A stretch of DNA of 64,000 bases from Takakia lepidozioides (lineage: Eukaryota > Plantae > Bryophyta), in contig CM060733.1 of NCBI GenBank assembly GCA_030704615.1, positions 74,896,001-74,960,000 of the forward strand, read 5' to 3'. The translations under genes were made by a program, and so were the position numbers. Each line of letters begins with the position of its first letter. The stretch's first letter is position 1. Shown here piece after piece: positions 1 to 64,000 of this stretch. Below the pieces are notes generated by a model, which was not told where the DNA came from, ran no database searches, and saw only the letters and a program-made list of their open reading frames with translations.

Positions 1-3000
1 TAGATGAGTAGCAAGGTTTTCTGCAGCAGGGCTTCCAACAGTCTTCATGTGGAAAGGGTTTGCTCGAAGATGATGACTATAATTGGAGAAAAATGGAGTT
101 TGCTTGGTCGAAGAATGTATAGTGTTGTTGTAGGCAAACTCAGCCAATGACAGAAGGTCCGTCCAATTATCTTGGTGATAATTTATCGTACAACGAAGAT
201 ACTGCTCCAAAATCTGGTTTACACGTTCGGTTTGACCGTCAGTCTGTGGAAGATTAGCTGTAGAGAGGTTGATCTTAGTATCCAATATGTGAAATAATCC
301 CTTCCAGAAATTTGATATGAACTGTGGTCCTCGATCAGATATGATGTCCTTCGGGAGTCCATGAATGCGGTAGATATTATTGAGGAAGAGTCTTGCAGTT
401 TTCTCGCCGGTAACCGTCTTATTACATGGAATGAAATGTGTCATCTTCGTAAAACGATCTACAATAACAAGGATTGAATCGGTGCTCTTGGAAATTAGAA
501 GGTCCGTAATAAAGTCCATAGACACGGACGACCATGGACCCTCGGGAATGGGTAATGGTTGAAGAAGACCGTAAGGTCGATGTCGTGGTCCCTTCGCTCT
601 AGCACACGTGTCACAAGATTTTATGAATTCTTTCACGTGTTTCCACATCTGCGGCCACCAATAGTCCCTGGATATCAACTCCAATGTTTTATTGAAGCCG
701 AAATGTCCTGCAGCCGGAAGATCATGACATGTTTGAAGAATTCGAAGTCGTGTAAGTCCTAGAGGTATATAGAGAAATCCCTTGAAGTAAAGTAAGTCAT
801 CTTTGAATTCGAAGATTCTATAGAAATTTGCAAAGCCCAGAAAACATTGTACATCTCGGATCGAAGTTGGTTTAATCCACTCGATGATGGTTTGTATTTT
901 TCTTCTGATCCATAAAGACGCATTTGTCGGAAATAATGTAGCCCAGAAATTCGACCAAGATTGATGGAAAAGACATTTCTCCAACTTGGCATATAGTCCT
1001 CTTTCTCTTAATTTATCAAGGACAAGGCGTACATGGTGGCCATGTTCTTCTTCATTATGTGAAAATATCAAAATGTCGTCCAAATAGATGACTACAAAGT
1101 CATCTAAAATTTCTCGAAAGATGTCATTCATCATATGTTGGAAAATTGCTGGAGCATTGGTAAGACCGAAAGGCATAACACTGTATTCAAAATGTCCATA
1201 CCTTGTTCGAAAAGCTGTTTTCCATTCGTCTCCTTCTTTTATCCGTACAAGGTTTATAGGCTCCTCTCAAGTTGATTTTGGTGAAAATCTTCGCTCGTCC
1301 CAGCTGGTCGAGAAGCCCAGAAATCAGCGGCAACGGATAACGATTCTTGATTGTGACTTTGTTGAGACCGCGATAGTCGACACACATGCGTAATGATCCG
1401 TCCTTTTTTTTCACAAACAAGATAGGCCCCCGCGGGTGATTTTGAATGTCGGATAAAGTGCTTCGACAAATTTTCATCAATGTATTCACGTAACACAGCC
1501 AACTCCGTCTGGGATAAGTTATAGATTGGGCCGAATAGTGGTTGGGCTCCTTCTTGTAACTCAATTGCACAGTAATAAGGTCGATATTCTGGCAACATGT
1601 CTGCATTTTTCTTCTCGAAGACATCATCTTTGAAATCTTGATATTGAGCGAGTAATGTTGAAGTACCTTTGTCTGTTGTGGTCTTGATCGGAGTCGCATA
1701 AAGTGCAAATGCCGCCTCCTTTTTGGTAGTACTCATGAAAGTTTTAGCTCCAAGGAATAGGGGTTGAATACCTTTGATATTTCTACATTTTTGTCTTGCA
1801 AAAAAATTTCGCGATCGCCAGTCGATGTCGGGATTGTGAAGTACGAACTAGGGAAGTCCAAGGATCACAGGATTCATTGGAGACTGGATGACATTGAAAA
1901 CATTATGTGATGCTTGATCTTTAAGCTTCACTTCAAGTGGTCGAGTTTCATGGTCCACATTTCCTGATGCTAACGGTGTCGTCCATCGATGACTTCAACG
2001 GGGGCCGAGAGTTTTCTTCTTTACGAGTGTTAAATTGTGTTGTTTCGCAAAGTTTTTGTCCATAAAACAAGCTGAAGCTCCTGAGTCCAAAAGAGCTTCT
2101 ACAACGATATCTCGATTTTACACTCTGATTTTTACCGGAACTGTGAAGCAAGGTGCAGGGTCTGGAGATAGAAAAAGACATTTTTTCGGTAAGGAATTTG
2201 TGGAGTCCAGCCGCATGGTCCCTATTGCGACTGGACATCGTCGTTTTCCGACCTCCTCGTATCGAACACTTGAGTTGTGCCCCGAGATTTGAATCTTCTC
2301 TTGTTGGGGCAGTTCAATGCTATGTGATCTTCTTATCCGCAATAGAGGCATAATCCATTCGAGCGCGCCGTCTTTGTTTTTTGTTGTGGCGTCAATGGTT
2401 TGAATCGGACAGCATCAATCTGCATAGGATCACTACTGGATGTCTGATGGATCGTTGTATTTGGTGTCGTAGTAGCAGTGACATGATGCGTCGTCGACCA
2501 TCCAAATCGCTTCTCTTGACGTCTTTCGAACAAACGATTATCGCATGCAATGACTTGGGTGATGAATTCACTCAGTGTGCTCACGTTTGGAATTGTCAGC
2601 AACAAATCTTTTACATCATCTTTTAGTCCACATTGAAACTGATTAATGAGACTCTTCTCATTCCAGTCGAGGTCGCACGCAAGTTGTCGAAATTCGGCAG
2701 CATAAACGGAAGCAGGACGTGCTCCTTGTCGAAGATTTTGCATTTTTGTTTCTGCAACTCTCTCTCTATCATTCTCTCCAAACGTTGCAGTGAACTCGGA
2801 CATGAATGCTTCAAAATTATATAGTAAATGCGAATTTTTTTCTAATAGCAGTGCAAACCAAGATAGGGCAGTGCTTGATAGAATGGTGCCCACGAATCCC
2901 ACTTAAATACCTTCATCGGGGTAGCGTTGTAGATGTAGTCGTAGGAACAGTCGTACTTGTTGAACAAAACCGCGAAATTTTGATCTCGTCCCATCAAATT

Positions 3001-3277
3001 TTTCGGGCATGCTGATATTTGGTTCTCTCATAATCTGTTAAGAGAACCGTTGCAGTAGGAACTAGGAACTATGGTTGAAGATCCATTGTTCGACTCATTT
3101 AACTCTGAAATTTGTTGTTGCAAATTGTGGAGAGCGTTGCCAAGATCTTGAGAGTGACTAGCTTGCAATTGGGCAGTAGATGTACGAAGTTCTTGCATCT
3201 GAAGCTGAAGACTCTGCAATGTGGTGACCATTTCCGCAAATGTGCCTTCCATCTTAACTAACTGAAGAACAAACTTT

Positions 3278-3288
3278 AGTCTCGCCAA
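3278..3288 (-). promoter_or_regulatory. Self-priming primer binding site (Tf1-type, 11 nt)
   Basis: In element sense the PBS reads TTGGCGAGACT. It is exactly complementary to AGTCTCGCCAA at 3550-3560, about 23 nt downstream of the TATA box (predicted transcript 5' end). No tRNA-Met PBS is present. Confidence 0.75.
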
Positions 3289-3290
3289 AC

Positions 3291-3939
3291 TATCAAGGAC
3301 GAGAACATGACTGAACACAAACAAGAGATAAAACTAGAGGTACAATGCTAGACAAGAAGTCAAGGTCGGCGTGGCCGAATGCACGATGAGTTAATAGGAA
3401 TCAAGACGATCTTTATAACTATGAACAAGAGTACGAGATATTGGAACACGACTTGAATACTGGAATGCTGGAAACTGGACTGGAGTACACCATACTGGAA
3501 ATTGGGCTAGAGTACTGGGAACTGGAAACAAGAGTAGCTTGAACTGGTGTTGGCGAGACTGAAGAGTATCTAGTCTCGCCTCCTATATATACTGGCTACT
3601 AAGAAGATTCCCCAATAAGCTTCCCCAAGAAGCTTCCCCTATGGAGGTTTCTTGCTGGAGAAGTTTCCAAGATTAAACAAAGGTCTCTTGATGGAGAAGC
3701 TTCCTTAAACAAAGGAGGTATCTTGATGGAGAAGTTTCCTCCAAAGGAGACTTCCTGAGTAGTTTTCCAACTTACTCTTGGTAATTTGGTAAACTCCCGG
3801 TAACTTGGTAAGTAATGGTAAATAAATCATGGTAGAGTCATGGTAAGTCATGGTAAAGTTGGTAACTTTCGGTAACATGGTACCTTGGTAACTTCTGGTA
3901 TTTACTCCTGGTAAGTTCTTCTGGGCTATGTCCGTGACA
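3291..3939 (-). repeat. 5' LTR (~650 bp) of the gypsy element
   Basis: Imperfect terminal inverted repeats TATCAAGGAC (3291) ... GTCCGTGACA (3939). TATA box (TATATATA) at ~3584-3591. Lies directly upstream of the PBS and gag on the minus strand. Confidence 0.8.
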
Positions 3940-3940
3940 G

Positions 3941-5298
3941 CTGCCAGGCCAAAGTGCTCCATCAGCAGCAGCAAAAGATAAGTCAAAAGCAAGCATTGTC
4001 ATGTCAAACCGGGAGCAAGCGGGCCGAAATCGGGGCTGCAAGCAGCATCATGTTCATTTTGCACATCTCCTCATTTGCAAGCTCAAGAGAATTCAAAGTA
4101 GGTAGGGATTCTCACCTGGTCCCATCACAAGCCCCCACAAAAAACCAATGGGTTAGTGAGGATTGTGGAACCCCAGGTGAATCACAGACCCCTACACTTG
4201 TTATCGATGTCAACTAAGAAACCCCAGAGACAAGAGAGCAAGAAGAAGATGAAGTAAAATGAACCCTAATCGCCAAAAACACCTTGAGCGATTGGGGAAG
4301 GTAACACTGCGCCATGGCCACCAACACGCCACCTCCAGCATAGCTAAGGAGAAGCGAAGCATACAAATGCTATGTCTAAGAAGGGAGATGGAGCGATATA
4401 CTTCCCCACCAAAGTGCCGCTGCAAAACATAAAAGCCAGAGGAGGGAAAAGGATGATGCCATCACAACAGGTTCTCCCGCCTGTGAGAAGAGACAAGACG
4501 CCGCCATTGCGCATCCCCAGGAGCTCGTCCGGCATGAAGCAGCAGGGCTCAGACGCCATAACTCACGAGCTCAGCAGCACAAGAAATGCAGCTGACAGCG
4601 AGAGATACACCCTAGGGCAGAGCCCGATTTTTCATCCGTAGGATGAATAATCGATACCCTTTCTCTTAAGAACCCGACGGAAATCATCCGTTAGCTAGGT
4701 TTATAAGGTAGGAGTTAGGGTTTCACTCCTTAATTAGCAATAACTAAGGGTAATTAGAAAACTCTCCATGGCCATCATAAGCTGCTTTTTTTATCCGGTC
4801 CAGATGAAAAATAAATAGGTTCATTTGTTTGGATGAGGTCCATCAAACATGATGATAATTAGTATCAATCATCCAGGGCAGCGGTTTTTCATCCTAACAG
4901 GTAATTCGTCATCCCTTAAGAGAAAACCTCATCCAGTATGGAAAAAAAAGCGTAAAAGGGGAAATCAAACGAATTCAGATCCTGGTATTTTTCATCCGGC
5001 ATGGATGGAAAAATTATAGATAGGATGCCAGTGTCATAACCCTTATGGAGGTAATTCCTCATTCTCTGGTGACCCATCTGATATAGATGAAAGTCAATAA
5101 AAGAGGAATGAAAAATTATAAGTCATTTTTAAATACTTTAGTGTCCACTCAGGTGATTCTTCCGGTATGGATAGAAGACCTTTACAAGTCGGGTGAAAAC
5201 ACCTTTTAGAGTCCATCTGGTATAGATGGAAAATCATGAAAAGAACACTGATGCAACCGGCTAGTTCTGAGGAGGGAGACAGAGGGAGAGAGGGGGCA
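3941..5298. repeat. ~1.35-kb direct repeat, copy 1 (left boundary set by the gypsy insertion)
   Basis: Near-identical to 8573..9871, apart from small indels. Shadow ORFs 4372..4641 and 8952..9221 are almost identical. Confidence 0.95.
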
Positions 5299-5745
5299 CC
5301 CACCAACCAGCCCCTGGTATGGCAGTCCCTTATGGAGTGAGTGTGGTATGCACTCACCCCGTAAGGGAGTGCATACCAGACCCCTTCATAAGGTTTCTCC
5401 CACTGCAAAAGTAGTTCCAAATCCCCGGACAGGATTGCCAAAAGGGGTTGGAAATCCTACTTCCTCCCCATACCATACATATCAGCCACATGAATAAAAG
5501 AGGACCTGTATACGGCCATGTGGAATTCTTTTTTCAAAGAATAGCAGTTGTTTGTCACTCAAACTGAAAGCATGGATAATCAAACAAGGGACAGATCCTC
5601 TTTAAACCTTGGAATGATATATCGATGATTGTACCACATTGCCATGAGTAGCTAATTAACTACTATGGATGTGGACAACAGTCTGCATAAATCCAGAAGA
5701 GTACTCATGAATGTGCATACAAGTAAATGAAGAGAGCATACCCAA

Positions 5746-7400
5746 TCAGACATCCTTCCAAGACCCGAAATCCCGTTTGCGGATCGGGGAGAAATCCTTT
5801 ATACCCCTCCGGGTCTTGTATGATTCTTGACTGGCAATGTTGATGGTGGAAGTGGAATTAGACCCAGATCCGCCAGGTGTAGAACGGTTGGGTGGTCTGG
5901 TATTTTCAGATGTGTTGGTAGAAGATTGCATCCGGCCAGAGTGTCCACCCCTTTGGTAGAGGCCTCTTCCTCGTACCGGGGGCCTCCTCGGGGAGCGTTG
6001 TTTTTTCCTTGTTGGTGAGGTGTCTGTCCCTCCACACGCTGCCGCTTGTACTTATTAAACTGAGGCTTGGGCTGGCTGTCCGTGAAAGTACCAGGTTTCA
6101 GCATCCTTTCAATGTACCTGGCTGTATTGGAATCACCCAATCTGACAAGTAACTTAGCATTGGGGTCAGCTGCAAATTCACAAGTTGCCTCCATGATGAA
6201 TTCCCGTATCAACTGGAAAGTGATTTGTGCCAGAACGGCAGATCTGGCGGCCTTCATGATCCATACCAGAAAATTGTAATACTTGGTTTGAATAGAAGGG
6301 TATGTATCATCAGGAAGAAGAACACCGTCAGGTTATTCAACATGTACCATACCAAATGGTCAAACCAAGAAACACTTCCAACACAACCAAATGATGCATT
6401 CCCAGACCCACAATTACATCGAATGTAAGGCCTATGCCAGTTAAACAGCTGACTTTTGTGATTCTTAGATCTGGTTGAACCAGTAGGTAAGTCATTTTTG
6501 GTTCACAAGGTCAAGTTCTCACCTTGGTCACAAAGTTTATAGTAAAAGGTCCGTAGAGGCCATGCAAGGGCAATTGGCTCTTTTTTGAACCTTTGGAAGT
6601 TGTCTTTGGCATCCTGTGCACATCGGTTTTGTTCGGTTGGTGTTATGTTGCCCCATTTGACCCACATATCAACCGAAATAGGGGCCAGCATATTGATGTT
6701 GGCCAATGGATGCCACATCATATGGTCATTATTGGCAACCTCAAGCTCAACTGCCCTAGGGGGTAACTAGGGGACGAATTGTTGGTTACCTGGTGTAGCC
6801 CCTGCAACCCGATCCTGTTCCACTTGAGAAGACCCGACCTGATCCAAAAAAGTCTTTTACACAGCCTCCCTTCTCTTCATCCCGTACGTCCCATAAACCC
6901 AAAATTGGGTGATTGCTCACTGTGCGTACAAATTCCTTTTCAACAGTGGTCGAGGACTTCTGGGTGGACACATGTAAGGCATCTTCATTGTTAGCCAGCC
7001 GAAGGGCATCCTCAATCGAGGAGCCTTTCTTTTCCCAAGCAGCAATCTCAGTAGCATCATCTTCCAATACTTCCAGTAACCTAGAATGGTATTTCTGGAG
7101 TTTTTTCCAGCCACCTCCCATTCTTGTTTACCATAATGCCAGAGAGCAACCCAATCCTCCAAGCTAGTTCAAGTAATAAGACAGATCGGTTATCACCAGC
7201 ATCTTCAATAGCTTTAGATTCCAGCCTTTGTACAGCAGCATGAAATTCACCTTATTTGACTTGTGCAAATTGGCTTGCACTGCTGGAATAGGAGGGGGCA
7301 GGGGCAGCTGATATCCAAGGGCCTTAAGCTCATCCTTCCATTCAGATATGGCCTTGTTGGCTTTCAGCCAGGCCATCCAAGCAACTTGTTAATACGTCAC
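5746..7400 (-). pseudogene. Frameshifted coding region of unknown function inside the ~4.6-kb tandem unit
   Basis: Consecutive co-oriented minus ORFs 7164..7376, 6786..7121, 6503..6721 and 5799..6257. A protein-like bridging segment (WHRPYIRCNCG..WFDHL / PDGVLLPDDTYPSIQTKYYNFLVWI) links the last two. No family recognised. Confidence 0.5.
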
Positions 7401-8572
7401 AATGGTGAGGCAAATACAAGAAGGAAAACGGTAGATAGTGTGTACAAAAACCACTAAGTACACTGGAACAGGAAGAGTGGGAAGTATTCATGTCATGTCA
7501 AGACATGGACAAGACCAACTAGGGTCATTGTCAATTAAAGACATAAACAACCCCATGACAGGGCACCATCTACCATTTCCAGTCTTGTCATAACACACCA
7601 AGTGACGCCACCCATTCAGTCATGATAAAACAGGGTGGGAGGGTGGGCTATATTCATAATCAGATTCTTGTCATGTACCCAAGTGACCCTTATGCACAAT
7701 ATAAGTCAGATTGCAGACTCAGATTACATCATCCATAGTTATCCATAAGATATGCACCATGCAATATATCATGGGCATATAAGAGTATCTTGCCACATTA
7801 CAGATCCAGGATATGCACACACAAGTACCTTGAGGTGATCCAAGACAAGCATTATGCAAAGTAGGTAAGAACAGTCTACCTTGCAACACATTCAGTGAGT
7901 GTTCACACTGGCAGCAAGAAGGACCAGCCTGCAATTAATTACACTTTAGGCCTGCCACCAAGTACACTTCTTGGGCAAGGTAAGCCATATTACAGCTTCA
8001 CATTTGGCCAAATGTAAGCACCCCAAAACTTGCATCTTGCACAGCCTTCTGGGTTATAAGAACAATCTGTCATTGTATATATTCAGGACTTGTGCACATA
8101 GGACTCTTGCATGGAAGAAAGGTCTGCCCTGTCACAACATCCAGATCTGGACACACATACACTTTGAGTGTCCAAGACCAAGCCCACTTGGCCAAGATAA
8201 ATCAAACAATGCAGGTGGCTGTTCAAATGGCAAAATAGAGTAAATAATCATTGGCCAGAGTTCTTTAGAGCTTACCGTCATTGTATCACAGGAGGCTAAT
8301 GCCATGTTTTGCAAATAGAACCTCACTATGCTCCATTCCAACAAAAACCAGGTCTGAAAACGGCCTGTCACTGCCTTATTAAGCTGTCTTCTTTAACAAA
8401 ACTCAGGGCTCCTCATCCTTTTAGCAAAACAACCATTTATGACTTGTCCCTTACACCATCAATCCTCTTTTAAGGCCAAAAAGAAGGGGAACCAAGTCTA
8501 AAAATCCATAGGCACAACTGTCAAAGACTCAAGACAAGGTAGGGTTCACATGCAGTGCTGCATGAGACAAGC

Positions 8573-9871
8573 CTGCCAGGCCAAAGTGCTCCATCAGCAG
8601 CAGCAAAAGATAAGCAAGCATTGTTATGTCAAACCGGGAGCAAGCGGGCCGAACTTGGGGTTGCAGGCAGCATCATGTTCCTTTGCACATATCCTCATCT
8701 GCAAGCTCAAGAGAATTCAAAGTAGGTAGGGATCCTCACTTGGTCCCATCACAAGCCCCACAAAACCAATGGGTTAGTGAGGATTGTGGAACCCCAGGTG
8801 AATCACAGACCCCTACATTTGTTATCGATGTCAACTAAATGAACCCTAATCGCCAAAAACACCTTGAGCGATTGGGGAAGGTAACACTGCGCCATGGCCA
8901 CCAACACGCCACCTCCAGCACAGCTAAGGAGAAGCAAAGCATACAAATGCTATGTCTAAGAAGGGAGAGGGAGCGATATACTTCCCCACCAAAGCGCCGC
9001 TGCAAAACATAAAAGCCAGAGGAGGGAAAGGGATGAAGCCATCACAACAGGTTCTCCCGCCTGTGAGAAGAGACAAGACGCCGCCATTGCGCATCCCCAG
9101 GAGCTCGTCCGGCATGAAGCAGCAGGGCTCAGACGCCATAACTCGCGAGCTCAGCAGCACGAGAAATGCAGCTGACAGCGGGAGATACACCCTAGGGCAG
9201 AGCCCGATTTTTCATCCGTAGGATGAATAATCGATACCCTTTCTCTTAAGAACCCGACGGATGTCATCCGTTAGCTAGGTTTATAGAGTAGGAGTTAGGG
9301 TTTCACTCCTTAATTAGCAATAACTAAGGGTAATTAGAAAACTCTCCATGGCCATCATAAGCTGCTTTTTTTATCCGGTCCAGATGAAAAAATAAATAGG
9401 TTCATTTGTTTGGATGAGGTCCATCAGCATGATGATAATTAGTATCAATTATCCAGGGCAGCGGTTTTTCATCCTAACAGGTAATTCGTCATCCCTTAAG
9501 AGAAAGCCTCATCCAGTATGGAAAAAAAAACGTAAAAGGGGAAATAAAATTGAATTCAGATCCTGGTATTTTTCATCCGGCATGGATGGAAAAATTATAG
9601 ATCGGATGCCAGTGTCATAACCCTACCTTATGGAGGTAATTCCTCATTCTCTGGTGACCCATCTGATATAGATGAAAGTCTATAAAAGAGGAATGAAAAA
9701 TTATAAGTCCTTTTTAAAGGTACTTTAGTGTCCACTCAGGTGATTCTTCCGGTATGGATAGAAGACCTTTACAAGTCGGGTGAAAACACCTTTTATAGAT
9801 GGAAAATCATGAAAAGAACACTGATGCAACCGGCCAGTTCTGAGGAGGGAGACAGAGGGAGAGAGGGGGCA
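8573..9871. repeat. ~1.3-kb direct repeat, copy 2
   Basis: Near-identical to 3941..5298. Rich in GGATG/CATCC motifs. Confidence 0.95.
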
Positions 9872-10148
9872 ACAATGAAAAAAAATGGGTTGGGGGGGGG
9901 GTCAGATGGTGGGGGTCAGCTGCAGCATATGTCCAACACCAGATATCATAAGTTAATCGACTCTATATCTTGGAAACAAGACCGCCCACTGACCTGTCAA
10001 ACAGGCTAAGTCCTGGCAGAAGACAGTAGAAGAGATTCTCGAGGACCTGGACCTGGAACCGCAAGTCTTCACCCTGCTGGAAATATGACTTAGAGGCTGT
10101 AGTGTCCAACCATGTCTGTTGCCATGAGATTGTCTGATGAAAATGAAG

Positions 10149-11504
10149 TTAGGCAAAAAAGTTCAGCCATGCAGGTTTCTTGTAGCTATCCTTCCACAGG
10201 GAATCATAAGTAATGTGGAGCTTGAAATCTGGCCCTCTTGGATGACACTCTATCCCTGCTCCTTCAGCTATCCATGCCTCTGCACAGATCATGCATACAT
10301 CCTTGCATTGCTGTTAGCAGCTGACAATGGCAGCCTAGATTTGTTCCAGCTAACACCCAACTCGACTTATCACACTAGTTCCTATTCTCAATTGCATCTA
10401 CCACTCTGTAATCCAAAGGCATTTACCTTCCAAGACGGTTGTCCCACCATTGACTGGGGTCAGAAAAGTATTCATTCCACAACTTCTCTTCTCTGTTACC
10501 TATTTCTGGATACTTTCCTATTGTCACTTTGGTAGTATCATGTCAAAGTCACTCCAAACTATCAAAGGTTCACTCAACCAGCTAACTTGCAGAATTCTTA
10601 AAACATGAAAATTTAGGGCGATTCTGATAAGAGGGGAAAACAAAGTGAAATGTGTTGAAGAAGGTGCATTGATTAGCATTGCCTGATTTTATCAATTGTG
10701 CCGCTGCTGCTGCGGCTTCCAGTTGACCATCTACCCATGCAGGTTTCTTGGAGCTATTTTTCCACAGGGAATCACCCCTTCCCGCATCATTGCTCATAGG
10801 TCTCCAAAGCCTCCATCCACGCCCTTGCTGTGCATATCCTGCAATCATCGCACTCCACGACACCACATCTCGTTCAGCCATATTGTCGAACACTTCCTTT
10901 GCATCCTCGATGCACCCACATTTGGCATACATGCAGTCCACCAGGGCAGTGTTCAGAATGGCATTGGGTACAATTCCAGATTTGACGATGGCACCATGGA
11001 CCTCTTTGCCCTTTTCCAGAGCTCCTAGGCTTGCACATGCATTACAAACAAATGTGATGTGGTTGGGCTTCACCCCTTCACACAGCAGTTGCTCATAGGT
11101 CTCCAAAGCATTCCTACCACACCCCATGTTAAATCCTGCCAACATTATATTCAACGTGATCAAAGTTCGTTGAGGCAATCCGTTGAACACTCGGTGTGCA
11201 TTCATGATGCTCCTGCACTTAACATACATGTTCACAAGGGTGTTGAGGAGAAAAACACTTGGCGTGAATCCACTTTGGATAATGTGAGTGTGCACCTGCT
11301 TTCCAGCTTCCAGACCCTTCATTTTGATGCACTTAAGCAAGAGATAGACATACATATCTGAATCTGCTGAAATGCTCCTTGGTTTAAAGGTTGTAGAGCC
11401 TCTTTCAGTCTGCCTGCCTCACAAAGCATCTTCACATGCCCAGAAGAGCCAGAAGAGGCATTATGGACTCCCTCTCTTGATCCTCTTTTAGAAGTTGTGG
11501 TCAT
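10149..11504 (-). pseudogene. PLS-class PPR pseudogene joined to OSB-type PDF motifs
   Basis: PPR motifs: LCEAGRLKEAL, GKQVHTHIIQSGFTPSVFLLNTLVNMYVKC, MYAKCGCIEDAKEVFDNMAERDVVSWSAMIAGYAQQG. These are followed by GDSLWKNSSKKPAWVDGQL (~10720-10777), EEKLWNEYFSDPSQWWDNRLG (~10430-10492) and HPRGPDFKLHITYDSLWKDSYKKPAWL (~10161-10244). Frameshifts are present. Confidence 0.85.
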
Positions 11505-11527
11505 GGTTGAGGTGCCTGCTTTAAATC

Positions 11528-12522
11528 AGGGCTGCCAGGCCTGCAATGCACACAAACATGATGTGGCCGGGCTGAACCCCTTCCCCCATCATTTGCTCAT
11601 AGGTCTCCAAAGCCTCCATCCCACGTCCTTGTTGTGCATACCCTGCAAGCATCGCACTCCACGACACCACATCTCGTTCAGCCATAGTGTTGAGCACGCC
11701 CTTTGCATCCTCGATGCACCCACATTTTGCATACTGTCCACTAGGGTATTGTTCAAAATGACATTTGGTACAATTCCAGCTCTGAAGGTGTCACCATGGA
11801 CCTCCTTCCCCTTTTCCAGAGCTGCCAGGGCAGTGTTTCGAATGACATTAGGTACAATTCCAGCTTTGATGATATCCCCATGCACCTCTTTGCCCTTCTC
11901 CAGGGCTGCCAGGCCTGCAATGCATACAAACATGATGTGGCCGGGCTGAACCCCTTCCCCCATCATTTGCTCATAGGTCTCCAAGCCTCCATCCCATGCC
12001 CTTGCTGTGCATACCCTGCAAGCATCGCACTCCACGACACCACATCTCGTTCAGCCATAGTGTTGAACACTCCCTTTGCATCCTCGATGCACCCACATTT
12101 TGCATACATGTCCACTAGGGTATTGTTCAAAATGACATTTGGTACAATTCCAGCTTTGAAGGTGTCACCATGTACCTCATTCCCCTTTTCCAAAGCTGCC
12201 AGGGCAGTGTTTCGAATGACATTAGGTACAATTCCAGCTTTGATGATATCCCCATGCACCTCTTTGCCCTTCTCCAGGGCTGCCAGGCCTGCAATACATA
12301 CAAACATGGTGTGGCCGGGCTGGACCCCTTCCCCCATCATTTGCTCATAGGTCTCCAAAGCCTCCATCCCACGTCCCTGCAAGCATCGCACTCCACGACA
12401 CCACATCTCGTTCAGCCATAGTGTTGAACACTCCCTTTGCATCCTCGATGCACCCACATTTTGCATACATGTCCACTAGGGTATTGTTCAAAATGACATT
12501 TGGTACAATTCCAGCTCTGAAG
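11528..12522 (-). repeat. Tandem array (~2.7 x 374 bp) of PLS-PPR coding sequence
   Basis: Unit starts AGGGCTGCCAGGCCTGCAAT at 11528, 11902 and 12276. Encodes ALEKGKEVHGD..MYAKCGCIEDAKGVF..RDVVSWSAML with frameshifts. Confidence 0.9.
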
Positions 12523-12949
12523 ATTTTAGGGTAATCGTGAACACAGAGGAGGGCTGGGCCTTGGCGTTTTTTTTTGTCTCCTGCGCCACACCATGTAGCC
12601 GAGGGATGGAACGCGATGATCACAGGATATGCAGGGGCGTGGGATGGAGGCGTTGAGCAAATGATGTAGGAAGGAGGAGACGAGGAGAAGCTCGCAATAT
12701 TCTTGCGAGCTCGTCGTTCTTGGGAGAGTTAGCTTGGTCTTAGCAGGCCGTGTTTCAATCTTTGCCTACTCAGCTGCACTGTGGTGGTTTGATCTCACAG
12801 ACCAATCCGACATTACCTGACTACAGACACAAGCAGCACACACAAGAGGTCCTTTTGGGTTGATGGTCGGTCAAGTCATGACACAAACTCAAGGACAATG
12901 TGCTGAGGGCATCTTCTTCTTTGACCTATTTCAGCCTGTTTTGCCCTCT

Positions 12950-13072
12950 CACATCATGTTTTTGTGCATTGCAATGCTTGTGCAAGGCTGGCAGCCCTTG
13001 AGAAGAGCAAAGAGGTGCATGGGGATATCATCAAAGCTGGAATTGTACCTAATGTCATTCTAAACACTGCCC
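12950..13072 (+). pseudogene. PPR fragment inverted relative to the tandem array
   Basis: NACARLAALEKSKEVHGDIIKAGIVPNVILNTA on the + strand, closely matching the array unit on the - strand. Confidence 0.85.
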
Positions 13073-13689
13073 AACTTTTTGACTTTTTAACCTTTTGCAC
13101 TTTGATTCATTCTAGGTCAGAGGCTAAAATCCTGCTACCAGACTTGTCTAGAAAACCAAAACACCACGTAGAAAACATTTGATAATGGTAAAATATATTA
13201 CCATTGGGCTGGTTTGAACACTTGTTAGTAAATTTAGATTAGGATTTTTAGGTTAGGATTTTTTCGAAATATTTTGGTTTTTTCTTTGATGTGTGAGATG
13301 ACAAAGTCCAAGCATGTCACATAAACAAGGAGTTCCACGTAAGGATGATGCAAGTGATTTGTGGCAAAAAGTGTAAATCATGCCTATGCCTATTTGTCCT
13401 AGTTGTGTCATAGGTTGCAACGGAACGGGGCCACCTTTGAATGCGACCCCCATGCTCATTTCACCATTATAGACTTCATAATGTAGAGATTGAAAATGGG
13501 GTGTAGCAGGGGGTGATTCTTCACTTGCTAGTAGCCCATCGTGCAGATTTCTAAACATGAACATGAAGTTCATAATCATTTTCCAAGGGCATCATTCTCA
13601 AACTCCCCATACACCACAATCAGTGGAAATAATTGTATGTTCCCATTTCACACAGGTGTGTAACATGCCATGTAAACTAAGCTAACCCT

Positions 13690-13874
13690 TGCCACGCTCA
13701 TGGCTGTTTTCACACCGTTCTTGACTGGGGTGTGGACCACATGTGAGACACCCCACAGTTAGGGCATATTTAGACCCACACCTTGGCTCAGTGTACAGAC
13801 CCGTGATAAAAGCCGTGGAATGTGTCAGGTGTGAGATGGCAGAGCCGTGGAAAAAGCCGGTTTCTCTTCCAGTG
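13690..13874. mobile_element. Orphan CACTA-like right terminus
   Basis: Ends GCCGTGGAAAAAGCCGGTTTCTCTTCCAGTG (reverse complement CACTGGAAGAG...), nearly identical to the terminus at 24375-24405. Confidence 0.5.
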
Positions 13875-14079
13875 TACGGACGTTGGACCCGTAGTAGCCC
13901 AAGTGCAACTATGAACAAAAAATGAAAACCACGAGGAATGCGCAACTAGCTCGTCTTCAGCCTAAGTGCTTGGGACAAACAGAAGGAAAAAAAAAGACGA
14001 GGAGTGAGACACATACCCGGCACAATACATGGGCCACAAAATATTTCACCAATCCTAGTATATCGCGTGTCCAAGTGAG

Positions 14080-15200
14080 TGTGAAAACACCTATTCTATC
14101 CAGAGTCAATGACACACATAATCGTGTAAAACATAGAACTAGATTAAATAGATCTTACATCAAGAGAGAAAGTGTTCACAAGAGAGATCTGCACTCTCTG
14201 TGTCTCGGCTGAGTCTGGTGGTTCTACATCTAGCTCTGTACCGTTCCACACTCCTTGGTGACGTCAACCACCTAACCACTTCAGATGTAAGACTTGGATG
14301 GAACTGCACATCCTTAATCTATAACTAGTACATCCTACACTATACACTAACAGAGAATTATAGATGTATTCCTTCACTCCCACTAATACTCTGGCAATAT
14401 ATACGTAGTGTCTTCCATCTTGTCTGAATCTTGCTCTTGCTTCTTGTTCCACTTCAATCCAGCCCCTCTCGCACAAAGAAAGTGTTTCTCCTTCGGAACG
14501 CTCTTCGTCAAGAAATCAGCAATCATTTCAGATGTTGGAAGGTACTCCAGTGTCACTTCCTTCGACTGGACCTTTTCTCGTATGTAGTGATACTGGATGT
14601 CAATATGCTTACTACGAGCATGAAACTTAGGATTTGCAGATAGCGCTATCGCACTTTGATTATCTGCATAAATTATAGTAGTATTCTTCTGAACAAATCC
14701 CAAGTCCATCATCAGACTCCTGAGCCACACTGCCTCTACTGCAGCCTTTGATAAAGCCATGTATTCGGATTCAGTACTTGACAAAGCCACGAACCTCTGC
14801 TTTTTGCTTGACCAGCTTACAACACCACCTGCTAGCTTGAAACAAAAACCCGATGTTGAATGTCGAGTGTCTATGTCTCCAGCCCCATCTGCGTCTGAAA
14901 AACCTATTAGGGTTGCTCATTTGTCCGATTTAAAATACTAAATTCCAATGTGAAGAGTGCCTTTTATGTACCTCATCACCCTCTTTGCTGCCTACCAATT
15001 AGGCTCTCCGGGGTTCGATAGGAATTGAGCGAGACTACCCACTGCAAATGAGCAATCAAGTCGGGTGTTGACAACAGCATGCATCAAACAACAGACTGCT
15101 TGTGAATAAGACACTTCTTGTATCAAAGCTTTTCCATATTCAGTTTCTGGGCAATCTGACTTTGTTAGCTTCTCCCTGGTCTCCATTGGGGTGCTAATTG
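14080..15200 (-). mobile_element. Ty1/copia remnant: RT C-terminus, RNase H, PPT and 3' LTR; truncated by the CACTA insertion
   Basis: AVCCLMHAVVNTRLDCSFAVGSLAQF; ALSSTESEYMAL..DNQSAIAL..HARSKHIDIQYHYIRE..MIADFLTK. PPT AGTGGGAG (14377-14384) is followed by TG (LTR start at 14376). The left LTR edge is approximate. Confidence 0.9.
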
Positions 15201-15785
15201 CACTACAGCAAATGGGGGGGTGGGGTTGTGATGCCAGCCGCGCCCCCACGCCCCGCGCGGTGCCGAGGATGCGACGCCAACCCCGTGGAGCGTGTTTGCG
15301 ACGTCGGGCCGTCGCAGCCAAACCCCGCGGGAGTGAAACCTGGCGCCGGGGCCAGGCGGCGACGTCTGGCCGTCGCACGGAGTGATGAAGGAAAAATGGC
15401 AGCCCTTCCGTGCGACGCCTAAGCGTCGCCCCCAGCGAAGGGCAGAAGGCAGCCCTTTCTGGCGATGGTCGGTCGTCGCACGCCGGAAAAAAAAAAAACC
15501 ATTTCTTGCCATTTCTTTCAACGCAACCCTTTCTTGCGACGCCGGCCGTTGTATGGTGGCATGACGGGCGAAAGGCCCCTGCGACGGCCGGCGTCGCAAA
15601 TTGCCCGGCTGCCCTATTCTTTCAAAACAAAAAAAAATGTCACAGTTTGCGACGGCTATCCGTCGCCGTTTGCGACCCCCGGCCTCATAAATCCAAGAAA
15701 ACGCGTCGCAGTTTGCGACACGTGGGGGTCGCAGGAGGCGACGGCAGTGCTTTCTAGGTTTAGGTTTAGGGCCTTTGGGGTTCTT

Positions 15786-15817
<32 letters not shown>

Positions 15818-16075
15818 CATATGGTACTGGGTAGGTGTTTGTTTTTCTTTATGGTTTAGCTTGTTGTTGTGGACCTTCTTGTAGATTGTGACATTCATTT
15901 TGATAATTCTCTTGATACCACATCTGTATGTGTTGCTCAACATATTCATTGCCTGCCTTCTTTCTTGAAAGACTACCAGCCACAGCCATATTTGATTAAT
16001 CATAGGAATAAAGTACAATATGCATGTACATGTACAATCAATCGAAGGGATGGGTCCAGTTCGGTGCGAGAATTG

Positions 16076-19000
16076 TTATGTAGCTTTGATTTTGTGTCTA
16101 ATCAACTTGAACATCATCATCCGGAGCCTCTTCATCCTCATCAAGCTGCAAGTCTTCTTGGTCATCGGAGTCATCGTCATAAATGGCCCGGCCCTCAAAA
16201 GCACCTCCGAATCATCCTCCACCTCGTTGTCAATGGCCGTGTCTTCGTCTCCTTCTCCAACATCCGTATCTTCTAGAGCTTCATCATATAGGGTCCAGGA
16301 TGCATTGTCCGGGGCGTCATCATCCTCTTCTACCCCCTCTACCCAACCTCCATCATCAGCATCATTATGACCAGTCTCTCCGTCCACCGCAATTGCCTCA
16401 CCCCATGGAGATCCGAGACCATGATAGATACGTCTTTTTCTTGGCTGAGATGCACAACCACCTTCCAATTCCCCCCTCTTGTTTTGTCATCGGAGAAGAA
16501 AACTTGCTCCATGTCTGAAGGCCGTGAAAAAGGCTCATCGGAGGGACGATGAGTGGGTTGAGCCTATCTGCATTGACGCGCATGAAACCACAATCATCTT
16601 GCACTAGTGTTGCGGAGGGCCCCACAAGATGTGGCTGGAACCACCTTCCCTTGAAGAGAAGAGGCCGGTACCTTGTATACTGAAGTTGGAGTATGCTCTC
16701 AAGCTCTCCAATGTACTCAAGTTTGCTCATAGCAGGTCGTGTATCTCCCTTGCCCCACACGGAGTCTTGCCAATATGTGGCACACAAGCCAGAATCAAGG
16801 TTGTTTTGCGCTTCATGTCAAGAGCACGAATGCGGAAATGACGACCGTGAACCCAAACCGCCGTGTATGAGGTCGCGAATTGAGAGGGCCCCTTGCAATG
16901 TCTTGCACCAAATCTGAAACCACCTCTCCTTGAGCAACGGCGTCATAAACTGAAGTCCGAAGCCACTGTTGGAATGAACTTAGAGGCTGCAATTCCATGG
17001 GCAAATTTTGTGAAGGAACATTCCGGCGGCCCGCTCCTCGTCGTGGGCGTCTAGTAACCGGCCTTGGATGGTTCCGCCTCCATGCAAGCGTCTCCTCCTC
17101 TCATTGCTGAACAAGATTATTGTATCTTGCCTCCCACTCATGTATGGATGGGGTGTTCTTCAGTATGAAGTCATGCGCTTGCTCAATCACCAAGGTCGGC
17201 AATTTTACCCTCTTCGATTTTTTGGGCAAAACGATGTCATTGGTTCGTGCATCCTCCTCTTCCTTCCACATCCGAGGGGATTCCTCATCCACCCTTGCCA
17301 TGTACTCCGTGCAATAGAACATAGCTTCTTGCAACGTATACCCCTCCGCCATGCTACCCTCCGGTGCGCCATTTGTCTTACAAATCCTTTCAAAGTCTTC
17401 ATATAACGCTCAAGGAAGTACATCCACCGAGAATGAACGGGGCCGGCAATCGAAGCCTCTTCCACTAAGTGCACTACCAAGTGCACTTGGATGTCAAAGA
17501 AGGAGGGAGGAAGGTGCATCTCCAACATACACATTACCTCCGCCGCCTCCTTCTTCATGCGTGGAAAATCTGCTTCTTCCAACTCTTTGGAGCAAATCCA
17601 CCGGAACAAGCCTCCCAATCTATAGATTGTCTCACGAACCTCGGGAGTCAATGTCCCACGTACTGCAATGGGCAAGATGTCTTGCAATAGATTGTGGTAG
17701 TCATGAGACTTCAAACCATGGACCCCGTCTTCTTCGCTGAACTTCGTACGGAGGGATGACCCATAACCAGTTGGTGTTCGGACAACACTTATGGTGGCTA
17801 TCACTTTCTTGTATTCCTCCTTTGTCCATTGCCAAGGTGCGCGCCTATACTTCCACCGTACAACACCCTTTGGGTCCACACCATTTTGTTCGGCCATAGA
17901 TGGCGCATGCGACCCTGCTCCTCAAGCTCCTTTCTAACACCGAGAGAATCTCCTTTTGCAGCCACTCCCTTCTTTGCCGGCGTGCCATGAAGAACCCGAA
18001 AAAGGGACGAGCAGACATTCTTCTCAATATGCATGGGATCTAGAAGATGGCGAATCTTCAGGTCCTACATATATCCCCACCCACAAAGACTTACACAAAT
18101 TTTTACGTGAAAGTGACAATGCAACGCATACCAAATGTGCAATATCACATGTATGTACCGCCCAATATGGCAACTCGTAGAAGATTGAAAGTCGTTTCAT
18201 GCCGGGCACGTCCACTTCACCGTCCGTGCCCGCATGGGCCTCCTTCCATCGGTCCTCCCAAAACTGCCCGGACGGTGTCATAGGGGGGGGACGTACTTCT
18301 CTTTGCCATCAAACAAGTGTTTCTCTTTCTTCTCCATCGATGGCTCATAGGAAGAAATTTGCGGTAGTTGGGATACACCATCTTGTGAAGATGGCGGGAG
18401 CTATGTGCATCAAGATCATCGCCACAATGCAAGCATGCATGGTACCCTTTGGTGCTTAGCCCCGAGCAAACAGTTAGTCATGTACTACATCCCGCCACAT
18501 TAGCAAAAACAAAAAGTTGTCATGTGCATGGCCCATAATGTCATCTACCCCACTACGGTGCACAAGACTGTCGCCGCTACTTCAATCAATCCCAATCCTC
18601 ATCCTCATCCGGCATTGACAAGTGAATGTACGCGGGTTGTTCATGGGGAACATAATATACCTGGATAATCATGCATTGTCCAAAGCAAGATGCCTCTCAT
18701 CTGAAAAGATTGTCCGGCCATAGGGTCAAGTGAAGCATCCAATGCCGGGACCCCCCTCCATAGCTCTTTAAGTTCATCAACAAGAGGTCGCAAGTACGTG
18801 TCCATGTTTGCCACTTGTTTTTTCCCTTTGAGACATTCACATCATTGTTTCAATGCTCCACCAATATGCAGATTATACTACAAAATGAATTACACGTCTT
18901 ACTCCATGATTATGTCACTCATCAATCTTGCATCCGAATTGCGTCAAAGATCAGAAGTTTAATGTAAAGTCGAAGGCAATAATAAACATGAAATGAGTAC

Positions 19001-20205
19001 ACTCACCTGGCACAATGGCAGCCAACATGATATGGCCTTTTTTAATTGAAAGATACGGAGGGATGTTGTAATTCACCATGGTCACCGCCAAGTGGAATGA
19101 CTACATGACTGGACAGAGAATGGGTTGACCCCATCCGAGGAGAAGCCGAGGTGGACATGTCGTGGGTCCTCCAAGAGAAAAGCCACATCTCTTCAATATG
19201 CCTCCATGCTTGTGAATCTTGTGGCCCGCACACCTTTCCCGGGGGGCTCCGATGCGAGGCGTGCCATCTCATGAGTCTGGCCAATTCGGGGCTTCGGTAT
19301 TGTGCCCTCAATCGCGGGATGATCGAAAAGTAATGCATTTTCTAGGATGAAATACCCCACGCCCCCCACATGTAATCATCCCATTAGCACATATAATACA
19401 ACACCCTTATGCTTTCCCTTTATGCAGCCTCTCCCTCATTTGGGTGTGAATGGTCAAAACCAAACGTCGCTCCTTCCACTCCTCACTCACTCCTTCCAAA
19501 ACCACAATCAGATCTTGCATGAGTACTACTCTCTAATAATCTCCATGCGAGGGGAATGCACTTATACCTTGCGTGGTACTTTTTCCCCTTGACATCATCC
19601 CGATATCGGTCTTTCTTGCACTTTGGGCACTTGGTGAGATGCGAATCCTCTCCGTAGTATAGGGTTTTATCACATGGACATGCATGAAAAATCTTATAGC
19701 CCATCCCCACAGAGTCCAAGACTTCGCGCGCCTCTTTCCGCGACCGTGGCATCTTGGGTTTCAAGTGTGGAGCAAGGATATAGTCTGCAATAGTTCGCAT
19801 TATGGCAGACATCCCAACTTTACTTATGCCAAATCGAATTTGAAGATTGAGCAAAAGTAAGATTGTTGAAAGTCGACTCACTTTCGCCCCTTCGTACAAG
19901 GGAGTTCTCGCCTCCCTCTCCATGTCATTTGAGGGGGCCATTTCAGGATCATCGATTGGCCGGGTTCCCTCTTCATGGGATGCATCAGCGCCCACATGAT
20001 GCATTAAGAGATCCTCCATGGCTTGCACATCCTCCTGGTTAATTCCATGCTCATTGTTGTTGTCACTGTCACTATCACTGTCATCGTCATCATCGTCCGG
20101 TACCGTGGGGGCGGCGTCTCGCCCACGGCTCCCGCCTGATGTACTTGGGTTGTTTTCGGATGGGGTGCCAAGAGAAAAGACCGGGAAGGGATGGACAAAG
20201 TCCTG
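16076..20205 (-). pseudogene. CACTA transposase (TnpD; Transposase_21 / DUF4218 / DUF4216-type), spliced and frameshifted
   Basis: HACPCDKTLY..CPKCKKDRY, MHYFSIIPRL, SSDGVNPF, WTMHDYP, LSIFYELPYW, MHIEKNV, GLKSHDYH, PPSFFDIQVHLVVHL..GPVHSRWMYFLERYMKTLK, YIGELESILQLQY..LFKGRWF. GT-AG introns at about 19569-19343, 19007-18830 and 18157-18065. Confidence 0.93.
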
Positions 20206-21180
20206 ATACGAACAAATGAACATAGGGACATGTATTATAATGTGTCCTTGCAACCATACACTTCATTATAAGCGAAATGCAAACAACAACCTTCAATGTG
20301 TGTGTGCATCAAATATGTCATTCAATAATTACATGTATGTGCGCAACGTACACGCATGCAAAGTTTCAAACCCAAACAAAATCATTTGCCCCCCCAATGA
20401 CGCATTCACCCTATCAACCAATTTTTGTTTATTAATGTGAAAGAAAATCCTCTCATGCCATTGCACCCAACAAACGGATGTGGCTCAAGCTTCATTTTTT
20501 CCTACATGTGCTTAAATATGTGTGCAACACCTGTACAAAGATCCAGCAGAGAAAAAAAAAAAAAAAAAAATGCCTCCCCAACGACGCACTCACCCTTGCA
20601 CCAATTTTGAATTAAATCGAATTTAAATGAATTTAAAATAAAAAAAATTGCATTTAGAAAATATATGATTGGGTTTTGAGGGCTGTAATGATTTTATTTT
20701 TAGCTCTATTTTGTTCTGTGACATCGGCTTTGCACCACTACATCCATGCAAAAATGGGACAAAAAAAAAATGGAAAAAAAATAAGTGTGTTTCTAGGGTC
20801 ACTTTTGCAGAACTCTCTATAAAGAGTGCATGAAGTTGAAGATAATTCAACTTTGGAGTGCAAATGAGAGAACAAAATCTGGTTATGGGTCCAAATGACT
20901 TTTGTTTACTCCCAAATTTTGCACGCACATTGCATATGCTATCTCAAAGCATATGGCTTGAAAATGGAAAAAAAAAAAATCATCTGCAGGCGAAACACAA
21001 TTTTTCATCTCTATGACACGTAGCTGCGTTCAATACTAGAATGACCCATTGAATCAACTTGGTTCAAGCTCATATTTGGTCCACATGTGCATAAGTATGT
21101 TTAGATCACATATGCAAAGTTGCAACCCACACGAGCAACAAGAAAAAAAATTACATCAATCGATTAATCGATGACAATAT

Positions 21181-21765
21181 CTACAATGCTCCTCTACGCG
21201 ATCCGTGTCTCAAAGGAACCCTATTTCTATCATACACATCCCACTCACGCTGTAATCGGAGGTCCCAATCATCCCGGGAGAACTCGTATGATGCAAATAG
21301 TTCGCTGCCAGCCCTAATAGTCCTACTAGCACATGTCATCACAAACATGTGCATCCCCTCACAGTATACTGACGTATGACCACAAAAGCTCTCATGTCCA
21401 TCGCTTCGCTCGTCCCATACTACATTGGTTCTCCTAGGATGACCAAAAGAACTATTGACCAGCCCAGCAACATTGCCGAAGATGTCAGGGTCACCATCAC
21501 AAAATCTGATCTCAATGGGAGACAACCCCCGTCTACGTACATCCTGTCCGTTGACACACAAAATGTAGGGTAAGATGTATGGGGCTTCGAGGCGTAATGT
21601 ACGGAACTCCGCGGAGGTGTAGTATGGACCGTAGTAGGGAAACAAGTCCACCATGCTGTTTCTCCGAGGAGGAACCACAATATCATTGACCGTGAATAAA
21701 CCCCGACCCATAGCAGGGTCTGTAGCGGCTCTCACAACATACCCCCTAATATTCGAACTCCACAT
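21181..21765 (-). CDS. Compact SET-domain protein (lysine methyltransferase-like) inside the CACTA element
   Basis: SET motifs in the correct order: GRGLFT (I), PYYGPYY (II), GNVAGLVNSS..N (III, canonical NH replaced by NS) and ASRTIRAGSELFASY (IV, catalytic Tyr kept). 194 aa, uninterrupted, with no pre- or post-SET Cys clusters. The Pro-rich ORF 21746..22210 overlaps it upstream in another frame. Confidence 0.8.
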   Translation of the reverse strand: MWSSNIRGYVVRAATDPAMGRGLFTVNDIVVPPRRNSMVDLFPYYGPYYTSAEFRTLRLEAPYILPYILCVNGQDVRRRGLSPIEIRFCDGDPDIFGNVAGLVNSSFGHPRRTNVVWDERSDGHESFCGHTSVYCEGMHMFVMTCASRTIRAGSELFASYEFSRDDWDLRLQREWDVYDRNRVPLRHGSRRGAL

Positions 21766-23004
21766 TTTCTCGGATGGGGGTGGGAGGGTCGAGATGATTC
21801 CCCCAACAACGAGGTTGGACAGTCCTCAGTAACATAGTCATATGCGCTTCCCATCGGGGGAGGATCCGGCTCAGGCCGCCCAAGCCGAAGGGAGGAAACC
21901 TAGGGCGAAGCCGACCCCTCCTAGGGGTTCGGGGGGCACATGCACGTGGAGGTGGAGGTGGAGGTGGAGGTGGAGGCGGAGGTGGTGGTGGTGGTGTGGT
22001 GGAGGTGGTACTGCTGGCGGAGGAGATGAAAGTGGAGGTGGTAATTAACACACCACCAACTCTTTTTCTCAAAAACCGTTGGCAAAAAAACCCCCCTATG
22101 GTGCTAGAGCCCAAGACAATAAATCCTTCATCTCGTTCTATCTTTAGGATGCTCACACTATGGAAAAATTTGTTGAGACCCAGCGCTTTGCGATTATAAG
22201 ATTGAACCACATTTTGGGTATGTGAATCCTAATTACACCGTTTATCCTTTTAACCCCAAGACCCACAACCAAAACCGCCAATCCAAACCCAACACCATAA
22301 AAAAAGCAAACACCCTAACACCAGTACCATATGAAAAAATAAATAAAAGCTAAGAACCCAAAAGGCCCTAAACCCTAAATCAGAAAGGTCGTCGCCTCCT
22401 GCGACATCGACTGGCGTCGCATTGGATGACGAGTTTTTTTACCTAGTGACGGACAGCATCGCTAGGGGCGACATGTTTTTTATTTATGGGGCCGGGGGTC
22501 GCAAGAAACGACGGCCAGCCGTCGCAATCTTCATTTTACATTTAAAAAAAGGCGTGCGACGGCCGGCGTTTGGGCGCCGCGCCCTTTTTTTTTTTTCCTA
22601 GTGCTTTAAGCATCTCTTTCCCCTCCCGTTTTGTTGTTCATTGGGAGAGAGGTAGTTCAGAGAGTGGTTTAGGGTGGAGGAGAAACGCACATGCTGCTGC
22701 CGAGGTGGTCGCAAACCCAAGGAGTTTGCCCCAATGCTCCAACGCCCAAGGTAAGCACCGCCTCCTCCCTCACTTTCTGTCTTTCTTTCTTGCCCTAAGC
22801 ACGGGCTGATGTCTCTCTCCCCTGGTGGTAGGAACGCCGTGCAGAGGCACGACCTAACGAGCTGAAGAGAGAGAGAGAGTCGTGGTGAGCGGGGGAGAGA
22901 GACGCCCTGCAGCGGCGGGGACCCGCGCCGCTGGCAGCCGCAACAGCACCGCAACAGATCACCGCGCCAGCTCGCTTCAAGCACCAGCAGCAACAGAGGT
23001 ACGT

Positions 23005-23655
23005 CAGGGAAATTGCACTCTCCTTTTCCTCTCTGCTTATGTTTACTGTTCAAAGGTAGTCTTCATGCCCTGACTTTAAATTTAGGTCTGGTGCCAAGAG
23101 TGGGATAGACCCTTGAGTGCATCCATGATGTCCTCCCCCATGTCATAGACTGGAAACAGGTTAAGGGAAGTTTTCTTCCTAACTTCATTTTCATCGGACA
23201 ATTTTTTGGTAACAGACATGGCTTTGGACACTACACTCTCTAAGTCAGGTTTATCCAACAAGGTCAAGACTTGCGGGTCCAGATTCAGATCCTTGAGAAT
23301 CTCTTTTACTCTCTTCTCCTAGGGCTCACCTTGTTTGACAGGGCGAAGGGGCTGGGCTTTTGGCTCAGCCTCGACTTTTTCAAAGTTAGTAAACAGAGGT
23401 ACATGCACAATTCCTTTGATAGATTTGAAGAGAGCGTCTCTTTGGTGAGAGAACCCCAGATAGTGTATCAGAAAATGAGTATTGTCTTCAGATTGCCCAC
23501 GCAACGGGCAATTGCACTCTCTCTTTCCTCTCTGCTTCTGTTTGTTGTTCAACGGTAGGCTTCCTGCCCTGAGTTTAAATTTCAGTCTAGTACCGAGAGT
23601 GGGTAGACCCTTGAGGTCATCCAAGATGTCCTCCCCCATGTCACTGACTGGTAGA
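23005..23655 (-). mobile_element. Non-LTR retrotransposon (LINE) ORF2 C-terminal remnant, partly duplicated
   Basis: LKFKLRAGSLPLN..CNCPLRGQSEDNTHFLIHY resembles the degenerate CCHC end of LINE ORF2. ~23030-23150 duplicates ~23510-23650. Confidence 0.55.
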
Positions 23656-23659
23656 TGGT

Positions 23660-23850
23660 ACATAGTTTGGAGTGATTTTGACATGATACTGCCAAAGTGA
23701 CAATATGAAAGTATCCAGAAACATGTAACAGAGATGAGGAGAAGCTGTGGAATGAATGCTTTTCTGACCCCAGTCAAGGGTGGGACAACCGAGGGAAAAA
23801 TGTGAATGTCTAATAGATTACAGAGAGTAGGAGACGCAACTCACCATAGA
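23660..23850 (+). pseudogene. Second copy of the OSB-type PDF exon with its flanks
   Basis: Reverse-complement homolog of ~10385-10562. Encodes EKLWNECFSDPSQGWDNRGK. Confidence 0.75.
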
Positions 23851-24099
23851 CACTAAGGCAAACTCTCCTTCCCTGCAAAGGGTGTGTTTTGGTATCTAAG
23901 CGAATAAATATAATTTCTAAAAACATAATTTCAATATTTTGTTATTTAATAATGTTCTCATCAAGGCCACTGTCCATTTAATAATAATCATCATCATAAT
24001 AATAACAATAAATTAAATCCATTAATATTCAAACTTAATATTGGAAATCAATTAATAATTAATTAATGTGTACCACCACACAGGAACGAACACGTGTTG

Positions 24100-24405
24100 C
24101 ATAGTGACTTGTCGAAGGTGTGAAATATGACACGTGTCACATAGTGGCTTGTTCAAGGTATGAAATCCGCCGTGAAACATGCCACACTGGCCTTTTTCAC
24201 ACTCTGCCATGTCAGCGGCCATGTCACCATGCACCCCGTGAAAAAAGCCCACCCATGGAAAAAGCCTCCTGTGGACTTTTCCACAAGGCCACCCGAGAGC
24301 CAGGCCATCCACGGGGTGTCCGAAAGCACCGAAAGCACTTGGCAGGTGTGGAAACAGCAAAAAGTGTAGAAAAAGCCGTGGAAAAAGCCAGTTTCTCTTC
24401 TAGTG
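24100..24405. mobile_element. CACTA-like right end with repeated (CC)GTGGAAAA motifs
   Basis: Ends GTTTCTCTTCTAGTG (reverse complement CACTAGAAGAGAAAC). Same family as the 13874 terminus. No left end found. Confidence 0.55.
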
Positions 24406-26699
24406 GTTGCAGACTCCTCACCCCGCAAGCCTTCCATCGACCCTACACTCTTACAAAGGAGTGGTCGCCTGAGAGCCATGGTGTCGGAGGGGAACATACT
24501 ACCCGAGAGTCCTCTGACTCGGATAGTGAGAGCAGTGGAAGCATTCCAAGGAGGGACGCAAATTATATACCCACTAATGAGGATGTTGCGTCGGAAAGAA
24601 GTAGCGGAGAGACTACTCCAAAACGATCACGACTTGCATCTGCAACATTGGTTCCGTACCCTAAACCCTACCCTCATTTCCTACATGCTATTTAAGGTGA
24701 ATACTATGTAAGGCTTGTACCTTCTATGTTGGATTTGGGGTCTACTTTTAGAGTATTCATAGGTCCATCACATTGTTCAGGATGCAAATGGCAAGACATG
24801 CATTGTGAAAAAACAGCCTGGACCAGCCGCACTCGGAGGTGGACAACACAAGAAGCCCATCAAATTTTCATCTTTTACTTCTTCAGACGCTCACAAGTTT
24901 TGGGTTAGATTTTGAAACGCCTCCCTGAGAATTGTCGGTGACATCGTCGATCATCAGATTTTTTTAGTTCTCATTCTGAACACCGAAAATAGGGTGCGGT
25001 GGAACGACATGTGGTATCTTGGAGAGTCATGATTGCATAGCATGGGTGTGGGATCTTCCCTTGCCATAGTTGTTGTCAATTGTTGTAGTGGTTGAAATTG
25101 AATTATCCATATATGTGAGAGGTGCCTTGTACTGTTGCAGGCAAAGGCAAAAGGCAAAAGGCGTGGGTCTTCTTTGCATTAAAACAGAGCCAACAAACAA
25201 TGGCAGCCAACCTTGGTTTCTTCTCTTTCGGTCGGTTGTGCTGGTGCTTTCAGTCCTTGTTGCATTCAGATGGGTGTTTTTAATCGAAAATCTCTTTTAG
25301 GAAGGTGCATAGAGCACCTACCGTGATGTACGTGTGAAAAGAACTAGAGAAGTTCCTTGCATGGTTCGTTTTTGCTTTTCAGGTGCTTTCAGAACTGTTG
25401 TAAAGGCACTGGAATAGGGCAGCCATTCTACGTGTTTTTGCAAGTTACATTCACAGGGTGTAATTGTCATCAGAGGGCCCGTCAAGAAACCCTGGCTCCA
25501 ACCAGGGTTTCGTCTTTTTTGGACAGTTTTGAAGCCGCTAACAGACCCATCTGAATGCCAAGGGAATTGAGGTCGTTGACCGAGTCAATTCCAGGGGCAT
25601 TCAGATGGGTGTTTTTCTTTGAAATCCTCTTTGGGGAAGGTGCCTCATCACCTACCACTGTACCTTTGAAATGAATTGGAGAGGTTCCTTGCAGGGTTCT
25701 TTTTTGCTTAAGTCCCATTCTCAAGTGCTTTCAGCCCTGTCGTAAAGGCACAGGAACAGGGCTGTCATTCTCATTATTTTTGCAGGTTACGTCATTCAAA
25801 GTAAGAACAACCTTTAATTGTCATTAGAGATTGGTTTTGCAGTTGCTTTCAGACGGAACACACTAGACAGGATGGGAGTTGAATGTGCGCGTGCCAGCCT
25901 GCCGGTATGGTCGCCGGGGCCTGCCCTAGCCGGGACGCCCTTGGCGGGGCCCGCGGTCAAATCCCCACCCCCGTGCCCTCGTGCCGTGCTGTTATTCTAG
26001 CGACGACCGAAGGTCGGAAGCTAGTTTAGCGTAGAGCATGAATAGGGTGCCTTAGTGCCACGTCATCGTTGTCGTCAATTTCTTTGGAATCTACCCGGAC
26101 GGCCCGCCTGAAAATCCCCAAAGCGCCAAGTTGTTTTGGAATTGCCCGGACTGCCCGGTTCTTGAAGTTCTTGAACTGCAGGAGCTCTGCATTTTCCGCC
26201 ATCGTGCACCTTGCAAGCTCTCAACAGTCTCGCTGCTCAATGCAAACCTTGGCCTTCCCCTCATTCAATCAGCTTCGGTTTTCGTGCAAAGGCTCCGCAT
26301 ATCACATCATTTTGCTTGCTTAGGCTTGTGAACGTGTTTTGGTCGTGACAGCCACATCATCAATCATGATGGTAAGGTTGTTTGCTTTTGGGCCTTTTTC
26401 CAAGCATTGAATAGCTTCTGTGAGGCAGAGAAAGTTTGGGGTAAGGAATCAACAAGAAGTGATACATAGTATGCTGATCAGCATAATAATGTTTTTCTGA
26501 TGGAGTGAGATGTTTATGAAACTCAACAATGGTTGTCACAGATACATTCAAGGATAAAAAACTAACTGAGCATTTAGACGGGGAACTTTGAAGGCAGTGG
26601 AGATTACTGAAAGTACCAGAAGGAGAAAGAGGCTTAAATGTATACTGCAGACATGTCTTCCTTCAAAATATGACTTGCTAAAGAGTGTGTTTGAATTGG

Positions 26700-27005
26700 C
26701 AGTACGGGTGAGAGATCATGTCACCTCCCGTCTGATAGGGCACAATCAGGAGGTGTGTGGCCTCAAGTGGTCACCGTCAGGCCAACAGCTAGCAAGTGGA
26801 GGCAATGACAACTTGCTCTACATTTGGGATGCAGCTGTCACATCATCATCACCTGAGTCAGCAGTCTATCTACACAATGGTAGTCTCCGCTACTGCGGAT
26901 GAGACACTTTGCTTTTGGAAGGTATTTGGGATGGTACAACCTATCAAGAAGGTCTCCATGGGAGGAACTAGTGATCTGTCATTGCGAAGTATTAACATAA
27001 GATAG
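26700..27005 (+). pseudogene. CDC20: CDC20/fizzy WD40 gene fragment with an internal deletion
   Basis: VRVRDHVTSRLIGHNQEVCGLKWSPSGQQLASGGNDNLLYIWD joins directly to VVSATADETLCFWKVFG and a C-terminal IR tail (NIR*). Confidence 0.85.
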
Positions 27006-27241
27006 GAGCGCCAGCTGTGGACTACAAAAATCAGAGCTCCAACATAGCATGAAGCAAAACATTGATGCCTTGGGATAGGGGGTCAACACCTCAACAGAAT
27101 GCTGGTTTTAAAAGCATAATGAACATTTTCCGCCATCGTTCACCTTTCCGCCATATCCATGGAGCATTGCAACCTTGTGTAGAATAAGGCGAACATCAAA
27201 GGCTGGTGGTTGTCTAACTTTCTGTATTTATTACTCTTCAG

Positions 27242-27626
27242 GCAACACCAAGGTTGAGCGAGGACAAAGTAAAGCAATGTGTTGATCCCAAGCTGGAGGG
27301 TGACTATCCTCCGAAGGCAGTTGCCAAGGTAGGTTTTTGTGTCAACCTTTTGAGTTGCATTCTCATTGCAAGAGATTGCATAGTAGATGGTCTCTTCAGC
27401 AACTGGCTGGCTTATGGCAGCCCCTAGCTCCGTATTTAGGTTCTCTCAACAATTGGATAAAGGTTACCGATGCAAGTGTGGGTTGGAATGGCAGATGGCA
27501 GCAGTTGCAGCACTCTGTGTGCAGTACGAAGGGGACTTTCGCCCCAACATGAGTATCGTGATGACAGCCTTGCAACCGCTTCTAACCTCAAGGCCTGCAC
27601 CACAAACAGGACCATCGGCAAAATAA
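27242..27626 (+). pseudogene. PTI1: Last two exons of a PTI1-like kinase, intron retained
   Basis: Exon 27242-27328 encodes [34 protein letters not shown] intron follows. Exon 27495-27626 encodes [30 protein letters not shown]. No upstream kinase exons are visible. Confidence 0.85.
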
Positions 27627-29299
27627 CAAGTCTGTGTGATGTTATTAGATTCTTGATTTAGTGCTTGCATGGAGTCCACAAACCTTGGGTGCCTAGTCTG
27701 TGTTTGGCATTGAGGGTTTTATAATAAGGGGTGGTTTGCAAATGGCTTGAGGTCAGTGCTCAAACCACATCTGCACACAGACCTGCTGCATTTTGCCTTG
27801 CAATTGGCAAGTTTGGAAATGTTAATTTAAAGTTGTGGGTCTGCCCACATGAGTAAGCAAAGGGGATGTCTTGAGGAAGTTGGAAACTGGTTTGAACTGT
27901 ACTTAATGGTGGGATGATATGAGTGGAAGGGCTTGGTGTTTGACATGCGCCAAGTATCTTTGGATAGGCCAGGCTTGGTTCATCTCTGAACAGTGGCAAT
28001 GCATGCCTGTTGATGACTGCATGTATAACAGTTTGGGAGGCCAAGATTATTTATTGTTCTGGCTGCACCATGATTGGATAAAGAGGTTTCTGATTACGAA
28101 GCCTGCTCTTTGCCTGCCTGAGCATCTCTCTCAGTTTTGTGGGGGTGTGCCCACATATGTGAATTTGCAGGCATGCAGTCTAGTCACAAGACTCTGCATT
28201 GCGGTCTACTTGCAGAATTTGTGCCAGAGTATGTGCCTGATGTGACCTGTTGGTTCCCCCAGCAGCACGTAGATGAGATGAGTAGGGTCGAGGGGTATCG
28301 TAGGTGTCGTAGGCGTTATGGCCGGCGACGAGCAGGCCCACCCCCCTCCAGTTTCCTCAGGCGGTCCCCCTGATTGTGCCACCCCCCCCCCCCCCCCCCC
28401 CGTCTGTTTCTTTGCCTGATCCACCTCCGGTTGTACTTGATCCGGACGTTGTACCCCTGGCTGCACCTCCGACATTACATTGGTTTAGAGGATTTCGGAG
28501 CTCGGGGGATTTGGGAGCTACTACTGCAAAACAACTTTGTATTATTGCATTTATTTCATTCATCCATGTCTCATTCATCATACAGACATTCATCCTTCAT
28601 TCATCCCAGCATCATCCATAACTGAGCCTGTAATACTGGCCACTCTGCGCAGTAATAGGTCTTCTAAGTCGAGTAGGCGTCCGCGGTTATAGGTGGGCAG
28701 ATCCTGAAGCGTGAGCAGATTTCTGCTCACGGAATTTTCTGCTCCCGGGATCTGCTCACAGAATAGCATCCCCCCATTTGACTCATAGTCAACCGATGAT
28801 CTCCGTGCCAAGTTGTGGATCCCACCTGGGCCTCCTCATTTTAAGACTCCCGGATTGTGGACACATGGATTGTGTAATTTCATCACAAGATAATCTCAAG
28901 ATTGAGTCTGGATATGTAATTCTTACAATCACTGATTTCGGACCCTGTTTCGAAGTCCCACCTTGTGAGGAATGTTAATCCATGACCGTCTCTCCATCTC
29001 CCTTTCTGTCTATACACTAGACCCTTATTCCATTCAATGTCTTAACCCTAAATCCCAAAACCCTTACCTGTCCACGTCCGCACTCATCTCACTTCACAAA
29101 AACATCCATTTTTTTATCCACTTTTTGACGTGCTAAGGTTCGTTCGGACCTTAGGCCAAAGTATCGCACTTTTGCAAAATTTCTCTCAAATCTCCTTCAT
29201 CTAGATTCATACATTTTATCGATTACAGAAACGTCATCCATTCACTTCTCATCCATCCAGTTATAATTCATCCAATTATCATCCATTCATCCATTACAT

Positions 29300-30640
29300 T
29301 CTTGAATCTCAGGAAGTCCTGGCCTCACTGTCATCCAAATTTTCTCGTGCATTGGTTTTCAGACCAACCTCCTCGGCCAGCTTAGAGTCTCTGCTCATAA
29401 AAGAAAGTCCACTTTGTTTCACATAAGGGTATTTGATGGTAAGGGCAACATAAACCTAGGCCCCCCGCAAGGTAATGAACTGGAATGGGCAAAGCAGACA
29501 AACCTTACATGGTTCCTCAGGCATCCCCTAGCCAGTCTGCAATTCGATCCAGGGGAGTGGAAATGGATGGACCCGCCTCATCCCCCCTTCTTTGCATACT
29601 TAGTGAAGCTTGGTTATTCACTCTTATCGCCTCCCCAATTCTTTTCTATAAAATGGCAAAAAAAGTGGGCTCATTTTGGGCTTCCTAATGAAGCCTGGGG
29701 GAATATTTGGAAGGATAATCGGCGGAAGGATAGATGCTCAAAAGTCTCAGCTTTCCTATGGAGAGTTGCTCGCAAAGTCTTGCCTATTGCTTTGATCACG
29801 GGCCACAATGATGCCCCCTGCTCTTTATGTGTTGGCAATATGGAATCTTTAGAGCACTGCCTCTATCTATGTCCTAGAATGGGTAGGGTCTGGCACCATG
29901 TCTTTCAATTTTATTCCAATTGGAGGGCTCTGCCATTGTTCCCAAGTTCTATGCAGCCCTCACTGAACTATCTTCCGTCCTGCCTATGATCAAATGTCAA
30001 GTTTGGGCATATTTAAGAGCTCACTCCTTATGGAATGTTTGGAAAACAAGATGTTTCTGGATTCACGAGGAAAAACCCCCAGCATCAGCTCCATTCTATA
30101 CTGCATTTGTAGGCGTAAATCATGGCTTTCTTTATGTGCAATTCTTCCCAGAGCTTCAGATCAACGCAAGAGGCAGCTCTACCAGGATTTCGATCTCTCC
30201 TTGGGCAAGGGCGACCTACTCGGCTTACGTATTTCCGACATAAGTTTCAACTGGAATGATGCCATCCCCACGCAATGGGAAGTCCCCTGGTGAAGGCGAG
30301 GAGGGTGACTTCAATTGGAGGCACAGGCGGGCAAGAGACAACAAATTGAAAATGCAGCTTAAGTTCTTAGGATGTGATTTAGCTGCTTGCAATCTGTTGT
30401 GCCTTACTTCTCAGCTGTGGCTTCTCCATCTTCTTTTCGGATCTTTCATCAGTCCCCCCTGCACTATTTTTCCTGTCCCGTTCTCCCCGCAAAAAGCCTT
30501 CACGGCCTCTTAGATGGTTATTTTTCCCATCCCTTATGAGACACTTTTCTACGTTGTAATTCTCGGACATTTGGGTCCTTTATCTATAAAATTTTGAGGC
30601 TTCTATCCCTCTTCCATTGTTTTAAAAATTAAAAAAAAAC
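29300..30640 (+). mobile_element. 5'-truncated L1-like LINE (zf-RVT region and putative A-tail)
   Basis: WGNIWK..SKVSAFLWRVARKVLP..CSLCVGNMESLEHCLYLCPRMGRVW, then LWNVWKTRC in the next frame. A-rich run at ~30623-30639. Confidence 0.75.
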
Positions 30641-31102
30641 TTGCAAAGTGAACATGAGGTTATATCTGTCAACACATTGTGTTCTCTTGTTGTGCTCAAC
30701 AAACATTAAGGTGTTTCTGACCATGCAGTTGTAACAATAACATACATCAAGACTGAAAACAAGGAGTACATGAACCGCATGAATGATGTACCCACCAGTA
30801 AGAGGACAGAAGCACAAGGGTGGTGTATTGGGGACATGGATGGCAGTATTGGGCGGGGTGGTGGGGTCACGTTCTGGGCCCACGCAGCGGCCTGCTTGCG
30901 CAAGGGCTGCTGCAGCAGGAGGAGGAAAGGTGGTGCGTGCCAGGGTTAGGCTTTTCACTTCGCGGTCATCTCTCATGCTAGATTGGATCCCTTACCACAT
31001 TGGGGGGCGAAGGCACACTTGCTGTTGCAGATTACATGGAACGCTTGAAGTATTTGAAGGGCGTAACTATGCTCTGGGGGAGCTCGGAGGAGGGATGGTG
31101 GG

Positions 31103-34100
31103 ATGGTGCAGAGAGATTTTTCGCCGTATAGGCAGGGGGGCATGGAAGGCACGGCTGGCGGACAGTTAGTTTCACAGCTGCTGTCGTCTGCCCCGCAGCA
31201 GCTCATGGATGAGTTTGCTAGGGTTCACGACGGGGAGGCGCAACCGGCAGCTGCAGAAAGGGGGTGGGGAGAGGCCGGGGGGATTGCTTACCTCACCCAT
31301 AGCCTCTATCTTTGCGACTTGCGGCACGATGCCGGCGAGCCAATGAGTTTGTTGGGGCCTATAGAGACTGGTGTTGTCTCAAAGTGGAGGATGAAGGACC
31401 GAGTAAGTATCCCCGAGTGCATTTTGATTGGTTTAAGTTCGTAGCCGGGGAAAGGTTTTGGCTATGCGGGTCCTAGGAAGTAAATGTCTAAGCAGAATGG
31501 CTACTGCGAGGATGACTCGGGGAATGGCAGGCGTCCGACCTGGTTCTATGTCTCTGTTTGCGCTACCTACGGGTGATCCAGAATCGCTCTCCTTGTAGCT
31601 TTAATTTCGGCTCACTGTTTGTCTTTGTTCATCTGACGTGGAGACACTCAGACGAAATAAAGGCTCTTTTCGGCAAGGCTCCGTTACCTTTGTCTCATAG
31701 TTGTTGACGTTCAATTGAGCTTTGGTTATGGTGTTATGGGACTGTGTGGCTGTAGTGGTACTAAGCCCTGCTCTGGCGATGTCCTCAGAAGGTTTTTTTT
31801 TTTCCCCCATCTCCTTTCGCAAGTACTTGCCACTGCAATTTGACTGGTCCTGTCACCAACCCTGGTTTAGCTGGTGATGAATGCTGCTGTCAGTTCCTGT
31901 CAGGTGGAGTGGCAACTGGGGACTAGGTGTGGGGAGGGAAGGGAGAATCGAGAAGTCTGAAAGTTGCATTTGGAATTTTGGCAGATGAAAACAGGGTGTG
32001 TGGCACTGGTTCTGTGTTTGAACATTGGCGTAGATCCACCCGATGTTATCAAGATATCACCATGTGCCCGCATGGAATGTTGGATAGGTTCATCTCTCTG
32101 ACCTTGAATCTTGTTCATTTCTTTGAACTGATGGACTTGTTGGATACAGAAGAAGTATGATCTTTACCCAGTTGAGTACTTGTAGTCGCATGTAGACCTA
32201 TTGACTTTCCCAGGGATTACTGCCATGCCTTCCAGCTCCTATTGTTACTGGATTTTAGGCCTTTGATATGCTAGGAGGATAATATTCACTTCCTACATCA
32301 ACTCTTCACAGACTTGTTAGTTTGTGACACTTCCACCATTGAACATATTTTGGAGGGGAAAATTCCTGTCCTTTTTTAGGGTGGTCCTCTTTGGAGGAGG
32401 GGCTCATGATGATGCTTGGGTGGTGACTACGAAATCAATTGTGTTAACTTGCTATTTGCAGCATAGAACCTTAGGTCTAAAATGGGTTAGAACGTTTGTA
32501 CTGACTGGTATTTTTCCTCCTGTTCAGATCCATTCTCCATGGCATCCCAGAAAGCACTGGATGCAATTGGGAAAAGTCTACAAACTCAGTACGAGCGATG
32601 GCAGCCAAGGGTAGGTAATGCTGACATGTCAGTCCATCTCTTGTGTCTCTCTGTCAGGTGTTTCGCTTCTGACCAAGGATTTCACTTATTACGCACGATC
32701 AAATAGAATATAAAAAACAAAAGACCTAGTCTGTATCCACCAACAGTGGCTTGAAGTGGGCCTATGCAGACTTGTCAACTTCAATAAGTGGTGGTAAAGG
32801 TATCCCTGTCCACAACACCTATGGAAGTCCACTGGAACTCAACTCTTTTTTCAATTCCTGTAACAAGGGGTCGTTATTACTGGTAGGAAAGGCCCCTGCG
32901 ACCCAGAACATGTGATTTGTAGTCGCCTTAATCTCTTATCATGTGTTCGTCTTGCTTTTGTGTTCTGAAAATTTGGGATGTGTGGTGGCACTCTCTGTAT
33001 AGGCACGTTACAAGCTGCAGCTTGATCCAACCGTTGAGGAAGTCAAGAAACTGTGTTTACATTGTCGTAAGAGCGCGAAAAGTGAACGAGTTCTGTTTCA
33101 TTACAATGGGCATGGTGTACCAAAACCCACAATCAATGGAGAGATATGGCTTTTCAACAGGGTAATCAGATACCTTTCATCAGTGTGAAGGTTTTTGAAC
33201 TCTGTGCATGCTCTTTAATCACAATGTTTTGCATAGGAGCATGAAGGGATGAGCATCTGGGTCAGCACTTCCACATTAGACCACTTGTTTGTAGTTTCAG
33301 TCATGGGAACAATGCTGACGGGTTATGTAATTTGAATGTCAGATCTAATTCTCTGGGAAAGTGGAGTTTGAGTTAAGTGACGAACCTGATTGGGTGTTCA
33401 GCGTTGAGTTGTGGTGTAGTTTAGGTGTAAAATGTAGCTTCCAAAGTGAAGAGTGGGAGAAGGGTGAAAGTGAAATTTGCACTGGGGTAACTGTGGGGTA
33501 GCTCATGCATGTGCAGAGCTACACTCAGTATATCCCACTATCTGTGTATGAATTGGAGTCATGGCTTGGAAACCCCTCCATCTATGTGTTTGATTGCTCT
33601 GCAGCAGGCATGATTGTCAATGCGTTTTATGAGGTAACCCCTCTTTACTTCTAACCCTGGTTTTGCTGCACCTTTTATTGGCACCTGAATTCAGATAGCA
33701 CCACTCTTCCCCAGGGTTCAGCCTATGCAATGTGCTTTTGCTAAAACTGGGCTGATTGGTACACTTAATGTTTGCACTCAGCCAGTCAAGAGTGCTCTTA
33801 GATGTTGCAAGCTTGACTAGACTGTCATTGTCATAATTGGCTGTTGCGACCTGCCATGGCACACCGTGTTACTGCATCTACTAGGATTCGTGCCCCACAG
33901 CAGATGGCAGTTACCATCGAGGCACTATGTTAGGAGTATTGAAGGAGTTAAAAGCATGTGTTGGAAATATGAAACAGTTTTACATGAATTTAAGGTATCT
34001 TCCGGACATTAAGAGCATTGACTGTGAACCCCCCGGTGCCAATTATGTACAAAGATCAATTTGATCAAGACACTCTTTCTTGACCACTCTATACTCGGAT

Positions 34101-37100
34101 ATACTTGTGTGGGCTTGGACAGCGGCCCGAATGGGGTCCCAGTGGTGCAGCGACTCCTGCCACCAGAGACTGCATTTTGTTAGCCGCTTGTGCTGCGCAA
34201 GAAATCCTTCCACAAAATGCAGAGCTACCAGCTGATGTTTTTACATCCTGTCTTACGACTCCAATTAAGATTGCCTTAAGATGGTATATTCCCTTTTCCT
34301 CGAACAAATAGCCAGTGTGGAACTGGAATTCTCTCTGAGTGTAACTTTATTTTCCAGTTGAAGGGGACAGTTTATGTGGGTGCTTGTTATCTCTTATACC
34401 CTTGGAGATGAGTAGGTCCTCCAAGTAGATTGGTGCCTCTTGTGATGTATTATTCATGCTGCGTAGCTTCAGTCTCCAGTGTGGTTCATTCATTCTTGTG
34501 GAAGGTGTGCCGGGGTAGGTCGAATCTTTGTGTCAGCCCGTTTTGTTGTAGGCTAGAACTGAGGCCATTAGCCCCTGGGATGCTGCAGGATGGCAACCGA
34601 GCAGAACTCCTCGAATGAAGTCTTCGAGAACTAAATTTGTTCATATTCCTGTCAATTTTGGATGGTTGCAGGTTCTGTCCACTGTCTCTGCTGCCTCTAG
34701 ATTCAGACCTCATTGACAAAATTCCTGGACGACAAACCGATCGGAAAACACCGCTTGGGGAACTAAATTGGATATTTACAGCGATCACTGATACAATTGC
34801 ATGGAATGTGCTTCCCCGTGGTGAGTAGACAATGAGTAGGAAGCCATTATGCTGTGATTTTTTTGTTCATTGCCTTTGGCTGTCAACAGGTTGGGGGAGG
34901 TGGCCTGTGCCTGACCTGCTTGCTATATGTTATGGAGCCTGTACTGATTCTGAAGCAGACTTTTCAAATAGTGCAGTAGATTGATGTTTTAGGTTAGCTT
35001 TATGTTCATGACTGATGAAGTTTTTTCAACGAGCCCTGTGGGCAATTTTCTTGTCTGTTGTTTGAAATAGCGAGTTCACGTCTGTGGCCGTCTTTCTGGA
35101 AGAAATACATGCAGCGAGCATATTCTTCCTAGACCTGGCTTTGACTATGGTTCATGTAGATATATTGTAGTCAGGGGTGGAGAGTCCTTGCAGCTACTCA
35201 CAAATATTCAAGAAATGAAGTCAAATTGTCGTTTCTGTTTTCTCTGAGATCCAAAGCTTGCAGCCTTTAAGAACCCTTTTTGCAGTTAACTTTGTCAACC
35301 ATTCAAGCAATAGAAAATGTTTAGGAGCTTCTTTGTGCCTTAAATAAGGGGCCCATGTCTCATATGTTTCGTTACTTTTTGCATTTAAGTCTGGCCTAAC
35401 TCTACACATACATCAATAAGGGTGCACATATTAGAAGGCTGGTACCCTGTAGTTCACAACGGGTGGACTTGTCCTGGTGAATTGGGAGCCTGGGGAGCTA
35501 CAGAGTTCAGGTCAAATGTGGCCCTGGATAGTAGGGGCTACCTAATTTAAATGTTCCAGTAACTCTGTAAATCTAAATCTGGTGCCTGCATATTAGAGCT
35601 GTCTGGGCTCTTAGCTTTCAAAGCATGTAGGAATGATGCATTGTGGATGGTGCAGAGTTGTTTCAGCGCTTGTTTCGGCAAGATCTACTTGTTGCCAGCT
35701 TGTTTCGCAACTTCTTGTTGGCAGAGCGCATCATGAGATCCGCCAATTGCTCTCCGCAGTCATATCCTCGCTTACCCCCCACACATCAGCATCCCATGTG
35801 GTATGTGTCTGGCGCCCTATCTTTCTTTCCCTTCTTCTTTTGCAGGTATAATAATTATAATTGGATGTGTTGGTATGTTAGTGATGTTCCCCATGTATGT
35901 ATTCTCCTCCTGGGGACTTCTGTCTTTCAGTTTTCTCTAATCAATGTATAGTCACATGTCAACTGTGTGTGTGAGCTTCGAGAAAGTTGTCTCACTTATA
36001 TCCCGAGATTGATGCTACACCTAGTGTCCTAGAGGAGGATGAGGATGCACTAATCTACTCTCCTGTTTGCTATCCTTGGCTAGCTGCATATGGATTTGGT
36101 TTTCTCCTTTACCCCGATTTCTATTTGTTGCTTGCATGCATCTGATGTTATTGCTGTTTATCTCTGGTTTCAGGTCAGCACTACTCTGTCATGGCCAGAG
36201 TTAGTATGTATGATTATGAGTATTCCAAAAGATGGTTATTCGGAGAAAAGTTTTTTGACATCCATGGATGTGTGTATGAGGAGTGTTGACTTCAACACCA
36301 GACGTTTAGAGATGATTAGAAGTGATTGTCACTAAAACTGCCTCTGGAGGGAGTGAGAGAAAAATTGAGAGATATAGAGGAGATCAATGATCTATTTCAT
36401 AGAATGGTTGCTGGTACAGGCACGCGTGGGACATGGCAGCAGAGATTTGTCTTTCACAGCTCCCAGCATTGCTGAACGACCCGAATGGAGAATTCCAAGT
36501 AATTATCACACTTGCTACGAGTTTTTTGTCAGCAAATCTGACTGTTAAGTTTTGGGGATCTGGTGACAAGGCTCATATATCTGGTGAGTGTTTCCTAGAG
36601 TTTCCCTGCTGCAACTGCTGGGGAAGCATTTGTATAAAAAACTCCTCCTACCCGGACAACCAATCATTTCAAATTTTAAGGAAACACTGTCTGGGACTTG
36701 AGAGGGTGCACCTCAAGTGAATTTCGTGTTATCTCTGGTTGAGATTATGGTACGATGAATGAGAATGTATTCATCTACCATCCCCTGTAGCATTTCTTAC
36801 AAGGGCTTACTCTCAGTGGCATTCATATGTTCCTTCAGTGATTGCCGGTATATGTTGTATGAAGATGGAGTTCCACATGCAGCTATGCTGCTAAGTAAGG
36901 TCCTCATAGCTGAAGGCTTGTGCTATTGCAATGAATCAAAAGTTGCCATATCTGCTCCGGATTTCGGATTAGGCAGGGAATCAGAAGAGAAATTCTGGTC
37001 CCTCTTGACTTAGTGGTTGAAAGAGCGTCAAACTGTGGCAACATGCCTTGAAATGACATATAGCATGCACGAACATAAAGGAAAGTAGTGGCTCCCATCA

Positions 37101-40100
37101 ATGTTCTCCACAACACTGACCCTTAATGATCCCAGGTCCTTAAATCCAACTGGCATTGAAGGCAGTGGGAGTTATGGATCTCTGTTTGGTGGAGAGCTGT
37201 TGTTCAGGTCCCCGTGTTTATTGATTCTATCATCCTGAGATCCCACCAATTTGTAGCATTGTTTCTGAGGATGACCTCTGGTGGCGGATTAAAAGGTGGC
37301 AGGATCATGGACATAGATTGCGTTGTTTTAGGAAACCTCGCTCCTCCTACTGAAAGTTTGCTGAGAGGCCTGGACTGGTAGCTAGTGGGATGGTAAGGAC
37401 TGGATGCAGTGGCTGAAGAGGATGACCCTGAAGACTGCCTTGTATGACCTATCTGAGCTAGGGCTAGGCCCCTGGTTTCACAGGCATGTAAGCGACCATG
37501 GAACCGAATAGCCATTCATGTCCTGGCTGTGTACCTGAGGACATTGAGCTTCTAATTTGAGAAATGCTGCCGAAGCTTTACTCGATATTTCATGAGCTGC
37601 TATCCTCCTTAGGATTGAGGGGCCAGTCAGCACACGCAAAGATGGGTAGGATTGCCCAGTTTCCATTTCCTGACCTGTAAAACCCAGTGATCCACAGGAC
37701 CTTGGTTTTGTTGAAGACCAAACCAGGTGGCAGGATCATGGACATAGATTGCGTTGGAAACCTCGCTCATCCTACTGAAAATTTGCTGAGAGGCCTGGAC
37801 TGGTAGCCACTGGGATGGTAAGGACTTGATGCAGTGGCTGAAGAGGATGACCTTGAAGACTGCCTTGTTCGACCTATGTGAGCTAGGGCTAGGCCCCTGG
37901 TTTCACAGGCATGTAATCGACCATGGAACCAAATAGCCATTCATGTCCTGGATGTGTACAGGACATCATGCTTCTAAGTTGGGGCCAGTCAGCACATGTG
38001 AAGATGGGTAGGATTCCCGAGTTTCCATTTCCTGACCCATGTACAAGGACCCAGTGATCCCTCATAGGGATCTTGGTTTTGTTGAAGACCAGTACCTCGG
38101 ACTTCTTCTTCTTTTTCAAGTGTACTAGGGTATATGAACTTTACTGAAAATTTCCAACGACGGTTTAGTTACAGGGAATGGAAGCTTGTTTTATGCGCTT
38201 AGGCTCATGCCCTCTAGCTGGCAAGAGCAAATTGGATGTGGTTGCATTGCCAATTATACTGTCCAAGAAATTTGAAGATTCAGAGGGGAGAAAAAGAGGA
38301 GGGGGACCTTTACCCTACAAGAGAAGGTCACCCCTCATAGTATCTGGTGAGGAGAAAGAGTGACCAAGGGCAAAGGGCTTGCTCTCTCTTTTAAGAGAAC
38401 GTTCGCAAAGTCCTATTTTCCTTGCTATTAGTTAGTTCCTTTCTACAGGCCCCCTCCTGTTTGATTTAATGAAGCTGATGGAACTGGGTTCCCAAATGCA
38501 CCATTTCATCTCACCGGCTTGGCCCCTGCTTGTGCCTTGTTTTTAATTGCTCTATTTTCACAAGTTGGTGTTGGGAGCTCTAGCTTTCCCACGATGTAAG
38601 TGTTGTAGTCTTAGTACTCAGTGGCCATGTCAGCTGGGTGCTGGTGTGCTTTGATGTGTCACTATTTGTCTTTTTGATGTGGCTGACTTATGAAGGTGGT
38701 CAGCTCAACAATCCTTCCTTGGTTATTGTCCATGGTTGAGTGGCTTGTTTCTTTGGTATTTCCCTTTCTCTGTTAGGGTTGACTCTGCGTGCGGTGATCA
38801 TTGCCCATGATGTAGGCATTAAAATCGCGATGAAGAGATTGCTGAGCAGTTAGATGAGGTCTTCAGCTTTGTCACAGTAATCTGTACCAGCTTACCTATG
38901 TAAACTTTAAATAACTTGACCTTTGTGGCTGTTGTTCACATTCTGCAGCCCAGTCCCTTTTTCACAGAGCAATTGACAGCTTTTGAGGTGTGGCTAGAGC
39001 ATGGATCTGAATGGAAGAAGCCACCTGAACAACTACCCATTGTCCTCCAGGTAATTAGAGATCATATTTGTAATTCAAATGTCATGGAAGTGATTTTATG
39101 GTTATTATGCTGCGCCTATTGAAATTGTAATCTGTCAATATAACTGCATCTGGAATGTGCTCCAAGGATATTGCATTGATGTATGTATTCCTGGACCCCT
39201 GATTATGTGCCAGGCATGAGCTCCATCAATGTGGTTGACTGTGGGAATGCAGGTGCTACTGAGCCAATCACATAGGTTTAGGGCACTGGTGCTTCTGGGA
39301 CGGTTTTTGGACATGGGGGCGTGGGCTGTTGATCTGGTAGGCCTTCTCATAGTCAAGATGTAAGATGAAAAAAATTTGGGAGATTGTTGTTGCTAGCAGT
39401 ATTCTATTGTGGAATTCGTTTCTTCAAAAGTTGAGAATGCGCAAGACCCTTCTGGATGAGGGATGGATGCTCGCGGTTTTGTTGTGTAATCCAGATCCTA
39501 TTGGTAATTTGACATTGACACATTTTTAGTGCTTGCTTGCTGAGTCATCTTAGATTGTTCAAGCTCTAACATAGCTGCTCAGAGAGAGTCAAGTAATGAA
39601 AACAGTCCTTGTGCAACTCATCAGATAAGCTGGGGTTGCCATTGTCAGTACAACCAAATAGACCTGAATGAAAATGACAGAAGTTTGGAGAGCTATCATT
39701 GTTGGCATGACTGTGATATAGATATAGAAGTTGTGGTCGTGCAGTCATCTTGAATAACTTCACTCTGGTTAGATGAGAGTTGAAGAATATAATTCCTGTG
39801 ATTTTCTACATTTGAACCAGCTTACCTGTCTATTGATCACTGCTCAAGCTGAATATTCAATTTTCCTGGATTGCCAGGCATTGTCAGTGGGGATCTTTCC
39901 ATACGTTCTTAAACTGCTGCAAACCACTGCGACAGATCTCCGTCAAATCCTTGTATTTATCTGGACTAAGATTTTAGCACTCGACAAGGTATAATTTTCT
40001 GAAATTGCTCAATGTTCAACTCGAAGCTGCATATGTTGTACCTTCTTGTTTGCATTTCTAGGTTATGCTTGTGTTGACCTTCACACAAGGGAATCTTAGG

Positions 40101-43100
40101 TCTTTGCATCAAAGCTGGTACCTTCATTTGAAGGATAATTCATGTGTCTCTGCCCCCCTCACCACAACCTCCCCTTACGACTTTCCCTGGCATCTGTTGC
40201 GTTGTGCTCATCAGTAGCCTAGAGTCCTTTGCTACCTCTCCTTAGGCAGCTTCACATGGTGGGATTGCCAATTACCTCTCTTCCTGACCATCTGGGGAAA
40301 TCTTTGCAGTCATGCCAAGTTGATCTAGTCAAGGATGGGGGCCATCAGTACTTCATCAAGTATTTGGAGAGCCCAGACATTCTCACTGAGCAACGCGCCA
40401 TGGCAGCATTTGTACTGGCAGTGATTGTAGATGGTCATCCTCGGGGTCAGGCGGCATGTATCCAAGCAGGCCTCATTAGCACATGTCTTGCGCACGTTCA
40501 GGCAGCACCAAATGGCCCAGAGGGGCAGCCCGAGCCTCTGCTCTTACAGTGGCTTTGTCTTTGCCTCGGGAAGCTCTGGGATGGGGCGGCAGAGGGTATT
40601 GCTCTGGCCCTTCGTGACAACGCACCTGCCATTCTTGATCGGCTCTTAGCGGAGCCACAACCTGAGGTATGGATAGTTGCCCATGGTTCATGGTTCATGG
40701 TTTTTGGGCAAGTGAGAATGAGATGGATGGGGGGTGTCACACGTAGTACAATGTAATTATTATCGGATCCACGTATGACTAATAGCTTGTCATCATTTAT
40801 GAGAGAAATTCTTGGCTAACTTGTTTCCAAGAGTATGTGCATTAGATGTTTGATGTGGCCGATGAATCATGTCTTTGACAGGTTCGTGCTGCAGCTACGT
40901 ATGCATTGGGCACATTGGTGAAAGTAGCTGCTGAGATGTCTTCTGGAGATGTTGTGGCAATGGAGGATGAAGCGGATGAAGATGGGCAATCTGGAGAGCA
41001 AGAAATCGCTAGATATCTTTTGAGGGTTGTGTGTGATGGAAGTCCACTTGTTAGAGCCGAGCTTGCTATAGGTAAGTTTTTCCAGGAGTGTCATATTGCT
41101 GTGACCCATACAGCTTATAAAATAAAGTACCGAGCTGCAATCAACTAAAACTGCAAACTAATTATTTGATGCTAGTCATAGGGTTTAGATATGGTAACCT
41201 CGCCAGTGTCTTCTTCCCCAACTGGGATGCATGGTTGTTTGAGGTGATTCCCTGAAAGCTTTCATTGCAGCATCCCATCCTACAAAATTATGTTTTGAGT
41301 ACACTACCTGGAATGTAGATGTCTGGCTGTGACATATTTTGTTGAAATTGCCTCAGTGTTAGTTGCATTTTCTAGTGTTAGCTTGGAGAGGGAGAGAACT
41401 ACTATGCAATGAATTCTTTCATGTGAAGGGAATGTATGGTGCCATGTTTTGCAGCTTTGGCACGTCTGGCTGCCAGCCATAACAGGATGTTTAGGCAGGC
41501 GGCAGCAGCTTACCTGAAGCCGCCCTCTCACTCCACGTTGCTGCCGGCGTTTGGATCCAATCATCGGAACCCGGCCTACTCTTACCCCACACAACTGGTG
41601 TATGCCGGCAGAAATGCAGACTCAGATCATCTCATTCGGGTTTTGGATTCGGCAACGCCTTTCCGGCCAGTGATGCGCATTATTCCCACTGGTGGCTCTG
41701 TACCTCCCTCAGGTAATTTGCAAACATCACCATTGTCAGATTCCCCAGTGCACGAGGAGTCTCTGGGGAATGGCTCCAGCAATGGACTTTCTCGGCCATG
41801 GAGACGAGCAGAGGAAGGGAACATTTATGTTCAGTGCATCACAGCAGTGTATGCTTTGGCCAGAGATCCTTCTCCTCGAGTTGCAAGTTTGGGCCGGCAA
41901 GTGCTAAGGACAGTGGGAGTTGAGCCAGCTCAGGTTGTGAAGTCCTCGAGGGTCGGGGCTAATGGTGGGCCAAATCACCAGCGGAATGCATCTGTACCAG
42001 CTATCCCTCCTCCTGCTGCCCATAGAGGCCTCCACCGGTCCACTTCTTGGGTAGCCTCATCATCAGGTGAGCAATCATGCATTTGTTTTGGAAGTGCACT
42101 TGGTGGATCTTAAATCCTATGGCATGTGAAGGTGCTGTGGTGCTGCACTGTCTTTCTCTCTTTTCTCTCTCCCCTCCCTTTCATGGTAGAAAGAGACAGG
42201 AACTTATGTATAGTTTTAGGTTTTGTAGCTCATCATCAGCATGTATTATGGATATAACTGGGGCTTTTTCTGTGCTGCTTACATGACAGGAAATTTGGCA
42301 AGTACTTGGCGCATCCTCACACCTCCTCCGAGTCCTCCCCCTGGAACTGGGTATCTTACTGGAAGCACTGGTAATATAAGGCGAGTTGCGTCTATGGAGT
42401 TTGCCTCAATGTCAACGGCACCCTGGGACACTTCCAGGCCGCCGGTCCGGATCTCAGGTGACATAGGGATTCAGACCTTGTCCCCGATGCCCAAGTCCCC
42501 AAGCACGGCTGCTGGGCTTGCAGATGCCACAGGAATGTTGGTCGCCACAATGTCTGCGATGAACCTGGATGTAGCAGCACCAGTCCTGCCGGAGTCAACA
42601 CTGTACAGCTGGAGTTGTGGCCACTTTTCGCGCCCTCTCTTGGAACCCTTGCATGATGATGAGGATGAGGTATTAGCAAGAAGGGAAAAGAGAGAGCGGC
42701 TAGCACTCGAGGGCATCGCCAAGTGCTATCCTTCAAGTGAGTCGCGTTTTGGGAAATTCGTGAAGAATCTACATTCGTATTTTTGAAGATTCTGTCTCAC
42801 AATGAGAACCATTAATTTTACACGAGACATGCACTTTGTGACATCATGTTCTCTAGGTTGTGGGTAGTAATTTGATCACCTCTGACTAAATACCCTTTGT
42901 ATAGGAACTTTATTTGGCTGATTCTTTGTACTCGTGGAAATTTGATGAGAAGTATACCGGGCGCACGTGTTTGTGGTCTTGCTAATTTGATGGTATTCCT
43001 TGTGGAGTGGTCTTCATCTGTGGATGCTTACCTGCCTTGTACATTGTAAAGTATATTGACCTTAGGGCTTTGAAACCTTATTGGTAGCTAGGGGGACTGT

Positions 43101-46100
43101 TGCCATCTTGTATTTATGTCCATCTCTATCTTTTTGCTCACTATCATACTGAACTTTGTGCAGGTATGCTGTATCAAACTAAGGAGCTAACTTATATTTT
43201 GATACTATCACTTCTGAATGCTTTTATGGGTTTAAGAATCTGTATCATTGCAAAATATGCTACCTTTGAACTGTGCTGAATTAATGGTTATTTTGGCTAG
43301 TAACAGTAGTCCTGTGCAGCTGACACAGTTCTTGTAATAGTCCCTTAAGAAAGTCTTGTGGCATACATCAATTTGACTGCCTTTGTCTAGTCAATCTATT
43401 TGAGATATTGATCGTATTGGACAGGTGTGAGCAAAATGAGTGAGCAAATCGCATGTCGGGATACGGCGTCAGAAATGGGAAGCAAGGCTGTCCTGTTGCA
43501 CCCCTTCTATCCCATTGTTTGTATTGCAGATGAGAAAGAAACCATCAGGTAGCCTGTCCTGTTCTCTTCTCTCCCCGTCAGACACACACACGCAGATGCT
43601 ATTTGTTCGTCAGAAGTTGAATGTTGGAGTTTGCTACTAGCATCCTATCTTCTGGAGGATGAGATAATGGCAAAGCAAGAGACTTAGCAACTACGAAGAA
43701 TTTAACCTACATGGTTAGTCTAGGAAGCCATCAAAATGGTCACTGCCAAACATGATGTCATTACTTGCCTTGATGTTGCAGGATATGGAATTATGAGGAG
43801 GACGCAGTAGTGAACTCGTTTGACAACCACAATGCTCCTGACAGGGGTGTATCAAAGCTGTGTTTGCTCAATGAGTTGGATGATAGTCTGCTTCTTGTTG
43901 CTTCAAGTGAGATCCAGTTTCTTTTGTTTAAATTCTGAAATTTTTCCAGTCTGATGTGAAAAGTTTGGCTCTCCAACACTGTTGGTGCAGTTGAGGTTTA
44001 TGCCACTTAGCTGTCTGCAGCAGGCTGTGAGATTTTCCTTTGAATCCTTTGTATTTGGCAGGTGATGGGAGTGTGAGGGTATGGAAAGACTACACTGAAA
44101 AAGACCATCAACGCTTGGCAACAGCATGGCAGACTGTCCAAGGGCATAGGCCTGGTGCACGAGGCATCAGTGCTGTGGTAGATTGGCAACAAATGACGGG
44201 GTGTTTGGTACTCCTTGTTATATGATCCCTCGCTCACCCTGGCTTATCTGCTTCTGTTAGTCTCCCTTCTTGTTAGCATCAATAAGCGTTAACAGACCTC
44301 GCTAGCAAGCAGAGTTACTAAGTGAAGAATTGTTATTTGGACAGTTCTCTCCTTAGAAATAATATCTGACTTCTATGTTCTACAGGAGTTTGCAGAGACA
44401 TGTTAAATGCATGCTGGCTGTCTAAGTTTTGAACAGTGATGAATGTCTGATTACAATATATCTTGACTGGTTTTTAGTTGTCTTTTTGTGTCTGGATCTC
44501 AATTATGCAGTTGGGCCATGAAGCTTACTGGACCACTGAAGCATCTCTTTACTAGCATTAAGTATATGGGATAGCATGTTTCCTAGAGTCCAACTCCAAT
44601 AATTTCTTTGACTCTTCGAAATTTTGTGCCTTTCAGCTCAAGTGGTGTCCAACTGCTTGTGCTTGCATTGTGCAGTATGCATCTGGCGAAATTTCTTGGA
44701 TCATGGTGTGGGACGTTGATCGAGAGCAGCTGGCCTCAAGCATCCCTTCTCAATCAGATAGCTCTATTACTGCCATGGTTTATCCCATCAGCATTTCTTT
44801 TGAGCCCACTAAGCTGTTCCTCTTTTGGTAGTTGGAATAGTTCAGTCTCATGTTTTAGGGTGTTTTCAGACTTACTGCTGCTGTGTTTGCTCTTCTTCAA
44901 ACCAAAATCATAGATGGTATCTGTGTGTCTCTCTAGTTCATTGTCTGAAAGTACTTAAATGTCATTACCAGAGGCGTGTTGTGATGCTGATCTATCTTTC
45001 ACACAGCCATACTCATCTTATCCTTGAGACCTGAATCTAGATAGTTAAGAGATTTGGGTACGCCCTCACTGGCCCTAACCCATGTAGCTGGAGGCTAACC
45101 CTCCTGTGGGATGAACTGAGCGATATAGTCATCCTAATTATTATCTGGATACTAAGTGTGTGCAGCTCTGTATGTTGATTGTTGGTCACCAAGCTTTTCT
45201 GCTGTGGATGCAGTCATTTTCTAAGTAGCCGCTGCTGCTGTTGAAGTTGCGTTTGTTCTGTCCCTTACATCTGCAAAGCATCTGTTCCTGTGACTTAATG
45301 ACTAATCTGGACCCCTTTTCTGGAAGTCTGAGTGAGCAGATGAGAGTAGAATGTTGTATTGACTTAACAAACTCACTTTGATCATGCAACGTTTTCAGTC
45401 GGCATCTCAAACACATAGTGCACATGTGATCGCTGGCTGTGGGGATGGCTCAGTCAGGGTTTTTGATATACGTACTCGAGATATGTGAGTTCATCACCCA
45501 AAACCAATGGATTTGGACTATTGCATACCATGTATGAGTGGTGTGACTAGTAGATGCAGCCGCAAATAATTTGATGTCGGTGATAACAGAGGCTTGGTTG
45601 TCAATATAGAATGGCCTGAGTGCCTCTGGACACTAGGGTGTCAAATTTTTGTACAGTATAAGCTATGGTGGCTTTTGAGCTTGTTGATACATAGCATACA
45701 CTTGTGAGTTCTCCCACTTGAAGAGTGCATACCTGCTTTGATCAGAGTGGATAAATACAACACTTGAATTTCCCAACCTACTTTCACAATTTGAATGTTT
45801 GGACTAGGCGTAAATATCTGATAGCTTTTTGTGCAACCCAGGTGGTACGTGTTGATAAGTGTTGAGATGTTTTCTGAGCAGGCTTGTGTGTGCAATGAAG
45901 CCACACACACACAGAGTTGTGGGTCTTGACTTCCAGCCTCATTCTGATCCTGCTAAGGTACACTCCTTGGTGTTTTGCATGTGTGCCAAAATTATCTGTC
46001 AAAGTGCCAAGATAGTTGTCAGCTTTGTGATGAGGGCCATGGTAATTTGGGCTATCCTGTTGAGTTAGAAGCCCACGATGGGATCAATGGGGCTTTCCAA

Positions 46101-47242
46101 GCAGGCTCCCAGATCACATTTTATTACATATCTCCCCATGAATCACCTTTGCACCCTGAAGGCCAAACTCTCTCCCTCTGTCGGGAGAGAGTTATTGGGC
46201 AAAGCATACACAGCAGATTGATGCTTGTGTGATGGGATTTCTAGAGGATATCAACTCGGATCAATTGTCTGTTCCAAGGTAAGTCATACTACCGGCGTCA
46301 GCCTCTGACAAAGGTAGTTTCTGTCCCTTAGTGTTCTGCTCAAACTGGGCGCGGGGTCAATGGCCACAAGGCTACGGCAAACAACATTTTATGAGTAAAT
46401 TCTCTTGTGTTCCTCCCAATCTGGGCACGGGGGCTATGGCCACATGGATATGGCGATTGTTGTCTTTTAATTGCTTCTTCTCTCGCTCTCTCTCGTGTTG
46501 CATTGAATCAGTAGGTAATATGATAGCAAATGTTTGCCCCAGTGCATATCAGCTAAGATCTCTTGGTTGCTGGAGTAAAACAACTATGTCAGTCATTGAC
46601 CATTTCGTGACAAAGAATGTTTGGACTACAAAGTTTCTTTGTGTTGGTTTGGCTAATCTGACAAAACTTTTCTCGGGCCTTGAACCAAGCAATTTTGTGC
46701 ATTAGCAGCAGTTTGGATCTAAGGTGTGAAATGGCGTTGTTGCATTTGAGCACTTTCAACTAAGCTTTTGAACAAGAATAAACTCAATATTCCATTTTCA
46801 TCTTTGAAATAGACCAGTGGCCTGTAGTTACATAATAGAGGGAAGTTTAATTGTGAACAACTTGAAACATCGTTCTGAGGGAAGGGAGATAATGCTCTCG
46901 CAGATGGTATCAGCATCCCCGGTTGGAGACCTAAAGTTCCTAGACATTAGAAATACTTCAGCACCGTACTTGGAGGTGGATGCCCACAAGGGCCACTTGA
47001 CCTCAATAGCTGTGCACCGACATGCTCCTGTTGTTGCGACGGGTTCAGGGAAGCAGTTCATCAAGACCTTCAGTATGAGTGGAGAGCAGCTGAGCATGGT
47101 TCGTTATCACAACAGTTTTTTGGCCCAAAGGATTGGCCCCATCAGCGCGCTGCATTTCCACCCCTACAGCATCCTATTGGCAGCAGGGGCCACTGACTCC
47201 TTTGTGTCTATCTATGCGGGAGAGACCATTCAAAGCAGATAA
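31103..47242 (+). CDS. RAPTOR: Regulatory-associated protein of TOR (RAPTOR), 23 exons, apparently intact
   Basis: Exons read by eye, all GT-AG: 31103-31402, 31985-32087, 32528-32610, 33003-33161, 33517-33633, 34123-34283, 34672-34820, 35656-35800, 36420-36498, 38949-39050, 39253-39336, 39878-39988, 40310-40666, 40882-41071, 41455-42066, 42290-42736, 43425-43548, 43782-43906, 44062-44207, 44676-44777, 45399-45484, 45882-45957, 46904-47242. RNC motifs ([61 protein letters not shown]), HEAT region ([18 protein letters not shown]) and C-terminal WD40 ([12 protein letters not shown]). The start codon is uncertain (31103 or 31142). Confidence 0.97.
37294..38091. repeat. Tandem duplication (~430 + ~370 bp) in RAPTOR intron 9
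   Basis: AGGTGGCAGGATCATGGACATAGATTGCG at 37294 and 37725. Both copies end GTTGAAGACCA. Copy 2 has an internal deletion. Confidence 0.9.
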
Positions 47243-49252
47243 CACTCAAAGGTGGCTTGTCTCTTCCTCTTTTATCATCCGTTCATCCCTCACTGGGTAA
47301 GGAACAGATAGGCTAGGTTGTGGGAAAGTAGATTTGCCTTGGTCCTCCTTGACAGTGGTCTTCTGAAGCAAATCAAAGCAAAGGATATTTTTTAGACAAA
47401 TTTGGCTTTTGGAAACAAATTGTAAACATGGTTACTTCGTAATTCTGACAATCATTGGATTGTGACCAGTTTCTCTCAATGCAGTTCTCCTTTGTTTATA
47501 ATGGCGTCCTCCCCTCTGTTCCGTTTCTATCGGTTTGGAGGTCATCTGCAGGAGAGAGAGGTATTACTCCCTCCATTGTATGTGTTTTTATACATTAACT
47601 GGCGTTGGGATTCTTGCGAATTGTATCATGTCTTGATGTATACCCTGTAAATCTGCTAGTCAAGGAAATGCTACAAATGGATTTCTATATTACCTCTTTG
47701 ATTTTGAGATGAGGAATAGATTTTCTGTCATAGGTTGTGTAAGTTTAAGCAGAATCTCTTCAATCATTTACACTAGAGCCGTAACCTCGGCAGATATATA
47801 CTCCTTCCGTATTTTGTTGGCCTTGTATTTCATTCACTTGGCATAGTAAAGTAAGTCAAGGGTAAGGAAAGCAAATGAAAGGATTTTAACATCCAGCAGA
47901 TTTAGTGACTGTGTGGATGGTAAGACTGTCAATGATTGAGACAAGTGGTCTGTGATGCCAAAAGTCCTGGTAATGAGAACTGATGTTGGGAATTGGTGCC
48001 TGAATCTTTGAATTAAACAGGTCTCAACCTCTCGATGATTCTATTGACCATTTCAGATGATAAGAGCTTGATAATACTGCTGGTCAGGCCTGCATGTATC
48101 CCATACAGTTGTTCCTTTATTCTAGACAGTCCTTAGCATAATTTCCTGTTAAGGATTTCTCATAAATTAGGTGGATATCCTATTTGGAGTGTCCCTTGTG
48201 AATTACATGGATTATGCTAAATGGGAAAATGTGATATCAAAATGGATGTTAAATGTAGTCTTGACAGAGGGTACTGAGCAGCCGTTCTAGTGAGGGCCTA
48301 GCCCTGTCCGGAGTGGATTGTTCCATTCGGGGGTGTCTTCTGGGTGATGGCTTCCTTTGTGTCCACTCTAGGTCTAAGCCTTTCACCTAGGGCCATCCTC
48401 AGGCTGATCCATTCCATTGTTCAATTGAGTTGAACTTCCCTGTGTGGTTTTGTTGCCATTTACAGTGGTCATATCTGTTCAGGGTTGGATAGTAAATTTC
48501 CCCACTCTAATTAACCAGGACTGCCAAACAGCTCAAGTGTGCTTGATTTCACAGCAATCATAGCCATGTCTTTCTGGTTGTTTCTAGGGTCTTCTCAGCT
48601 TTGTGACTTTTTGTATTTTATTGTTTTTTGGAAAATATTAATGGTTCATCATGTTTCCCTGTGCTGCACATCTTTTGGAAGGACCCAGTGAGAGGGAATG
48701 TTACAGTGCATTGTCAGCTTCTAGTTCAGCCCTCAGATCAGTTGATGCACAAATATGCATGGTCTCTTAATCTTCTTGAAGCCATGTTAAGAAATGACTA
48801 AATAAGGTCCACAAAGTGCTGTTGGACAAACCTAATCTGCATAGTCGAACGGTTCAGGTGAGCTGCTGTTGTTTGAAATGGATAATTTTTGATAAGTTAC
48901 TTGAGAAAAGAGAAGAGCTGTTTCAGGCCATGCTGCAGTGTTAGTTCAACATGTAGGTAATGGTGATGAACCTGGAGGTGGGGAGGAATTTGAAAAGGTA
49001 AGAATCTATAGGTAGCGGCTGTGTAGAGGTCTGGAAAGTTTGGTATGTGGTTAATAAGGCTTTGCATGTTTCCTGAAATATATTTGTTTGGTTTGGTTGA
49101 AGCAAGTCCAAAGAATGGAACATTATTCAATCTTTAATGATAATATCCAGAAGGATGGTTGAGGTGGTCTCTCATCCCAAGATTTAAAACATGAAATAAT
49201 GTTAAATGTGTCCAACAAAATGAATTTGTCGATTTCTTGTGTTGGTATCAAC

Positions 49253-49560
49253 CAGTGTTGGGCGGTTCTTGCATTTGTGAAGGAACCTTCGGTTCCGGTT
49301 CCTCAATAAAATAATTTCAAGTTCCGGATCAGGTTCCGTTTTTTTTTTCTCGAGCCGGTCCCGGATCCAACTTTTAAACATCGGAGCGGTTCCGGTTATC
49401 GGTTAGTTGTTGAAAAAAACCATCGGTTCCGGTTAGGTTCCAGTTCTATTTTTAAATTGTTTTTATTTCATCTAATTGTTTTTAAAATATTGGGATTTGG
49501 TTAGTTTTCATTGAAACAAAAATAAACTAAAAAACCTGTAAGAGAAAATAGATAAATTTT
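49253..49560. mobile_element. DNA-transposon-like (hAT-like) left end with GGTTCC subterminal repeats
   Basis: Begins CAGTGTTGGGCGGTTC, followed by clustered CGGTTCCGGTT motifs. No right end found. Confidence 0.5.
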
Positions 49561-49682
49561 TGTGGCTTGAAGTTATGAATATAATTGAGTTATCTTGATG
49601 TATCGGCATATACTAGTAATTTGATTAGTGAACCCAGGACTCTCACCGGGAGTTGTTTGTGCTTGTGGATTGGTGATCTGAC

Positions 49683-50729
49683 ATGGCAAAAGCCCACGCC
49701 AAACGACGTACAAAACCACTCCCATGGAAGGCAGGGTCCTCGTCCGCAGATGCGGCATTGAACGTGAGATACATATCCACAAACGCACAAGTACAACAAC
49801 TCGACGCGCCCAAACAGGGAGGGTATGGTACAATTCGGAGGGTTAGAATTGTTGGGGATCAATTCATTCCTCCATCTTGGGAGCTAGCAGGGAAAACGTC
49901 CAGGGAAACAAATGTTGAGCTTGCCAAAGTCCAACATAACAATGAGGCGTTGGTTGTAAAGTTCCATCATTTCGGCATCATAAAGTATTTTGCGTTGCAT
50001 CCACGTCGAAATGAAGGTTACACACATTGGTGGAATGGGGGGACCATACGATCATGGTTGAGTATTGATAAGAAATTGAGGAATGATCGGGATAACAGGG
50101 AGTTAATGGAACAACATGGGACAGAGCAGGAAATGCAGGAGGTCAACCGACTGGTTCGATTCCGACATAATCGCACCCAATTGGCATGGGCGCTTTTGCA
50201 CATCATGCTCAACGTCCATAATCACCACCTCTTGCACAACAACATGTTCCCCGACAACATCTTGTTACATTTTTCACAAGGGTCTGAAGATGTGTACATC
50301 GGGGAATGCGATTGGGGGATGGTCTCCACGACGGATGACCCAAAAACTACGTTGTACATTTTCGAGAGCAGAGACAAGATGATAAAGACTCTCGCACATA
50401 GATGGTGGATTGCACCTGAAATTGCAATTGTTCATAATGTAGCCAACAATCAGTCAGATGGCACACCTCGTAGGTCCCCTCTAACCGTGTCATCAGATAC
50501 CTTTGCAATTGGAAATATAGCCCAGGCAATAAATGGGGGTAACACGTTCGATGCAAGTCTGTTCAACGATATATCTACTGGAACTTGTTTTGTTTCCGCT
50601 CTGGAAAACTTCTGTGTAGACACAGTAGAATTGCGGTACAAACTAGAAAATGTTGTGAAGCGTTTCATGACGGGGCTATTCAATTGGCCTGAGTCCAAAA
50701 ATTGTTGGAGGATGGATAGAAACTTGTAG
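49683..50729 (+). CDS. Intronless divergent protein kinase-like ORF (probable pseudokinase or pseudogene, transposon-associated)
   Basis: QGGYGTI (Gly loop), LAGK (VAIK Lys), NEAL (alphaC Glu), LLHNNMFPDNILL (catalytic loop, Asp replaced by Asn), CDWG (DFG equivalent), WWIAPE, SDTFAIG. Confidence 0.8.
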   Translation: MAKAHAKRRTKPLPWKAGSSSADAALNVRYISTNAQVQQLDAPKQGGYGTIRRVRIVGDQFIPPSWELAGKTSRETNVELAKVQHNNEALVVKFHHFGIIKYFALHPRRNEGYTHWWNGGTIRSWLSIDKKLRNDRDNRELMEQHGTEQEMQEVNRLVRFRHNRTQLAWALLHIMLNVHNHHLLHNNMFPDNILLHFSQGSEDVYIGECDWGMVSTTDDPKTTLYIFESRDKMIKTLAHRWWIAPEIAIVHNVANNQSDGTPRRSPLTVSSDTFAIGNIAQAINGGNTFDASLFNDISTGTCFVSALENFCVDTVELRYKLENVVKRFMTGLFNWPESKNCWRMDRNL

Positions 50730-50894
50730 ACCTCTGACTGTACATCATGTTTGAATAAATGTTGTTTTCAATTGTGTTTGTCTTGTACCATAATGTTTTA
50801 ATGGTTTGTTACTTGGCCATAGCACCTGGGTCCATCATATGGGATAGTCAAGCACCACACCCACGAATCTTGAGGAGTGACAGTGTACACCGGG

Positions 50895-53800
50895 TCAATG
50901 GGTGAACCAATCATTCCCCTGTCAAATGATTGTAGATTGATTTGAAACTTTGGGAGTGTGTTGTACATGCCCTCTTTAAGTTACCGGACAAGTATGAGGT
51001 CAATCTAAAATGTGAACCAATAGTTCTCTTATTAAATGATTCATGATTGAAAATTGGTTGAAAGGTTTAACGAGTCGTTCGGGGGGGCAAATGATTATTT
51101 CTTCGCTTGCAACTTTGTGTACGTGATTTGTACGTACTTAAGCACATATGGACCAAAGTTGAACTTCAACAAAGTTGTTTGAATCGGTTATTCAAATTCA
51201 TAAGGAGAAACAATCTTTCGCCTGCACATGAATTGTTTTTAATTCCATTCTGAAGCCATATGCTTGATAACAACATGAAGAGTTGCATGCAAAATATCAC
51301 CATGAACAGACATCGTCTGCATCCAAAACACATTTTATTCCCTCATTTGCACTCCAAGGTGAAGTTATCTTCAACTTCATGCACTCTTCATAGAGAGTTC
51401 TGCAATAGTGAGCATAGAGCAAAGGATGAACGTTTTTTTCCAAATATTTTTCTTTGGTACATTTTTTGGCAAGGATGTGGTGGTGTGAGGGTTCAACTCA
51501 CAGAACAAAATCAAGCCAAAAACAAAATCATTGCGCCCCACACTCATTGCGCCCCACAATCCTATGCTCTCTAAATCATTTTATTTAGTAAAAATGCAGT
51601 TCAATTCAAAATTGGATGAAAGAGTGAACGGAAACTTCCCCGATGAAATGATATTTTATTGCTCCAAAACTTTGCAAGTGTCTTCTACATGCCCTCTTAC
51701 ACGTCTTTGAGAAGTATGACATCAATCTAAAATGGTTTAAAGGGTGAACCAATCGTCCTCCTACCAAATGATTTTAAATTGATTTGAAACTTTGCAAGTG
51801 TCTTGTACATGCCCTCTTACGGGTCTTTCACAAGTTTCAAATCAATCTAAAATGGTTAAAAGGGTGAATCAATCATGAACATATCAAATGATTTTGGAGT
51901 GCTTTAAAGCTTTGCAAGTGTCTTTCACATGCCATTTTAAAGGTACCGGACAAGTATGAGGTTAGTAAAATATGGTTGAAATGGTGAACCAATTGTTCCC
52001 CTATCAAATAATTTTACATTGCTTTGAAGCTTTGCAAGTGTCAGCCACATGCCCTCCTACAAGTATGACGTGAATAAAAAATGGTTGAAAGGGTGAACCA
52101 ATCATTCCGCTATCAAATGATTTTATATTGCTTTGGATGTCATTGCTTTGGTAATTCTAGCCCCCCAATGGCCCATTGTAACCCTTGAATTACAATTCAA
52201 AATGCAATTCAAGCCCTTAAAATTGGTACTGCCAGTCCCTAAAATGATCAACCCCGGCCGCCCCTCAAATTGCAATTGAAGCCCCTGAAATTTAATTCCA
52301 ACCCCTCAAATTGCACTTCTAGCCCCTGAAATGACAATTCCCGCCCCTCAAATTGCAACTGTAGCCTGTGAAATGGCAATTGCTAGTGCAACCCCTGAAA
52401 TTGGCAATTGAAGCCCCTAGAATGGCAGTTTCAGCCCCTCAAATTGGCAATTCGAGCCCCATAAATGGCAATTTCAGCCCTTGAAATTGGCTATGGGTGA
52501 ACCAATCATTCCCCTGCCAAATGATTTTGGATTCATTTGAAACTTTGCGAGTGTCTTGTACATGCCCCCTTAAAGTTACTGGACAAGTATGATGTCAATG
52601 TTAAATGGTTCAAAGGGTGAACCAACAGTTCCCCTGTTGGATGATTCATGATTAATCGTTAACAATTGATCTCATATTACACTGGGACCTATCAGAGGGT
52701 ACATTGAACACACTGGCCAAGTCTCAAAACGAATGAAAATCATTTGGATGGGCAACCATCCGTCGGCCCATTGAACGAATTTCGGTTGATCTCATATTAC
52801 TCTGGGGCCTCTTCCATGGCACATTGAATATACTGGCCAAGTCTCAAAGCGAACCAAAATCATCTCGATGGCCAACCATCCGTTGAGCCATCGAATGAAT
52901 TTCGATTGATTTGATATTAGTCCGGAACCTGTGAGAGGGTGTTTCGAACATACTGGCAAAGTTTGGAAGTAAACAAAAATAATTTGGATGGGCAACCATC
53001 CGTTGAATGTATTCCGCTGGATCTGTTATTGCTTTGGGACCTGTTGGACTGTGTTTCGCGTGCTCGCGATTTTGTTTTTATTTGGTTTTTGAATGGGGCG
53101 TGTAATGTAGCCATATGCAACGTGCGTGCCAAATTTGGGAGCAAACATAATTCATTTGGACCCAAAACCACAGTTTCTTCCCTGTTTTGCACTCCAAACT
53201 TGATTTGTGTTTAACTTCATGCACTCTTCATAGAGAGTTTTGCAATAGTGAGCGAAGAGAACACTTTTTTTTTGGGCATTTTTTATTGGTCCAAATTTTG
53301 GCGGGGAAGTAGTGGTGGGATGCTGGAAGCCGCAGAACAAAATTGAGCCAAAAACAAAATCGATACATGCCAGAAACCCCCAATGAAAGGCAGTGCAAAC
53401 CTATTTATTGGCTTAAAATTAATTTAAATTCAATTACATTATGGAATGGCTTGGTGTCGATGGGGAGGCAAATGATTTATTCGTCTGTTGTGTCTTCGCA
53501 CATGTGTTGCACACATGTTCAAGCACATGCGGACAAAAGAGGGGCTTCAACCACATCCGTTCAATGGGTGCAATAGCCGTGCACGCATTGCAGGATTTCT
53601 TTTTCGCAATGAACAAAAACCAGATGACAACTAAACGCCTCATTGGCCCATCGAACAAATTTCGATTGATCTCATATTACACTGGGACCTATCAGAAGGT
53701 ACATTGAACACACTGGCCAAGTCTCAAAGCGAACGAAAATCATTTGGATGGGCAACCATCCGTCGGCCCATTGAACGAATTTCAATTGATCTCATATTAC

Positions 53801-54234
53801 TCTGGGGCCTTTTCCATGGTACATTGAAGATACTGGCCAAGTTTCAAAGCGAACCAAAATCATTTGGAGGCAAATGATTTATGCGTCTGTTCATTTATTT
53901 GTGATTAATCGTTAATGGTGAAAAGGATAAACCAAAGGTTCATTGATAAAAAAAAAATTGAATGATTTGAAATTTTGCCAGTATGTTCTACATGCCTCTT
54001 ACATGGACCAGAGAAGTATGAGATCAATAAAAAATGGTTCACAGGAGGAACCAATGGTTACTTGATGTGCCAATTTCTGAATGCTTTCAAACTTTGCCAT
54101 TGCATTGTACATGCCCTCTTAAAGGTACCGGACAAGTATGAGTTCGATTTAAAATATTGCAATGGGTGAACCAATGGTATCTTCATTCAGCAATTTTTGA
54201 TTGTTTTGAAACTTTGCCAGTATATTGTACATGC
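50895..54234. repeat. Composite satellite block: ~113-120-bp units, a ~22-bp minisatellite and larger duplicated modules
   Basis: Recurrent GAAACTTTGCAAGTGTCTTGTACATGCCC..GGGTGAACCAAT (e.g. 51668, 51786, 51908, 52026, 52539, 53969, 54087, 54208). AATTGCAATTGAAGCCCC-like minisatellite at 52150-52490. TTGATCTCATATTAC units at 52666-53010 and 53640-53870. Confidence 0.9.
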
Positions 54235-57214
54235 TGTAGTGTGAAAAGAAGGGGCGTGAATCCCCTTCTGTATAATTCTAATTGTGCTCCCCTCCATTGA
54301 TTGCGGAGCAAGAGGAAAGAAGCGTTCTTTCTAATCTGTCCAACTGTCGTCACTTGGCTGTGGGTTTCCCTCAGCTCCTCCGTGATCAGAGTTCAAGCAA
54401 TCCCCATCCACGCCGCAGCGGAAGGGAAGACATGGATGGGGAGTCAATTTGTTGTTCACTCTTGGTTCTACCTTTTACACAACATCCCCTATCAGCAGGT
54501 ACAGCACCAGCTATGCTGATGCGATGTATTCAGTGATGCAAATCAGCCCAATGGCAGCGGTAAACACGATCCTTTATGTGAAGCCCACTTGAGCAGTGAC
54601 AGGTCGGAAATCCCCTTTTTGTAGTGGTGACACAGATTTAGGAGGAGGCAGCTCAGATCTTCATGGTCTGCAGGGGCACTGGTTTCTTTCAGGTTTTCTT
54701 CATCTCATCTCCCCAAATTGGCCAAACCCCCCCCCCCAACAGCCCTTTTGAATTGCAGCTCTCTCCTTACCCAAATCCCATTTTTCACTCTCTCTCTCTT
54801 TCTTTTCCCTTTTTGTCTGTTTCACTATCTCTGTCTATGTCCCCAGGTTCCCCACTATTTCACAGCAGCAGATCTGTCATGTAATGTGAATGCACACGCT
54901 GCTAGGCATCCAGTGCGGCCAGCCTTGAAGTCATCCTCGGTCTCTCAAGACACAACCATCCCATCCATCAGTCTCTCTCTCTTTCTCTCTCTCTTGTCCC
55001 TTTTTCCAATGACCCATCGCTCAAAAAGCTCTCATCTCTTTTGTCAGACTTCAACCCAAATACCCCAACATCCCTCTTTTCCCTTCAACTGTGGAACGCA
55101 GTTGTTCAGATCCTGATCCCATAGTGAAATCACCTTATCCTTTCCATGTTTTTTTGCAACTCCAGCTAACCATCATTGATCTCTCCAAACAAACAAGCCA
55201 GATCTACATTGGTTCCAGGTTATCACTACACACGGCAGCATGGTGTCCAGGTTTATGACACTGAATCAAAATGCAAGAATGAAGACAACAGTGACCATTC
55301 TGAACTCAGTGACGAACAGGCTCTCTCTTTCTCTCTCTTTTCACTTATTTCTCTCACTGTCATCACAACATCAGGTGCATCCATCCTTTCCACGTTCTGG
55401 TCTGAAGTCCAGAGTCTCCATTCCCATTTCAAAAACTTTTTCTTGTCACATGTCTCTACCTTTTCTCTTCTGCCAAGATGGCAGTCCTAAATCTACCAAA
55501 GCAATTTCTAAGTCCTGGCCAAAAAGAAGCCTCTGTTCATCGACTTATCTGTTTTTATCCACTAGTGAAGCGGCGGGTCTGCCTGTCAAGGTGGCACCTT
55601 GCCATCGCCCGTCAGCAGCCACTTCAACCCTTTCTCTTTGTCTTGATTCCAGACCTTATGACGCCATGATGGCTCCCCTTCTTCACTTGGACCATCCTGT
55701 GGCCTAACAACCAGATTACGCTATGCAATTCTTCCTCTCGAATTGGCCTGGTCCTATAACAAGGAGACACAAAGCAGCTAGAAGCTTAATGACAGAGAAC
55801 CTGAGATACCATACAGCCAGAACTCCACATGCTTTACCTCCCCCCCCATTGATTGTGCCCAGACTCTCTTCCCTGTGCTTTCAGCAGCTGGCCTTTTCCT
55901 TCTCATCTGCCCATAACTATCATCTTCAAGGCACTGGCGGCAGTGGTGGTGCGCCGCTTTAGTCGATTCGGAAAAGACACGAATGCTTCTAGTGGGTGTA
56001 TCCAACCTACAATACCAGCATAAACTTCTAGATGGCTTCGTGCTGGTTAATTGCAACACTTTTTTGAATGAGATCAACGAATGTCTCGCTACTTGAAACA
56101 AATTTCACAGTGTTAGACGCAATTGTTTGGAATCACTTAGGAAAATGTGTCTGGCAAAGGTTTCTAGGTTTGGCCCTTGGTCATGAAGATTTAGGGTTTC
56201 ATTCCTCCCCTGTGTTGAAAAACAAGTCCCGGGGTTACAGGACCCCCGGTTACAAGCGCCACATGTTTGATGATGTGGCGATGTCAGTTGCAGTGCCACG
56301 TCAGCATTAGAAATAAGTTTAAGCACAAAGACCAACCATAGCCCAAGTGCCGAGTATGCTAGACAGAGCATACGACTACCCAATTTAGGCGGAGGGGCTG
56401 TCCCCAAGCGTTCGGGGTCCGCTTGTTACCATTCAGAGATCACACTCCAAGGAGCTGCAGGGAATGGCCCGTGTAGGCATATTCTAAAGAGGGAAAGGCC
56501 CCAAACTCTCCAACTAAATCCAATGCACTACCTTACCTGAAGTAAAGCGCTTCAGGTCAAAACAAACAAAGATATGGGGTCACAAGGCTGATATTTAGTT
56601 ACAGAGACATTTATGTACTCCCTTATCAAGGGAGCAGCAATTGCATGAGCTGCTCACGTGAGCAGGCTCACGCTTTGCACACTAAGCGTGAGCGACTTCT
56701 AAGCGTGAGCACATTAGAGAAATGGAGCCTATAACCGAGGGTTAAACATGGCCTATTCCCGTGGACGCAACAGAAGCTGCCTAGGACCAAAGATTCTGAG
56801 GTCATGCATGCAATATTGGATGAATGTGCGATAAAAAACTGTTGGATGAATGAAACATGGATGAATGAAAAATGAGAAGTTATGACTGTTGCATGAACCC
56901 AGACATGAAAAATGAGCGGATGGATTGCAAAACAAGATTGATCACATTCCTGAGAGTGTAGTCATTATCCAACATTAAGACATTTATAGGTTTATCCACG
57001 TATTGTGGTTTGAACACACCTGATACTTGTGTTACCAATGGTGGGATAGAAGACCATGACTGAAGTAAGGTTGATTGCAAATATTCATTGATCTCATCAA
57101 GAAAGTGTTGTCATTAACCAACATGAAGCCATCCAGAACTTTATCCAGGTATTGTTGGTTGGATACACCTCAAACCTGTGGTAAGATCATGACTGAAAGA
57201 AGGTTCATTGCAAA

Positions 57215-57560
57215 ACTTTGGAGTGGGTTTAAGGAACTTAAGAAAAGACAGTTTGTGCCCCTCAACGCGTCTTGGCTCGCCCGAGACAAGATGATAAACT
57301 TGAAGCAAACGGATGACATTCGGGGATATGTTCAGGCTTTCAATGTGCTAATGCTCGATCGGATATGGCGGAACCAGAAATGGTCTTCAACTTTGCACGG
57401 CGGGATTGGCCCCATGGGCCAGGCAAAAGTTGGAGGAGAGGCCACCAAAGACTTTGAACGAGGCAATTGAAAGGGCTGAATGTTTCTCGGATGTCCCTAG
57501 GGGCGAAAGACAGGCCGTACGGAGCTGAACCACAAGAAGGTCCGGCGGGAGGGTGACTCC
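57215..57560 (+). mobile_element. Gypsy gag fragment, an inverted paralog of ~60300-60650
   Basis: WSGFKELKKRQFVPLNASWLARDKMINLKQTDDIRGYVQAFNVL matches the minus-strand gag at 60540-60650. Confidence 0.9.
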
Positions 57561-57566
57561 TCGGAC

Positions 57567-57920
57567 CCTAAACCGCAAACCCTAATCCTTAATCATAAAC
57601 CCTAAACTCCATCTAGCAGAAGTGATGATCGTCAACGATCATCAGAACCACCCAAATGCCAAAACAGAATAGAAGTGATGATTGTCGATGATCATTACGA
57701 CCTCTACCCAAATGCCAAAGCCCTGTTTTTTTTTTTTTGGAAAAAAAAAGAGAGAAAAAAATAAAAAAATAAAAAAATGATGATTGGTGCTGATCATCAC
57801 TTCTGCTTTGTTTTGGCATTTGGGTAGTTGTGATGATCATCGACGATCATCACCTCTGCTAGATGGAGTTTAGGGTTATGATTTAGGGTCAGGGTTTTAG
57901 GGTTAGGGTTAGGGTTTAGG
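57567..57920. mobile_element. Foldback/MITE-like element with ~125-bp inverted arms and telomere-like tips
   Basis: The left arm (CCCTAAACTCCATCTAGCAGAAGTGATGATCGTCAACGATCATCA..CCCAAATGCCAAAACA) is the reverse complement of the right arm. The centre is poly-T/poly-A and the outer ends carry T(2-4)AGGG. Confidence 0.8.
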
Positions 57921-60900
57921 ATTTGAACATGATTGAACACACAGTTCGATGCCATGGTAATCGCGAAGCCTGCCTCGCGCCGTCTCTCCTCCATCTCTGT
58001 CACGCCCGCCATCACCCCTCCCTCTTTGCCTATCCACCTCCCTGCCCATATCGGTTTGTTTTTCTTTACGATTACATATACATATTGCGATTACGGTATG
58101 TACATCTGCCACAAATATGTACGTACATACACACACGAGCTGGACACATTCATCTATATAGATGATTATGCATCGAGATCCACAAACATTCATCCATAAG
58201 AAATGCATTCGCTTGTGTCAAGACAAACTTATACATTGACTTTCTTCCAGACTATCCCGGAGAATGTTTCATTCAAACACAACGATTTCCAAACATGCAA
58301 GGGCTTAGTATGTAGACCATATCTAAATCAGTCTATTCCATCTGGGCGCTTTTTACGTAGGAAAGCCTCAATTCCACTCCGGCTAACTTTTAGGGTTGGG
58401 GATCTACACTGGGAACTGCTACTATACCTTGTTATCGACTGATACAAAAGCTTGTTGTAACTAGCACGGTCATTCTCTGTTTCATGGGAGGGATAAAGGT
58501 CTCACTTCGGCAATCGCACACTTATCAAATCGCAGTTTATGACACGAGGGTCGGCAGTGGGATGGATGTTAAAGATGTAGTTTGCAATAACTAAAAAAAA
58601 TGTAAATCATTCCACAGAAATATGCACCTACCTTAGGCCTCTGGGCTCACGATCTAGCATTCCCCCTTCCGCCTGTTCTGTCCGCGGTTATAGGTCCGTG
58701 CCTATGGAAGTGACATGGCATGACGAGACGTGGCGTCAACCACGCTGGCGAGGACTGCTGACGTGTCGTGACACCCGTGAACCAACGTGGCGAGAACTGC
58801 TGACGTGGCGTGAGCTTGACTACGCTCACGTGCTCACACGCTGACGGGGCCAGGCTCACGCGGAGGCATCCCCCTATCAATAACAACACTCGCCAGGGTG
58901 ATTCCTAGGAATTAGTTACTTATTCATGTGTAGTTTTTGGGGTGAATCCCTAGATAGACGATGGGTCCTTTAAAACTACATACTCTAGCTTAGGCTTGGA
59001 TTATATGGCTAATGATTCCATCTCGAGAATTGATACTCGGATTTGATGGTAGCTGGAGCGCAAATCGATCCGGCTGAAATACTTCGCTCCTGCCAACCGA
59101 TCGAAGAGGTCGTCGATCCTTGGCAAAGGGTACCGATTTTTTATAGTCACCTTATTCAGAGCCCTGTAATCGACACACATTTGCAGCGTCCCATCCTTCT
59201 TGTCTACAAATAGCACCGGGGCTCCGTAAGGTGACTTACTCGGCCGGATGTACCCCTTTGACATTAGATCCTTGAGCTGAGCCTTCGGCTCAACCAACTC
59301 TCTGTGGCTCAACCGGTAGGGCGCCTTGGCAGGCGGCTCCGATCCTGGTATCACCTCAATCTTGTGGTCAACTCCTCTTCGCGGTGGCAAGCCGCTTGGT
59401 AAATCCTCCGGCATCACATCCTGGTATTTATCCAAGATCCCCTTGATCCAATCTGGGCTCGGCTCCCTATCGCCTTCTCCCTCCACTTGTCGTAAAGCAA
59501 AAATTGGGGCTTGTGTGGCTCCTCCACGGCCAACTCTTTTGCTGACAGCAGATTTATTCGCCCTCCCACTGGGTTGGGCGTTTTTTACACTCGTAAAACT
59601 TCGCCACCATTCCCACACGGTAGTGTGACTACTCTCTTGCGGCCATCTATGACCGCTCCGGATTGCTCAAAAGGTCATCCCCAAAATGAGATCCACTCCA
59701 TCGATCTCGCAAATGGTGAAGTTCTCACGTCCCTCCCAACTCCTTAGCTGAAGAGGAACATCGAACGCCAACCTGGTCGCCAGTTGTGGTTCTCTTTTGG
59801 CAGAACGCACTTCGATAGAGGCCCCCACATCACTTGTCGGGAGTCCCAGCTTTCGTGCCGTTGCCGGTGTCATGAAGGAGTGCGACGCTCCTGTGTCCAC
59901 CAACAACGACACGTTAGTTCCGGAAATTATCCCACTCATGAACATTAACTGACTTCCTTCACGCAAGGTGCCGGTCTCCTGATATAACTCACAAGAGTAG
60001 TTGCCTACCTTGCAAGTCTTGGCGACCACCGCTTCCACCAAGCGGCTGATGGAATCTTCGGACAGCTCCGTGGTCGCCCGAGTCATGTTCAATTGTCGGG
60101 ATTTCGCGCACTTCTTGGCCATGTGCCCGGGCTCCCCACAATTAAAGCACACTCCATCGAAGATTGTCTTCTGTCCGCCATAAGTAGCCGCACTTGATTT
60201 TCTTTTCGGAGCATTGAGTGCCGCCTTGACGTGTGAAGGCCCTCCCTTTGATTTCCATATGCCATTGTCGCCGCGTGGCCTATCCCACTTCTTTTCCGGT
60301 CGGAATGAGTCACCCCCCCGCCGGGTCTTCTTGTGGTTCAGCTCTGTACGGCCTTGTCTTTCGCCCCTAGGGACATCCGAGAAACATTTAGCCCTTTCAA
60401 TTGCCTCGTTCAAAGTCTTAGGTGGCTTCTCCTCCAACTTCCGCCTGGCCCATGGGGCCAGTCCCGCCACAAAGTTGAAGACCATTTCTGGTTCCGCCAT
60501 ATCCGTGACTTTGAGCAACAACACATTGAAAGCCTGAACATATCCCCGAATGTCATCCATTTGCTTCAAATTCCTCATCTTGTCCCGGGCGAGCCAGGAC
60601 GCGTTGAGGGGCACAAACTATCTTTTCATAAGTTCCTTGAACCCACTCCAGCTCAAGGTTTCTGGATTTGGACCTTGGTCATGAAGGCGTTTCTGCCACC
60701 ATTGTTGACCATAGCCCCTCAAATAGGTGGGAGCCACTTCCACCCGATCCTCGTCACTCAACTTGGCCGCCCGGAAGTACTGCTCCAACTCCAAGAACCA
60801 GGTGTTGAGTGCCTTCCGATTTTGGACGCCCTCAAAGGTGTCGGGTTCCTTAGGCTTCACCTTAAGCTTTGCCTTCGTGGAAGTGGCATTAGCCGCCCTC

Positions 60901-61210
60901 AACACGTCTTTCAACGTCCCACCAAACAGCGCCAACAGCCCTTCCCAAAAGGCTGCTGGCATGGGAGGCATCTGTTGGTCTGCCGGAGCTTCCGGGAAGT
61001 CCTCGGGCTCCGACTCCCCAGTTTCCTCCCGTTCTTGAGCGGCCTCGATTTCAAAAGCATGAATCGCCTCCTCAAATTGCCGCTTCGGTGACACGTCGCC
61101 TCCACCAGGCTCACCAGGATCATCATCTTTCGGGCCGTTCCGCTTTCACTTTGGCTTGCCCGACCCCATGATGAGGCCAATCTCAAGGACGATCGCGTAC
61201 TGAACTCTAA

Positions 61211-61222
61211 GCTCTGATACCA
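61211..61222 (-). promoter_or_regulatory. Primer binding site, tRNA-iMet type
   Basis: TGGTATCAGAGC on the minus strand, 2 nt from the LTR edge. Confidence 0.9.
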
Positions 61223-61224
61223 AG

Positions 61225-61991
61225 TGTCGTGCACCTCACTTCGGTAAGCTCCCCTTCAAGTCATAGTTACTCGCTTTGATGCGCGCGCCTAACTCCCAAA
61301 CTGGCCGCCGGGCCAACTCGGAGCTTCGGCTGCTCACCGGGACATAACGGTCCCCCTTTGCTCCTCCAAAAGACCCTCCACCAATTTGGGCCTAGTGGAA
61401 ATTCCTTTTGGTAGATGGCAGTCCGGAATAGCTCCCCACTCCTTGGTCGCTTTCTGGCTCGCTCACTCACTCACTAGTTTTTGGTCACCAACGAGCTTGC
61501 ACCGTTTTCGGGGTTACTACTCCCTATATATACTTCTGTGACTGTCCGTGGGGGTTTCACAAACAACCCTGCCATTTTATGGCGAACCACCACGAAGACC
61601 CTCGACTCCCGGTGATGAATCGCGGTGAGTCTTGGCCCATCCACCACGGCCCCATTGGACCGTGATGAGTCCCAAGGCTCCCCACGACCCCCACCACAAG
61701 GTCTCCACCCCATGGTGAGTCCTATGCCACCCCCACTAAGTCCCACTAAGCTACCACTGCCCCTCGTAGAACCACCCCCACCGCAACCCGGTGTGCGGGG
61801 CTCCACCTAGTGAGCGCCTCCGCCTCCTTGAGTGCCTTGGGCACTCAAGGGTGCTTCAGCCCCCGTACCCATTTGTTGCCACTGCCCCCACCATAGGGGC
61901 AGCCCCTCTTGTGTCCCGCCCCCCCTGCCCTCAAGGCAAAGGGCCGCAACACGGAGGGCCAGGGTGAGTAGTAGGGATGATGTACACGACC
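61225..61991 (-). repeat. 5' LTR (~770 bp) of the second gypsy element
   Basis: TGTCGTGCAC (61225) ... GTACACGACC (61991), an imperfect inverted pair. TATA box at ~61524-61532. Confidence 0.7.
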
Positions 61992-62089
61992 TTTGAGGTC
62001 AATTTTACATCTGTATATAAGTATATACGCATGCGCATGATGTGGTGCTCTCTCATTTATAGTAAATATGCACAATCCCCATATTCCCT

Positions 62090-63101
62090 AAACTTAAGCC
62101 TAACCCTAAACTCCCAATCCTAATTCGGGCCTGGTGCGACCTCCTAGGCGTCGCAAATGTAAGAAACAAAAGAAACCAGACCCTCTGCGTCGCAGATGGG
62201 GCCACCCTAAAATTTTATTTGAAAGAAAACCGTCGCAGGTTTAATGCGACGCCCTCTAAAAACGCCTCGCAGATTAACTGCGACGCCACGCCCGTCGCAC
62301 GAGGCGACCCTTTATTGGGGCACCCACAAGCGCCGTAGTTTTACTGCGACGCCTGATCCGTCGCACGACGGACACATATTGCCCGCCCGCCCCCCCCCCC
62401 CCACAATCGTTGCAGGTTTACTGCGACGCGTCTTGCGTCGCACAAGGGGACACCCATTGGGCGCCCGTAAGCGTCGCAGTTCTAATGCGACGTCCCCGAC
62501 GTCGCAGGAGGGGCACCCGAAAGAAAAATAAAATAAAATCACAATAACCCGATAAGATAAATAAATAAATAAAATTACCCGAAAGGCGTTGCAATTTTAC
62601 TACAACGCATAGGACGTCGCCCCTGTGAGCAGATTGAAAAAGATATTTTTTATTTAAAAAAAGATGAAAAAACATCGCATTTTTACTACGACGCAATAGG
62701 TCGCAATAATGGATATAACCAAAAAAAAAATTAATATACAGTTTTTATTTAAAAACACAAAATAAAAACAGCCGCACGGAAACGGCGACAGCAGGGACGA
62801 CGCACAGTGCGTCACTTTTCGATGCGGAGCATCGCGTTCCGTGCACCTCACGCTTCCCCCCTTTGCGACGCCGAGGGTGTCGCAGGTGGTAGTGACGCTA
62901 CGGGCGTCGCAAACCCTGGAGTCCCGGGGGACGCATTGTGTGACCCCCCTGGCGTTGCCTTGAGCGCGGATTCTGCGACGTCACCGCTGCGACACAAATG
63001 CGACGCCTCAGATTTGGGATTTTTGCCGCGCTCGAAATCCGCGATGTGCGACGCTCCTGGCGTCGCTCGGGCATCACTAACCCCCCTCCAACGGTGTAGT
63101 G
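62090..63101. mobile_element. CACTA terminal/subterminal region related to the 15201 element
   Basis: Dense TGCGACG/CGTCGCA repeats. Ends GGTGTAGTG, whose reverse complement CACTACACC..GGGGGGTTAGTGATGCC resembles 15201 CACTACAGC..GGGGTTGTGATGCC. Confidence 0.8.
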
Positions 63102-63475
63102 GAAGTACATTGGAATGTGCCACAACCCAGTTTTTGTATAATCGAAATTGCATGAGTTTTGGTTTTGTCCTCATGACATTCAACAGTGTGTTCGTGGGGG
63201 AGTCCACAGAGATGCGAAGGACAGACCAGAGCCACCACAGGTATGGCCTGTGATGCCAGGAACTGATTTGACTCAGGAGGAAGTTAACTCATTGGATGCA
63301 GCCGGGTTTCGTTTGGTCCCGAGGGATGATATCCCACGTTTTCACATGGAGGAGGACGTTGGTGCCCAACAACCCGGAGCTCATCAGAATTGGGACTATT
63401 ATCCCAAATGCAGATGGGGCAAGCAATATAATCGAAAAAAGCAGAGAGCTATTAATAGCAGGGTTGCACACGTCA
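63102..63475 (+). pseudogene. Truncated coding fragment of unknown, probably transposon-associated, family
   Basis: Protein-like HEFWFCPHDIQQCVRG..WPVMPGTDLTQEEVNSLDAAGFRL, cut on the left by a CACTA end. Family not identified. Confidence 0.4.
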
Positions 63476-63699
63476 ATGACGTCACGTCACGTCACATCAC
63501 GTCGGACTTGACGTTGACGCGACCAACGTCACGTCAATTTTGTCGAAAAATTAGTAAAAACATGAGTTAGGTGAAAAATATACCACGTAGGTGGACACGT
63601 TGTATTCCAAACGACACCTTGGCAAGTGAATGAATTGTTTTATAAATTACTCCATCCGCCAATAGTTGAGGTCATTTTTAAATCATTATTGTTAAATTG

Positions 63700-64000
63700 G
63701 TGCAACCTCCAAATGGTGGTGGTCGCAAAATTTATCTTATTTTTTAATAGTGCGACCACCAGCAAAGGGGTTGTCACAGCATTTTTTGTTTTTAAAAAAT
63801 AGATGCGACCACCAGCAGGGGTGGTCGCATTTTTTTCTTTTCTTAAACAGTTACGACCACCGCTACTGGTGGTCGCACAATTTTTATTTTATTTGTAATA
63901 GGTGCAACCACCATCAGGGGGGTGGTCGCAACATTTTTCTATTTTTTAATATCTACGACCACCAGCATGGGGGTGGTCGCAGCATTTTTTTTTTAATAGG
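63700..64000. repeat. Array of palindromic TGCGACCACC-n-GGTGGTCGCA units with A/T spacers (~50-bp period), probably transposon subterminal repeats
   Basis: Six units are visible and the array continues off the window end. Confidence 0.8.

Follow-up and report, generated by a model that had tools for sequence, protein, structure and literature searches.

In plants, transposons are kept silent by methylation of histones and of DNA. The counter-measures known from plant transposons, VANC and TnpA, are to our knowledge DNA-binding proteins and not enzymes. SET genes carried by transposons are already known from HarbingerS (Kojima & Jurka, Repbase Reports 2014), from oomycete MuDR families and from Helitron captures, as cited in PMC12730594 and bioRxiv 10.1101/2025.02.11.637652. 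In Plavaka elements of the red alga Bostrychia moritziana, members of the EnSpm/CACTA superfamily, the accessory gene PAG2 contains a SET domain (bioRxiv 10.1101/2025.02.11.637652). In the literature searched, no publication described a TnpD-type CACTA element of land plants with a SET gene. The original prediction for the locus described here, made from the nucleotide sequence, was that no plant CACTA-SET family had been described. This holds for land plants in the literature searched, but a transposon-encoded SET gene is not a new kind of finding (PMC12730594; bioRxiv 10.1101/2025.02.11.637652).

The DNA analysed, referred to as the window, is a stretch of 64,000 nucleotides from Takakia lepidozioides (contig CM060733.1, positions 74,896,001 to 74,960,000). 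The segment between 15201 and approximately 22603 is, in our view, probably a decayed copy, no longer autonomous, of a CACTA/EnSpm lineage with a SET gene upstream of TnpD. This assessment applies to the explanation as a whole, including the putative methyltransferase role of the SET protein.

Results

Ends, arms and flanks of the element

The left end (15201–15860; the 3' end relative to the genes) begins with CACTA at 15201–15205, the only occurrence of this motif between 14800 and 15900. It continues as a GC-rich subterminal region (GC 0.57–0.60) with about 15 TGCGAC/GTCGCA motifs at 15270–15740 and a 35-nt poly-T at 15783–15817. The right end (22294–22603; the 5' end relative to the genes) comprises an inverted arm, a few GCGACG motifs and a TAGTG at 22599–22603 whose identity as the terminus is doubtful. 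TGCGAC/GTCGCA motifs are also clustered here, at 22390–22560, and short subterminal repeat arrays in both orientations are thus present at both ends, as in CACTA/EnSpm elements. The long inverted subterminal repeat that had been predicted was recovered by blastn, its left arm at 15644–15855 matching 22294–22530 in inverted orientation with 80–87% identity and E values down to 1.6e-16.

Terminal inverted repeats of CACTA/EnSpm elements read 5'-CACTA...TAGTG-3' and are usually 10–28 bp long. Of the CACTA/TAGTG ends originally proposed, the left one stands; the right one matches it in the 5-nt core only (CACTACAGCAAATGG versus CACTAGGAAAAAAAA), and no 3-bp target site duplication (TSD) was found at the ends of the copy, where the flanks read TTG and CTT. 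The subterminal DNA of the right arm is about 370 bp shorter than that of the left arm, and the right terminus is therefore probably truncated or degenerate. Because the two flanks are different repeats, the right end is probably also rearranged. Beyond it, 22604–23006 is GC-rich DNA without a match, and LINE-like homology begins at 23007. The flanking copia-like and LINE-like ORFs gave no match in Pfam and a weak lead in the ESM atlas. An alternative right terminus at 25090 (CACTACAACAATTGAC), matching at 12 of 16 positions, was rejected; it has neither a TSD nor subterminal repeats, and the chance expectation of such a match is, as a rough estimate, about 10%. A GCGACG-rich cluster at 62135–63976 was likewise rejected as a second copy, sharing no sequence similarity with the element. 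Since neither the right terminus nor a TSD can be shown for the window copy, the evidence that it sits between CACTA ends comes from its left end and its inverted arms and from a Riccia relative (see below).

The transposase of the window copy

A TnpD-type transposase pseudogene occupies approximately 16100–20253 on the minus strand. It was recognised by Pfam matches and by collinearity in tblastn with the intact TnpD of two homologous loci (L010 and L004), with changes of frame. From its N-terminus it comprises an acidic and zinc-ribbon region (19483–20253), Transposase_21 (18220–18841; E 1.7e-13 and 1.4e-10), DUF4218 (17104–17897; E 3.9e-25) and a C-terminal region (16398–16817), all on the minus strand. 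At least five frame switches lie within the contiguous homology, near 19175, 19087, 17897, 17364 and 16797. The co-oriented, frameshifted TnpD of the original prediction is thereby confirmed as a TnpD-type DDE transposase of CACTA/EnSpm, present in the window copy as a pseudogene. TnpA-like ORFs had been reported as missing, and the 17 element ORFs and pieces scanned indeed gave no match to TnpA/Transposase_24.

The spacer between SET and TnpD (20380–21125) consists largely of a dispersed repeat with further copies at 51050–51538 and 53108–53574 (76–85% identity, blastn), neither of which has a SET or TnpD beside it. This repeat is probably a small nested insertion; the corresponding spacer of L010 measures 292 bp.

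The SET ORF and its frame break

The SET-core ORF (194 aa; 21181–21765, minus strand, stop codon 21181–21183) carries the four motifs GRGLF, YYG, GNVAGLVNSS and IRAGSELFASY. These supply the GxG (G20, G22), the YYG, an NHS-like N104-S-S with N114, and the catalytic tyrosine motif E155...Y160. It scores 149.6 bits (E 1e-46) against the family HMM and keeps 28 of 35 family consensus columns. Family homology begins only at RGYVV (codon 21745–21747), and the first six codons (MWSSNI), ATG included, are out-of-frame sequence.

Upstream, in another reading frame of the same strand, lies an N-terminal extension (21749–22228) with a poly-Pro/low-complexity stretch, the basic motif PRTPRRGRLRPR and a conserved N-flank module at about 21749–21847. 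No ATG precedes the conserved flank in this frame. When the frame break at nt 21748 was bridged by an X, the score against the family HMM rose from 149.6 to 159.2 bits (+9.6), a value reached by none of 200 shuffles; a junction tried earlier gave +4.9 bits. The extension shows weak collinear blastp matches to the N-flanks of four homologues (P0017, P0020, P0026 and P0040), and the equivalent module is ordered in the model of P0004 (pLDDT 92–95). Judging from these comparisons, the window ORF represents only the 3' portion of a longer gene. Its ATG is fortuitous, since the N-terminal flank is read in a different frame up to the break at nt 21748. The ORF and its four motifs are thus present as predicted, but it does not represent an uninterrupted stand-alone gene; the SET gene of intact relatives encodes 260–460 aa. 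With at least five frameshifts in TnpD and with SET cut from its N-flank, neither product of the window copy is likely to be functional.

Homologues, motifs and predicted fold

An exhaustive HMMER search with the SET ORF returned 57 homologues at E≤1e-3, with 35–41% identity. This search alone recovered the family, and neither a word-indexed protein search nor an exact look-up gave a match. Taken singly, the ORF scores 14.5 bits against Pfam SET (PF00856) and is sub-threshold (cut-off 22.4). Of the aligned family members, however, 30 out of 36 match PF00856 (best E 1.6e-9), and several exceed its gathering score, for example P0001 (35.6 bits) and P0057 (34.2 bits). When the single ORF was run against the PDB with phmmer, only chance helix-turn-helix (HTH) matches were obtained. 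The family profile was needed, and with it the hits were almost exclusively SET methyltransferases, two non-SET chains appearing only at E>0.5. ESM features of the ORF gave 0.96 to SET clusters.

The AF2 model of 21181–21765 has a pLDDT of 82.4 and a pTM of 0.74. Foldseek returned 139 PDB matches at E<1e-3, and the best 50 of these 139 are all SET proteins. The model matches SET8, MLL, SET7/9 and EZH2 (Foldseek/VIA-align; Z up to 13.3). The best VIA-align match is SET8 (Z 13.3, RMSD 2.4 Å over 122 residues), and 407 chains reach Z≥8. The agreement concerns the SET beta-fold. Profile and model thus bear out the prediction, and the 194-aa ORF is a genuine SET domain.

G22, Y49, Y67, N114 and E155 are invariant in the family, and Y160 is shared by at least 90% of its members. 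The SAM-binding and catalytic tyrosine motifs are therefore present with one variation, a Ser in place of the His of the NHS motif. The position of this His is occupied by Phe in the Legionella SET protein LegAS4 as aligned by the family profile; LegAS4 is an active enzyme. Cys-rich pre-SET, post-SET or CXC zinc clusters, as in the SUV39, SET2 and EZH classes, were found neither in the ORF nor in the family consensus A2/A3, and Pfam detects SET only.

Linkage to TnpD, distribution and selection

SET lies directly upstream of TnpD and in the same orientation in 8 of 9 readable homologue contexts, which agrees with the predicted association. This order was seen in L001–L003, L004–L008, L009, L010, L011 and L012, comprising three loci of the liverwort Riccia sorocarpa and several environmental or Logan assemblies, and it holds at 32–41% protein identity. 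In one Riccia locus (L001), SET and TnpD are enclosed by CACTACTACAAA ends (13/16 TIR) and an ATA/ATA TSD. SET thus lies within the element boundaries in this copy, and its pairing with the transposase is repeated in other copies and species. CACTA ends upstream of SET were not found in L002, L004, L009 and L010.

Between two Riccia copies, the one pair compared, dN/dS is 0.25–0.33 over 152 codons, a ratio that indicates purifying selection on SET. A closer SET for this calculation was sought beside the nearest TnpD relatives (L016–L019), none of which has one. Because these closest TnpD lineages do without SET, the gene appears to be dispensable cargo.

Besides the Takakia window, the family occurs in Riccia, Psilotum and Ginkgo. 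A Psilotum transcript ORF (P0006) provides a lead on expression. Of the 57 homologues, 14 were checked for origin or context; all of these belong to the CACTA-SET family, with no canonical host SET protein among them.

Discussion

Intact members of the lineage contain two co-oriented genes, the SET accessory gene and, directly downstream, TnpD with Transposase_21, DUF4218 and DUF4216. In the accessory protein, of about 260–460 aa, a disordered N-terminus and a structured N-flank precede a compact SET core that lacks pre- and post-SET zinc clusters. We infer that in intact elements this protein may be an active S-adenosylmethionine-dependent lysine methyltransferase encoded by the transposon. 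It could then act in trans on chromatin, most likely on histone tails at element copies or in their neighbourhood, or else on a transposition or host factor. Blocked or redirected host silencing marks could be the benefit to the element, to which the SET protein would be a helpful yet dispensable cargo. We put forward only tentatively the more specific proposal that an old land-plant CACTA lineage (liverwort, fern, Ginkgo, Takakia) encodes an active histone-lysine methyltransferase that rewrites chromatin at its own copies or targets, thereby blocking silencing or guiding integration.

Three other explanations have to be weighed. SET might not be a separate protein but an N-terminal transposase module or a spliced isoform, i.e. 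a SET-transposase fusion of SETMAR-like layout, or a first exon shared with TnpD. A fusion product is suggested by the Riccia gene models P0002 and P0024, which join the SET exon to the acidic N-terminal sequence of TnpD. Two further homologues, P0007 and P0009, begin with a CxCxxC...H motif that recalls the zinc ribbons associated with transposases, and the ATG-less N-extension frame of the window would also fit. However, both models drop the catalytic Tyr, whereas in the genomic sequence the ORF runs on through EYSF and ends at a stop codon; the joins therefore look like an annotation artefact. Furthermore, SET is a single uninterrupted ORF of 273–324 aa in L004, L009, L010 and L012, with its own stop past the catalytic Tyr, the TnpD of L010 has its own ATG 292 bp downstream of SET, and Pfam found no Transpos_assoc domain in the N-termini of the homologues. 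We consider this reading unlikely. Somewhat less probable still is a catalytically inert SET-like protein serving as a binding or adaptor module, for instance in recognising histone tails or recruiting host factors. Such a role would be in line with the exchange of the canonical His for Ser, with the Gln or Lys that replaces Asn in some members, with the missing post-SET zinc sites and with a Pfam SET match that is weak for many members. Against it stand the family-wide conservation of the GxG, of the Asn of motif III, of the invariant Glu and of the catalytic Tyr, the same N-x-S variant in LegAS4, which the profile matches over the full domain, and a fold that matches active enzymes at Z 12–13.

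The spacer beside the SET ORF holds an unrelated dispersed repeat, so insertions have occurred inside the element, and its closest TnpD relatives are without SET. Both observations could be accommodated by recent capture of a host SET fragment (Pack-CACTA-type transduplication) or by an independent nested insertion, with no role for SET in the transposon. This reading is very improbable and largely refuted by the order and orientation that recur in liverwort, environmental and Logan contigs, by the enclosure of the L001 SET in TIR and TSD, by a dN/dS below 1 for the Riccia pair and by the lack of any canonical host SET family among the origin-checked matches at E≤1e-3. The original argument against a recent host capture is thereby strengthened, and on the present comparisons SET is best regarded as a long-kept accessory gene of the transposon.

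The window copy itself adds one more, broken, member to the family. The wider interest lies in intact relatives, where a SET enzyme under purifying selection beside a transposase in very distant lineages of land plants would mean that the transposon itself encodes a chromatin writer. If true, this would amount to an enzymatic counter-defence of transposons in plants, distinct from the non-enzymatic VANC and TnpA, and would offer a direct way to study how DNA transposons of bryophytes and ferns cope with being silenced.

Among the known systems, TnpA of En/Spm and VANC of VANDAL resemble the present SET gene in that each accompanies the transposase gene of a DNA transposon of plants as a second gene, and they may modulate element silencing (PMC12730594). 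They are, however, DNA-binding and non-enzymatic, whereas the present candidate has the fold of an enzyme. HarbingerS, MuDR and Helitron elements share with the present family a SET lysine-methyltransferase-like ORF besides the transposase of a DNA transposon, presumed to act on chromatin marks. The superfamily differs, being here a land-plant TnpD-type CACTA, and the present SET family is very divergent: it has an NSS motif and an N-flank of its own and lacks zinc clusters.

Among known enzymes, the fold is shared with the zinc-cluster-free SET8/KMT5A and SET7/9, the MLL-type core, LegAS4 and the giant-virus/phaeovirus SET proteins (Z 12–13.3; Foldseek E 1e-6 to 1e-5). These compact SET domains also have the same succession of motifs as the present family (GxG, YxG, N-x-S...N and E-L-x-x-x-Y), and the family profile aligns to LegAS4 over the whole domain. 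Sequence identity to them is nevertheless only 14–24%, and the present family is set apart by its own N-flank and a GN[IV]AGY[IV]NSS signature. PAG2 of Plavaka, finally, combines SET with a DNA methylase domain (PF01555) in elements of 17–19 kb that have two other accessory genes and a Plavaka-type transposase (bioRxiv 10.1101/2025.02.11.637652), whereas the present lineage places a SET-only protein ahead of a Transposase_21/DUF4218 TnpD in elements of about 7–15 kb.

The 194-aa ORF Has a SET Fold

The original prediction assigned a SET domain to a 194-aa ORF (21181–21765, minus strand), and the motifs quoted for it are present in canonical order: GxG, YxG, N-S-S...N in place of NHSCxPN, and E-L-F-x-x-Y, which carries the catalytic Tyr. 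The ORF lacks Cys clusters of the pre- or post-SET kind. Searched by phmmer against the PDB, the ORF returned chance matches only, and a word-indexed protein search and an exact look-up were both empty. Language-model features favoured SET, whose clusters made up 19 of 30 matches (score 0.96), and an exhaustive HMMER search retrieved 57 homologues at E≤1e-3 with 35–41% identity. In the SET-domain alignment of this family (A2), G22, Y49, Y67, N114 and E155 are invariant, and G20, F24, G46, D90, G91, P93, N98, S105, G153 and Y160 are kept by at least 90% of members. The ORF alone remained below the 22.4-bit cut-off of the Pfam SET profile (14.5 bits, E 0.048), yet PF00856 was matched by 30 of the 36 aligned family members (best E 1.6e-9), and several full-length members exceeded its gathering score (35.6, 34.2, 30.0 and 26.1 bits). 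The family profile retrieved almost exclusively SET methyltransferases from the PDB, namely LegAS4 over the whole domain (E 1.7e-4), followed by EZH2, MLL, SET8 and ATXR5; two non-SET chains appeared only at E>0.5.

An AlphaFold2 model of the ORF calculated with A2 (pLDDT 82.4, pTM 0.74) was submitted to Foldseek, giving 139 PDB matches at E<1e-3, the best 50 of which were all SET. VIA-align superimposed the model onto SET8 with a Z-score of 13.3 (rmsd 2.4 Å across 122 residues) and returned 407 chains at Z≥8; the ESM Atlas and viral libraries concurred. The SET fold is thus established, and we infer that the domain is catalytic.

SET Lies Upstream of TnpD in Related Elements

Among the homologues with a named source, at least seven are paralogous proteins of Riccia sorocarpa, and others are from Psilotum nudum (a transcript) and Ginkgo biloba; the remainder come from Logan, ENA or JGI assemblies. 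Nine distinct contexts were examined. In eight of them SET is co-oriented with, and immediately upstream of, sequence for TnpD, the CACTA transposase (Riccia L001, L002 and L003; L004–L008; L009; L010; L011; L012); the contig of the ninth (L015) is too short for the neighbourhood of SET to be read. At the family level, both this position and the SET core, including SAM-binding and catalytic residues, are conserved. In the Riccia locus L001 the two genes are enclosed by a terminal inverted repeat matching at 13 of 16 positions (CACTACTACAAA) with a perfect ATA/ATA duplication. Two Riccia SET copies show purifying selection, with a dN/dS of 0.25–0.33 over 152 codons. No canonical host SET protein was seen among the 14 homologues, of 57, whose origin or context was checked. 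Taken together, these observations effectively exclude an independent nested insertion as well as recent host capture, against which the original prediction had also argued.

Two other genes were noted at the Riccia loci. A Harbinger-type transposase gene (Plant_tran/DDE_Tnp_4; L001, 14919–16982) is nested inside the CACTA-SET element and splits TnpD. A 977-aa Peptidase_C48 (ULP1-like) gene lies on the opposite strand 5 kb from the SET-TnpD pair of L003 (16473–19574); such proteases are known passengers of plant CACTA and Mutator elements.

The closest relatives of the window TnpD (55–62% identity in the DUF4218 piece) gave a different picture. A six-frame scan with the family HMM found no SET upstream of TnpD within ~7 kb (L016) or ~1.6 kb (L019). 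These two loci (JGI 3300061194 and ENA ERZ24794429; 55–56% DUF4218 identity) carry other small upstream ORFs. Presence of the cargo therefore varies among related CACTA lineages; SET is dispensable in sister TnpD lineages and is accessory, not universal, in this group.

The Window Locus Is a Broken Copy

Downstream of the ORF, TnpD sequence is scattered over many frames (~16100–20253, minus strand), with matches to DUF4218 (E 3.9e-25) and Transposase_21 (E 1.7e-13 and 1.4e-10). It is collinear with the intact TnpD ORFs of L010 and L004, and comparison with these places frame switches inside contiguous homology near 19175, 19087, 17897, 17364 and 16797. The transposase is therefore a pseudogene, which bears out the frameshifted, co-oriented TnpD of the prediction. 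Its end lies only ~200 bp from the left subterminal region. As predicted, no TnpA was visible: a scan of 17 ORFs and fragments of the element gave no Transposase_24 match. A dispersed A/T-rich repeat of ~500–750 bp (20380–21125) occupies most of the SET-TnpD spacer; two further window copies lie at 51050–51538 and 53108–53574 (76–85% identity) with no transposase near, and the repeat may represent a small non-autonomous element inserted into the CACTA.

The SET gene had been described as uninterrupted and stand-alone, and this did not hold. Intact relatives are single ORFs of ~260–460 aa. They begin with a variable N-terminus of low complexity, followed by a basic PRTR-type motif, a conserved ~45-aa module ending VWGRRWIV, and the SET core. 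In the AlphaFold model of one full-length homologue (P0004), residues 1–110 are disordered and the module (~110–160) is ordered (pLDDT 92–95) and packed before the core. The corresponding stretch in the window (21749–22228), containing PRTPRRGRLRPR and ...LLRTVQPRCWGNHLDPPTPIRENVEFEY, lies in a different frame from the ORF, and no ATG precedes the conserved flank there. Reading through the break at nt 21748, with X joining ...VEFEY to RGYVV..., raised the family-HMM score from 149.6 to 159.2 bits, a value reached by none of 200 shuffled flanks; a first, slightly different junction gained 4.9 bits (1 of 200 shuffles). By blastp, this frame also aligned weakly and collinearly with N-flanks from four homologues. 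The ATG and first six codons of the ORF are therefore out-of-frame sequence. The core is well preserved, keeping 28 of 35 consensus columns (other members 20–35), and in the family tree its long branch falls between the two main clades. Because the ~3.3 kb of TnpD carry at least five frameshifts, an open SET stretch of 585 nt is unremarkable and does not show that this copy is under selection.

Of the predicted ends, the left one is sound: no CACTA other than that at 15201 occurs between 14800 and 15900, and ~650 bp of GC-rich DNA (GC 0.57–0.60) dense in TGCGAC/GTCGCA motifs follow it. The inner parts of the arms were also confirmed as inverted repeats (15644–15855 versus 22294–22530; 80–87% identity, E 1.6e-16). 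The right terminus is weak, since TAGTG (22599–22603) matches the left end only in the 5-nt core, the 3-bp flanks differ (TTG versus CTT), and the right arm has ~370 bp less subterminal DNA. To the left, minus-strand ORFs (14383–15200), which we take to be the C-terminal RT/RNase H part of pol from a broken copia element, abut the CACTA and stop there; they had no Pfam match and a weak RVT_2/RNase H lead in the ESM Atlas, and no continuation was seen to the right. There, ~400 bp of unmatched GC-rich DNA (22604–23006) precede a LINE-like 3′ fragment with Cys/His motif ORFs in two copies (23007–23153 and 23506–23651; 86% identical), the homology of the first breaking off sharply at 23007. As the flanks are different repeats, the right end is probably truncated or rearranged. 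The predicted element is confirmed in part: the family-level idea of a CACTA with a SET gene holds, and this locus itself is broken and doubtful at one end.

Elsewhere in the window, a second dense TGCGAC/GTCGCA cluster (62135–63976), without similarity to these arms, is probably the end of another CACTA family running off the window. Further ORFs comprise a 348-aa ORF with a weak protein-kinase match (49683–50729, plus strand; E 1.2e-5), a Ty3-type gag-protease ORF with zinc knuckle and aspartyl protease (59667–60614, minus strand) and a PPR-repeat ORF (10582–11355, minus strand).

Proposed Role and Comparison with Known Elements

A lysine methyltransferase encoded by intact elements would serve the element, most likely through a histone mark deposited on or close to its copies that would interfere with or redirect host silencing. 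Among the structural neighbours of the model (SET8, SET7/9, the MLL core and LegAS4), enzymes of the H3K4 or H4K20 type or mono-methylating enzymes predominate; the fold itself does not reveal the substrate, and the target may be a non-histone protein, or the domain an inert binding module. SET may also be produced fused to the transposase or as an isoform sharing an exon with it, as two Riccia gene models splice it onto TnpD sequence. However, these models drop the catalytic Tyr that the genomic ORF keeps, and TnpD of L010 has its own ATG 292 bp past the SET stop.

SET genes on transposons are a known kind: HarbingerS, oomycete MuDR and Helitron captures are cited in two papers (PMC12730594; bioRxiv 10.1101/2025.02.11.637652). 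A search of the full-text literature found no description of one in a TnpD-type CACTA of land plants. In red algae, Plavaka elements, which belong to the EnSpm superfamily, carry an accessory gene, PAG2, comprising a DNA methylase and SET (bioRxiv 10.1101/2025.02.11.637652). PAG2 and the family described here are alike as SET-bearing accessory genes in EnSpm-superfamily elements, whereas the joining of a DNA methylase to SET is a feature of PAG2.
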